A DNA stretch of 64,000 nt from Lytechinus pictus. Taxonomy: Eukaryota. The stretch lies in assembly GCF_037042905.1 (NCBI RefSeq), contig NC_087251.1:20338001-20402000 (forward strand), read 5' to 3'. Of this stretch, positions 1 through 64,000 are shown one piece after another. The notes below the pieces were generated by a model that was given only the letters and a program-made list of their open reading frames with translations, did not search any database and was not told where the DNA came from. The position numbers were made by a program, and so were the translations under genes. Every line of letters begins with the position of its first letter. The first letter of the stretch is position 1.

Positions 1-515
1 AATTTCATGTCTCATTTGACCCTCAATTATATTATGACGTCATCAAAATGGCGTCGGAAGTCAAAAAATCCATTTTGCCTATTATGACGTCATTATAATT
101 ATGCAAATCTTGCTCTAACTCCGTGAATATCGGTCTATTTTCACCCAATTTTTGATATGTTGTAGCTTAGTTCTTACTCTTTCTGAGTTATTGCCTTTAT
201 TTTTCATTTTGATAAACAGATCATCCTCAAAAATTGCAAATAATAATGGCATGTCATTTTTACTCATTTTGCGTGTAATCTCTATGGGACATGACTTTTT
301 CTCAAAACTAGATTCTACATTCTTCTATTTCGTAAGCCATATCTCCAATTTTTGTTGCTAGTTATCCCTGAGCTTTTAGTATGTTGTAGCTGAGATTCTA
401 AGCTTTCGGTTGCGTTCCTTCATTTTCCGATCAGATGTCGGGATCATGCCCGTAATTCACTTGCAAGATTGGATTTGAGATTCTGGTGTTTTGCTTACGT
501 GTTAAGTCTATGGGA

Positions 516-626
516 AATATTCTAGCTCAATCGGTTAGGCGTCAGACTTACTTCTCATTCCATCATGCAGGCAGGGGTTCGAGTCCGCGGGTGAACATGA
601 TTTTTTTTTTTTTATTTTTTTTTTTA
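516..626 (+). ncRNA. tRNA-derived (tRNA-Lys-like) RNA polymerase III cassette inside the repeat unit; A boxes at 523, 3361, 5996, 8742, 11384, 13382, 16013, 19317 and 21371
   Basis: A box TAGCTCAATCGG (523), B box GGTTCGAGTCC (576-586), and a T-rich run of >20 nt from 601. TAGCTCAATCGGTTAGGCGTCAGACTT resembles the tRNA-Lys(UUU) 5' half. The cloverleaf stems do not pair, so this is not a functional tRNA. Confidence 0.55.
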
Positions 627-1278
627 GCTATCTTGCCCACGATCAATTATAAGAATTCTAACAAATAATAGCTAAAATATTGCAAAATAAAACAGATTAT
701 AATTACTTTTTTATATCATATCTATTTATCTGTCTGTCTATCTACCTATACATGACATATCTATCTCTCTGTCTAATATATATCTTTCTGTTTGAATACG
801 TCCCTCTCTCTCTATCTATCCATATGTCTGTCTGTCTATCTACCTACATTGTATATCTATCTGTCTGTTTATCTCTCTCTCTCTCTCTCTGTCTAATATA
901 TATGTATCTATCTGTTTAGATATGTCTATCTATCTATCCATCCATCTGCCTGTCTCTATCTATCTATCTATCTATCTATATATCTATCTATCTATCTGTC
1001 TGTCTGTCTCTCTATCTATCTATCTATCTATCTGTCTATCTATCTATCTATCTATCTATATGTCTGTCTCTCTATTCATCTATATGTCTGTCTCTCTATC
1101 TATCTCTGTCTCGATCTCTATCAATCTATATGTCTGTCTCTGTATCTATCTATATGTCTATCTATCTATCTATCTATCTATCTATATATCTATCTATATG
1201 TCTGTCTCTCTATCTATCTATATTTCTGTCTCTCTGTCTATCTATATGTTTGTCTATCTATATGTGTGTCTATCTATC

Positions 1279-1471
1279 CATGAAGCTATCACGAGAAGGA
1301 GAACCATCTTCCAATTTCTCTCTTAATCCTTTGTTATCGCTTCCTTCGGGCGAAGGAACGATATCTAACATCAATTGGCGAGCCGCCAGGCGAAAGTTAG
1401 AGCCCGCTTACATAACGCGATAGGACCACGCAGCATGAAGCTATTACGAGATAGCTCGTAATAGCTTCATG
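1279..1471. mobile_element. 193-bp CATG-ended, P-superfamily-like MITE inside the microsatellite; copies at 4119, 6759, 9509, 14138 and 17440
   Basis: The left end CATGAAGCTATCACGAG is inverted relative to the right end CTCGTAATAGCTTCATG. The right end is itself a 17+4+17 palindrome (1434-1471). The TSD is degenerate (ATCTATC/ATATGTC). Confidence 0.55.
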
Positions 1472-1887
1472 ATATGTCTGTCTCTCTATCTATATATATG
1501 TCTGTCTATCTATCTGTCTATCTATCTATCTGTCTGTCTCTCTTTCTATCTATATGTTTATATATGTTTTATTAATATAACCACCAATCATCTCTCTATC
1601 TATCTATATATCTATATATCTATCAATCTATCTCTATATCTATAAGTCTGTCTCTCTATCTATCTATATGTCTGTCTCTCTATCTATATGTCTGTGTCTC
1701 TATCTATCTATATGTCTATGTTTTATTAATATAACCACCTATAATTGATCTCTCCATCCATCACTCCATCCATCTACTATAATTATCTTTCTTGTATGTA
1801 TCTGTTTGATTATGTAAATCTGTTTGTCTATCTATTTTTCAATCTAATATCTGTTTAAATATTTTTTTCCTGTTTATCTATCTATAC

Positions 1888-1930
1888 GACAGACCACCTA
1901 ATTCGTCCGCATGACGAATTAAAATCTAGT
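1888..1930 (+). other. 3' terminus (subTIR + hairpin + CTAG) of the rolling-circle element; also at 4732, 10110, 12120, 14751, 18053, 20103 and 22004
   Basis: GACAGACCACCTAATTCGTCCGCATGACGAATTAAAATCTAGT: an 8-bp stem just upstream of CTAG, as in Helitron/Helentron 3' ends. Confidence 0.85.
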
Positions 1931-1945
1931 TTTTATTTATTTTTA

Positions 1946-2133
1946 TTAGGTGGTCTGTCTATGACAGATCACCTCTTATATTTGTCCGAATTTTCTTTCT
2001 TTATTTATTATTTATTAGGTGGTCTGTCTATGACAGATCACCTCTTATGTTTGTCCGAATTTTCTTTCTTTATTTATTAGGTGGTCTGTCTATGACAGAT
2101 CACCTCTTATGTTTGTCCGAATTTTCTTTCTTT
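1946..2133 (+). repeat. Three stacked ~60-bp 5'-terminal modules of the HINE-like element
   Basis: TTAGGTGGTCTGTCTATGACAGATCACCTCTTATRTTTGTCCGAATTTTCTTTCTTTATT starts at 1946, 2015 and 2077. It contains the hairpin AGGTGGTCTGTC-TAT-GACAGATCACCT. Confidence 0.9.
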
Positions 2134-3984
2134 ATTTATTTTTATTTCTTATTTTTATTTCCTCCATTTCTTGTGGACAGCAAATCTCAGAAAGTTCATA
2201 TTCAATAATCATGAAAATATCACCACATATCAACATCAATAAGACCTCAATTCTGCAAGAATCTTAATGTCATGACGTCATCATGACGTCATCTAGACGC
2301 CATTTTGTAAAATCACATTATCAATCATATCTCCATTATCAATTATCAAAAATAAATCAAATTCACATGACATAAACTTCAGATCAAGGGTCATCAGGTC
2401 ATGTCATCAAAGGTCACCTGAAGGTCACGACGCGCGCGTACGCGCGCGTCAAAATTTTAAAATGCTAAAAATCACTTTTTGACCAAAACAGAGTACGTTT
2501 TAGGTCATTTTAAGCATTTCAAAAAATTGCGCGCGCAAACGTATGCGCGCGCGTTTCCGCGCGTAACGCCTTGAATGCAACTCAGAAACACCGTTTTTTT
2601 TATTTCATTGCATTGATCATATAATTTTGAGCAATTTGATACCTTGATCAACCTTCTACGACCATTAATAAGGAAATTAACACCCGTTAAAGTTTGCAGC
2701 ACGTGTGCGCGCGAGCTCTCACTATAGGCCATATATGGGCAAAAACATGCCTATAGAAAATCCGCTGTAGCTCTTCAGAACGCGTGGGGACCCCCAATTT
2801 TTTTTTCATATTTTGATAGAGTATGAACTAGAGATATAATTTCATGTCTCATTTGACCCTCAATTATATTATGACGTCATCAAAATGGCATCGGAAGTCA
2901 AAAAATCCATTTTGCCTATTATGACGTCATTATAATTATGCAAATCTTGCTCTAACTCCGTGAATATCGGTCTATTTTCACCCAATTTTTGATATGTTGT
3001 AGCTTAGTTCTTACTCTTTCTGAGTTATTGCCTTTATTTTTCATTTTGATAATTAGATCATCCTCAAAAATTGCAAATAATAATGGCATGTCATTTTTAC
3101 TCATTTTGCGTGTAATCTCTATGGGACATGACTTTTTCTCAAAACTAGATTCTACATTCTTCTATTTCGTAAGCCATATCTCCAATTTTTGTTGCTAGTT
3201 ATCCCTGAGCTTTTAGTATGTTGTAGCTGAGATTCTAAGCTTTCGGTTGCGTTTCCTTCATTTTCCGATCAGATGTCGGGATCATGCCCGTAATTCACTT
3301 GCAAGATTGGATTTGAGATTCTGGTGTTTTGCTTACGTGTTAAGTCTATGGGAAATATTCTAGCTCAATCGGTTAGGCGTCAGACTTACTTCTCATTCCA
3401 TCATGCAGGCAGGGGTTCGAGTCCGCGGGTGAACATGATTTTTTTTTTTTTTTTTTTTTTTTTAGCTATCTTGCCCACGATCAATTATAAGAATTCTAAC
3501 AAATAATAGCTAAAATATTGCAAAATAAAACAGATTATAATTACTTTTTTATATCATATCTATTTATCTGTCTGTCTATCTACCTACATGACATATCTAT
3601 CTCTCTGTCTAATATATATCTTTCTGTTTGAATACGTCCCTCTCTCTCTATCTATCCATATGTCTGTCTGTCTATCTACCTACATTGTATATCTATCTGT
3701 CTGTTTATCTCTCTCTCTCTCTCTCTGTCTAATATATATGTATCTATCTGTTTAGATATGTCTATCTATCTATCCATCCATCTGCCTGTCTCTATCTATC
3801 TATCTATCTATATATCTATCTATCTATCTGTCTGTCTGTCTCTCTATCTATCTATCTATCTGTCTATCTATCTATCTATCTATCTATATGTCTGTCTCTC
3901 TATTCATCTATATGTCTGTCTCTCTATCTATCTCTGTCTCGATCTCTATCAATCTATATGTCTGTCTCTGTATCTATCTATATG

Positions 3985-4021
<37 letters not shown>

Positions 4022-4774
4022 ATATCTATCTATATGTCTGTCTCTCTCTCTATCTATCTATATTTCTGTCTCTCTGTCTATCTATATGTTTGTCTATCTA
4101 TATGTCTGTCTATCTATCCATGAAGCTATCACGAGAAGGAGAACCATCTTCCAATTTCTCTCTTAATCCTTTGTTATCGCTTCCTTCGGGCGAAGGAACG
4201 ATATCTAACATCAATTGGCGAGCCGCCAGGCGAAAGTTAGAGCCCGCTTACATAACGCGATAGGACCACGCAGCATGAAGCTATTACGAGATAGCTCGTA
4301 ATAGCTTCATGATATGTCTGTCTCTCTATCTATATATATGTCTGTCTATCTATCTGTCTATCTATCTATCTGTCTGTCTCTCTTTCTATCTATATGTTTA
4401 TATATGTTTTATTAATATAACCACCAATCATCTCTCTATCTATCTATATATCTATATATCTATCAATCTATCTCTCTATCTATAAGTCTGTCTCTCTATC
4501 TATCTATATGTCTGTCTCTCTATCTATATGTCTGTCTCTCTATATCTATCTTTATATGTCTATGTTTTATTAATATAACCACCTATAATTTATCTCTCCA
4601 TCCATCACTCCATCCATCTAATATAATTATCTTTCTTGTATGTATCTGTTTGATTATGTAAATCTGTTTGTCTATCTATTTTTCAATCTAATATCTGTTT
4701 AAATATTTTTTTCCTGTTTATCTATCTATACGACAGACCACCTAATTCGTCCGCATGACGAATTAAAATCTAGT
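2077..4774 (+). mobile_element. Complete ~2.7 kb HINE-like copy (5' module, body, 3' hairpin/CTAG); a second complete copy lies at 7459-10152
   Basis: 5' subTIR at 2077 is contiguous with the body. 3' subTIR at 4732 and CTAG at 4770-4773. Confidence 0.8.
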
Positions 4775-6620
4775 TTTTATTTATTATTTTTATTTCCTCC
4801 ATTTCTTGTGGACAGCAAATCTCAGAAAGTTCATATTCAATAATCATCAAAATATCACCACATATCAACATCAATAAGACCTCAATTCTGCAAGAATCTT
4901 AATGTCATGACGTCATCATGACGTCATCTAGACGCCATTTTGTAAAATCACATTATCAATCATATCTCCATTATCAATTATCAAAAATAAATCAAATTCA
5001 CATGACATAAACTTCAGATCAAGGGTCATCAGGTCATGTCATCAAAGGTCACCTGAAGGTCACGACGCGCGCGTACGCGCGCGTCAAAATTTTAAAATGC
5101 TAAAAATCACTTTTTGACCAAAACAGAGTACGTTTTAGGTCATTTTAAGCATTTCAAAAAATTGCGCGCGCAAACGTATGCGCGCGCGTTTCCGCGCGTA
5201 AAGCCTTGAATGCAACTCAGAAACACCGTTTTTTTTATTTCATTGCATTGATCATATAATTTTGAGCAATTTGATACCTTGATCAACCTTCTACGACCAT
5301 TAATAAGGAAATTAACACCCGTTAAAGTTTGCAGCACGTGTGCGCGCGAGCTCTCACTATAGGCCATATATGGGCAAAAACATGCCTATAGAAAATCCGC
5401 TGTAGCTCTTCAGAACGCGTGGGGACCCCCAATTTTTTTTTCATATTTTGATAGAGTATGAACTAGAGATATAATTTCATGTCTCATTTGACCCTCAATT
5501 ATATTATGACGTCATCAAAATGGCGTCGGAAGTCAAAAAATCCATTTTGCCTATTATGACGTCATTATAATTATGCAAATCTTGCTCTAACTCCGTGAAT
5601 ATCGGTCTATTTTCACCCAATTTTTGATATGTTGTAGCTTAGTTCTTACTCTTTCTTAGTTATTGCCTTTATTTTTCATTTTGATAATTAGATCATCCTC
5701 AAAAATTGCAAATAATAATGGCATGTCATTTTTACTCATTTTGCGTGTAATCTCTATGGGACATGACTTTTTCTCAAAACTAGATTCTACATTCTTCTAT
5801 TTCGTAAGCCATATCTCCAATTTTTGTTGCTAGTTATCCCTGAGCTTTTAGTATGTTGTAGCTGAGATTCTAAGCTTTCGGTTGCGATTCCTTCATTTTC
5901 CGATCAGATGTCGGGATCATGCCCGTAATTCACTTGCAAGATTGGATTTGAGATTCTGGTGTTTTGCTTACGTGTTAAGTCTATGGGAAATATTCTAGCT
6001 CAATCGGTTAGGCGTCAGACTTACTTCTCATTCCATCATGCAGGCAGGGGTTCGAGTCCGCGGGTGAACATGATTTTTTTTTTTTTTTTTTTTTTTTTTA
6101 GCTATCTTGCCCACGATCAATTATAAGAATTCTAACAAATAATAGCTAAAATATTGCAAAATAAAACAGATTATAATTACTTTTTTATATCATATCTATT
6201 TATCTGTCTGTCTATCTACCTACATGACATATCTATCTCTCTGTCTAATATATATCTTTCTGTTTGAATACGTCCCTCTCTCTCTATCTATCCATATGTC
6301 TGTCTGTCTATCTACCTACATTGTATATCTATCTGTCTGTTTATCTCTCTCTCTCTCTCTCTGTCTAATATATATGTATCTATCTGTTTAGATATGTCTA
6401 TCTATCTATCCATCCATCTGCCTGTCTCTATCTATCTATCTATCTATATATCTATCTATCTATCTGTCTGTCTGTCTCTCTATCTATCTATCTATCTGTC
6501 TATCTATCTATCTATCTATCTATATGTCTGTCTCTCTATTCATCTATATGTCTGTCTCTCTATCTATCTCTGTCTCGATCTCTATCAATCTATATGTCTG
6601 TCTCTGTATCTATCTATATG

Positions 6621-6665
<45 letters not shown>

Positions 6666-7267
6666 ATATCTATCTATATGTCTGTCTCTCTATCTATCTA
6701 TATTTCTGTCTCTCTGTCTATCTATATGTTTGTCTATCTATATGTCTGTCTATCTATCCATGAAGCTATCACGAGAAGGAGAACCATCTTCCAATTTCTC
6801 TCTTAATCCTTTGTTATCGCTTCCTTCGGGCGAAGGAACGATATCTAACATCAATTGGCGAGCCGCCAGGCGAAAGTTAGAGCCCGCTTACATAACGCGA
6901 TAGGACCACGCAGCATGAAGCTATTACGAGATAGCTCGTAATAGCTTCATGATATGTCTGTCTCTCTATCTATATATATGTCTGTCTATCTATCTGTCTA
7001 TCTATCTATCTGTCTGTCTCTCTTTCTATCTATATGTTTATATATGTTTTATTAATATAACCACCAGTCATCTCTCTATCTATCTATATATCTATATATC
7101 TATCAATCTATCTCTCTATCTATAAGTCTGTCTCTCTATCTATCTATATGTCTGTCTCTCTATCTATATGTCTGTCTCTCTATATCTATCTTTATATGTC
7201 TATGTTTTATTAATATAACCACCTATAATTTATCTCTCCATCCATCACTCCATCCATCTAATATAAT

Positions 7268-7517
7268 TTAGGTGGTCTGTCTATGACAGATCACCTATTA
7301 TGTTTGTCCGAATTTTCTTTCTTTATTATTTATTATTTATTAGGTGGTCTGTCTATGACAGATCACCTCTTATGTTTGTCCGAATTTTCTTTCTTTATTA
7401 TTAGGTGGTCTGTCTATGACAGATCACCTTTTATGTTTGTCCGAATTTTCTTTCTTTATTAGGTGGTCTGTCTATGACAGATCACCTCTTATGTTTGTCC
7501 GAATTTTCTTTCTTTAT
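7268..7517 (+). repeat. Four stacked 5'-terminal modules of the HINE-like element
   Basis: The same module starts at 7268, 7340, 7401 and 7459. The preceding copy lacks its 3' terminus. Confidence 0.9.
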
Positions 7518-9374
7518 TATTTTTATTTCTTATTTTTATTTCCTCCATTTCTTGTGGACAGCAAATCTCAGAAAGTTCATATTCAATAATCATCAAAATA
7601 TCACCACATATCAACATCAATAAGACCTCAATTCTGCAAGAATCTTAATGTCATGACGTCATCATGACGTCATCTAGACGCCATTTTGTAAAATCACATT
7701 ATCAATCATATCTCCATTATCAATTATCAAAAATTAATCAAATTCACATGACATAAACTTCAGATCAAGGGTCATCAGGTCATGTCATCAAAGGTCACCT
7801 GAAGGTCACGACGCGCGCGTACGCGCGCGTCAAAATTTTTAAATGCTCAAAATCACTTTTTGACCAAAACAGAGTACGTTTCAGGTCATTTTAAGCATTT
7901 CAAAAAATTGCGCGCGCAAACGTATGCGCGCGCGTTTCCGCGCGTAACGCCTTGAATGCAACTCAGAAACACCGTTTTTTTTATTTCATTGCATTGATCA
8001 TATAATTTTGAGCAATTTGATACCTTGATCAACCTTCTACGACCATTAATAAGGAAATTAACACCCGTTAAAGTTTGCAGCACGTGTGCGCGCGAGCTCT
8101 CACTATAGGCCATATATGGGCAAAAACATGCCTATAGAAAATCCGCTGTAGCTCTTCAGAACGCATGGGGACCCCCAATTTTTTTTTCATATTTTGATAG
8201 AGTATGAACTAGAGATATAATTTCATGTCTCATTTGACCCTCAAGTATATTATGACGTCATCAAAATGGCGTCGGAATTCAAAAAATCCATTTTGCCTAT
8301 TATGACGTCATTATAATTATGCAAATCTTGCTCTAACTCCGTGAATATTGGTCAATTTTCACCCAATTTTTGATATGTTGTAGCTTAGTTCTTACTCTTC
8401 CTGAGTTATTGCCTTTATTTTTCATTTTGATAGACAAATCATCCTCAAAAATTGCAAATAATAATGGCATGTCATTTTTACTCATTTTGCGTGTAATCTC
8501 TATGGGACATGACTTTTTCTCAAAACTAGATTCTACATTCTTCTATTTCGTAAGCCATATCTCCAATTTTTGTTGCTAGTTATCCCTGAGCTTTTAGTAT
8601 GTTGTAGCTGAGATTCTAAGCTTTCGGTTGCGTCTCCTTCATTTTCCGATCAGATGTCGGGATCATGCCCGTAATTCACTTGCAAGATTGGATTTGAGAT
8701 TCTGGTGTTTTGCTTACGTGTTAAGTCTATGGGAAATATTCTAGCTCAATCGGTTAGGCGTCAGACTTACTTCTCATTCCATCATGCAGGCAGGGGTTCG
8801 AGTCCGCGGGTGAACATGATTTTTTTTTTTTTTTTTTTTTTTTTTAGCTATCTTGCCCACGATCAATTATAAGAATTCTAACAAATAATAGCTAAAATAT
8901 TGCAAAATAAAACAGATTATAATTACTTTTTTATATCATATCTATTTATCTGTCTGTCTATCTACCTACATGACATATCTATCTCTCTGTCTAATATATA
9001 TCTTTCTGTTTGAATACGTCCCTCTCTCTCTATCTATCCATATGTCTGTCTGTCTATCTACCTACATTGTATATCTATCTGTCTGTTTATCTCTCTCTCT
9101 CTCTCTCTGTCTAATATATATGTATCTATCTGTTTAGATATGTCTATCTATCTATCCATCCATCTGCCTGTCTCTATCTATCTATCTATCTATATATCTA
9201 TCTATCTATCTGTCTGTCTGTCTCTCTATCTATCTATCTATCTATCTATCTGTCTATCTATCTATCTATCTATCTATATGTCTGTCTCTCTATTCATCTA
9301 TATGTCTGTCTCTCTATCTATCTCTGTCTCGATCTCTATCAATCTATATGTCTGTCTCTGTATCTATCTATATG

Positions 9375-9415
<41 letters not shown>

Positions 9416-12012
9416 ATATCTATCTATATGTCTGTCTCTCTATCTATCTATATTTCTGTCTCTCTGTCTATCTATATGTTTGTCTATCTATATGTCTGTC
9501 TATCTATCCATGAAGCTATCACGAGAAGGAGAACCATCTTCCAATTTCTCTCTTAATCCTTTGTTATCGCTTCCTTCGGGCGAAGGAACGATATCTAACA
9601 TCAATTGGCGAGCCGCCAGGCGAAAGTTAGAGCCCGCTTACATAACGCGATAGGACCACGCAGCATGAAGCTATTACGAGATAGCTCGTAATAGCTTCAT
9701 GATATGTCTGTCTCTCTATCTATATATATGTCTGTCTATCTATCTGTCTATCTATCTATCTGTCTGTCTCTCTTTCTATCTATATGTTTATATATGTTTT
9801 ATTAATATAACCACCAATCATCTCTCTATCTATCTATATATCTATCAATCTATCTCTCTATCTATAAGTCTGTCTCTCTATCTATCTATATGTCTGTCTC
9901 TCTATCTATATGTCTGTCTCTCTATATCTATCTTTATATGTCTATGTTTTATTAATATAACCACCTATAATTTATCTCTCCATCCATCACTCCATCCATC
10001 TAATATAATTATCTTTCTTGTATGTATCTGTTTGATTATGTAAATATGTTTGTCTATTTTTCAATCTAATATCTGTTTAAATATTTTTTTCCTGTTTATC
10101 TATCTATACGACAGACCACCTAATTCGTCCGCATGACGAATTAAAATCTAGTTTATTATTATTTTTATTTCTTATTTTTATTTCCTCCATTTCTTGTGGA
10201 CAGCAAATCTCAGAAAGTTCATATTCAATAATCATCAAAATATCACCACATATCAACATCAATAAGACCTCAATTCTGCAAGAATCTTAATGTCATGACG
10301 TCATCATGACGTCATCTAGACGCCATTTTGTAAAATCACATTATCAATCATATCTCCATTATCAATTATCAAAAATAAATCAAATTCACATGACATAAAC
10401 TTCAGATCAAGGGTCATCAGGTCATGTCATCAAAGGTCACCTGAAGGTCACGACGCGCGCGTACGCGCGCGTCAAAATTTTAAAATGCTAAAAATCACTT
10501 TTTGACCAAAACAGAGTACGTTTTAGGTCATTTTAAGCATTTCAAAAAATTGCGCGCGCAAACGTATGCGCGCGCGTTTCCGCGCGTAAGGCCTCAATGC
10601 AACTCAGAAACACCGTTTTTTTTTATTTCATTGCATTGATCATATAATTTTGAGCAATTTGATACCTTGATCAACCTTCTACGACCATTAATAAGGAAAT
10701 TAACACCCGTTAAAGTTTGCAGCACGTGTGCGCGCGAGCTCTCACTATAGGCCATATATGGGCAAAAACATGCCTATAGAAAATCCGCTGTAGCTCTTCA
10801 GAACGCATGGGGACCCCCAATTTTTTTTTCATATTTTGATAGAGTATGAACTAGAGATATAATTTCATGTCTCATTTGACCCTCAATTATATTATGACGT
10901 CATCAAAATGGCGTCGGAATTCAAAAAATCCATTTTGCCTATTATGACGTCATTATAATTATGCAAATCTTGCTCTAACTCCGTGAATATTGGTCAATTT
11001 TCACCCAATTTTTGATATGTTGTAGCTTAGTTCTTACTCTTTCTGAGTTATTGCCTTTATTTTTCATTTTGATAGACAAATCAGCCTCAAAAATTGCAAA
11101 TAATAATGGCATGTCATTTTTACTCATTTTGCGTGTAATCTCTATGGGACATGACTTTTTCTCAAAACTAGATTCTACATTCTTCTATTTCGTAAGCCAT
11201 ATCTCCAATTTTTGTTGCTAGTTATCCCTGAGCTTTTAGTATGTTGTAGCTGAGATTCTAAGCTTTCGGTTGCGTTTCCTTCATTTTCCGATCAGATGTC
11301 GGGATCATGCCCGTAATTCACTTGCAAGATTGGATTTGAGATTCTGGTGTTTTGCTTACGTGTTAAGTCTATGGGAAATATTCTAGCTCAATCGGTTAGG
11401 CGTCAGACTTACTTCTCATTCCATCATGCAGGCAGGGGTTCGAGTCCGCGGGTGAACATGATTTTTTTTTTTTTTTTTTTTTTTTTTAGCTATCTTGCCC
11501 ACGATCAATTATAAGAATTCTAACAAATAATAGCTAAAATATTGCAAAATAAAACAGATTATAATTACTTTTTTATATCATATCTATTTATCTGTCTGTC
11601 TATCTACCTACATGACATATCTATCTCTCTGTCTAATATATATCTTTCTGTTTGAATACGTCCCTCTCTCTCTATCTATCCATATGTCTGTCTGTCTATC
11701 TACCTACATTGTATATCTATCTGTCTGTTTATCTCTCTCTCTCTCTCTCTGTCTAATATATATGTATCTATCTGTTTAGATATGTCTATCTATCTCTCCA
11801 TCCATCTGCCTGTCTCTATCTATCTATCTATCTATCTATATATCTATTTATCTATCTGTCTGTCTGTCTCTCTATCTATCTATCTATCTGTCTATCTATC
11901 TATCTATCTATCTATATGTCTGTCTCTCTATTCATCTATATGTCTGTCTCTCTATCTATCTCTGTCTCGATCTCTATCAATCTATATGTCTGTCTCTGTA
12001 TCTATCTATATG

Positions 12013-12053
<41 letters not shown>

Positions 12054-13455
12054 ATATCTATCTATATGACCATCATGATAATTATGATAATATTCATGAT
12101 TATGATTGACAAGTTGACTGACAGACCACCTAATTCGTCCCAATGACGAATTAAATATCTAGTTATTTCTTATTTTTATTTCCTCCATTTCTTGTGGACA
12201 GCAAATCTCAGAAAGTTCATATTCAATAATCATCAAAATATCACCACATATCAACATCAATAAGACCTCAATTCTGCAAGAATCTTAATGTCATGACGTC
12301 ATCATGACGTCATCTAGACGCCATTTTGTAAAATCACATTATCAATCATATCTCCATTATCAATTATCAAAAATAAATCAAATTCACATGACATAAACTT
12401 CAGATCAAGGGTCATCAGGTCATGTCATCAAAGGTCACCTGAAGGTCACGACGCGCGCGTACGCGCGCGTCAAAATTTTAAAATGCTAAAAATCACTTTT
12501 TGACCAAAACAGAGTACGTTTTAGGTCATTTTAAGCATTTCAAAAAATTGCGCGCGCAAACGTATGCGCGCGCGTTTCCGCGCGTAACGCCTTGAATGCA
12601 ACTCAGAAACACCGTTTTTTTTATTTCATTGCATTGATCATATAATTTTGAGCAATTCGATACCTTGATCAACCTTCTACGACCATTAATAAGGAAATTA
12701 ACACCCGTTAAAGTTTGCAGCACGTGTGCGCGCGAGCTCTCACTATAGGCCATATATGGGCAAAAACATGCCTATAGAAAATCCGCTGTAGCTCTTCAGA
12801 ACGCATGGGGACCCCCAATTTTTTTTTCATATTTTGATAGAGTATGAACTAGAGATATAATTTCATGTCTCATTTGACCCTCAATTATATTATGACGTCA
12901 TCAAAATGGCGTCGGAATTCAAAAAATCCATTTTGCCTATTATGACGTCATTATAATTATGCAAATCTTGCTCTAACTCCGTGAATATTGGTCAATTTTC
13001 ACCCAATTTTTGATATGTTGTAGCTTAGTTCTTACTCTTTCTAAGTTATTGCCTTTATTTTTCATTTTGATAGACAAATCATCCTCAAAAATTGCAAATA
13101 ATAATGGCATGTCATTTTTACTCATTTTGCGTGTAATCTCTATGGGACATGACTTTTTCTCAAAACTAGATTCTACATTCTTCTATTTCGTAAGCCATAT
13201 CTCCAATTTTTGTTGCTAGTTATCCCTGAGCTTTTAGTATGTTGTAGCTGAGATTCTAAGCTTTCGGTTGCGTTTCCTTCATTTTCCGATCAGATGTCGG
13301 GATCATGCCCGTAATTCACTTGCAAGATTGGATTTGAGATTCTGGTGTTTTGCTTACGTGTTAAGTCTATGGGAAATATTCTAGCTCAATCGGTTAGGCG
13401 TCAGACTTACTTCTCATTCCATCATGCAGGCAGGGGTTCGAGTCCGCGGGTGAAC

Positions 13456-13486
<31 letters not shown>

Positions 13487-14011
13487 AGCTATCTTGCCCA
13501 CGATCAATTATAAGAATTCTAACAAATAATAGCTAAAATATTGCAAAATAAAACAGATTATAATTACTTTTTTATATCATATCTATTTATCTGTCTGTCT
13601 ATCTACCTACATGACATATCTATCTCTCTGTCTAATATATATCTTTCTGTTTGAATACGTCCCTCTCTCTCTATCTATCCATATGTCTGTCTGTCTATCT
13701 ACCTATATTGTATATCTATCTGTCTGTTTATCTCTCTCTCTCTCTCTCTGTCTAATATATATGTATCTATCTGTTTAGATATGTCTATCTATCTATCCAT
13801 CCATCTGCCTGTCTCTATCTATCTATCTATCTATCTATATATCTATCTATCTATCTGTCTGTCTGTCTCTCTATCTATCTATCTATCTGTCTATCTATCT
13901 ATCTATCTATCTATATGTCTGTCTCTCTATTCATCTATATGTCTGTCTCTCTATCTATCTCTGTCTCGATCTCTATCAATCTATATGTCTGTCTCTGTAT
14001 CTATCTATATG

Positions 14012-14044
<33 letters not shown>

Positions 14045-16125
14045 ATATCTATCTATATGTCTGTCTCTCTATCTATCTATATTTCTGTCTCTCTGTCTAT
14101 CTATATGTTTGTCTATCTATATGTCTGTCTATCTATCCATGAAGCTATCACGAGAAGGAGAACCATCTTCCAATTTCTCTCTTAATCCTTTGTTATCGCT
14201 TCCTTCGGGCGAAGGAACGATATCTAACATCAATTGGCGAGCCGCCAGGCGAAAGTTAGAGCCCGCTTACATAACGCGATAGGACCACGCAGCATGAAGC
14301 TATTACGAGATAGCTCGTAATAGCTTCATGATATGTCTGTCTCTCTATCTATATATATGTCTGTCTATCTATCTGTCTATCTATCTATCTGTCTGTCTCT
14401 CTTTCTATCTATATGTTTATATATGTTTTATTAATATAACCACCAATCATCTCTCTATCTATCTATATATCTATATATCTATCAATCTATCTCTCTATCT
14501 ATAAGTCTGTCTCTCTATCTATCTATATGTCTGTCTCTCTATCTATATGTCTGTCTCTCTATATCTATCTATATATGTCTATGTTTTATTAATATAACCA
14601 CCTATAATTTATCTCTCCATCCATCACTCCATCCATCTAATATAATTATCTTTCTTGTATGTATCTGTTTGATTATGTAAATCTGTTTGTCTATCTATTT
14701 TTCAATCTAATATCTGTTTAAATATTTTTTTCCTGTTTATCTATCTATACGACAGACCACCTAATTCGTCCGCATGACGAATTAAAATCTAGTTTATTTC
14801 TTATTTTTATTTCCTCCATTTCTTGTGGACAGCAAATCTCAGAAAGTTCATATTCAATAATCATCAAAATATCACCACATATCAACATCAATAAGACCTC
14901 AATTCTGCAAGAATCTTAATGTCATGACGTCATCATGACGTCATCTAGACGCCATTTTGTAAAATCACATTATCAATCATATCTCCATTATCAATTATCA
15001 AAAATAAATCAAATTCACATGACATAAACTTCAGATCAAGGGTCATCAGGTCATGTCATCAAAGGTCACCTGAAGGTCACGACGCGCGCGTACGCGCGCG
15101 TCAAAATTTTAAAATGCTAAAAATCACTTTTTGACCAAAACAGAGTACGTTTTAGGTCATTTTAAGCATTTCAAAAAATTGCGCGCGCAAACGTATGCGC
15201 GCGCGTTTCCGCGCGTAACGCCTCAATGCAACTCAGAAACACCGTTTTTTTTTATTTCATTGCATTGATCATATAATTTTGAGCAATTTGATACCTTGAT
15301 CAACCTTCTACGACCATTAATAAGGAAATTAACACCCGTTAAAGTTTGCAGCACGTGTGCGCGCGAGCTCTCACTATAGGCCATATATGGGCAAAAACAT
15401 GCCTATAGAAAATCCGCTGTAGCTCTTCAGAACGCATGGGGACCCCCAATTTTTTTTTCATATTTTGATAGAGTATGAACTAGAGATATAATTTCATGTC
15501 TCATTTGACCCTCAATTATATTATGACGTCATCAAAATGGCGTCGGAATTCAAAAAATCCATTTTGCCTATTATGACGTCATTATAATTATGCAAATCTT
15601 GCTCTAACTCCGTGAATATTGGTCAATTTTCACCCAATTTTTGATATGTTGTAGCTTAGTTCTTACTCTTTCTGAATTATTGCCTTTATTTTTCATTTTG
15701 ATAGAAAAATCATCCTCAAAAATTGCAAATAATAATGGCATGTCATTTTTACTCATTTTGCGTGTAATCTCTATGGGACATTACTTTTTCTCAAAACTAG
15801 ATTCTACATTCTTCTATTTCGTAAGCCATATCTCCAATTTTTGTTGCTAGTTATCCCTGAGCTTTTAGTATGTTGTAGCTGAGATTCTAAGCTTTCGGTT
15901 GCGTATCCTTCATTTTCCGATCAGATGTCGGGATCATGCCCGTAATTCACTTGCAAGATTGGATTTGAGATTCTGGTGTTTTGCTTACGTGTTAAGTCTA
16001 TGGGAAATATTCTAGCTCAATCGGTTAGGCGTCAGACTTACTTCTCATTCCATCATGCAGGCAGGGGTTCGAGTCCGCGGGTGAACATGATTTTTTTTTT
16101 TTTTTTTTTTTTTTTAGCTATCTTG

Positions 16126-16786
16126 TACGAAAGACCATTAGTGCCACGGAGAAAAAAAAACACTATTTCTACTAATCTGTTATAACAGATTACGGTATTT
16201 CTACTAATCTGTTTAAACAGATTATAATCTGTTATAACAGATTACGGTATTTCTACTAATCTGTTATAACAGATTACGGTATTTCTACTAATCTGTTATA
16301 ACAGATTATAATCTGTTTAAACAGATTAGTAGAAATACCGTAATCTGTTATAACAGATTAGTAGAAATACCGTAATCTGTTATAACAGATTATAATCTGA
16401 TTATAATCTGTTTAAACAGATTAGTAGAAATACCGTAATCTGTTATAACAGATTAGTAGAAATACCGTAATCTGTTATAACAGATTATAATCTGTTTAAA
16501 CAGATTAGTAGAAATACCGTAATCTGTTATAACAGATTAGTAGAAATACCGTAATCTGTTATAACAGATTATAATCTGTTTAAACAGATTAGTAGAAATA
16601 CTGTAATCTGTTATAACAGATTAGTAGAAATACCGTAATCTGTTATAACAGATTAGTAGAAATACCGTAATCTGTTATAACAGATTATAATCTGTTTAAA
16701 CAGATTAGTAGAAATACCGTAATCTGTTATAACAGATTAGTAGAAATAGTGTTTTTTTTTCTCCGTGGCACTAATGGTCTTTCGTA
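16126..16786. mobile_element. 661-bp foldback non-autonomous DNA transposon, IS3EU-like (TAC..GTA termini, 6-bp TSD)
   Basis: TIR TACGAAAGACCATTAGTGCCACGGAG / CTCCGTGGCACTAATGGTCTTTCGTA. TSD ATCTTG at 16120-16125 and 16787-16792. The empty site is seen in the eight sibling units. The interior is a ~32-bp minisatellite that flips orientation near 16315. Confidence 0.85.
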
Positions 16787-17179
16787 ATCTTGCCCACGAT
16801 CAATTATAAGAATTCTAACAAATAATAGCTAAAATATTGCAAAATAAAACAGATTATAATTACTTTTTTATATCATATCTATTTATCTGTCTGTCTATCT
16901 ACCTACATGACATATCTATCTCTCTGTCTAATATATATCTTTCTGTTTCAATACGTCCCTCTCTCTCTATCTATCCATATGTCTGTCTGTCTATCTACCT
17001 ACATTGTATATCTATCTGTCTGTTTATCTCTCTCTCTCTCTCTGTCTAATATATATGTATCTATCTGTTTAGATATGTCTATCTATCTATCCATCCATCT
17101 GCCTGTCTCTATCTATCTATCTATCTATGTATCTATCTATCTATCTGTCTGTCTGTCTCTCTATCTATCTATCTATCTG

Positions 17180-17216
<37 letters not shown>

Positions 17217-17313
17217 ATGTCTGTCTCTCTATTCATCTATATGTCTGTCTCTCTATCTATCTCTGTCTCGATCTCTATCAATCTATATGTCTGTCTCTGT
17301 ATCTATCTATATG

Positions 17314-17346
<33 letters not shown>

Positions 17347-20300
17347 ATATCTATCTATATGTCTGTCTCTCTATCTATCTATATTTCTGTCTCTCTGTCT
17401 ATCTATATGTTTGTCTATCTATATGTCTGTCTATATATCCATGAAGCTATCACGAGAAGGAGAACCATCTTCCAATTTCTCTCTTAATCCTTTGTTATCG
17501 CTTCCTTCGGGCGAAGGAACGATATCTAACATCAATTGGCGAGCCGCCAGGCGAAAGTTAGAGCCCGCTTACATAACGCGATAGGACCACGCAGCATGAA
17601 GCTATTACGAGATAGCTCGTAATAGCTTCATGATATGTCTGTCTCTCTATCTATAAATATGTCTGTCTATCTATCTGTCTATCTATCTATCTGTCTGTCT
17701 CTCTTTCTATCTATATGTTTATATATGTTTTATTAATATAACCACCAATCATCTCTCTATCTATCTATATATCTATATATCTATCAATCTATCTCTCTAT
17801 CTCTAAGTCTGTCTCTCTATCTATCTATATGTCTGTCTCTCTATCTATATGTCTGTCTCTCTATATCTATCTATATATGTCTATGTTTTATTAATATAAC
17901 CACCTATAATTTATCTCTCCATCCATCACTCCATCCATCTAATATAATTATCTTTCTTGTATGTATCTGTTTGATTATGTAAATCTGTTTGTCTATCTAT
18001 TTTTCAATCTAATATCTGTTTAAATATTTTTTTCCTGTTTATCTATCTATACGACAGACCACCTAATTCGTCCGCATGACGAATTAAAATCTAGTTTTTA
18101 TTTCTTATTTTTATTTCCTCCATTTCTTGTGGACAGCAAATCTCAGAAAGTTCATATTCAATAATCATCAAAATATCAGCACATATTAACATCAATAAGA
18201 CCTCAATTCTGCAAGAATCTTAATGTCATGACGTCATCATGACGTCATCTAGACGCCATTTTGTAAAATCACATTATCAATCATATCTCCATTATCAATT
18301 ATCAAAAATAAATCAAATTCACATGACATAAACTTCAGATCAAGGGTCATCAGGTCATGTCATCAAAGGTCACCTGAAGGTCACGACGCGCGCGTACGCG
18401 CGCGTCAAAATTTTAAAATGCTAAAAATCACTTTTTGACCAAAACAGAGTACGTTTTAGGTCATTTTAAGCATTTCAAAAAATTGCGCGCGCAAACGTAT
18501 GCGCGCGCGTTTCCGCGCGTAACGCCTTGAATGCAACTCAGAAACACCGTTTTTTTTATTTCATTGCATTGATCATATAATTTTGAGCAATTTGATACCT
18601 TGATCAACCTTCTACGACCATTAATAAGGAAATTAACACCCGTTAAAGTTTGCAGCACGTGTGCGCGCGAGCTCTCACTATAGGCCATATATGGGCAAAA
18701 ACATGCCTATAGAAAATCCGCTGTAGCTCTTCAGAACGCGTGGGGACCCCCAATTTTTTTTTCATATTTTGATAGAGTATGAACTAGAGATATAATTTCA
18801 TGTCTCATTTGACCCTCAAATATATTATGACGTCATCAAAATGGCGTCGGAATTCAAAAAATCCATTTTGCCTATTATGACGTCATTATAATTATGCAAA
18901 TCTTGCTCTAACTCCGTGAATATTGGTCAATTTTCACCCAATTTTTGATATGTTGTAGCTTAGTTCTTACTCTTTCTGAGTTATTGCCTTTATTTTTCAT
19001 TTTGATAGACAAATCATCCTCAAAAATTGCAAATAATAATGGCATGTCATTTTTACTCATTTTGCGTGTAATCTCTATGGGACATGACTTTTTCTCAAAA
19101 CTAGATTCTACATTCTTCTATTTCGTAAGCCATATCTCCAATTTTTGTTGCTAGTTATCCCTGAGCTTTTAGTATGTTGTAGCTGAGATTCTAAGCTTTC
19201 GGTTGCGTTTCCTTCATTTTCCGATCAGATGTCGAGATCATGCCCGTAATTCACTTGCAAGATTGGATTTGAGATTCTGGTGTTTTGCTTACGTGTTAAG
19301 TCTATGGCAAATATTCTAGCTCAATCGGTTAGGCGTCAGACTTACTTCTCATTCCATCATGCAGGCAGGGGTTCGAGTCCGCGGGTGAACATGATTTTTT
19401 TTTTTTTTTTTTTTTTTTAGCTATCTTGCCCACGATCAATTATAAGAATTCTAACAAATAATAGCTAAAATATTGCAAAATAAAACAGATTATAATTACT
19501 TTTTTATATCATATCTATTTATCTGTCTGTCTATCTACCTACATGACATATCTATCTCTCTGTCTAATATATATCTTTCTGTTTGAATACGTCCCTCTCT
19601 CTCTATCTATCCATATGTCTGTCTGTCTATCTACCTACATTGTATATCTATCTGTCTGTTTATCTCTCTCTCTCTCTCTCTGTCTAATATATATGTATCT
19701 ATCTGTTTAGATATGTCTATCTATCTATCCATCCATCTGCCTGTCTCTATCTATCTATCTATCTATATATCTATCTATCTATCTGTCTGTCTGTCTCTCT
19801 ATCTATCTATCTATCTGTCTATCTATATATCTATCAATCTATCTCTCTATCTATAAGTCTGTCTCTCTATCTATCTATATGTCTGTCTCTCTATCTATAT
19901 GTCTGTCTCTCTATATCTATCTTTATATGTCTATGTTTTATTAATATAACCACCTATAATTTATCTCTCCATCCATCACTCCATCCATCTAATATAATTA
20001 TCTTTCTTGTATGTATCTGTTTGATTATGTAAATCTGTTTGTCTATCTATTTTTCAATCTAATATCTGTTTAAATATTTTTTTCCTGTTTATCTATCTAT
20101 ACGACAGACCACCTAATTCGTCCGCATGACGAATTAAAATCTAGTTTATTTTTATTTCTTATTTTTATTTCCTCCATTTCTTGTGGACAGCAAATCTCAG
20201 AAAGTTGATATTCAATAATCATCAAAATATCACCACATATCAACATCAATAAGACCTCAATTCTGCAAGAATCTTAATGTCATGACGTCATCATGACGTC

Positions 20301-22619
20301 ATCTAGACGCCATTTTGTAAAATCACATTATCAATCATATCTCCATTATCAATTATCAAAAATCAATCAAATTCACATGACATAAACTTCAGATCAAGGG
20401 TCATCAGGTCATGTCATCAAAGGTCACCTGAAGGTCACGACGCGCGCGTACGCGCGCGTCAAAATTTTAAAATGCTCAAAATCACTTTTTGACCAAAACA
20501 GAGTACGTTTTAGGTCATTTTAAGCATTTTAAAAAATTGCGCGCGCAAACGTATGCGCGCGCGTTTCCGCGCGTAACGCCTCAATGCAACTCAGAAACAC
20601 CGTTTTTTTTTATTTCATCGCATTGATCATATAATTTTGAGCAATTTGATACCTTGATCAACCTTCTACGACCATTAATAAGGAAATTAACACCCGTTAA
20701 AGTTTGCAGCACGTGTGCGCGCGAGCTCTCACTATAGGCCATATATGGGCAAAAACATGCCTATAGAAAATCCGCTGTAGCTCTTCAGAACGCATGGGGA
20801 CCCCCAATTTTTTTTTCATATTTTGATAGAGTATGAACTAGAGATATAATTTCATGTCTCATTTGACCCTCAATTATATTATGACGTCATCAAAATGGCG
20901 TCGGAAGTCAAAAAATCCATTTTGCCTATTATGACGTCATTATAATTATGCAAATCTTGCTCTAACTCCGTGAATATCGGTCAATTTTCACCCAATTTTT
21001 GATATGTTGTAGCTTAGTTCTTACTCTTTCTGAGTTATTGCCTTTATTTTTCATTTTGATAGACAAATCATCCTCAAAAATTGCAAATAATAATGGCATG
21101 TCATTTTTACTCATTTTGCGTGTAATCTCTATGGGACATGACTTTTTCTCAAAACTAGATTCTACATTCTTCTATTTCGTAAGCCATATCTCCAATTTTT
21201 GTCGCTAGTTATCCCTGAGCTTTTAGTATGGTGTAGCTGAGATTCTAAGCTTTCGGTTGCGTTTCCTTCATTTTCCGATCAGATGTCGGGATCATGCCCG
21301 TAATTCACTTGCAAGATTGGATTTGAGATTCTGGTGTTTTGCTTACGTGTTAAGTCTATGGGAAATATTCTAGCTCAATCGGTTAGGCGTCAGACTTACT
21401 TCTCATTCCATCATGCAGGCAGGGGTTCGAGTCCGCGGGTGAACATGATTTTTTTTTTTTTTTTTTTTTTTTTAGCTATCTTGCCCACGATCAATTATAA
21501 GAATTCTAACAAATAATAGCTAAAATATTGCAAAATAAAACAGATTATAATTACTTTTTTATATCATATCTATTTATCTGTCTGTCTATCTACCTACATG
21601 ACATATCTATCTCTCTTCCAAGTGTATGCATTCTGATCATGATTCCTCTTTCATCCTTCGGTCCACCTCATGTATTTTTACATGACTATAACCCGTCTCT
21701 CTCTCTCCTTCTCTATATCTATATTTTCATTAGATTTCATTATGATCATGATTTTGATCATAATCATTTCTCAGTATTTTGTTCATCAGTTAAGTTATCA
21801 CTTCAGTTCAGGTCACAGTTCAATCTATCAGTTCATCAGTAATTCATTCATCAGTTTAGCTCATCAATTCAGTTCATTTCACATCAGTTCAATCTATCAG
21901 TTCATCAGTACTTCATTCATCAATTCATATCTTAATACATCATTTTACATTAACATTATATTGGATCATTGAATTGAAAATGAGCATGATCATAAAAATT
22001 GAAGACAGACCACCTAATTCGTCCTCATGACGAATTAAATTTCTAGTTATTATTAAAATACATAGAGGGTTGGGGGCTCAGTTAAGTAAGTTTTTTTTTT
22101 TAGATATAAAAGTATCATTTTAAGGAATTTCATTCCGTCCTTATTTTCTTCAGTTTTTGGTAAATTATATATGTATTTTTTTTTTGCATATCCTTGTGGA
22201 TATAAAATGAAGATTTGTAATTTTTTGTATTTATCTGGAGTTTATGTAATTCATTTGAATGAAATTCTTAATAAAAACATGTTGAAAAAAAAGAAAAAAG
22301 TGTGTTCGTGTGAGGGTGCGTGTGTGTGTCTGAAAGAACAATGGAAAACTCAATTGTGTCTCCCACCTTTGAGGAGAGATTTCAGCACCCCCACTGAAAA
22401 AATCGTTCCCAGGGCCCTGACCAAGCAATTCGGCTGCGATTGTCTCTGACATTTAGGCCTAGATTCTGAGAGATTGAAATAGAAAATGATTAGGACATGC
22501 CTCCCCTTCCCCTCCCCCTTAAAGGCTATCAAAATGACCCCGCCCCTCAAATCTACCGCGGATCGAACTCCACTACAAGAGCAATCAACCAGGATTCACT
22601 TCCTCTACTAATCTGCTCA

Positions 22620-22656
22620 GTTTAGACATGGAGCTATAATAGCTCCATGGTTTAGA
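22620..22656. other. 23-bp palindrome with 7-bp direct repeats; candidate P-like excision footprint
   Basis: GTTTAGA-CATGGAGCTATAATAGCTCCATG-GTTTAGA. Confidence 0.6.
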
Positions 22657-24290
22657 GGTCACGTTTGTGCTTTTGGACTTCCTTCATCGATAAAGCCTGT
22701 TCACGGTTGTAAACTGTGCACGAGCAGAAAAAGGTCATTTGAGATAAACCATGAAGGTGGCTTTCAAATTCACTGACATAGGCATTTGTGATTTGATGAT
22801 TATTCATGTATTCCTTTCAAAATATTCATTTTATCACATCCAAGCTGAAGAGTAATAAATAGATCGAGCCTTCATAATCACTGGTATTTGACAGTACCTT
22901 AAACAATAGTCAAATGTGCCAAAGGCAGACAATAAAACAGATTTCCAAACTTTATCCCTGATGTACTATTCTAGGCACCTGGTCTATGTAATGCCTTTTG
23001 TTCTTAGAATGTGAATACTCTACCGGTAAAGCTTACGCAACATCTACATTTGAAAATGATAGTGCTTATCCTAATGAAAAATCACAAACGTCATTTGAGA
23101 AAAGTTGATCATGAGCTAACGGCAGACACTCCATGATCACACCATCGGTCCCAGGGCATCGGTCACAACAAGCCAACGAGCCTACTTCCTGGTACATATC
23201 GCAGCAAACGTCAATTATTCTTGTATGAAAAGGGTCAGTAACATATTGCCTTGGTATCAATTTGAAATGCTTATTGTATCACTTTAACTTAGATAACTCT
23301 CAGAATTTATCTTACATACGCAAGCTCGAATAGCTCCGACATGACTTATAATTGATTTTAGGCCTATGCGTTGTGAAAACGCCTTCTGAAACTCGTAATC
23401 ATTCGTGCGTGTGCCGATAATCCACGAAACGACGAAATAAAAAGCGGAGTTTATAATAGCAGATAGGTAAACATGTACAAAGTACATTATTCCAAGTAAA
23501 CACCATAACAAGGGCGCAGAGAGCTGGTCGTTGTATTATTGGCATGTACATGTACATGATGTATCTGTGTAGATAATACTAGCTCTTGTGTAAAAAAGGA
23601 TATAAATTCTTCTCTTCTCTCTGTCAAAGAAAAGTGGCCTTCTTTACCATTGCTTTACTGCTCGTCAAAGACAGGTAGGCCTATGTCATTGAGGTTGTGC
23701 TTTCTTATGTGCGTTGTAATTACTTCATTTTCATATTATAATATGCTTTAATATACCAGAAATGAAAGATTGGAAATGGTCACGAAAAGTGAAAAAAAAA
23801 CTACGTGAAGGAATAGACAAAGCACTAAAAGTTCGCTGCACTCTCAATATATGGTGAAGGAGCGTCATTGTAAATAAATTGCATTGTTTTTATTCAAGCA
23901 AAATTTTGCAATTATATGAATTTCTTCGGGTAAAAATCGTGCTCATGACCTTAATTTACCATAAATAAAAGATGTAGGTTGGCTGGCAACTTGTCTTAAA
24001 TGTCAGAGGGCATCGCAGTTAGGGAATCGTCATAAAATAATACTACTTTGATAATAATGACATTAGTAGTAATGATCCGGTTATCAGGTGAGCACAATAG
24101 GCTTAAAAGTACAGGATAATTATGCGTTTAAAGATTCTTAGAAACCCAGTTACCGCGTTCAATCAGTCTTGCATGCGTTTGAAAATGAAATGACTGGAAA
24201 AAATATTTGAGACATAAAAACGACTGATGTAATATGTCCTAAATGTAGCTGTAAATGGAACCTCAAAACCAAGGCAAAGAGTTTGCTGTA

Positions 24291-24321
<31 letters not shown>

Positions 24322-24663
24322 ACAAAAAAAGTAAGTCCCCCCTAAATCAAATTGATGTAACTTTTGAACGGAATTATTTTGAGATATTATATTTCGTAGG
24401 TGGTTTTCTACACTCATTAAGCAACCTCTGGGGAAAAATGAGATTGATCGGTTGAGTCATGCATGAGTAATTAAAGATTGAATTAAAAATGACAATTTTT
24501 TAAAGTCACAAGAGTCGTTTTTCAGATTGTGCAAATACAAAGCTGGGCAAAAGTTGTTTTTAGGTGCATTTTACGGTGTTAATGCTGTTTTACTATCCAT
24601 CATTTAGCCACTTCACACACAATTTTGATATCGTATGTTCATGGTTGAGTGAGCACAATAATG

Positions 24664-24798
24664 CAGGGGCCGCGGGGGGGCTCAGCCCCCACTTTTTTCC
24701 AAAAGCATGTACAAAAATGTAAAAATGACCATACGATTGTGATTTTTTGCATGGTCAGCCCCCCCCCCCCCACTTTGAAAACCGTTCCGCGGCCCCTG
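24664..24798. mobile_element. 135-bp MITE, CAGGGG-ended (hAT-like)
   Basis: TIR CAGGGGCCGCGG / CCGCGGCCCCTG. The TSD is not clean. Confidence 0.6.
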
Positions 24799-26340
24799 TA
24801 TAGTGACGTATCATCAAAGGGGTTTATGGTAGTATCCTCTACAACTTGTTAGATCATGTTACAATTTGAAAATATTGGTGGCTCCCCCGATTATAGGCCC
24901 CTCCCCCATTTTAAAATTCTGCATCCACTACTGATTTGTCCATAAATTAAACTGATCATGAGAATTTGTAAGAAAAAAATACATTTATGCAGTATAAAGA
25001 GTATTCATTCCTAAGTTTTCGAATGTGCTCGCTCAACCATGAAAATTTTAAAACTTCGGAAAGTGTGTGGTGATAGAAATGATGGATGATAAAAACAACA
25101 GTAATTAAAGTCACATTTGAAACCGAATTTGCCCCCAATATTCACTTTATTACCATTTAAAATGGGTCTGTGACGTTGAAAATACCCAATTTCCCACTTT
25201 GATGTGTGCTCACTCATCCATAAATAAACAAATCGATTTCATTTTGGCACAGAATTCTGCCCATAGGTTGATAAACATTACTGCCAAATGACATTGCTAA
25301 AGACAGCCTTGAAAAAAAGTTCCACCACATTGAATAGGGGGTTACTTATTCTTAAACATATGCACCCATAATGTACACAAGTCTATGAGAGAGGAAGTCA
25401 ACATTTTAACAAATATGAAATGAGGGTTTGTTTCATGGACGGTTTTTGTTACTTCTGCCAACAGTTATTTCATGAAACTTCGCACATGGCTTCAGTGTAA
25501 CACTATCCAAAATGTGCGCACACCAACATAACCATTTGATACGGCACAGAGTGGGGCCAGGGCCTTGAACTTTCTTCTCATTTGCATAATTTTCGAATAT
25601 TGTGTGCTCACTGATGCATTAAACATCGGGATTTTCATAAAAATCAAATCAAATGAACCATGCAAGGAGGTTTGTGATAGATATCCATAGTTACAAATTG
25701 CATTTTTTCCAATAACGTAAAAAAGAGCTAATCACATTCCACATGTTCATTCAAGCGTGAATGTTTAATTAAACGCCTTTGAATCATTGAAGCATGTTAA
25801 TTGGTCATGAACATAACGAAAAAGTTGAGAAAAGATCATTTTCAGTTACCAAAATGAAACAATACTTGCCTATGGTATTTGAAAATCGTATCTTTTGTTT
25901 TCAATAAATGTTCATTGAACCGTGAAACAATGAATATTGTTGAAGATACTCTTCCCCAAAATAACTGTCATCATATTCTATCATTTTTATTGATAGAAAT
26001 GTGTAAAAATCCAATTATAGCAAATTTGGACTTGTGTTCATTCAACCGTGAAATTTAGCCAGAAAAGTTGTATCGTCTTTTAGAAAGTACCTTTTACAAG
26101 CCTGACTATTTTTCATGATGAGAATGTGGAATTAGTTCCTATAAAAATGGAATCAAAGTCATGATATTTGGCTTGTGACTTTTGAAAAGTGACATTTTTG
26201 CCTTCTGACGGTGCTCACTGAAGCATGACGTAAAATACGTCCATAACATTTACTCAGAGGGTAGCCTATAAAATTACCTAAACGCTCATGTAAAAATATA
26301 TTAAAAACTCGCATTGGTTCGGAAATTATTGATGTTTGTT

Positions 26341-26859
26341 TGCCCCTTCATCACAATGCTTTGTCACCAGGAGCTGAAAAATATTTAGGTGGCATTTCCC
26401 CCCCCCCCCCGCAAAAAAAAAAAAGAATCTTCATATTTTAGACAAATTACAAATAAAAACTTTACCAAAACATTTCATATTTGTGCTGGTTCTCAACACA
26501 AACATTTCACATCACACTTTTTTGTTCAGTGGTGACATAGCATGATAAAAATTGTAATATAAATCACAGATTTGACATTTCTATATTTCTATGAAACGAT
26601 GTTTGAAAATATAAATAATAGAATACATTTGGCACAAATTTTACTTTTTTTCTTCAAAGAAAATTCCACCTGGAATGTACTTCAATCCCAACAGCATCCC
26701 AATTACGTGAAAGAGCCTGATAACGCTCTTTCATTTGATACCGAATTTGTCATGGTAGTATTTATATTTGTGAAGATATAGTAAATTTTACAATGTTTGG
26801 CAAGCGAACAAATTTCACTGAATTCCATGGGTGTATGTAAACTTTTGGCCTCAACTGTA
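26341..26859. mobile_element. Tc1/mariner-like non-autonomous element, right part
   Basis: Ends in GGGTGTATGTAAACTTTTGGCCTCAACTG+TA, the reverse complement of a Tc1-type TIR CAGTTGAGGCCAAAAGTTTACATACACCC. The interior matches 60527-60690. Confidence 0.7.
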
Positions 26860-26876
26860 CACACACACACACACAC

Positions 26877-26950
<74 letters not shown>
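26860..26950. repeat. (CA)n-(TA)n microsatellite
   Basis: Direct reading of the sequence. Confidence 0.95.
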
Positions 26951-26955
<5 letters not shown>

Positions 26956-27095
26956 TATAGATATATCAGAGACAAAACAAAAAGTACAAAGAGTGGCAAT
27001 GCATTTAGTTCCGACAAAAACTTTAAGTTCCACGTATTATCCAAAAATTTCGACGCAAATAACCTCGCATCTTCGTCAGGGATACAAAACTCACA

Positions 27096-27405
27096 GGCCC
27101 GTATTCTGATAGCAGGTTTAACTTAAACTCAGGTTTAAAGTTGTGGTTTAAGTATGGATAGCCAATTGTTACATAAATCACAAACAGTAGAGATATCATA
27201 CTTCAGCTCATTTGGCTCTCAGATCATTCATAATTGTCTAGAAAGTATAAATAGACAATTGTCTTCACCATCGATGAATCAGGAAAGATCACATTAAACA
27301 TAAGAAACATACAACTTAATAAAATGTTGATACTTTTGGCTTCCCATACTTAAACCACAAATTTAAACCTGAGTTTAAGTTAAACCCGACTTCAGAATAC
27401 GGGCC
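27096..27405. mobile_element. ~310-bp PIF/Harbinger-like MITE upstream of the serpin
   Basis: ~60-bp TIR GGCCCGTATTCTGA...AACTTAAACTCAGGTTTAAA..TGTGGTTTAAGTATGG and its inverse. Short ACA/CACA duplication at the flanks. Confidence 0.75.
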
Positions 27406-27995
27406 CACAGTGACAAGATATTATAAATAATCGATGCATTCATGATTATGGTAGTCATTGAAACGCGCAGGTAAAAAAGCATCATTATGATAATACTTGA
27501 GGAAATTGTTATATGATAAAAACTTGATAATGACGCAACCACAATCATGAATATGCATCATAATAATCATACGCGTAACTCAGAAAGGAGGAGGCTGCAG
27601 GACGTAGTAACTTTGTTTAACACCTTTTCTCGGTCCAAGCTTTTCCTATATATATATATATATATATATATAAAAACATCCATATTGATTTTCGTTTTTA
27701 TTTTTATCATTATTGTTTTCAGGTTTCATATAGTCAGATGAAATAGCTTTCGAATCGGACGTTATGGAAATGACCTCACAATTATACAGTCATCTTGTAG
27801 CATGAAGACATATATGCCTACTAAACAATTTGTTACTGTCACAGTGGTGATTATTCCTCGCATCGATCATTCGTTAGCCAACATTAAGTGGGTTTTTTTC
27901 AGATACAAACGTTCATTTTAATCTTTCTCTTTATTGTCTACAGATATCTGAGGTACGTAATGACATTCTCTCAGCAACGTGATATATCTGGACGA

Positions 27996-29141
27996 ATGGC
28001 CCAACTTTCTAGTGCCAACACGGGATTTGCCCTTCATATCTATCAAACCCTTCAAGATGAGCGGAGTGGTAGAAACTTGTTCTTCTCTCCCCTGAGCATA
28101 TCCACAGCCCTTGCAATGACGCAGCTTGGAGCCAGAGGTGATACAGCAACTCAGATCGCGGACGTCTTTCGTTTCAACCAGGTAGACCAACTGCAACTCC
28201 ATGGAACTTTCAAAGAGCTTAACAACTTGCTGTACCAGAAACAATCTGGTTACAAACTTCATGCAGCCAACAAGCTGTATGGCAAATCAGGCTTCAACTT
28301 CGTTCAGTCATTTGTGGAAGGAACTGCTTCATATTACGGAGCAGCCATAGAAGCTGTGAAAAACTTTGCAGATCCAACTGCTGCTAAATTGATCAATGAT
28401 TGGGTGTCAAAGCAAACTGCTGGTAAGATCACAAACCTTATTGCCCCTGGTATCTTGAATGATCTTACACGCCTTGTCCTCGTAAATGCCATCTATTTTA
28501 AGGGGAACTGGGCATCAAAATTTCGTGCCGAAAATACGACACAAGATGTATTCAAAGTTCTAGATGAACGAAGTAAAGTTCCTGTGAGTCTTATGATTCA
28601 AAAGGGTAAATTTTCCCTTGCCATTGACGAAGCAAATGACTGTCTTGTTCTTGAAATGCCCTATCAAGGCAACGATCTCAGTCTGCTGATCGTCCTTCCA
28701 AACAAAGATCACGGCCTCGTGAATCTTGAGTCGAAACTCTCTGCGGACATCCTGAAATCCTGGGACTTAAGACTCAAATCAAGACAGGTGAACATACTTT
28801 TACCAAAGTTCAAACTAGAAGCAGAATTCCAACTGAAGGAAGTTTTGAAACAAATGGGAATGCCGGATGCTTTTGATGAGAATATGGCCAACTTCGAAGG
28901 AATTTCAGGTGATAGAGAATTGTACATCTCTGCAGTCATCCACAAGGCGTTTGTCGATGTCAATGAAGAAGGGAGCGAGGCAGCTGCTGCAACAGCCGTT
29001 GTGATGATGAAAAGATGCGCTATGCCACGAGAACCAGAGAAGCCAATATTGTTTCGAGCAGACCATCCATTCCTCTTCATGATTCGTCACCGCTCCACTA
29101 AATATCTTCTTTTCATGGGAAGAATGATGGATCCCTCCTAA
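27996..29141 (+). CDS. Intracellular clade-B-like (leukocyte elastase inhibitor / serpin B6-like) serine protease inhibitor, 381 aa, intronless CDS; alternative in-frame ATG at 27960
   Basis: Serpin motifs NLFFSPLSISTALAM, INDWVSKQTAGKI, LVLVNAIYFKGNW, LPKFKLE, hinge EEGSEAAAAT and signature FRADHPFLFMI. No signal peptide from M37. The track's GTG start at 27888 lies upstream of a polypyrimidine tract and CAG acceptor (27943), so it is probably intronic. Confidence 0.95.
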   Translation: MAQLSSANTGFALHIYQTLQDERSGRNLFFSPLSISTALAMTQLGARGDTATQIADVFRFNQVDQLQLHGTFKELNNLLYQKQSGYKLHAANKLYGKSGFNFVQSFVEGTASYYGAAIEAVKNFADPTAAKLINDWVSKQTAGKITNLIAPGILNDLTRLVLVNAIYFKGNWASKFRAENTTQDVFKVLDERSKVPVSLMIQKGKFSLAIDEANDCLVLEMPYQGNDLSLLIVLPNKDHGLVNLESKLSADILKSWDLRLKSRQVNILLPKFKLEAEFQLKEVLKQMGMPDAFDENMANFEGISGDRELYISAVIHKAFVDVNEEGSEAAAATAVVMMKRCAMPREPEKPILFRADHPFLFMIRHRSTKYLLFMGRMMDPS

Positions 29142-29452
29142 AACTTGGCTACCTGATTTTCGCTATCTACCGTTTGAACCGATAAATTTGCGTATTAACC
29201 AAAATGGTAAATGCGAATTATCTTCTTAGAATGCATTTTGGTTGGAGTATTGTTCATTCATTATTTTGCATTAGTTTGCAATGAAATTGAAATTGAAGAT
29301 GGCATCAAATATTGTTACCTTTTTTTTCTAGATATTCATATGTAGTTGACCAAAAAATTCTGATAAAGAAGGCTCCAGAAACCAGAGTGGACAATGTAGT
29401 GCGGTGATAAATTTGAACAGTACATTATATCCTATTCGGACCATATCCTTAA

Positions 29453-29860
29453 AGGGGAAGTTCGCCCTGACAAAAAAAAATCATTGTAAAAATAGCAGGA
29501 AAGAATGATTAACAAAATGTTGAAGGTTTGAGGTAAATCCGTCAAAGATTAAAAACTTATTAGAAATTTAATTTTTGGTTTTGTGACGTCATATGCGAGC
29601 AGCCCTCCAATTATCGTGAATTAAACAAAAATCAAAATGTAATTTTCTTTAAAAAGTTTTAAATGGTTCTAATCGTGTACCTCCAGTTTATGAAAAACAA
29701 ATCATGTCACACTCGCTCCTGAAAGAGATCATGATTTCACCATGAGCCATTAAAAAAAGGAAGTTCGTGCACTCAGCTGCTCGTATATGACGTCACAAAT
29801 CAAATATTCAAAAATGTTTAGTAACTTCCTTGTCTTTGATGGATTTCACCAATATTTCTT
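29453..29860. mobile_element. Kolobok-like palindromic MITE, right end truncated
   Basis: TTAA+AGGGGAAGTTCGCCCTGAC start. Internal inverted arms TTTGTGACGTCATATGCGAGCAGC / GCTGCTCGTATATGACGTCACAAA. Same family as 50559-51264. Confidence 0.6.
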
Positions 29861-30098
29861 TCTTTTTTTAACAAACAGAATATTATATGGATTTTAAAGC
29901 GTCTGTCAAAACACGATTCAAGCTATAATGAATGACTAAAAGCAAATATTTGTAAACCAAATTAAACATATTTATTCATTATTAACCCGAAAGCCCCCAC
30001 CCTCGACATTTTCCGCGACCATTCCGCTGTGCGAAATTTTTCGACCGCGCCGCTCGCTGACTTTTTATTTTGAAATCTTGCGCATTTTTCGAGACCAG

Positions 30099-31957
30099 GG
30101 CCCCGTCTTACAAAGAGTTACGATTGTTCCGATCAATCGCAACTATGAACGGCCAAAAACGTAAACATCTATCATGCATGTTTGTTCAAAATATTTTCTA
30201 GCTATGATGTATATTCATGCATTCATTGTTTTCTTGAAAATTTACTGCGCTTCTCTTTGCATACAAAGGACATTGCGGTGGCGTAACAGGCGGGGGGCAA
30301 GCTGCCCCCCCCCCCTGGAACATTTCAACGGGGAAATAAAAAAAAAAGGAAAAAGAAAAAAGGGAGGGAGAAAGAAAGGGGAAGGAAAGGGAAAAGGAAA
30401 GGAGGAAAAGGAAAAGGAAAGGGAAAAGTGAATAGAAAACGAAGATTTTTTTTAATGGAAATGGAAAAAAGCGGGCAAAGGTACGCAAGAAGAACATTTG
30501 AGAAAGAACAAATCATTCCGAAATAGGCTTATGTAATGCAATAGCATAATGGGAAATAAATTAAAAGATGACAAAATGGCAAACAATAGCGGGAAACGAA
30601 CGTAGAATGGAATTAGTCAAAAGCTAAATTGGAAAACAAAGAAAAGGGACAAGAAAACAAAGATTAATAACACGACCGGGCTGCCGAGGATTGAAAATAA
30701 AGAGCGGGAAGAAAGATGGACTGCAAACAACATTGTGCTATAAGCTTGCTAAATTTTATGCAAATAAGCTACCGGGGTTTTACCCCAGACCCCACGCAGT
30801 AGGGGCTCTTCATCTATAACCATCAAATGGCTCTATATCGCCCCCCCCCCCCGTTCAATCACTGGCGTACAGGCGCGGGGGGGGGGTCTTGGTTCCACAC
30901 CCAAGAGGAAATAAAATAAATTATAGGAGACAACGTATATAATAAAATGAATGGAAACAATGAAATGTGTTATTTGCTGAATAATGGAAAAATCTATCAC
31001 ATAATAAGAATTTAATTTCAATAGGCAATTTTTTTCCAGCTCGCTTTGCACGCTAGCGACTTTTAACAAATTTTCCCACATTGATATATGTTTTGCCCCC
31101 CTCAAATAATTTGGTTCATTACACAACTGGGCATGTTGAATAAATGTGTTGTGTAAAAGCTATATTCTGTATATACCCGCGATTTGATTAAAATAGCGGC
31201 AATCTGCGAGGTTTAAATGGCTTTGATATCAAAAAGTTCGAAGGGGCTCCGCCCCGGACCCCAACCGCACAGCACTGCCGTATATGAGTATGGAAGGGTT
31301 GGGCCATTGGCCCCCAACAAAAAAAAAGGAGGAAAGAAAAAGCAAAGGAAAAGTGTAGGATATAATTTTATTTACTGAACATAATGTAAAAAATATCTCA
31401 AAGTTAGATTCTCATGAAAAGGTGATTTTTTTTATCGCTCGCTTCGCTCGCTCGGGACTTATATTAAGCAGGTTTTTAGCACATGTGTAATACTGCGCTC
31501 CTCGTTTTTTTTACTCTTCACGCAAAGAATCCTGTTCACAGTGGCGTACAGACCACAAAAAAGGAATGGAAAGAGAGAAAAGTGAAATAAATTATTTTCT
31601 GGATATCATGTCAAAATCTATTACAAAATTTGATTTTTTGTATTAATAAGGTCAAAATTTTTACTCGCTCGCTTCGCTCGCTCGCAACTTTTTTTATTGT
31701 ATAAAAGATAAATTCTGCCCGATACGCAATATCTGGCCCTCTCAAAATAGTCACCTCATTACACCATTACGCCTATTCATACCATGATATGACCGGGAAT
31801 TTTTTTTGCTCTTGCCCCCCCCCCCCCTGGCCACGACCCCTGTTACGCCGCTGGCTGGGACATTGTGCAAATTTTTCGTGGAAACATTATGACACTGATG
31901 GATTTCCATAAATTTTCGATTGATCCGATCAATCGTAACTCTTTGTAAGACGGGGCC
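30099..31957. mobile_element. PIF/Harbinger-like MITE split by a hAT-like insertion
   Basis: 28-bp TIR GGCCCCGTCTTACAAAGAGTTACGATTG / CAATCGTAACTCTTTGTAAGACGGGGCC. Flanks are CAG/CTG. Confidence 0.75.
30276..31857. mobile_element. hAT-like non-autonomous composite element
   Basis: TIR CGGTGGCGTAACAGG / CCTGTTACGCCGCTG, with an extra GCTG at the right end. 8-bp TSD GGACATTG. Related to 61548-63603. Confidence 0.75.
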
Positions 31958-33904
31958 CTGATTTACGATGCCCGGGTATGCGGTTCGAAAATTACGCAAC
32001 ATTACGTAAGTGCATGTCGGACCTAAAATTGCTCTAAAACGTTATTTTGTGTACAAAGTCAATGCAAATGGAGTTTTCTCATCTTATTGATAAAGATATG
32101 ATTACTTATACTTTCATCAGCTGAAATTAATTAATTTTAGCATAATCATCCTTCAAAAAGGCTCTGCAATAGTTGGTAAAGCCACAAAGAAAAACAAGGT
32201 CGAAAAAAAAAAAATACGAAAGAAATTCATAAAACAATAAAATACATAAAAAATTCATTTTCAAACCAGGATTTTCATTTGTAATTGTTAGCAATTATGA
32301 AGAGTATTTACACCAAAAGATAGCATTCTAAGAGCTTTTTATAGTGAGTTAGAGCAAAAAGTATGATTTACACATAAATTAGCATAATTAATTCATATCT
32401 AAAAAATCTAATGATTTCGGAAAAATAACCATACAGCCTTGTAGATTTAATACATCCCACACTATCATTTTCCCAATTTTCACGGCGTTCGCGTGATCGA
32501 CAAGCGAGATCTCCACGGTCATAAAAAGTCCGGTCTGGTTAGGATTAATCATTGATAGATATTAATGAAATATTTATCACATTTTATGTGCTTCAATGGT
32601 CTTTGGATTTTCGAAAAATATAAATTGATTACGAGAATACTATTACTTCCAGCTTATATGAGCCTGGGTGATAAATATATATATGAAAGAATTAAACCGT
32701 AAGAATGTCATCTATGTGACCCCAAAAGATTTCGAATATAAGTAAGATCATGTGACAATAGTTACAAACATTTCAATTCATACTTTAAGATGTTGGGCTA
32801 AATCATTATCTATGGAACTGAAATAAATCCAAACAGGCTGTGAATAGAAACGAGCCCAAATATCAAGTAATTCCAGTGTATGTCTAGAGAGTATTCACAG
32901 CCGGACTAATGTCGCATTTTAAATTTTGTCTCTAAATGATAATACAGTAATAATATGCATTTATATAGCGCAAAAATATTTATATATTCCATTGCGCTGC
33001 AAAAGCTCCCCTGGTGTTGTACACACTACTGGAATAAATAGGTTTTTAATTTTAGTTTAAAATTATATAGAGTTGTTGAATTCCTAATGTCAAAGGGAAG
33101 TTTTTTTTCTCTAGTTGTGGGGCTGATATAACATGCAGAACTGAAAATCGAAAGTGGGGCAAGAGAAAAGGGCATGATCTATTGTTATATTTCGCAGTAA
33201 TTATCATCATTTTTTTTAAAAATAACACTGGACTGTTACAGTTTGATATATATGTATTTTACTTACCAATTTTAGTTTACCTAGTCGTAAGGGTGCTCGA
33301 GAAGAAAGATAATTTAGGACTCATGTCTGAATTGCTAACATGCCTTAAAGATTGTTATGTATTCACCACGTTTACTTTTCTTTTGTTTAATCAGATAAAT
33401 GTTAATGTATTCCGTACGTTGAATCGCAATAAATAATACACTGTATCGGACGGGTGTGTTGAGTCATTATTCATGCCAAATCCAATTTGTGATAGATTTT
33501 GACATAATATTCAGAAAAAAAATACAAGCCACCCTTTTTCTTTCCTTTTTCCTTTTTTTCTTGGTCATGAAAAGTTTAGAGGGGGAGGGGGGCCGGGGGA
33601 GTGTTACGGCATATTTTCATTGGTAAATTACCAAAATATGCAGTTGCCAAAATCTGCCGTAACTATGTTAAGGCACATTTTGGTAACTGCACATTTTACT
33701 GAAATAAATTTGCTACCAAAATGTGCCGATAGTGCACCTATACCTGACAGGATTTTTTGTTACCAAAATGTGCATTTAAAACGTGTTGCGCATGCACATT
33801 TTGGTAACAGCTTAAACACCAGATTTGACGATGATAATGGAGTAAATACTGATAACGGTATTGAGTTAGAGACATAGTCAGTGGTAGTATTTGCCGCTAC
33901 TTCC

Positions 33905-34680
33905 AATGCCATTTCGGTGTCTAAATGTAGTTTGGTCCAATATATTTTCGTTCAATAGTCATTTCGTCCGACAGTCGTTAGTCTAAGCATGGACATGGTC
34001 TAAGAGCCACTTCGTCCAAGAACCATTTTGTCCAATAGCCACTTCGTCTAAGAGGCACTTCGTGCAAACCACTTCGTCTAATCGCAATTTCGTTAAATAG
34101 CCACTTTCTCGAAGAGCCATTTCATCTAAATGCATGGGCGGAAATCCCAGGGGGACAGGGGGACGTGTTCCCCCTACCCAAAATAGTAGGGGGACACAAT
34201 ATCAAATATCCCCCTACTATTTTTGGTCTTTTATGATGGAAAGAAAGAAATTGAAATAAATCATGTATTTTGGGCGAGATGACCTTATTTGGTGATAACC
34301 TTTTTTTTCTTTTTCTTTTTTTTTGCTTGTCAAATTTTCCAGCCCCTGGTCCCCCTACCTTTGGAGACATATTTCCGCCCTTGTCTAAATGCCACTTCGT
34401 TTAATAGACACTTCCAATAGCCATTTCGTCCACTGTAGCCAATTTGTCGACCTAAAATTCATTGCCAATTGGTACAACTGCCATTTTAGTCCAATACCCA
34501 CTTGGTCCAATTGACAGTTGGTCCAATACCCTCTTGGTCTCAATAAACAGTTCGTGTAAATTCATTGCCAGTTGGTCCAAATGCCATTTTGGTCCAATAC
34601 CCACTTGTCCTAATTGAGAGTTCGTCCAATACCCACTTGGTCCAATACCCATTTGATCCACTCCCACTTGGTCTAATAAC
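33905..34680. repeat. Degenerate ~17-19-bp minisatellite (CCACTTCGTCTAA / CCACTTGGTCCAAT), probably a foldback transposon arm
   Basis: Many tandem degenerate units. Inverse-orientation units occur near 36510-36625. Confidence 0.6.
34133..34383. mobile_element. 251-bp hAT-like MITE
   Basis: TIR CATGGGCGGAAAT / ATTTCCGCCCTTG. Perfect 8-bp TSD TCTAAATG. Confidence 0.85.
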
Positions 34681-34962
34681 CGTTACTGGGGGCAGGTACA
34701 GATCCAGGTGGTAAATAGCCCCCCCCCCCCCCCTCGTAACGGTGGAAGAAGAAAAACCACGTCACAATATAGGATGAACGACAATTATTTTGACGCAAAA
34801 AGCGATTTATTAGCCTGATTGTGATAGCCGTCTCTGCGGCGCCTTCAGCTTATGCCCAGTTTTCTCAAATGTAATCACTTTTGGTGTTGTAATTTACTCT
34901 TCTCATGAACATTAAATCATGTGAAATTTGATATGATTTAGATTTGAGTCATATATGCATAA

Positions 34963-35895
34963 CCCTTATTAAACTAACCCCCCTCGACAAATTTCGCCGC
35001 TACGCCGCCGCGCAAGTTTTTTTGACCGCGCTGCTCGCTGACTTTTTACCTTCAAGTCCGGCGCATATTTTGAGACACCCGGGTACGCGGTTCCCAAATT
35101 ACGCAATGTTTTGTAAGCGCATGTCGGTCCCCAAATTGCTCAAAAACGTGATTACGTGTACATGCAAAGTCAATGCAAATTGTGTTTTTCAACCAAAAAT
35201 CATAAATGTATGATTATTTTTTACTTTTGTTGGTTAAGATGGATTTATTTTATGTTATTTCCCGGGGGGGGGGGAGGGGGGCTCTCAGTATATAATGCAT
35301 ATTACTGGGTATGACCCGTTCCAAGGACCCCAGTTTTCACAAACATTTGTAGTTCCGAAGCCCGTTCCGAGGACCCTCCTTTTAACAATAAGCCCGCTCC
35401 AGAGCCCCCGTTTTTTGTCTCGCCCGCGGCACATACCTACCACTTTTTGGGTCGACTACCCCCCCCCGGTGTCATTTATAATCGCAAAAGGGTCCCCGAC
35501 AAAGTTAATCGAATAAACAATAAAAAGAAAGGTTTGAAAATAACCCCAAAGAAATTACATAAGAATAAAAAAATAAAAAACCAATAAGATAGATAAGAAA
35601 CTAATCATTTTTCGACAATTTTTTTGTAGATTTTTTGTTAGAAATGTGAAAATCTATATGTTCAGCAGATATTATCATTCTACTAGATATATAAATTGAG
35701 TTAAAGGCAAACACATACACAAAAAACAAAAATTAGGGCAAATTTCACACGCTTATTTGCATATCTAGTTAAAAATAAAATCTAAGCAATTATTTTTTTG
35801 AAAATTTTACTATACATTCTTGTATTTTATATCCGGCTATACGCGCGTGCAAATTTTCGTGCAATCAACGGCCGTATAGCCCAGTTAAGATAGGG
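34963..35895. mobile_element. piggyBac-like non-autonomous element containing a CCCGG-ended MITE at ~35261-35470
   Basis: ATAA-CCCTTATTAAACT start and AGTTAAGATAGGG-TTAA end. Similar to 29986-32544. Confidence 0.65.
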
Positions 35896-36740
35896 TTAAC
35901 GTTTTATTTGGATTTTTTTTCAGAATTATCCAATGCATGTAATAAAATATTGGAGATTCCATTATTTGTTTTTCGTCATTATATTTATTTTATTATTTTT
36001 TAGGGGCGTATTTTATGACTCTGATAAAAAACCAATAAAAAACAATGAAATTGGGCAGAGTAAATAATATTCGTTAAATATTTAATATTTTTGAGGAGCT
36101 GTAGTTTTGGGTCTCGTCTGCTTGTGAATATTGCGGTTTTTTATCTTTTTGTATTTGTTTATTGCTCTCTCCGCTTCCTTCTCTTTCTACCCTCTTTCTG
36201 GCACAAGGCATCAGTTAATTTGGAAAAGGAATCAGTATTTGTTTTTTAATCCATGGAATTGTAACCTCTTTTGTTCTTGAGTTGCTGTTTTAGTATTTTT
36301 GTTTTTTGTCTTTGCATTTGAAACACAGCGAGAAATAATTCAACGAAAACAATTAATTTCTCAATTTTGAGATCGGAAGAGAAAATTAATGCATATTGTA
36401 TATATAACATTGGAAAAGTCAATAGTTTTTGCAAAGGGGTGGATGTGTGCATGTGTGGAGGGCGTGAAAGGCAAGAGCCGGGGCGTTCACACCTGTTATT
36501 CCCACCGACTGCGTAGACATATTCGCATTAGACCAAATGGGCATCAGGCCAAGTGGGAATTGGACCAAGATTATATATCAGACGACATGGTCATTGGACA
36601 AAATGGCACTGGACATGGTGGGTACACTTTTAAAAAGAAGATTTTTACAGAAGAACAACAAAAATAAATACATTTTACAGAAAGAAACAACCAAATTATT
36701 TTGTAACATAGTTAGAACACATTTTGGTAAATTACCAAAA

Positions 36741-36984
36741 ACTGCTGCTCAAACTTTCATTGATTGGGTATCCAGTCAGAACTGACAGTGGGTAAATTCT
36801 CAAATCTGATTCCTCCAGGAGTCGTTGATGATCTCACACGCCACGTATCTATTTCAGGGGATATTGAGCATCAAAATTTCGTGCCGAATATAATATAGGA
36901 GACATATTGTAGTTTGCAGATGAAAGCCCTGTAAGTCTATCGATTAAAAGGTTGATTTTGGCTGTTGACGAAACTAATGACTCT
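36741..36984 (+). pseudogene. Decayed serpin paralog fragment
   Basis: Collinear with serpin 28377-28643, e.g. TAAQTFIDWVSSQ vs TAAKLINDWVSKQ, ATGATCTCACACGCC, GCATCAAAATTTCGTGCCGAA and TTGACGAAACTAATGACT. Contains indels and stops. Confidence 0.85.
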
Positions 36985-37514
36985 GGCGCGGTCATGATCT
37001 TAGTTTTATTTAACATAAATTCATTCATTTATCTTGTAACCAAGACACGTCAAGAGATTGTCTGACCTCGTTTTTAACCTCGTATCTATTATAATGTGCC
37101 CTTTGATTTCTCTTATCTTTTTAAGACGCCCTCGCCGAATCTGTTTCAATGGCTTATTTTATACCGTTAAGATTAAAAAGTTTAACCGAGGAAGCAGACA
37201 ATATTCTTGCTCGGTCGCGACATTACTTCATGCACTGGAATGTCTTATTGTATACATTGCTCTGGGGTCAAAATGCTAAGACTCGCTTGTTATTTAATCC
37301 AACACATTCTGTTTTTGTTGTTGCTGCTTTCTTGCCAATGAGCACAGTTTGAGGCACGGATTCTATTTGTATGCTTTTCAAAATAACGTCTTTGGCTTAT
37401 GCGCCATATATACTGCACATGCATACGGGGTGGTAATCACTGCTAGCAATCGCATTATAGCTAAACATACCCAATACCATAGATATATACACCATAGTTA
37501 GATACATGTACAGT

Positions 37515-37564
37515 ATTGCCACCATAGAGATATATATACTAATATATATCTCTATGATTGCCAC
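37515..37564. other. 34-bp palindrome with perfect 8-bp TSD; candidate P-element excision footprint (duplicate at 41162-41211)
   Basis: ATTGCCAC-CATAGAGATATATATACTAATATATATCTCTATG-ATTGCCAC. Confidence 0.75.
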
Positions 37565-37649
37565 TGACTTTCCTGCTAATTTTTTTGCTGCACAGCGCCA
37601 TCTTTTTCCATTTGTGTCAGACTTGGGAATTGAAGAGCGCCATCATATT

Positions 37650-37692
37650 CAACAACAACAACAACTACTACTACTACGTACAACTACTACTA

Positions 37693-37722
<30 letters not shown>
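37650..37722. repeat. (CAA)n/(CTA)n microsatellite (duplicate ~41297-41369)
   Basis: Direct reading of the sequence. Confidence 0.9.
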
Positions 37723-37724
<2 letters not shown>

Positions 37725-38410
37725 TTTGCTCTCACATTTATAATATATTGGATTTTATTGCAATAAAACTATCAAAATACAATCACAAGCAGTCAAATAC
37801 TAAAATGAGTGAAAGTTTACATGTACAAATAGAAATATAACAAAATATAAAGTAAACATAAATAAATATTAAATACAATACAAATTCATACAGATAAAAA
37901 AGAAATGTATCATAAATAAATACCAAAGGCAATAACATAATTACTACAAAGTGTCACCAATGAAGAATAGGGGGAATGAAAGATTAGGAAGAAAGAGAGA
38001 GGAGAGGAAAAAGATGAGAAAGAAATAGGGATAAGACAAAAGAGAATGGAAAGCAAGAGGTGGAAATTGGAAAGAGAATAAGAGGCAGCCTTAAGAATAA
38101 AAAACTCATTATACAATACAAGACATTTGACAATGGTCACTAACATGTAAATAAAGTAGTGTTGTTATGTGATTTACTTGTACCCAGGCAGACAATTCCT
38201 GTTGTTTCCACTTCTTTTTAATTTACATCAATGATTGATTTTTTTTCTCCTGTCATTGTTTTATGTTTGTATATTGCTCATGTAAGTCACTTGGGTTAAA
38301 ATGGAAGACTTTCTCTCCTTTCCCGGCATTGCTGTGACTATACGGTTCGTTCTTTCCATGTTCGGGGATAATGTTGAATGAATAATTAAGAGTGATGGTA
38401 ATAATAATTG

Positions 38411-38536
38411 TGACGACGACGACGATGATGATGATGATGATGATGATGATATTGATAATAATAATAATAGTAATAATAATGATAATGATAATAATAATAA
38501 TGACAATAATAATAATAATAATAATAACGATAATAA
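38411..38536. repeat. (GAC)/(GAT)/(AAT)n compound microsatellite (duplicate ~42058-42183)
   Basis: Direct reading of the sequence. Confidence 0.9.
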
Positions 38537-39273
38537 TTCAATTCAATTAAATTTATTTCCCACATATTGAGTAAAAAACATGCAATATCAGTAAAATCAA
38601 ATACATACATAGATAATAATACAAGTATAAATAGTTACAATATATTACATAAAAAGACAGAAGATCAAAATGTGGAGGGGATTGACAAAGGCCATATTAA
38701 TCTATCAAGGTCAATCCCCAATGAAAAAAATGGAATACATAAATTACCTATGAAAAAAAGATACTTGACCTCAAAACCCCAGACAAAGCAAAAGAAAGTA
38801 AAAGACGAATAAAGGGGAAGGAGAGGCAAATATAAAACTACCATAAGGAGTAAGAAGGAAAATTTACATTTTCGTTTGAAATAATAATAATAATAGTAAT
38901 AATAAAATAGTAACAATTAAGGTCTTACATCCTTCAAGAGTAATATTGGGAATATTACGAATGTAAAATATTTAGAATGTGAACATTTTTATTTACCTCA
39001 CTCTCATATTCATTCATTTTGCCAACAGAGTGAAATAATCTTCTATCATTTTGTTTCCCCATTTTTCACTCCTCTCCTTTCTTCTTTATTTCTCTTACTT
39101 CCTCTTTCGCATTTGCTTCCTTATATAACTGGCAAGTGATAAGAATCTAGAGTCTATAGCGTTTGTTATGATTTTAGTATCGTTTGCTTTGCTGAACTCA
39201 AAACTAACGCATTCTAATACGATGAATTTTGTCTCTTACATCTGTCCTTCTGTAGATACTACTTCTTTATATG

Positions 39274-39328
<55 letters not shown>

Positions 39329-40387
39329 AAGTTTGGATTCAACCAACCTTTGGAACCACTTCGATCCCCTGGTTTTGAAACAGCTCATTTGATTTCTAAC
39401 CAATGTCTGAAGGATGCAAATATTTAATGAATATGCAAAGTGAACTGAAAATTTTACTATACATTCTTGTATTTTATATCCGGCTATACGCGCGTGCAAA
39501 TTTTCGTGCAATCAACGGCCGTATAGCCCAGTTAAGATAGGGTTAACGTTTTATTTGGATTTTTTTTCAGAATTATCCAATGCATGTAATAAAATATTGG
39601 AGATTCCATTATTTGTTTTTCGTCATTATATTTATTTTATTATTTTTTAGGGGCGTATTTTATGACTCTGATAAAAAACCAATAAAAAACAATGAAATTG
39701 GGCAGAGTAAATAATATTCGTTAAATATTTAATATTTTTGAGGAGCTGTAGTTTTGGGTCTCGTCTGCTTGTGAATATTGCGGTTTTTTATCTTTTTGTA
39801 TTTGTTTATTGCTCTCTCCGCTTCCTTCTCTTTCTACCCTCTTTCTGGCACAAGGCATCAGTTAATTTGGAAAAGGAATCAGTATTTGTTTTTTAATCCA
39901 TGGAATTGTAACCTCTTTTGTTCTTGAGTTGCTGTTTTAGTATTTTTGTTTTTTGTCTTTGCATTTGAAACACAGCGAGAAATAATTCAACGAAAACAAT
40001 TAATTTCTCAATTTTGAGATCGGAAGAGAAAATTAATGCATATTGTATATATAACATTGGAAAAGTCAATAGTTTTTGCAAAGGGGTGGATGTGTGCATG
40101 TGTGGAGGGCGTGAAAGGCAAGAGCCGGGGCGTTCACACCTGTTATTCCCACCGACTGCGTAGACATATTCGCATTAGACCAAATGGGCATCAGGCCAAG
40201 TGGGAATTGGACCAAGATTATATATCAGACGACATGGTCATTGGACAAAATGGCACTGGACATGGTGGGTACACTTTTAAAAAGAAGATTTTTACAGAAG
40301 AACAACAAAAATAAATACATTTTACAGAAAGAAACAACCAAATTATTTTGTAACATAGTTAGAACACATTTTGGTAAATTACCAAAA

Positions 40388-40631
40388 ACTGCTGCTCAAA
40401 CTTTCATTGATTGGGTATCCAGTCAGAACTGACAGTGGGTAAATTCTCAAATCTGATTCCTCCAGGAGTCGTTGATGATCTCACACGCCACGTATCTATT
40501 TCAGGGGATATTGAGCATCAAAATTTCGTGCCGAATATAATATAGGAGACATATTGTAGTTTGCAGATGAAAGCCCTGTAAGTCTATCGATTAAAAGGTT
40601 GATTTTGGCTGTTGACGAAACTAATGACTCT
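40388..40631 (+). pseudogene. Second copy of the decayed serpin fragment
   Basis: Appears identical to 36741-36984 at offset 3647. Confidence 0.85.
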
Positions 40632-41339
40632 GGCGCGGTCATGATCTTAGTTTTATTTAACATAAATTCATTCATTTATCTTGTAACCAAGACACGTCAA
40701 GAGATTGTCTGACCTCGTTTTTAACCTCGTATCTATTATAATGTGCCCTTTGATTTCTCTTATCTTTTTAAGACGCCCTCGCCGAATCTGTTTCAATGGC
40801 TTATTTTATACCGTTAAGATTAAAAAGTTTAACCGAGGAAGCAGACAATATTCTTGCTCGGTCGCGACATTACTTCATGCACTGGAATGTCTTATTGTAT
40901 ACATTGCTCTGGGGTCAAAATGCTAAGACTCGCTTGTTATTTAATCCAACACATTCTGTTTTTGTTGTTGCTGCTTTCTTGCCAATGAGCACAGTTTGAG
41001 GCACGGATTCTATTTGTATGCTTTTCAAAATAACGTCTTTGGCTTATGCGCCATATATACTGCACATGCATACGGGGTGGTAATCACTGCTAGCAATCGC
41101 ATTATAGCTAAACATACCCAATACCATAGATATATACACCATAGTTAGATACATGTACAGTATTGCCACCATAGAGATATATATACTAATATATATCTCT
41201 ATGATTGCCACTGACTTTCCTGCTAATTTTTTTGCTGCACAGCGCCATCTTTTTCCATTTGTGTCAGACTTGGGAATTGAAGAGCGCCATCATATTCAAC
41301 AACAACAACAACTACTACTACTACGTACAACTACTACTA

Positions 41340-41371
<32 letters not shown>

Positions 41372-42920
41372 TTTGCTCTCACATTTATAATATATTGGAT
41401 TTTATTGCAATAAAACTATCAAAATACAATCACAAGCAGTCAAATACTAAAATGAGTGAAAGTTTACATGTACAAATAGAAATATAACAAAATATAAAGT
41501 AAACATAAATAAATATTAAATACAATACAAATTCATACAGATAAAAAAGAAATGTATCATAAATAAATACCAAAGGCAATAACATAATTACTACAAAGTG
41601 TCACCAATGAAGAATAGGGGGAATGAAAGATTAGGAAGAAAGAGAGAGGAGAGGAAAAAGATGAGAAAGAAATAGGGATAAGACAAAAGAGAATGGAAAG
41701 CAAGAGGTGGAAATTGGAAAGAGAATAAGAGGCAGCCTTAAGAATAAAAAACTCATTATACAATACAAGACATTTGACAATGGTCACTAACATGTAAATA
41801 AAGTAGTGTTGTTATGTGATTTACTTGTACCCAGGCAGACAATTCCTGTTGTTTCCACTTCTTTTTAATTTACATCAATGATTGATTTTTTTTCTCCTGT
41901 CATTGTTTTATGTTTGTATATTGCTCATGTAAGTCACTTGGGTTAAAATGGAAGACTTTCTCTCCTTTCCCGGCATTGCTGTGACTATACGGTTCGTTCT
42001 TTCCATGTTCGGGGATAATGTTGAATGAATAATTAAGAGTGATGGTAATAATAATTGTGACGACGACGACGATGATGATGATGATGATGATGATGATATT
42101 GATAATAATAATAATAGTAATAATAATGATAATGATAATAATAATAATGACAATAATAATAATAATAATAATAACGATAATAATTCAATTCAATTAAATT
42201 TATTTCCCACATATTGAGTAAAAAACATGCAATATCAGTAAAATCAAATACATACATAGATAATAATACAAGTATAAATAGTTACAATATATTACATAAA
42301 AAGACAGAAGATCAAAATGTGGAGGGGATTGACAAAGGCCATATTAATCTATCAAGGTCAATCCCCAATGAAAAAAATGGAATACATAAATTACCTATGA
42401 AAAAAAGATACTTGACCTCAAAACCCCAGACAAAGCAAAAGAAAGTAAAAGACGAATAAAGGGGAAGGAGAGGCAAATATAAAACTACCATAAGGAGTAA
42501 GAAGGAAAATTTACATTTTCGTTTGAAATAATAATAATAATAGTAATAATAAAATAGTAACAATTAAGGTCTTACATCCTTCAAGAGTAATATTGGGAAT
42601 ATTACGAATGTAAAATATTTAGAATGTGAACATTTTTATTTACCTCACTCTCATATTCATTCATTTTGCCAACAGAGTGAAATAATCTTCTATCATTTTG
42701 TTTCCCCATTTTTCACTCCTCTCCTTTCTTCTTTATTTCTCTTACTTCCTCTTTCGCATTTGCTTCCTTATATAACTGGCAAGTGATAAGAATCTAGAGT
42801 CTATAGCGTTTGTTATGATTTTAGTATCGTTTGCTTTGCTGAACTCAAAACTAACGCATTCTAATACGATGAATTTTGTCTCTTACATCTGTCCTTCTGT
42901 AGATACTACTTCTTTATATG

Positions 42921-42975
<55 letters not shown>

Positions 42976-45441
42976 AAGTTTGGATTCAACCAACCTTTGG
43001 AACCACTTCGATCCCCTGGTTTTGAAACAGCTCATTTGATTTCTAACCAATGTCTGAAGGATGCAAATATTTAATGAATATGCAAAGTGAACTGAACTCA
43101 AGTAATGAAAACAATAAATGTGTAGCGCTCAGGTATTGCTTCAAAATACCTGCAAATTCTCTTGTCTGGGATGTTATTGTTTTTTTTAAGGCTGTTCCTT
43201 TTGTAAATATATTTTGTCCTTGAGTGCAAACAGTTTCCTACATTCTGGAATGTGTTTATTTACATTGACACCCGTGAACTCCATTTATAATTCTTTTCAA
43301 TGTAATGAAAACGATGAACACGCCAGAGCCGCCAGTCTGTAGCACAAAAATACACATATATTTTCAATAATTAACCAAAACAGATATCTTCGAACCCTTT
43401 CCATGCACGTGGTAAGGTTTTCTTAGAAAGAAATTTGACAATTGACTTATTGAATATTCAGCTAATCACCCCTAATCACATGAACACCATTGTCTTGATA
43501 ATGCCTTTTGTTCATTTGATTTTGTATGTATACATAATGACTGTCGTTTGTATAATTTGTCATGTCATTAGACAGTTGAACAAATAGATCTATGGAGTAT
43601 GGGTACTTTTTGTTGCTCAGAATTTACCTAAAATTGAAGGCAGGGAAAGAACCGCGACTTCCTCATAATGACACTAAAAATCAAGCAAGTTTTAGGGCAC
43701 CAGCGGGACGTTTAATACCACTGGACAAGCCCTCGGAGGGGTTAGAGTGATATCCCCATAAATTCCATTTACAGGGAATCATGTTTCAATTGAAACGTTG
43801 GCACTGTTGTTTGATCAGAATTATTTTTGTATAGTACTCAGTCTGATTCTAATTCGACCATGCACCTTTTAGTCAGGTTCACTATGTTCATATTTGAGCT
43901 TTCGCCGGATCTTATTGGAGAAATTGAAAACTACACATTTTTGGAAAGTTAATTGTATAAGGATCCAGAATAGCAATGTTTCCATTTGCACCCGTGACCT
44001 GCATAGCCGCCATTTTGTATTTTTCAAAATGGCCGCCAAAACAGGGTTGTCGACAACATATCGGCTTCTAAGTAACCTAGAATCATGATTTTGACACCTA
44101 AGACACCATTTATGAGGTTTAGGAATCTATTGGTATAAAAATAATCAACTTTATTAAAAAACAAAATCATTTACATGGTATTTTCTGTCCCTTTCTTCAT
44201 ATTTCCAGACTCAACTCGTATTAAAGTTCAAATTAAGTATTCCAATTTAAGCGATCAGTAAGGGAAATGTTAAGCCAGTGTGTCATTAATACTTTTTCTA
44301 AAAACTTAGCATGTGTTTCAGGTTACGTGATCAAGGTCAAAGGTCAAATAGGGTAGCTGAACTTTGACCATGTTAGGGTATCAACTTGAAATCCGAAACA
44401 AGCTTAAGTTTCGAAAGATCATTATAACTTAGAGAGGATATGGGTAATAAAGTATCACAGATCATCTTGAATGAGTTTCATCAAGTCTGTGACATGATCA
44501 GGGTCAAAGGTCATTTAGGGTTAATGCATTTTGACCATGTTGTGATTTAACTATTCAAAACTCATCAGATTATCCAATGCTAAGATTTTAATTTTTCAAA
44601 CTTGGCCTAATTTAGCAAGTCCCTATTTTATAAAACTTCCATATAATGGTCATCAAGTATCAGAAAATGGATAAATGAATTTCAGTCCTCCATGTGAAAG
44701 TAATTGGTCAATTTTGAGTCAAATAAAAGTCAACATAAAGAAAATTACAAAGAGATTAGATGAGATTTTAAATTTTCAATAAAATTGAAATTATCCATCA
44801 GTATTAAGTTAAACATGGATATAATGATTAACAGGTATCAGGAATTAGATTACTACGATTTAAGGTTATACTGGCTCAATGTCAAAGGTCATTTCAAATC
44901 TTTAATGGATAAGAATATATACTTTGCTCATAATCTTGAAATACTTTTGATATCACAAATCTTATAAAATGAAAAGGAAGCTTTTCAGTCAAGGTGAAAA
45001 GTCATTTGATGTCAACGAAATTTTTATTTAAGATGAAGATCGATGAATTGATGAATAAATGAAAGATATTTAAATTTTGAAGTCAGCACTGCTGCTATAT
45101 TGAATTATTTAATGCAGGTGATGCTGCCTGGGGCATTCCACTTTGTTTAAGTTGAAAACGGTTGGCCCCCAACTAACGTTGGAGTCGCCAGTGACCTGAA
45201 ATTTCATTCATTATTTATTTGATAACTTTTTTTAAAATAAAATATGTCCTTCCACTTTGAAAGTTACAATAACACTTTAAAACCTCACCTTAGTTAAGAT
45301 TTTAATGTTGCTACCACGAACATGGTCAAACTTCATTGACCCTAAATGATCTTTGGCCTTGATCATGTGACAGCCTAAAAATCATGGAAGGTGACCAGTA
45401 TACTTCATTGCCCATATCATGTTGTATTATCAACATCTTGT

Positions 45442-45615
45442 GGAGGCGCCTGGCTATACATAGAAAGTCCGGGGTTCGATCCCCGGCCGTGGCACCTATG
45501 CCCGTGAGCAAGGCATTTAATGTACATTGCTCTTTTATCCTGCTTTCAAATAAATGGAAATGCTATATGCATTATTGGTAACTTGGTGTGAACTCGTTTA
45601 AAAAAGAAAAAGAAA
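45442..45615 (+). mobile_element. tRNA-derived SINE remnant
   Basis: B box GGTTCGATCCC (45473) is followed by CCCGTGAGCAAGGCATTTA, a motif common in deuterostome SINE bodies, and an A-rich end. The A box is degenerate. Confidence 0.55.
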
Positions 45616-46925
45616 CCATTTCAATCTTAACAAAGGATTTTATTTTGGAAATGGCATCATAGTATAAGGACATATTTGATCAATATTACATAAGTTATCG
45701 AGTATCACCATATCCAATGGAATTTCTGGTCACTTAGCTCACTTATAGCGAAGATCGATAAATTGTTGTCAAATTATACTAAGTTGAATAAATGACAGAT
45801 CGCCTGCAGTACACAATCCAATTTACATGTAGCAGCAGTGATAACTTTGCAAATGAGCACCGTACTTGTAAGATGAATATTTTTATTTTCTTTTATGAAA
45901 AGAGAAACCCCGTTATTTGATAATAAAGTTTATTGACTTCAAATTACCTTTGACCTTTACTTAAAAACATGCTTTTCAATTCATATCATGTGTCATATCC
46001 AATACCGATCTCATACAAGTTTAACTTACTGTTATTAAGTATTTTTGCACGTAATTACACAGAATATACATTCTTATCCTAGTTAATTGATCTGAAATGA
46101 CATTTGACCTTGTAGGCCCCTACCCGTAACCTGAAATATAATTTATATATATATATAATAATATATATAATATATACATATAATTTATATCTTTTAACCA
46201 TTATATGCATTTTTTTCCTGACTGATAACTTCAAAAATATGTCTACAAGATAAAATCCTCACCTTTGAAAAAAAAAAACATGTCAATTAAGTTGACCTAC
46301 GATTGGCCTTTGACCTTTGCCTAGTAACCCGAAAGTCATTGATTTGCTTACTTGATGACTATTGCATTGTATGAAAGTTAAATCTTATCCTTGATTAAGT
46401 TTTGTTTTGGTTAGTGAAACCACAACATGGTCAAATTGCATTAACCCAAGTGACCTTTGACCTTAATCATGTTACCTGAAACTCATGCAAGATGATCATT
46501 GATACTTAATTACCCAAATCCTCTAGGTTATGGTGAGTTTTCAAACACTCATCATGAATTGGTTAAGATTTCAAAATAATACCTCGGCCAACATAGCCAA
46601 AGTTCATCGACCCTCAGTGACCTATAACCTAATCACGTGACCTGAAACACATGCTAAATGATTTCAGAATCATGAATGAAACACTGGTTTAACATTTCCC
46701 TTACTGAAAGGTATGTTCAGGCCACTTAATTCGCAACGCTTAATTTGACCTTCAATGTCATTTCGAGTCTGGAAATATGTAGAAAAAGACAAGAAATATC
46801 ATAAAAATGATTTTCTCTCTTGGATAAAGTTTATTATCTTTATACCAATGGATTCCTTTGACCTCAGGGATGGTGGTTTAGGTGTCAAAATCAAGATTTT
46901 AGGTTACTTAGAAGCCGAGATATTG

Positions 46926-49605
46926 GTTACAGTTCGTAATTCCGAAACACGAAAATTGCCTATACCCCGATGTTCGTTAATCCGAAAACGAAATAAGGTT
47001 CGTTGTCCCGAAGGTTCGTTAATCCGAAAACGAAATAAGGTTCGTTGTTCCGAAGGTTCGTTAATCCGAAAACGAAATAAGGTTCCTTATTCCGAAGGTT
47101 CGTTAATCCAAAAAATGAAAACCTGGAAAGCAGAGGAAGGGCAAGTGTGGTGGTGGGGGGGGGGGGGAACACAGTTGCTGTTCAATTGTTATGAGGATGG
47201 GAAGGCAAGGGCGGCCGAAAGTATTTTAGTTTGGGGGGCAAAGCCAAAAATGACACTCGTACGTCAAAATAGGCACTTTGGTGATATTTTCACCATGAGA
47301 TTATCATCTGCGTGAAGTCATTGTGTGATTTATAGTAATTAAATAAAATAAAAACTTTTTGAAGTGACTTCTGATTATGGAAAAATGTATATTTAGGCTT
47401 TATTTTTCGCGAGAGAGTATAATGAGCGAGCGGTTTGGTAAAAATTCAAAGCTGAAGTTGTAAAACTCGTTTTTGGGGTCAATTACTGTTAAAATGGCAT
47501 TATTGTGAGGTGTTGCCATGCGAGAATCACAAGCTCAAACTTTGGGGAATTTCAAAAAGAAATGAAAATAAAAAATTCCGAGCAGGTTTCTGCTATCATT
47601 AAAAAGATGTGCATCTAACCATGGAGCCTAGGGTCCATGATTGACCTCTTTATGATACTTATTTCCATAGGCGGCGGAAGCGGGGGGGACATGTCCCCCC
47701 TAATTTTTTTTTTTGCTTGTCAATTTTTGTTGTTGGTCCCCCCTAAAATTTTGGTTGATAACTTTTTTTTTTTTTTTTTGCTTGTCAAAAAATTTTGCTG
47801 GTCCCCCCTAATTTTTTGGGCTTCCGCCGCCATTGCTTATTTCACCAATCGAATAATGCGAGTGCGAAGTGCGAGCTGAAAAATTGTAATATTCCAGCCT
47901 GAAAATTAATCTAAAATGTATACTTTAAAAAGAGTATTTATTTTGAAAAAAAAAGGGAAATTCCAATTTTGAAAAATTAGCATTTCCCTGTTATTTATTT
48001 TGGGGGTGCAAGTGCCCCTGCCCCCCCCCCCCTCCGGCGGATCCAACTTTCGCTAACAGGGGAGGGGTCGAAATTTTTTCACCCAAACTTTCCCCGATCG
48101 GCAGCTCAAAGTTGATTTTTGTTTGTTTGTTTCTTTGAAAGGGTATAGTTCTAACAGTCAATAATTAGCTTTATTCTTATTAAAGAAAGTAAATATGTAA
48201 TAATATCATAAGCACTTTTTAAATAATGCGAGCGCGAAGCGCGAGTTATAATTTTTTTTTGAAATATGATGGGCAATATGTTTGTGATCTTCAAAACAAG
48301 ATGCCTATGTAACTAGATAACAACTGCGAGCAAGAAGCGCGAGCATAAATTTTAAATATAAGCACTGATCTGATTTAAACGGGACATGAGATTATCATCT
48401 CTGTAAAGAAGTTGTGTGTTTTGTAGTAATTAAGTTGAGCAAAGTTTTTTAATTGATTTCTGATTGATAAGATATCTATTTAGGGTTTTTTTTAGCGAGC
48501 AAGCGTAGCTTGCCAGCGGTTTGGAAAAAAAATCAAATCTGAAGTTGTCGAAATAGCTTTTTGGTCAATTATGAACCTAATTACTGTTAAAAGGGCATTC
48601 TTGTGAGATGTTGCGAGCGAATTACGAGCTCAAACTTTTGGAAATTTCATTTAGGCCTAATAAGACATACTAATTATAATAATATTGGTATTATTTACCA
48701 AGGGAAGCCACTTCAGTTCTGACAACGCTCCACATTAAAAAAAAACATTCCGAGCATTTTTTTGTAATCATGAAAAAATGATTAACATTGTTAACACTAG
48801 GCGTATAACGATCAATTAAATTTTATTAACATTTATATTCTTCATTACCATTTTATTATGATCATCGTTTGGATTATTATGATCATCATTAGTATTATAT
48901 ATATATTTTTTTTTTATATAATTACCAGCAGAAGCTCTTATTAAAAGTGACATCCCCTCCAATACAAATCCTATTATCTGGAGGTTACTCGCACGCGACC
49001 AACACACTTAATCCACTTAAACCATTTGCTTAGGCAGCAATTGCTCCGATAAAATCGAAATTAAGCCTAAGCTTGATCCGGGCGCCTATTCTTAATGCAA
49101 TGCTTTGGCCACAACACACACATGTATCATCGTTCGTTATTACTATTATTGCATAATTTCCTGTTATCTTGTAAGGACAACATCGTTCTTGTGACCAAAA
49201 TGAATTAATATCATTTTCGGAAATACGAACCTTATTTAATTTTCGGATTAACGCACCTTATTTCCTTTTCGGACTAACGAACCCTCGAAATTACGAACCT
49301 CACTTCGTTTTCGGACTTACGAACCTTCGGAATTACGAACCTTATTTCGTTTTCGGATTAACGAACCTTCGGAATTACGACCCTCATTTCGTTTTCGGAC
49401 TAACGAACCTTCGGAATTGCGAACCTCATTTCGTATTCGGATTAACGAAACTTCGGAATTACGAAACTCATTTCGTTTTCGGACTAACGAACCTTCGGAA
49501 TTACGAACCTCATTTCGTTTTCGGACTAACGAACCTTCGGAAATACGAACCTTCGGAATAACGAACCTTCGGAATAACGAAGCTTCAGAATTACGAATGT
49601 ATGCG
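46926..49605. mobile_element. MULE/foldback-like element with 39-bp subterminal minisatellites
   Basis: 9-bp TSD GAGATATTG (46917-46925 and 49606-49614). GAAGGTTCGTTAATCCGAAAACGAAATAAGGTTCG repeats at ~46970-47110 and inverse repeats at ~49215-49600. Confidence 0.75.
47666..47835. mobile_element. 170-bp hAT-like MITE
   Basis: TIR CATAGGCGGCGGAAGC / GCTTCCGCCGCCATTG. Perfect 8-bp TSD CTTATTTC. Confidence 0.85.
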
Positions 49606-50558
49606 GAGATATTGTCGAAAACCCTGTTTTTGGCGGCCATTTTGAAAAATCCAAGATGGCAGCCATATGGGTCACCGGTGCAAAGGAAACATTGTTATTC
49701 TGAATACTTATACAATTACCTTTCCAAAAATGTATAATTTTCAATTTCTCACAAAAAAATCCTGCAAAATTACATAGCGAAACTGACTATTTTGATAAAG
49801 TCAACTTTAACTATTAACTTTACTGGAACCCCAGAGCATGCCACGACGATTTTACTACACTTCAATGCTAGTCATTTTCCCTAGACAGTATTGGACTTGG
49901 AGCCCGTATGGTATATTGGCTGGCCAACATGTTTGAGTAGAAATCTGGTCATTTACGTCAGAATTATGGGAAATCAACTAAATGTTTCATTAAAATCATG
50001 TCACTGTCAGAAGAATTCTGGATTTGTATTGAGTTCCTTTTACAATCAATAAATCTGTATCCCTTACCATTTGTCTGAAAATGAAACTTGTATCATGCCC
50101 ATCCGTCATCTGTAATTCAAAGCAAATTCCTTTTGTTAATGTAACACTATCACATAGCTTGACACAATTCTTATTGATAGGATGTGTATGAAAATACCTC
50201 AGTGAACAAAAATGTTGTACCTCATCATTTCGACGACATACAATGCACATTCTTTAATCTAAAATACTTCATTACTTATAGTAACTTGGATATCACTGTT
50301 TTGTGAAAATAAACATAGAAATGCTATAACATATTTATTCTGCATCCGATTCTAATGAAATTCATAATGTTGTGCTTGATTTGGTTAGATTTGGCCTCTC
50401 TTCAAAGCAGTGATTTTATGAAATGACACTGGTTTACCTCCATTATCATAGGTCAAAAAGCAATTTCGGATAATAATGAAAAGTACACTTTAAAAAAAAT
50501 AATGTGTATGGATATATGAATGATGAGATACAAAGGTCACATACCAAAAAGGTATAAA

Positions 50559-51264
50559 AGGGGAAGATCACCCTGAAGAAAAGTTTGTTATAAAATAGCA
50601 GAAAAAAAACGATTGTATTATTAACATACGTTTCGGTTTGTCATATTTATTTTCAAGCATTTTTTGCTTACAATGGCAATCCATCTTCTGCTACTGATTT
50701 TATGTTCAATGATATATGCCTGATTTATTGGCAAAATATATTTTTTTCATATTTACGTTATATTTTATTGTTATGTAGAAGAAAAATAAAAATAAATCAA
50801 TCAAAATCAAAATGATTAAAAATATTGGTGAAGGTTTGAGGAAAATCCGTTAAAGATTTAGAAAGTTTTTAGAATTTTAAGTTTTTGGGTTTGTGGCGTT
50901 ATAAACGGGCAGGTGCCCCATAAGTTATGTAATTTCAAATTACATGGATTTCATTTTGAATGGTTTCTGATGACTTTTTTGGTTTTCTTTTCATGATGGG
51001 GTGAGAAATGATTTTTCTATTGATATACAAAAGGTACAGTAAAAATAATTTTCAATTTTCTGAAAAAAATGACACTTCATTGATTTTTTTTAAACATACG
51101 CTATGTAGGAATTCTGCTCGAATACAACGTCACAAATCAAATAATTAAAATACTAATAACTTTTTAATTCTTTGATGGATTTATCTCAAACCTTCGGAAA
51201 TACTTTTTCAAATATTTTTTTCTGCTATTTTTACAATTAACTTTTGTCTGGGTGAACTTCCCCT
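50559..51264. mobile_element. Kolobok-like palindromic MITE with an AT-rich insert (~50610-50810)
   Basis: AGGGGAAGATCACCC / GGGTGAACTTCCCCT termini, TAAA/TTAA flanks and long imperfect arms. Confidence 0.7.
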
Positions 51265-52196
51265 TTAAAAATGGGTTATCATTTATGTTATCATCAGTAC
51301 ATGCATCATTCATCGCGGATTTGGGTGCTTTACAAGAGCCGGATGTCATATTTGTTTGCATTCAGGAGTTTTTCAGAAGCGAAAATAACTTAGCCAACGA
51401 GGGACGGGAATTTCTTGTCATGATAGGGAAGGGTGAGAATAGAAATGTGGATGATATCAATGTGTACTCACCCCTGCCCTGGATAAGTTTGAACTATTTG
51501 TATACTAAGGATGCGAAGTGATCGTATGAAATTTTCAGGAGTAAACTTCTCATTGTGAACATATAAAACGGTGTGTATTCAGTGAATAGATTTTCTTAAC
51601 AGTTTAAATTATAATATGTATATATATATATATATAAGAGGGGAAGCCTTTTCAGATTTGTTTCGATTCCTCGTCGGCTTCCCGCAAGAAGGGACCTATA
51701 TAGCGCGCACGTGCGCAAAATGTACATTTTCGAGAAAACGCAAATTATGTTTTGACCATATTTTTGTGCTTTTAGCAGCTAGTGTATTATTTTCTGTCCT
51801 AATTCTCAAACTTTCTGACAAAGAAAGATTTTTGTTTCATTGATATTTGTTTATTTCATTTTAAAACACTATAAAACGCCTCTCCGGGAACGAAATGCGC
51901 GACCCAATTTCCAGAATAAGGACGCGTCTATGTGCGTAAAGCACGTTGGAATGTTTGTGCTTATTACGTCATAATGACGTCACATTTAGGTTCGAGAATG
52001 GTACCAGGAAAAAATTTCATGACATGCTTTTTCCATTTCAGCAAAAAAAAATTAAGAAAATGTCGATAACGGTCTTTTTGCGGGAAGGCGACGTCCTCAC
52101 CGTTTCCGGCAGTTTATGAGATGATATTTTGCCAAGAAGGCCTTTAATATCATCCAAATCAGGTCGGGTCAGTGTGACGACATCGATTAACAGAGT

Positions 52197-52949
52197 ATGC
52201 CAGGACTTAAGAAAAATCAATCCATAACGTTCGAAGATTTCATTGGAATCAAGTCTGAACTTCAAAAACTAAACAAAACACTAACATCACAACTCAATGA
52301 AATTAAATCTGGTCAAGATGAGCTTCGAAAATCTGCTGAGTTCTTTAGCGATAAAGTGGATGAGCTCACCTGCGAGGTGAAAAGGCTGAGTAGTGATAAT
52401 GCTTCTATGAGTATGAAGAAAGAAAATGAGGATCTGAAAGCAAAGATGACGACACTTGAACACCAAGTGAATGATTTGGATCAATATCACAGAAGGATCA
52501 ACTTAGAAGTGGCTGGTGTTCCTGAGAAGGAAGGTGAGAATGTGAGGGAGGCTGTCCTTCACGTCATGAAGAAAATTTCACCAGAGGTATCCAACGACGA
52601 CATTGATGTAACACATCGACTTGGTCAGAGAAGAGAAGGTGGTCCAGCCAGACTAATCATCGTTAGATTCACGACCAGAAGGATGAGGGATACTCTATAC
52701 TCAGGCCGGAAAAAACTGAGGGAAACATCAACCCGTCACCTGGGATTCTCAAGAGATGAAGGAAAGGTGTTCCTCAACGAAAATCTAGCTCCAGCTAATA
52801 AGTCTCTCCTGAAGAAGGCGAATGACGAGAGAAAGAAGGCGGGATACAATTTCTTATGGACAATGAATGGCACCATTCTGGTGAAGAAGAGCCCGAATGT
52901 TCCACCGGTTGCTATTCATCGAGAAGAGGATCTGAACAAAATTAAGTAA
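52197..52949 (+). CDS. LINE ORF1 protein (coiled coil + RRM-like, L1-ORF1/Transposase_22-like), 250 aa, open
   Basis: Heptad-rich N-terminal half, then LDQYHRRINLEVAGVPE, DIDVTHRLG, IIVRF, VFLNENL and FLWTMNGTILVKK. Confidence 0.85.
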   Translation: MPGLKKNQSITFEDFIGIKSELQKLNKTLTSQLNEIKSGQDELRKSAEFFSDKVDELTCEVKRLSSDNASMSMKKENEDLKAKMTTLEHQVNDLDQYHRRINLEVAGVPEKEGENVREAVLHVMKKISPEVSNDDIDVTHRLGQRREGGPARLIIVRFTTRRMRDTLYSGRKKLRETSTRHLGFSRDEGKVFLNENLAPANKSLLKKANDERKKAGYNFLWTMNGTILVKKSPNVPPVAIHREEDLNKIK

Positions 52950-52997
52950 AACTCTCATACGCATATATGTTTATATAACTGGTGTTTTATGTAAATA

Positions 52998-55900
52998 ATG
53001 ATTGATTTTGATATGATTACGAACATTTCCAATAATTCCAATGACGTTATTAATGATATTGGTGCTAATAATGATGAACTAACAATTGATTTAGATCCAA
53101 ATGATGGGGCTTCGAGTGTCATATCCTCAAACTACTACACTCAGGCTTCAGCCAAAAACATTTTCAAAGGTTTACCTTCTTCCTGCTTGTCTATTTTGCA
53201 TCTTAATATCAGAAGCCTTAACAAGAATTTTGAACAATTTCGTTTATTTTAGATAACTCAGGTGTTCCCCAAAATACAGTAATAGGTTTAACTGATACAT
53301 GGCTGTCAGATAAATATATTAATATGAATGCACTCCCAGGTTATGATATACTTACAAATAATCGTGTTGATGAAATTGGTGGTGGTGTTGCAATTTTTGT
53401 GCCGAGTCAATTTGAGTATGTTATTATTGAAGACATGAATTTAATGAATGAAACTGCAGAAACTCTATTTATTGAAATTAGTGATCGTGATAACAGAAAA
53501 AACTGTATTGGGAGTTGTTTGTAAGCCTCCTCGCAGCAATAGTGCTGATTTTCTAGACACTTTAAATAATTTACTACATTATCATTCTGTTCAAAACAAA
53601 AGATGTATCATAATGGGAGACTTTAACTATGACCTGTTAGCGAGTGATACTAATATTTTTGCAAATGACTTTTTAGAGACATTCCTTTCTGCCTCCTTTT
53701 TGCCACTTATTTCTAGACCCACTAGAATCACTAATACTTCCGCAACTCTGATTGACAATTTTTTCTCCAATATACGTTCAGAATTTAAAGCTGGTATAAT
53801 TATCTCAGACATGTCTGATCATTTCCCAATTTTCATGTATTGTTCTAATCAATATCAGCCAAACAAACTTCCCGATTATGTTTCTAAGAGGCGTGTGTAT
53901 AGTGATATAAATATATCTCGTTTGAAACAGAGTTTAAAAGAAGAATCTTGGGATAATGTATTTAGTATAGATTGTGTTGACGAGTCCTACGAAACATTTA
54001 TTGATACCTTCATGAGTCATGTTAATGAAAATATTCCTTTTGCAAAGCCCAAGTCCAAAAATTATAAAAGATCACACAGAATACCTTGGATAACGAATTC
54101 AATTCTTCGTTCGATAAATAGAAAAATCGATTATACTATAAATATATATATAGATTAACTGAGAATACTTGGAGTCAATATACTAATTATAAGAATATAC
54201 TAACAGGGGTCATCCGTACTGCTAAAAAGGCATATTACCATGATCAATTTAATCAATGCAAGAATGATCTTAAAAAACATGGAAATTGATCAATTCTACC
54301 ATCAATAATGGACCAAAGTTTTCAAAGATAACTAAGCTTATGCGTAATGATTCTATTATTGAAGATAAAATTCAGATGGCAAATATTTTTAACAATTACT
54401 TTTCACAAGTTGGACTTAAGCTCTCTAGAAATATACCAACAAACTCCCATTCATTTAATCAATATCTGGGGGATAGAAATCAAAGTTCTATGTTTTTCTC
54501 TCCTACGAACGCACAGGAGATAATTAAAATTATATCTAGCCTAGAATCAAATAAAAGTGCAGGATTTGATAACATTGATAACAACCTTTTACAGAAAACT
54601 ATGAATTATATAATTGACCCTCTTATTTATATATTCAATTTGTCATTATCATCGGGAAATATTCCAAAATCAATGAAAATTTCTAAGATAATACCAGTCT
54701 TCAAAAAAGGTGATAGTTCCTTAGCAAGTTACTACAGACCTATTTTATTGCTTACAAACTTATCTAAAATTCTTGAAAAATTGGTTCACATACGAACCAT
54801 ATGGTTTTTTTAAAAAGCACAACATCCTATCCGATACTCAATTTGGTTTCCGGGAAAAGAGTAGCACTTCCCACGCAAGACTTTCTTTGGTTCAAACAGT
54901 TGCCAAAGTTTATGACAATTCTTCGAATACGATTGGTTTGTTTTTAGATTTTTCAAAAGCATTCGATACAGTTGATCATAACATTCTCCTTTATAAACTT
55001 TCTCATTATGGAATTAAAGGGGAACCACTAAAGTGGTTCAAGAATTATCTAACCGGGCGTTCACAGTTCGTTTCACTTGATTGTAATTTTTTTAACGTAA
55101 ACCTGTCCTTTGTGGAGTTCCACAGGGCAGCATTCTTGGCCCACTTTTGTTAATTACTTATATAAATGATATTGATATGTCATCTAAATTGCTTCAATTT
55201 ATACTTTTCGCTGATGACTCTAATATATTTCTGTCGCACCCCGACCCAGAGCAATTGACGCAAATATTCAATGACGAACTAAAAAATGTTTCTAATTGGA
55301 TAACAGCTAACAAACTATCTCTTAACCTAGAAAAAACTAGCTACATGCTATTTAGCAACAAGATTACGACTGTACCAAAAGATGTAATTTTGAATGATAC
55401 TGTCATTCAAAGAGTGCGATCTACTAAATTTTTGGAACTGATCATTGACGAAAAACTTTCTTGGAAAGCACGTATTGATAATATTTGTAAAATCATTGCT
55501 CGCAACATTGGTGTCATTAGAAAATTAAGTTACTTCTTACCTCATTATATTTTGTTATCATTGTATTCAACTGTAATTTTACCTTACTTGAATTACGGAG
55601 TTGTCGCGTAGGGTAACGCAGCGAATTCTCAAATTAATTGACTTTTTATTTTACAAAAAAAGAGTGATTCGTATTATTAGTCATGCATAATTCAGGGCAC
55701 ATACAAATATTCTGTTTTTGAGAAATAAAGTCTTGAAGGTTAAAGATTTATATTCTTTTCAACACGGACAATTAATGTACAAGTTTATCAATAAACATTT
55801 ACCGTTACCTTTTAATAATATGTTTGTAAAAAATGATACAATTCATAAGCACTTCACTCGCCAGGCGAGTTCCTTTCATTTACCTCTGAATAGAAATCGT

Positions 55901-56030
55901 TTGCACAGAAGACATTTGTTTTTACTGGTCCAAAATTATGGAATTCTTTTTCAAAGGATATTATACAATGTAATTCAATACAAAATTTCAAAGGAAAACT
56001 TAAAAAATGTCTTCTGAATTCATATTAGAT
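52998..56030 (+). pseudogene. LINE ORF2 (AP endonuclease + reverse transcriptase) with multiple frameshifts and stops
   Basis: Motifs HLNIRSL, GGGVAIFV, IIMGDFN, TLIDNFFSN, SDHFPIF, QFGFR, FLDFSKAFDTVDH and LFADDSNIF are spread over at least seven ORF fragments. Confidence 0.93.
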
Positions 56031-58603
56031 TATCGTTTTTTCCCAAAGTAATGTAATTCAGAACTTAATATGTAAATGTGTTGATTAATTTCTCTTTGTA
56101 TATATATTTAATCGTTTTATGATTTCTGTATACAGTGTATACTGAATCATTTATTTTTATTATTATTTATTTATTTTTATTTTTATTTTTTTATTCATAA
56201 TATATATATATATATATATATTGTTTATTTCTTCATTTTATCTTATTTTTTATATTCATAAAATTTACTTATAAAAGGGGGCCTTCACCCTACAAGCTCT
56301 GCTTTTTAGTTGGTCTCCTTCCCTTTCGATTTCATGGTTTTATTGTATTATAAAAAATGATTTAAATGTTATATTTTGTAAATATTTATATTGAACTATC
56401 ATTGTAAATGTAAAAAGATTGAAAGAGAAAATAAATGAATTGACTTGAATATAGGGTTATGTGTAGATATCAACACTATGTCTTAATATAACAACTCCTA
56501 TGTTTGAAGCTCAGGTTTTGATGGAATTTATCTTTTCGGAACTATGTTGAAATATGGGGAAGAATGATTCTAATCATGTTGTTTACCTTCATTACCTTGC
56601 ATTACACACATGACAAAAGGCTTTTGACAATGATACGGCGATCATAACATTGCCTATGGAACCGGAACGTGAATTTGAAGAGAACAATGTTATCACATTT
56701 GAAAGGTGGGCCGGCGGCATTGATTGCCTGATTACCAAACTAATATTAGTGGAGTATAATCGTACTTTCTTTTGCACTGGAATGTATAAATAAATCAATA
56801 AAAGCGAAATCAAAATACATAAAATTATTGAAGATGGGCAATGAGTTACGAAAGACAATCTGCAATTAAAAAAAATAAGAAGCATAAAACATAGGTCATG
56901 AAGCCGATCCTTTATCGGAATTAGAAACTGAATATCAGTTTTAAAAAAAATCTCAAAAACAGGTAAATTTACTAATTTTTATAATTTCGTAATAGCATTA
57001 AAAAGTAAAGTTTCCTATTTATTATCATCGTAAGATATTAACATGGTGAGAGCCTCACTGAGAGAGGCCCCTTCATCCTTCGTGGAGGCTGTTGAAGTAA
57101 TGTGATAATTAGGATCAGACGAGTTTCAACGAATGTATTTTGCTTGAAATACTGCTTCGAGAGAGGAAATAAAGTAATTTAGGGGTTACGCAAAGTGCAT
57201 TTTGAAAAGTTAATTCCTTTATTACATTTCAATTGTTATGAGTGTATTTATGATGGATTTTGTCTACTGTTTTGTTGGAAATGAGAAAAAATAAAAATGA
57301 AACTGAAACTGAAAGACGTTTCAAGACTGTTATAAGATTCAAATATGTATAAATTCATTATGCATTGGGGGTTAGAATATCGTGAGCACTTTTGCGCCAA
57401 AACCAAATGCAACTCGGTCGTTAACATGGTACATTAAACAATAGTACTCAAATACATATAGTTTATCAAATTGAAAGTTCACAAATCAATTACATCGGAC
57501 CTTTCTTGAGCTAGGATAGATGCGGGTAGGGTAGGTAATAGGGACTTTCCCTATAGAGGTCATTGTCAGTATTGCGGTGTGCCAATCTTTGGTGCATAGC
57601 TATGCTTCAGCCACACCCAACGAAGCGAGACCAGACCGATCAAAGATTTCGATTGATGCGGTGTCGGTCGGCATGGTAGGTTTGGTGTCGCATGTCGGTA
57701 GTATGACTAGGTCATTACATTCAGCATGTACAACAAAGGAAAGCGCACGCTTGAAAATTCACCCATGAACTCAAACCCTAGGCTATAAAATCGACTTGAA
57801 TAGACACACACTGTGCTCCATTTGAATCATGTTGTGCAGTAATTGCACATTTCTTTCGATTCGATTTACACAATTCCCTCCTCCTTTTTGGAAAATTTCA
57901 TCAACTGTCTCTTAATCCTTATTGGTTTTCTTTCAAAAGCAGCACTCCCCACAGTCAAGGTTTGCACATGAATAAGCAATAGCAGGCGTTCCTTAACATA
58001 CAACAAAAGACTACAGGATGCTTGCCAATTTTAATTTAGAAGGACCTTGGTGACCAAGTTATGAATATTCCGTCTATTCACGTCGTTCTTAAAAAGACAA
58101 CACTGCTCATCGCGCCCTACCCAGTAGCTCTGAGGAAGGTAAATTCCCCTGTCCTGTCCTTTAACGAACTTGACGAAAACATTTTGATTCATTCCATGTT
58201 ATGCCTTCTGGCTTTCTAAGAGACAAGGCTTATCAACATTGTCAACCATTCTTGCATGCTTCCACCGTACAGGATCTATTCGTTTAAATGATTTTACTCC
58301 AGGGAGTAGAATGTTGTATTTAAACTCGAAGACGCCAATCATACATTTCGACTATAGATGACATTTTATTGAATGAATACTGGTATAAATGAACATCATC
58401 ACATCGCATTGTGGAAAGAAAAAAAATCAGGATGCCTACTCTGTTTCATAGTATGCTTTTTATGATATTTATATTTTCGACGCTTTGCCGCCCCAACAGG
58501 GCCGGAAAAGGTAAATATACTTAATTTTTCCTTGATTTTATTAAATATATATACATATATATATATATAGAGAGAAATAGTCTGCTTCGGCATAAGGAAT
58601 AAA

Positions 58604-58940
58604 ATAATCACAAAAGGTTTAGTAAATGCCGTAGAAATAAAATCGTAGATTTTAAAAGGAGCGTAGCTCTCAAAAATGAAATGTAAAGTCGCACTCTTCG
58701 TCAGTGCCCATGATGTGACAAAAATAGAGAATTCAAATTCCGTTTCTGAAACAGTCGTGAAAAACACGTGAACAGACGTGTTTTTCACGACTGTTTCAGA
58801 AACGGATTTTGAATTCTCTTTTTTGTCACATCATGGGCACTGACGAAGATTGCGACTTTAACTTTCATTTTTGAGAGCTATGCTCCTTTTAAAAGCTACG
58901 ATTTTATTTCTACGGCATTTACTAAACCTTTTGTGATTAT
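58604..58940. repeat. 337-bp near-perfect palindrome (foldback MITE-like)
   Basis: Arms of ~165 bp (ATAATCACAAAAGG...GAAAAACACGT / ACGTGTTTTTC...CCTTTTGTGATTAT) around a 6-nt spacer near 58772. Confidence 0.9.
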
Positions 58941-60339
58941 ATATATATATTTATATATATTATAATTATACTACATATATATGGCATATATAAATAGTAA
59001 ATAATATATCTAAATTATATCTATATACTATATTTAAACAAATAATTAATAAATAGGTTAAAGTATTTTAAAACGATATCTCAGCCAAAGAATGTTATAT
59101 TATTGTAGCATTTGTAGTATATTACCCTTTGCGTCCCTTTAAGGTGTGTGTTTAAAGACATTTGTATCAAAAAGGATAGCAGATGCATACTGATCTCGGT
59201 AACAAGAAAGCCATCGCCAATTTATTGATTTTAATTTATCTTATTACATATATTTTTTTTAATAATTAATGACTGTTACGTCGTAGTCATTCTTTATAAT
59301 TGTAATTGAATCGCGACTTTTCAGCCGGGACCACACTTGGCTAAAAATATTGGCCAGAACTCTGAGGAGTTGATCACTGGTAGTAGGAGACAATACCATG
59401 CCTCGAATATACCAGGGTTTTTTTGTCATCTTTGAAAAAAAATGCTTTAGTACTCCATGGCCCAAGCACAGATCCTTTTAAGATTTTCCTTGGATGGCTT
59501 GTATATTTATATTAAAAAAGAAAACAATTCACAATCATAGAAATTTTACCTATCTGAAATTGTGGTAAATAGATGTTTAAACTTTCAAACATTAAACATT
59601 GTCCTTTGAAAAATATTTTTTTGTATTCATGGATAATGATAATAAAAATAATGATAAAAATAATAATAACAATGATAAAAATAATAATGATGATGATGAT
59701 AATGATAATAATAATGATAATAATATCTAATAATAATAATACAAGGAGCTTTATATACACTTATATGTTTTTATAAGCACTCGATAAAATATGCTATTTC
59801 CCACAAATTACACTTATTGCACGTCTGCACAAGTGACAAATCTCATCATTACACAAATTACTAGAATTAACCCGTTTCGCATCATTTCATATCACGGGTA
59901 TTAAGATCATTTTAATATTCTTGGTATAAGCGAATATTTGTACGAATCCCAGATCTACATGATCAGGATGTCAATGTTTTATCCCGGTAAAGTCTATTTA
60001 TTTCATATAATATACAAAAGCTCTGTTTCTCCATGCCCATTGAAGATCAAAATGAGTGTAGAATAAATATGTCAGAACGAATAATTATGAACCTTTCATA
60101 TTTTTGGGGCCACTTTATAAAACTTTAATTTCCTGTTTATTCAAGAGTGCAAAACCAGAAGATTGCGTGCTAGAAACATAGTGGGTTAGTTAGATCGATC
60201 TATACATTTTTAGATGCTTTTAAACATGCCAGTTAGTCAACGTTTTATATGCAATATTCAGCGAAAACTAACACTTCCATGATCAAATGTTACTTAATTT
60301 TATAAACCCGACCTCAGAAAAATAGTTTTAAGAGGATTA

Positions 60340-60386
<47 letters not shown>

Positions 60387-60408
60387 TACATACATACACA
60401 TACATATA

Positions 60409-61010
60409 CATTTGAGGCCAGACGTTTAGAGACACCCAGGAAATTGACAAATGCCAAACATCATACAATTTACCGTAACTTATAAAATATCATGACAAAT
60501 TTAATAGAAAACAAATGAGTATGTCATGCCCCTTCATCACATTGCTTTGTCATCAGGAGCTGAAAATTATTTAGGTGTCATTTTTTCCCCTAAATCTTCA
60601 TATTTTAGACAAATTAAAGATAAAAACTTGACAAAAACATTTCATATTCTCAACACAAACATTTCAGATTACACTTTTTTTGTTCAGTGGTCATATATAT
60701 ATATATATATATATATTTATAAAATAGGTGTATTATTTCAAGCATCGCGATTGGCCAATACGCGTCACATGACATCCAATTTTTTTGGTGCACTGCACGG
60801 CAGTGCAAAAGGTGCGCAACGAAAATTGACATTGCACGCTCAAGCAAACCAATGCGGTAGAAGTCCCGGGAGAAGTCCAACAAAACTGTACTGTAATTTT
60901 TTAAGAATTTGTTTCTGTGTTGACAAAACTTGACAAAAACATTTCATATTTGTGCTAGTTACTTCTCAACACAAACATTTCAGATTACACTTTTTTTGTT
61001 CAGTGGTCAT
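60409..61010. mobile_element. Tc1/mariner-like MITE, left part, with a partial internal duplication
   Basis: TA+CATTTGAGGCCAGACGTTTAGAGACACCC resembles the TIR at 26829-26857. 60624-60693 is repeated at ~60925-61010. Confidence 0.6.
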
Positions 61011-61547
61011 ATATATATATATATATATATGTATATCAACCAAGGCTATCATAAATCTTTTAGTTGAAATATTGAATACAAAAGGCCGGACTTCCAGAAT
61101 TAATAAAGATGACCAAAAACTTTTTTACAGAAAATGGGGGCTTGAATCGATTCATACTTTGTGCTAATGATCTAATGATGAAATATATTGGCTTCATAGA
61201 AATTTGACATTTTTAATAGAATAAATCGATTTACCAATTTCAAATGATATCAGTCACGAAATCGATCTTATTATCAAAGTTAATCGTGCGTACGAGTATA
61301 TCGATTATTCAAAATTTGAATTTCAACCTTCATTTTCTTTGTCACCGAACGTTCCTTAACATTTGTTAATTTTATATCAATTCTCATCGTCACAGATTAT
61401 TTTCAAGACTCATAATCTTCATTTTTTTTTCAAAATGAACGACAAAGAAACGTAATGTGAGGCTAATTTGTTATTTTTATTTCGTAAATTATTACGTGAC
61501 AAATAATTATGAATTCAGAATTTTTCTGGTTCTAATATGAACTTAAA

Positions 61548-63603
61548 CAGTGGCGTAGCAGGCGGGGGGGGGAGCAGGGGGCAAGTTGACCCCCCTGGCG
61601 GATTTCACTGGGAAAATAAAAAAACGGGGAAAAGAAAAAAGGGAGAAAGAGAGGAAGGGAAAGTGAAAAAAAGAAAGAAAAAGAGGAAAGGGGAAAGGGA
61701 AAAAGTGAAAAGAAAGCGACAGAAAGAAAGAACATAAATAGAGAAAATGGAAAGAAAGCAGGAAAATGAACGAAAAAACATTTGAGAAAGTACAAAATAT
61801 CCTGAAATAATAATACATTAGCATGATTAGCAAAAGAGGGATATAAAATCAAAAGATATGACTTAATGGTGCAGGCAAGAATGGCGGGAAAATGTGAGAA
61901 AGAGGCAAAAAGAAACGGGAAATGAAGGAATAGACAAAAGCTAAATTGATAAATCAGAATATGACGAAAAGGGACAGAAAAAAAAAGAAAATAACTTAAT
62001 AACACGACCAGGCTGCCGATGATTAAGAAATATGAAGAACGGGAAGAAATTGAGCATATTATAAGCTTGCTAAATTTTATGCAATAATGATCGCAATCAG
62101 GCCAAAAAAATCCTTAGCCAAGGGCTAGTTCTATACCCCCATGTCGATTTAACCTATAAGTAAAGCTTTACGCCTGCTAGATTTACCGTACAAAGCCTCT
62201 CAATGTTTACTTTGGCTAAATTTTCAAAGATCACATAATTAGAATTTAATTTCAAAATCTTTTTATAAAAGGCCAAATTTTTCTGGCTCGCTTCGCTCGC
62301 TGGTGACATTTTACAGATTTTACCACATTTGCTATGTTGTGCTGCGTCAAAATATTTCGTGTATTATCCGCAACTGCTTTGAAGTTATGTGTTGTGTATA
62401 CCCGCGGTTTGATAATAAAGTGGCCATCTGCAATGTTTAAAAATATCGCGAGGTTCCGGGGGCTCCGTCCCGGACCAGTGACGATACCAAGGGGGAGGCA
62501 CGGGGGCATTTGCCCCAATGAGTTAGCCCCCACTTCTCCCCCCCCCCGAAATTTTGAAAAATAAAAAAAGATTTGTAGTTAATATTGTCATAAGTATCCT
62601 AATAAATCTGCAAAGTGCTCCAAAACAGCTTTTCGTTCTTTAAATTTTGAAAAAAAATTCATTCACTGTTAGCTCCCAACAATGCATGTCAACATAAATC
62701 TGTCAGGTCATTATATGAAATTCAAAATTTCGCTCGCGCTACGCGCTCGGAGTAATTGTTGACTGAGATAAGTATATTATTTGTTCACACAAGGGCATAA
62801 AAATCCAGAGTTCAAATCAATATGCTCTCGCGATTAGAGTTTTCATTATTCGTTTTATACGAGATACACATCCGGCGTATTCATAAGTTTCATAAATCAA
62901 CAATTTTCATCTCGCGCTACGCGCTCACATCAATTGTTCAGTTAGATAGCCATCCAGTTCATGATAAAAGTGCTTAGAACGTCCAGTTATCGTCTCAGGA
63001 TATAGAAAAAATTTCAGCTCGCGCTTCGCGCTCGCATTATTTATTTGGTGAGATATAATCTGCATGATCCAATTCAAACAGCTGGTCATTAACAGGTCCC
63101 TTTTCAAGTCAGTAGTGCCTACATTGAAAAAAATAACTCAGGCTTCTCGCTCAAATTTTTGAAATGGGCAAAAAAAATTAGTGTTGCCATCCCCCCAAAT
63201 GTTATTTTGCCTCCCCTAGGTTAAAAATCCTGGTGCCGCCACTGCGCTGGACCAAATCCGCATAGCACTGGCCAAGACCAAAAAAAGAAAAAAGGAATGG
63301 AAAGGAAGATTTAAGATTTGATGTTTTCTGAATAACTTGTCAAAATCAATCTCAGAGTTACATTCTCATGAAAAGGTGATTTTTTTTCTCGCTCGCTTCG
63401 CTCGCTCGGGACTTGTATTAAGCAACTTTTTTGCCGCGCGCGTCACGCTTTTCCCCCTCTTTTTTGTACTTATCACGCATTGAGCTGCTTCGCCCTAATG
63501 CTTGGGCACAATCATAAAATATCTTGTTCATACCATGATATGACCGGGACATTTTTGGCTCTTGCCCCCCCCCCCCTGGCCACCGACCACTGTTACGCCG
63601 CTG
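61548..63603. mobile_element. 2056-bp hAT-like non-autonomous composite element
   Basis: TIR CAGTGGCGTAGCAG / CTGTTACGCCGCTG. Perfect 8-bp TSD AACTTAAA. Shares the purine-rich tract and right end with 30276-31857. Confidence 0.85.
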
Positions 63604-64000
63604 AACTTAAAACAATCATTTTTCACAATAATTTTGTTACCGTTATGATATATCAAGAGATTCTATAAAAGCCCTAAATTACATTTGGAGCAAAATTGAA
63701 CATAATGGTTGGTCCCATTAAATAGAATTGAATAACAATTGTATTAAAGCGGTCCCAATAGTGACTGAATGACTAAATACTGTGTTACTGTAATTATCAT
63801 TGAAACATTTCATCTATGTTTGTCTTCAGACAAGTTATCAGATCTGTCAAATTTCTTTGATTCTGATTGACTGAAAAGCATTGTTACTATGGTAAATGTC
63901 AGATAAAACAGGACTTGCATAAAACAAGCCCTATATCATGAAACGCTTCGTAGTCCCACTTTGCAGCTGTTACCCCGGCTCATTCTTACAGCAAAACTAC

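Follow-up and report, generated by a model that had tools for sequence, protein, structure and literature searches.

Stacked 5′ modules in a Helentron-type array of Lytechinus pictus probably reflect repeated insertion into an AT-rich linker

Introduction

Target choice and the origin of multiple 5′ ends and satellite-like arrays in Helentron/Helitron2 elements are known mostly by inference. In the available text on FoHeli, a Helitron2 of Fusarium oxysporum (Chellapan et al. 2016, PMC5148889), elements carry asymmetric inverted repeats, a hairpin at each end and short repeated 5′ termini of 31–85 nt, and their multiple 5′ ends are attributed, as a proposal, to self-insertion, after which transposition would start at the outer 5′ end and stop at the first 3′ end. 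For a three-copy tandem in Metarhizium, that text leaves undecided whether double insertion into the 5′ end or rolling-circle replication was responsible. The Lytechinus array considered here resembles FoHeli in its termini (58–72 nt) and in the explanation offered; however, FoHeli copies are dispersed and have several 5′ ends per one 3′ end, whereas the Lytechinus array lies in an animal-type genome and has retained its displaced bodies and 3′ ends, nested up to four deep, with hits clustered in one conserved linker.

Much of the anatomy is that of HINE/DINE-1 elements as described in the accessible part of Thomas et al. 2014 (PMC4067079): subTIRs, an overlapping 5′ inverted repeat, a 3′ stem-loop, an internal microsatellite, no evident coding capacity, T-rich targets and a variable T number at the ends. 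In contrast to those elements, the Lytechinus copies have CTAG ends and an A before the terminal TT at 7/8 left junctions, and nested stacks are not described in that part of the source. A directly repeated 5′ terminus is also found in an animal HLE2, HelenXT233 of Xenopus tropicalis (HELIANO, PMC11417382), although its two termini are non-identical and lie in one element; the text available gives neither a run of displaced bodies nor a mechanism.

Other routes lead to comparable arrays. Tandem TE dimers, in the portion of McGurk and Barbash 2018 (PMC5932611) available, likewise illustrate how site preference turns a TE into a satellite-like array, but double insertion there depends on the host target being duplicated and yields units arranged head to tail, whereas here the target lies inside the element and the copies are nested. 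Truncated plant Helitrons (Xiong et al. 2016, as cited in the accessible text of the review PMC12628747) form satellite-like arrays by rolling-circle copying, in which numerous 5′ ends go with a single 3′ end, as opposed to a nested array; an earlier note on this locus had taken rolling-circle arrays to be regular 5′–body–3′ repeats, a premise that was too strong in view of the plant arrays. For Helraiser, the part of PMC4778049 available reports no local hopping. No balanced nest like the Lytechinus one appears in the available text of the ToxB preprint, PMC12001565 or PMC7492417, and in the literature searched (mostly outside subscription papers and supplements, which may hold an earlier balanced nest) only PMC5148889, as far as its text was accessible, brings Helitrons, self-insertion and nesting together. 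The idea of self-insertion is thus already in print for fungal Helitron2, and the Lytechinus locus adds an unusually deep nest. It retains both halves of the proposed nesting intermediates and is therefore a structure of the type predicted by the 2016 self-insertion model, which can be counted genome-wide.

Results and Discussion

The window, meaning the whole 64,000 nt stretch analysed, is NC_087251.1 (GCF_037042905.1, Lytechinus pictus) 20,338,001–20,402,000. Positions are window positions, all parts lie on the + strand, and all evidence for the nest comes from this single locus, which comprises the following features:

1–1929, +: upstream copy (y), incomplete because the window starts inside it; its 3′ terminus is 1888–1929; the array runs on past the window edge
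1930–1945, +: 16 nt T-rich spacer between the 3′ end and the first 5′ module
1946–2160, +: stack 1, modules a (1946), b (2015) and c (2077); left linker halves of 13 and 6 nt; intact 28 nt linker at 2133–2160
2161–4773, +: body with its own 3′ end (subTIR, 9 bp stem-loop, CTAG); poly-T of about 25 and TCTA microsatellites inside
4796–7267, +: body interrupted by stack 2, cut 146 nt short of its own 3′ end
7268–7541, +: stack 2, modules d (7268), e (7340), f (7401) and g (7459); left halves of 16, 5 and 2 nt; intact 27 nt linker at 7515–7541
7542–10151, +: body with its own 3′ end; the complete 2.7 kb element is 7459–10151
10184–12162, +: chimera of a body that breaks off at about 12068 and a sister-subfamily 3′ end (12069–12162), with a partial linker directly after
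12182–14792, +: body with its own 3′ end
14813–18094, +: body with its own 3′ end and a MITE inside (16126–16786)
18117–20144, +: body that keeps its own 3′ end and has lost about 580 bp internally, between microsatellite blocks
20171–22046, +: last body, which breaks off at about 21616 and continues as a sister-subfamily 3′ part; non-array flank from 22047

The array spans about 20 kb and holds eight non-coding element copies, damaged or intact. After 1930 there are seven 5′ modules (3 + 4), each of 56 nt from TTAGG, eight bodies and seven CTAG ends, which close every listed body but the interrupted one; an extra CTAG at 1929 ends the truncated upstream copy. Our recount agrees with the order given before (three 5′ modules, body–3′, a body with no 3′ end, four 5′ modules, six body–3′ units). 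The equality of seven 5′ and seven 3′ ends holds as a count, but it masks the missing tail of body 4796 and one body that has no 5′ module inside the window.

By its sequence, the array unit is a non-coding, 2.7 kb element of HINE/HLE2-type anatomy (non-autonomous Helentron/Helitron2). Its subTIR is a perfect 14 bp repeat, identical in a solo relative, with the 3′ copy starting 42 nt before the end (1888–1929); such repeats are expected to be at least 11 bp long, with the 3′ copy about 38–60 bp from the end. Each module contains a 12 bp hairpin (−9.7 kcal mol−1) that overlaps the subTIR, as in DINE-1, and the 3′ stem-loop, expected 8–35 bp from the end, has a 9 bp stem (−7.2 kcal mol−1) ending 8–9 nt before it, a placement that is the same in all three 3′-end types. 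TCTA arrays form the internal microsatellite. By frame inspection alone, the stop-free frames of at least 110 aa in the array overlap microsatellite blocks or the foreign 3′ part, which indicates no coding capacity, and no Helitron domain was found in the eight longer window frames scanned. A box-A/box-B-like stretch was also considered as a tRNA or Rfam RNA and rejected (no ARAGORN gene; no Rfam match at gathering score).

TT follows 8/8 3′ ends in the window, in runs of 2–5 T, and TG follows that of the solo relative. An A precedes the terminal TT in 6/7 window modules and in the solo relative, a pattern from which insertion at A^T and at T^T are indistinguishable in filled sites. Three of five rejoined linkers are 7–8 nt too long, as a target duplication might make them, a figure drawn from filled sites; the unit 1946–20144 is flanked by a 10 nt direct repeat, in low-complexity sequence.

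The earlier observation that the T-rich linker is different at each junction was borne out. The six right linker halves all differ (0/15 pairs identical, mean edit distance 5.8), as do the five left halves (0/10), and the distal 19 nt of the linker, adjoining the body, are identical in 7/8 copies. Five of the six internal 5′ junctions lie within the first 16 nt of the linker; the binomial chance of this is 3e-6 for any TT, 0.002 for TATT and 0.018 for the strictest AT-rich motif tried, all of these motifs having been picked after the sites were seen. The 26 nt poly-T of the bodies carries an insertion in 0/9 copies, and A/T runs of 3–6 in the bodies changed length in 0/488 copy-runs, so plain slippage after duplication fails to explain the junctions. 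The spacer at 1930–1945 is probably linker-derived: its final 12 nt are identical to those with which the intact linker of module c begins. Stack 2 interrupts a body outside any linker, 146 nt before the end of that body, and the break falls exactly at a 5′ terminus.

The locus is not a clean last-in-first-out nest. The earlier note had proposed that left and right halves be rejoined in that order; against all 720 pairings this did no better than shuffling (summed edit distance 25 versus a shuffled mean of 30.7; p 0.20, or 0.14 with free T number). Only 1/5 such pairs came within one edit of the intact linker, and two pairs outside the order rejoin perfectly. The interrupted body 4796 is never completed, its 146 nt tail being absent from the array after the nest. 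Taking 22046 as the end of module a was tried and gave a chance-level pairing (p 0.48–0.54). Modules d and f, variant at position 30, are the last-in-first-out partners of two bodies that have a linked haplotype at 2572–2593 in common, a weak, post hoc match (1 in 21 by count) in which the two position-30 variants are different letters.

The bodies differ at 5–19 of 1278 aligned columns, a repeat far beyond chance. Each has 2–6 private changes and the shared alleles fall into conflicting groups, thus indicating that they are not one clonal concatemer. Neighbours resemble each other more closely than expected (Mantel rho 0.40, p 0.03; p 0.07–0.09 when either of the first two bodies is omitted), and 13/55 informative site pairs are incompatible, from which we infer that local exchange may have altered unit numbers. 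Body 14813 alone has the MITE (661 bp, 183 bp perfect inverted ends, 6 bp target duplication), and the part of body 18117 beyond the poly-T is 727 nt long, versus about 1310 in full copies. The 3′ ends at 12162 and 22046 are foreign to the subfamily, being preceded by about 50 and 385 nt of other sequence and differing in loop and tail; over its last 61 nt, the 22046 end matches the solo relative (L001) at 93% identity. Directly after the mid-array sister-subfamily end at 12162 come an exact linker suffix and a body, an arrangement that copying of a neighbouring unit would not give.

Variation confined to the junctions, the in-register foreign 3′ end in mid-array and the five of six linker hits together make linker insertion the best single explanation. 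We consider it rather probable that family members inserted repeatedly, in separate events, into the AT-rich linker just behind the 5′ module of resident copies, that the array grew in this way, and that it was edited later. The earlier reading of nested self-targeting into the linker is retained to that extent, with its strict order given up and with a missing tail and an unmatched body to be accommodated. A RepHel transposase acting in trans would perform each insertion. The resident 56 nt 5′ module, with a linker stub, would then end up on the left of the new copy and everything from the linker remainder through the body to the 3′ end on its right, and the newcomer's own linker would be available to the next insertion. 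In the most economical history, copy d would have landed in the tail of copy b, and the composite from the 5′ end of b to the 3′ end of d would then have moved as one unit (outer 5′ start, first 3′ stop); alternatively, the duplicated tail may have collapsed. Either event would explain the missing tail of body 4796. Copies c, e, f and g would afterwards have nested in linkers, the eighth body could be the partner of a 5′ module upstream of the window, and recombination or conversion would since have mixed the bodies.

The local alternative is that one or two real T-rich insertions were followed by microhomology slippage or unequal exchange between the linker and T-rich flanks, which duplicated the 5′ module and, separately, the linker–body–3′ unit. 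The likeness of neighbouring bodies (p 0.03; only 5/1278 columns between the first two), their mosaic nature, the failed rejoining test and the presence of one linker start common to the modules of stack 1 and another to those of stack 2 would all fit, and the 12 nt shared by flank and linker leaves room for microhomology duplication at stack 1. Duplication reproduces each junction as it was, yet all 11 halves are different, and this beside a distal linker that is equally simple but constant; the duplication account does not explain why 5′ and 3′ ends are nearly equal in number, leaves the foreign mid-array 3′ end unaccounted for, and would act at stack 2 on a flank without the needed homology, where 2–3 edits are required to account for any junction. 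We regard this account as rather unlikely.

Composite or aberrant rolling-circle products, that is, multi-5′ composites from elsewhere together with circles lacking a 5′ module, inserted as concatemers, would make nesting in place unnecessary. Within the accessible texts, Helitron2 copies with several 5′ ends move as single units (PMC5148889), Xenopus harbours an HLE2 with two left termini (PMC11417382) and truncated Helitrons form concatemers in plants (via PMC12628747), and one of four sequencing runs has a putative multi-copy joint that links body position 3369 to a point immediately preceding a 5′ module. However, a single concatemer starts with identical units and junctions at a regular period, whereas here no right-half pair is identical, the 3′ ends are of three kinds and junctions and haplotypes vary per unit; multi-5′ composites would, moreover, yield surplus 5′ ends and not surplus bodies. 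Such an origin seems improbable. That the assembly collapsed or shuffled near-identical repeats is very improbable: the window does contain a 100% identical 3651 bp tandem duplication elsewhere (35799–43096), and no array-spanning read or contig was seen among the run contigs compared (four runs, 1740–3430), but each unit has private changes, distinct junctions or a private MITE or deletion, and no two are identical.

Linker insertion could extend further, to a linker that serves as a built-in landing pad. The transposase would be steered to A-TT sites 57–72 nt inside a resident 5′ end, and each insertion would supply a new pad, perhaps lengthened by a 7–10 nt duplication, so that kilobase-period satellites would arise autocatalytically by nesting. 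On this reading, the poly-T that is never hit implies that targeting is not to T-richness as such. We hold the extension only tentatively and think it doubtful; if true, it would be a different route from either the insertion of concatemers or double insertion at a host target. Linker targeting itself, if true, offers a testable, self-reinforcing route by which a dispersed transposon becomes a tandem array, and a site at which a selfish element does no harm; if false, the locus is an ordinary repeat pile-up in AT-rich DNA.

The solo relative, a sister element with 66% body identity, shares the T-rich linker and carries a single 5′ module and a single 3′ end. A scan of assembled genomes found one contig, by two patterns other than the exact 5′ motif, which had no match in the genome contigs scanned; the pattern scans gave none in viral or metagenome contigs. 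The assembly with the matching contig held no second true copy, its three matches being two from the same element and one with a mismatch. Part of the unit is present, as Logan contigs, in 18 of the 20 sequencing runs listed. Contigs of four of these 18 runs were compared over 1740–3430, with 2119–2162 left out as repeat and the 3′–linker–body junction thus uncovered; given that gap, it is uninformative that none of the 15 joints listed, out of 48, links a 3′ end to a linker or straight to a 5′ start. As weak hints rather than support, four contigs of one run exit a 3′ end into a consensus resembling the body start (agreement 0.6), and 3/4 runs have a second 3′ subTIR within 43 nt of the 3′ end. 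The alleles at 2968 and 2973 that are common to copies y, c and b are absent or nearly so from the contigs of the four runs, which drop rare variants; this hints at a local lineage.

Structure of the array and its element

Landmark mapping showed that the window opens with 22 kb of arrayed copies of a 2.7-kb element, and the array continues past the window start. The order of 5' modules, bodies and CTAG 3' termini (ends) claimed in the earlier note was borne out:

1929, + strand: 3' end (upstream copy y)
1946, 2015, 2077, + strand: three 5' modules (a, b, c; stack 1)
2161-4773, + strand: body with end
4796-7267, + strand: body without end
7268, 7340, 7401, 7459, + strand: four 5' modules (d, e, f, g; stack 2)
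10151, 12162, 14792, 18094, 20144, 22046, + strand: ends of six body-end units

The window thus holds eight bodies versus seven modules, and any two bodies differ at 5-19 positions (mean 13; first 1278 aligned columns). Stack 2 starts precisely at the 5' terminus, inside a body, and the array lacks the 146-nt tail of body 4796. A poly-T of ~26 nt is free of interruption by family members in 9/9 copies. Part of the unit is present in 18 of the 20 listed sequencing runs.

The complete unit (7459-10151) carries a perfect 14-bp subterminal inverted repeat (subTIR), a 12-bp 5' hairpin overlapping it and, on the 3' side, a 9-bp stem-loop and the CTAG end; it contains TCTA microsatellites and no evident gene. 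This arrangement matches HINE/DINE-1 and HLE2 anatomy as given in PMC4067079 and PMC11417382, respectively. Termini and anatomy have the structure expected of a HINE, which makes the array element a candidate HINE. Just before the poly-T of each body (window ~3358-3430), and also in a solo relative described below (~2878-2935 of contig L001), lies a tRNA box A/box B-like stretch; it gave no ARAGORN or Rfam match and may be a captured SINE head.

A scan of genome_contigs revealed a solo relative at L001:1630-3043, on a eukaryote-like contig filed under a bacterial MAG. This relative is 66% identical to the array element over 1414 columns, with a single 5' module, a single 3' end, an identical subTIR and a homologous T-rich linker between module and body. 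Module and linker are therefore normal element parts, and the only solo copy found (n=1) has just one module; further pattern scans of viral, metagenome and genome contigs yielded no additional copy. L001 (CBDFIJ010000003.1, 28 kb) looks like animal host DNA bearing a complete sister HINE, and its place in the bacterial record is probably contamination. The end at 22046 shares 93% identity with the last 61 nt of the solo relative, showing that it belongs to a sister subfamily. Nor is the end at 12162 one of the array subfamily's own; after it come an exact suffix of the linker and then a body.

Public contigs from four runs were compared over window 1740-3430 on either side of the linker (2119-2162), with 15 of 48 joints listed. 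In agreement with the foreign ends, they have many different sequences upstream of the same 3' subTIR (8, 5 and 36 contigs in 3/4 runs, with an agreement of 0.46-0.59). In contigs of three runs (X15, X16, X2) matching window 1886-1931, a 3' end is followed by a second 3' subTIR within 34-43 nt, a weak hint that 3' ends are stacked at other loci of the family.

Junctions and proposed history

The claim that the linker differs at every junction held, as no two left halves (0/10 pairs) or right halves (0/15) are identical. Left halves, adjoining the module, measure 13, 6, 16, 5 and 2 nt and all five finish in A, while the six right halves, adjoining the body, measure 22, 32, 19, 20, 22 and 26 nt and all begin with TT; 3/5 and 4/6 are an exact prefix and suffix, respectively, of the intact linker. 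The body-adjacent 19 nt of the linker are identical in 7/8 copies, and length changes in the bodies affect 0/488 copy-runs of 3-6 A or T and 3/16 of 8-9. Of the six internal 5' junctions, five fall in the linker; the chance probability ranges from 3e-6 to 0.018 with the choice of target motif, motifs being picked post hoc. Together with the foreign end at 12162 and what follows it, the precise start of stack 2 and the uninterrupted poly-T, the junctions provide evidence of formation one by one.

Last-in-first-out (LIFO) rejoining of the halves, expected of a nest, was not borne out: the summed edit distance was 25 against a mean of 30.7 (720 pairings, p 0.20), or 14 against 20.8 with free T number (p 0.14). 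Only the pair of b is near intact; three exceed the linker length by 7-8 nt and one falls short by 3 nt, and two non-LIFO pairs rejoin perfectly. This outcome does not support the nest claim, and the test has low power in such simple sequence. The missing tail of body 4796 and the surplus of bodies over modules also speak against a clean nest, as do 13/55 incompatible pairs of informative sites. Neighbouring bodies are somewhat more similar (rho 0.40, p 0.03; p 0.07-0.09 once either of the first two bodies is dropped). At 2968 and 2973, the alleles carried by y, c and b are absent or nearly absent in the contigs of the four runs, a hint of local descent, albeit one tempered by the loss of rare variants from contigs and by the chance that the runs come from other species.

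We consider nested linker insertions with later editing the most likely history, and a reasonably probable one. Both stacks and the body run would derive from separate insertions into the linker, with d inserted in the tail of b. The own end of b may have been lost by collapse of the duplicated tail or by transposition that ran from the 5' end of b and stopped at the first 3' end, the course that Fig. 7 of PMC5148889 draws for an outer 5' end. The partner of the eighth body would be a module lying 5' of the window, a placement consistent with the linker-like spacer at 1930-1945. Chimeras with sister-subfamily ends make up two of the copies, one copy acquired a MITE and another lost ~580 bp, and exchange between copies would account for the allele mixing. 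The two modules with a position-30 change pair, in LIFO order, with two bodies that have a three-site haplotype in common, which is weakly, and post hoc, consistent with this history. Three linked changes (2572-2593 homologous sites) are common to bodies 10184, 14813 and 20171, every second of the last six units; two of these three have foreign 3' ends.

Local duplication is an unlikely alternative for the array. The flank 5' of stack 1 has 12 nt in common with the linker, which would allow microhomology duplication of that stack; the stack 2 flank, needing 2-3 edits, does not allow it. Insertion of a ready-made composite or concatemer appears improbable, and an assembly error very improbable. 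A bolder idea, which we hold to be less likely than not, is that the linker serves as a landing pad guided by the hairpin and renewed with each insertion, so that satellites arise through nesting.

In PMC5148889, Helitron2 has repeated short 5' termini (31-85 nt) attributed to self-insertion, and the array would work like that Fusarium model. Other sources record two left termini in an HLE2 of an animal (PMC11417382) and, as known satellite routes, double insertion leading to arrays (PMC5932611) and truncated Helitron arrays (review PMC12628747). Among openly accessible main texts, we found no report of near-balanced stacks with displaced bodies kept and insertions limited to a conserved linker. 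The feature described in the earlier note is real and correctly described; its interpretation is partly supported, by the junctions and not by LIFO pairing, and partly anticipated by published self-insertion yielding multiple 5' termini.

Other elements in the window

The MITE (16126-16786), a 661-bp foldback element that occurs once within the window, has perfect inverted ends of 183 bp; it contains 20/32-bp palindromic repeats and is flanked by a target duplication of 6 bp. A 3651-bp tandem duplication with 100% identity (35799-43096) is either very recent or an assembly artefact. A stop-free, apparently intronless frame of 417 aa (27888-29141, + strand) encodes a full serpin domain (Pfam PF00079, E 7e-123). 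A broken LINE (52191-55611, + strand) comprises an ORF1-like frame followed by fragments of an endonuclease and a reverse transcriptase, which lie in different frames. A diverged inverted repeat pair (44054-44594 / 46374-46925, 75%) and two related 42-bp tandem arrays (46972-47114 / 49242-49552) are probably other transposon remnants.
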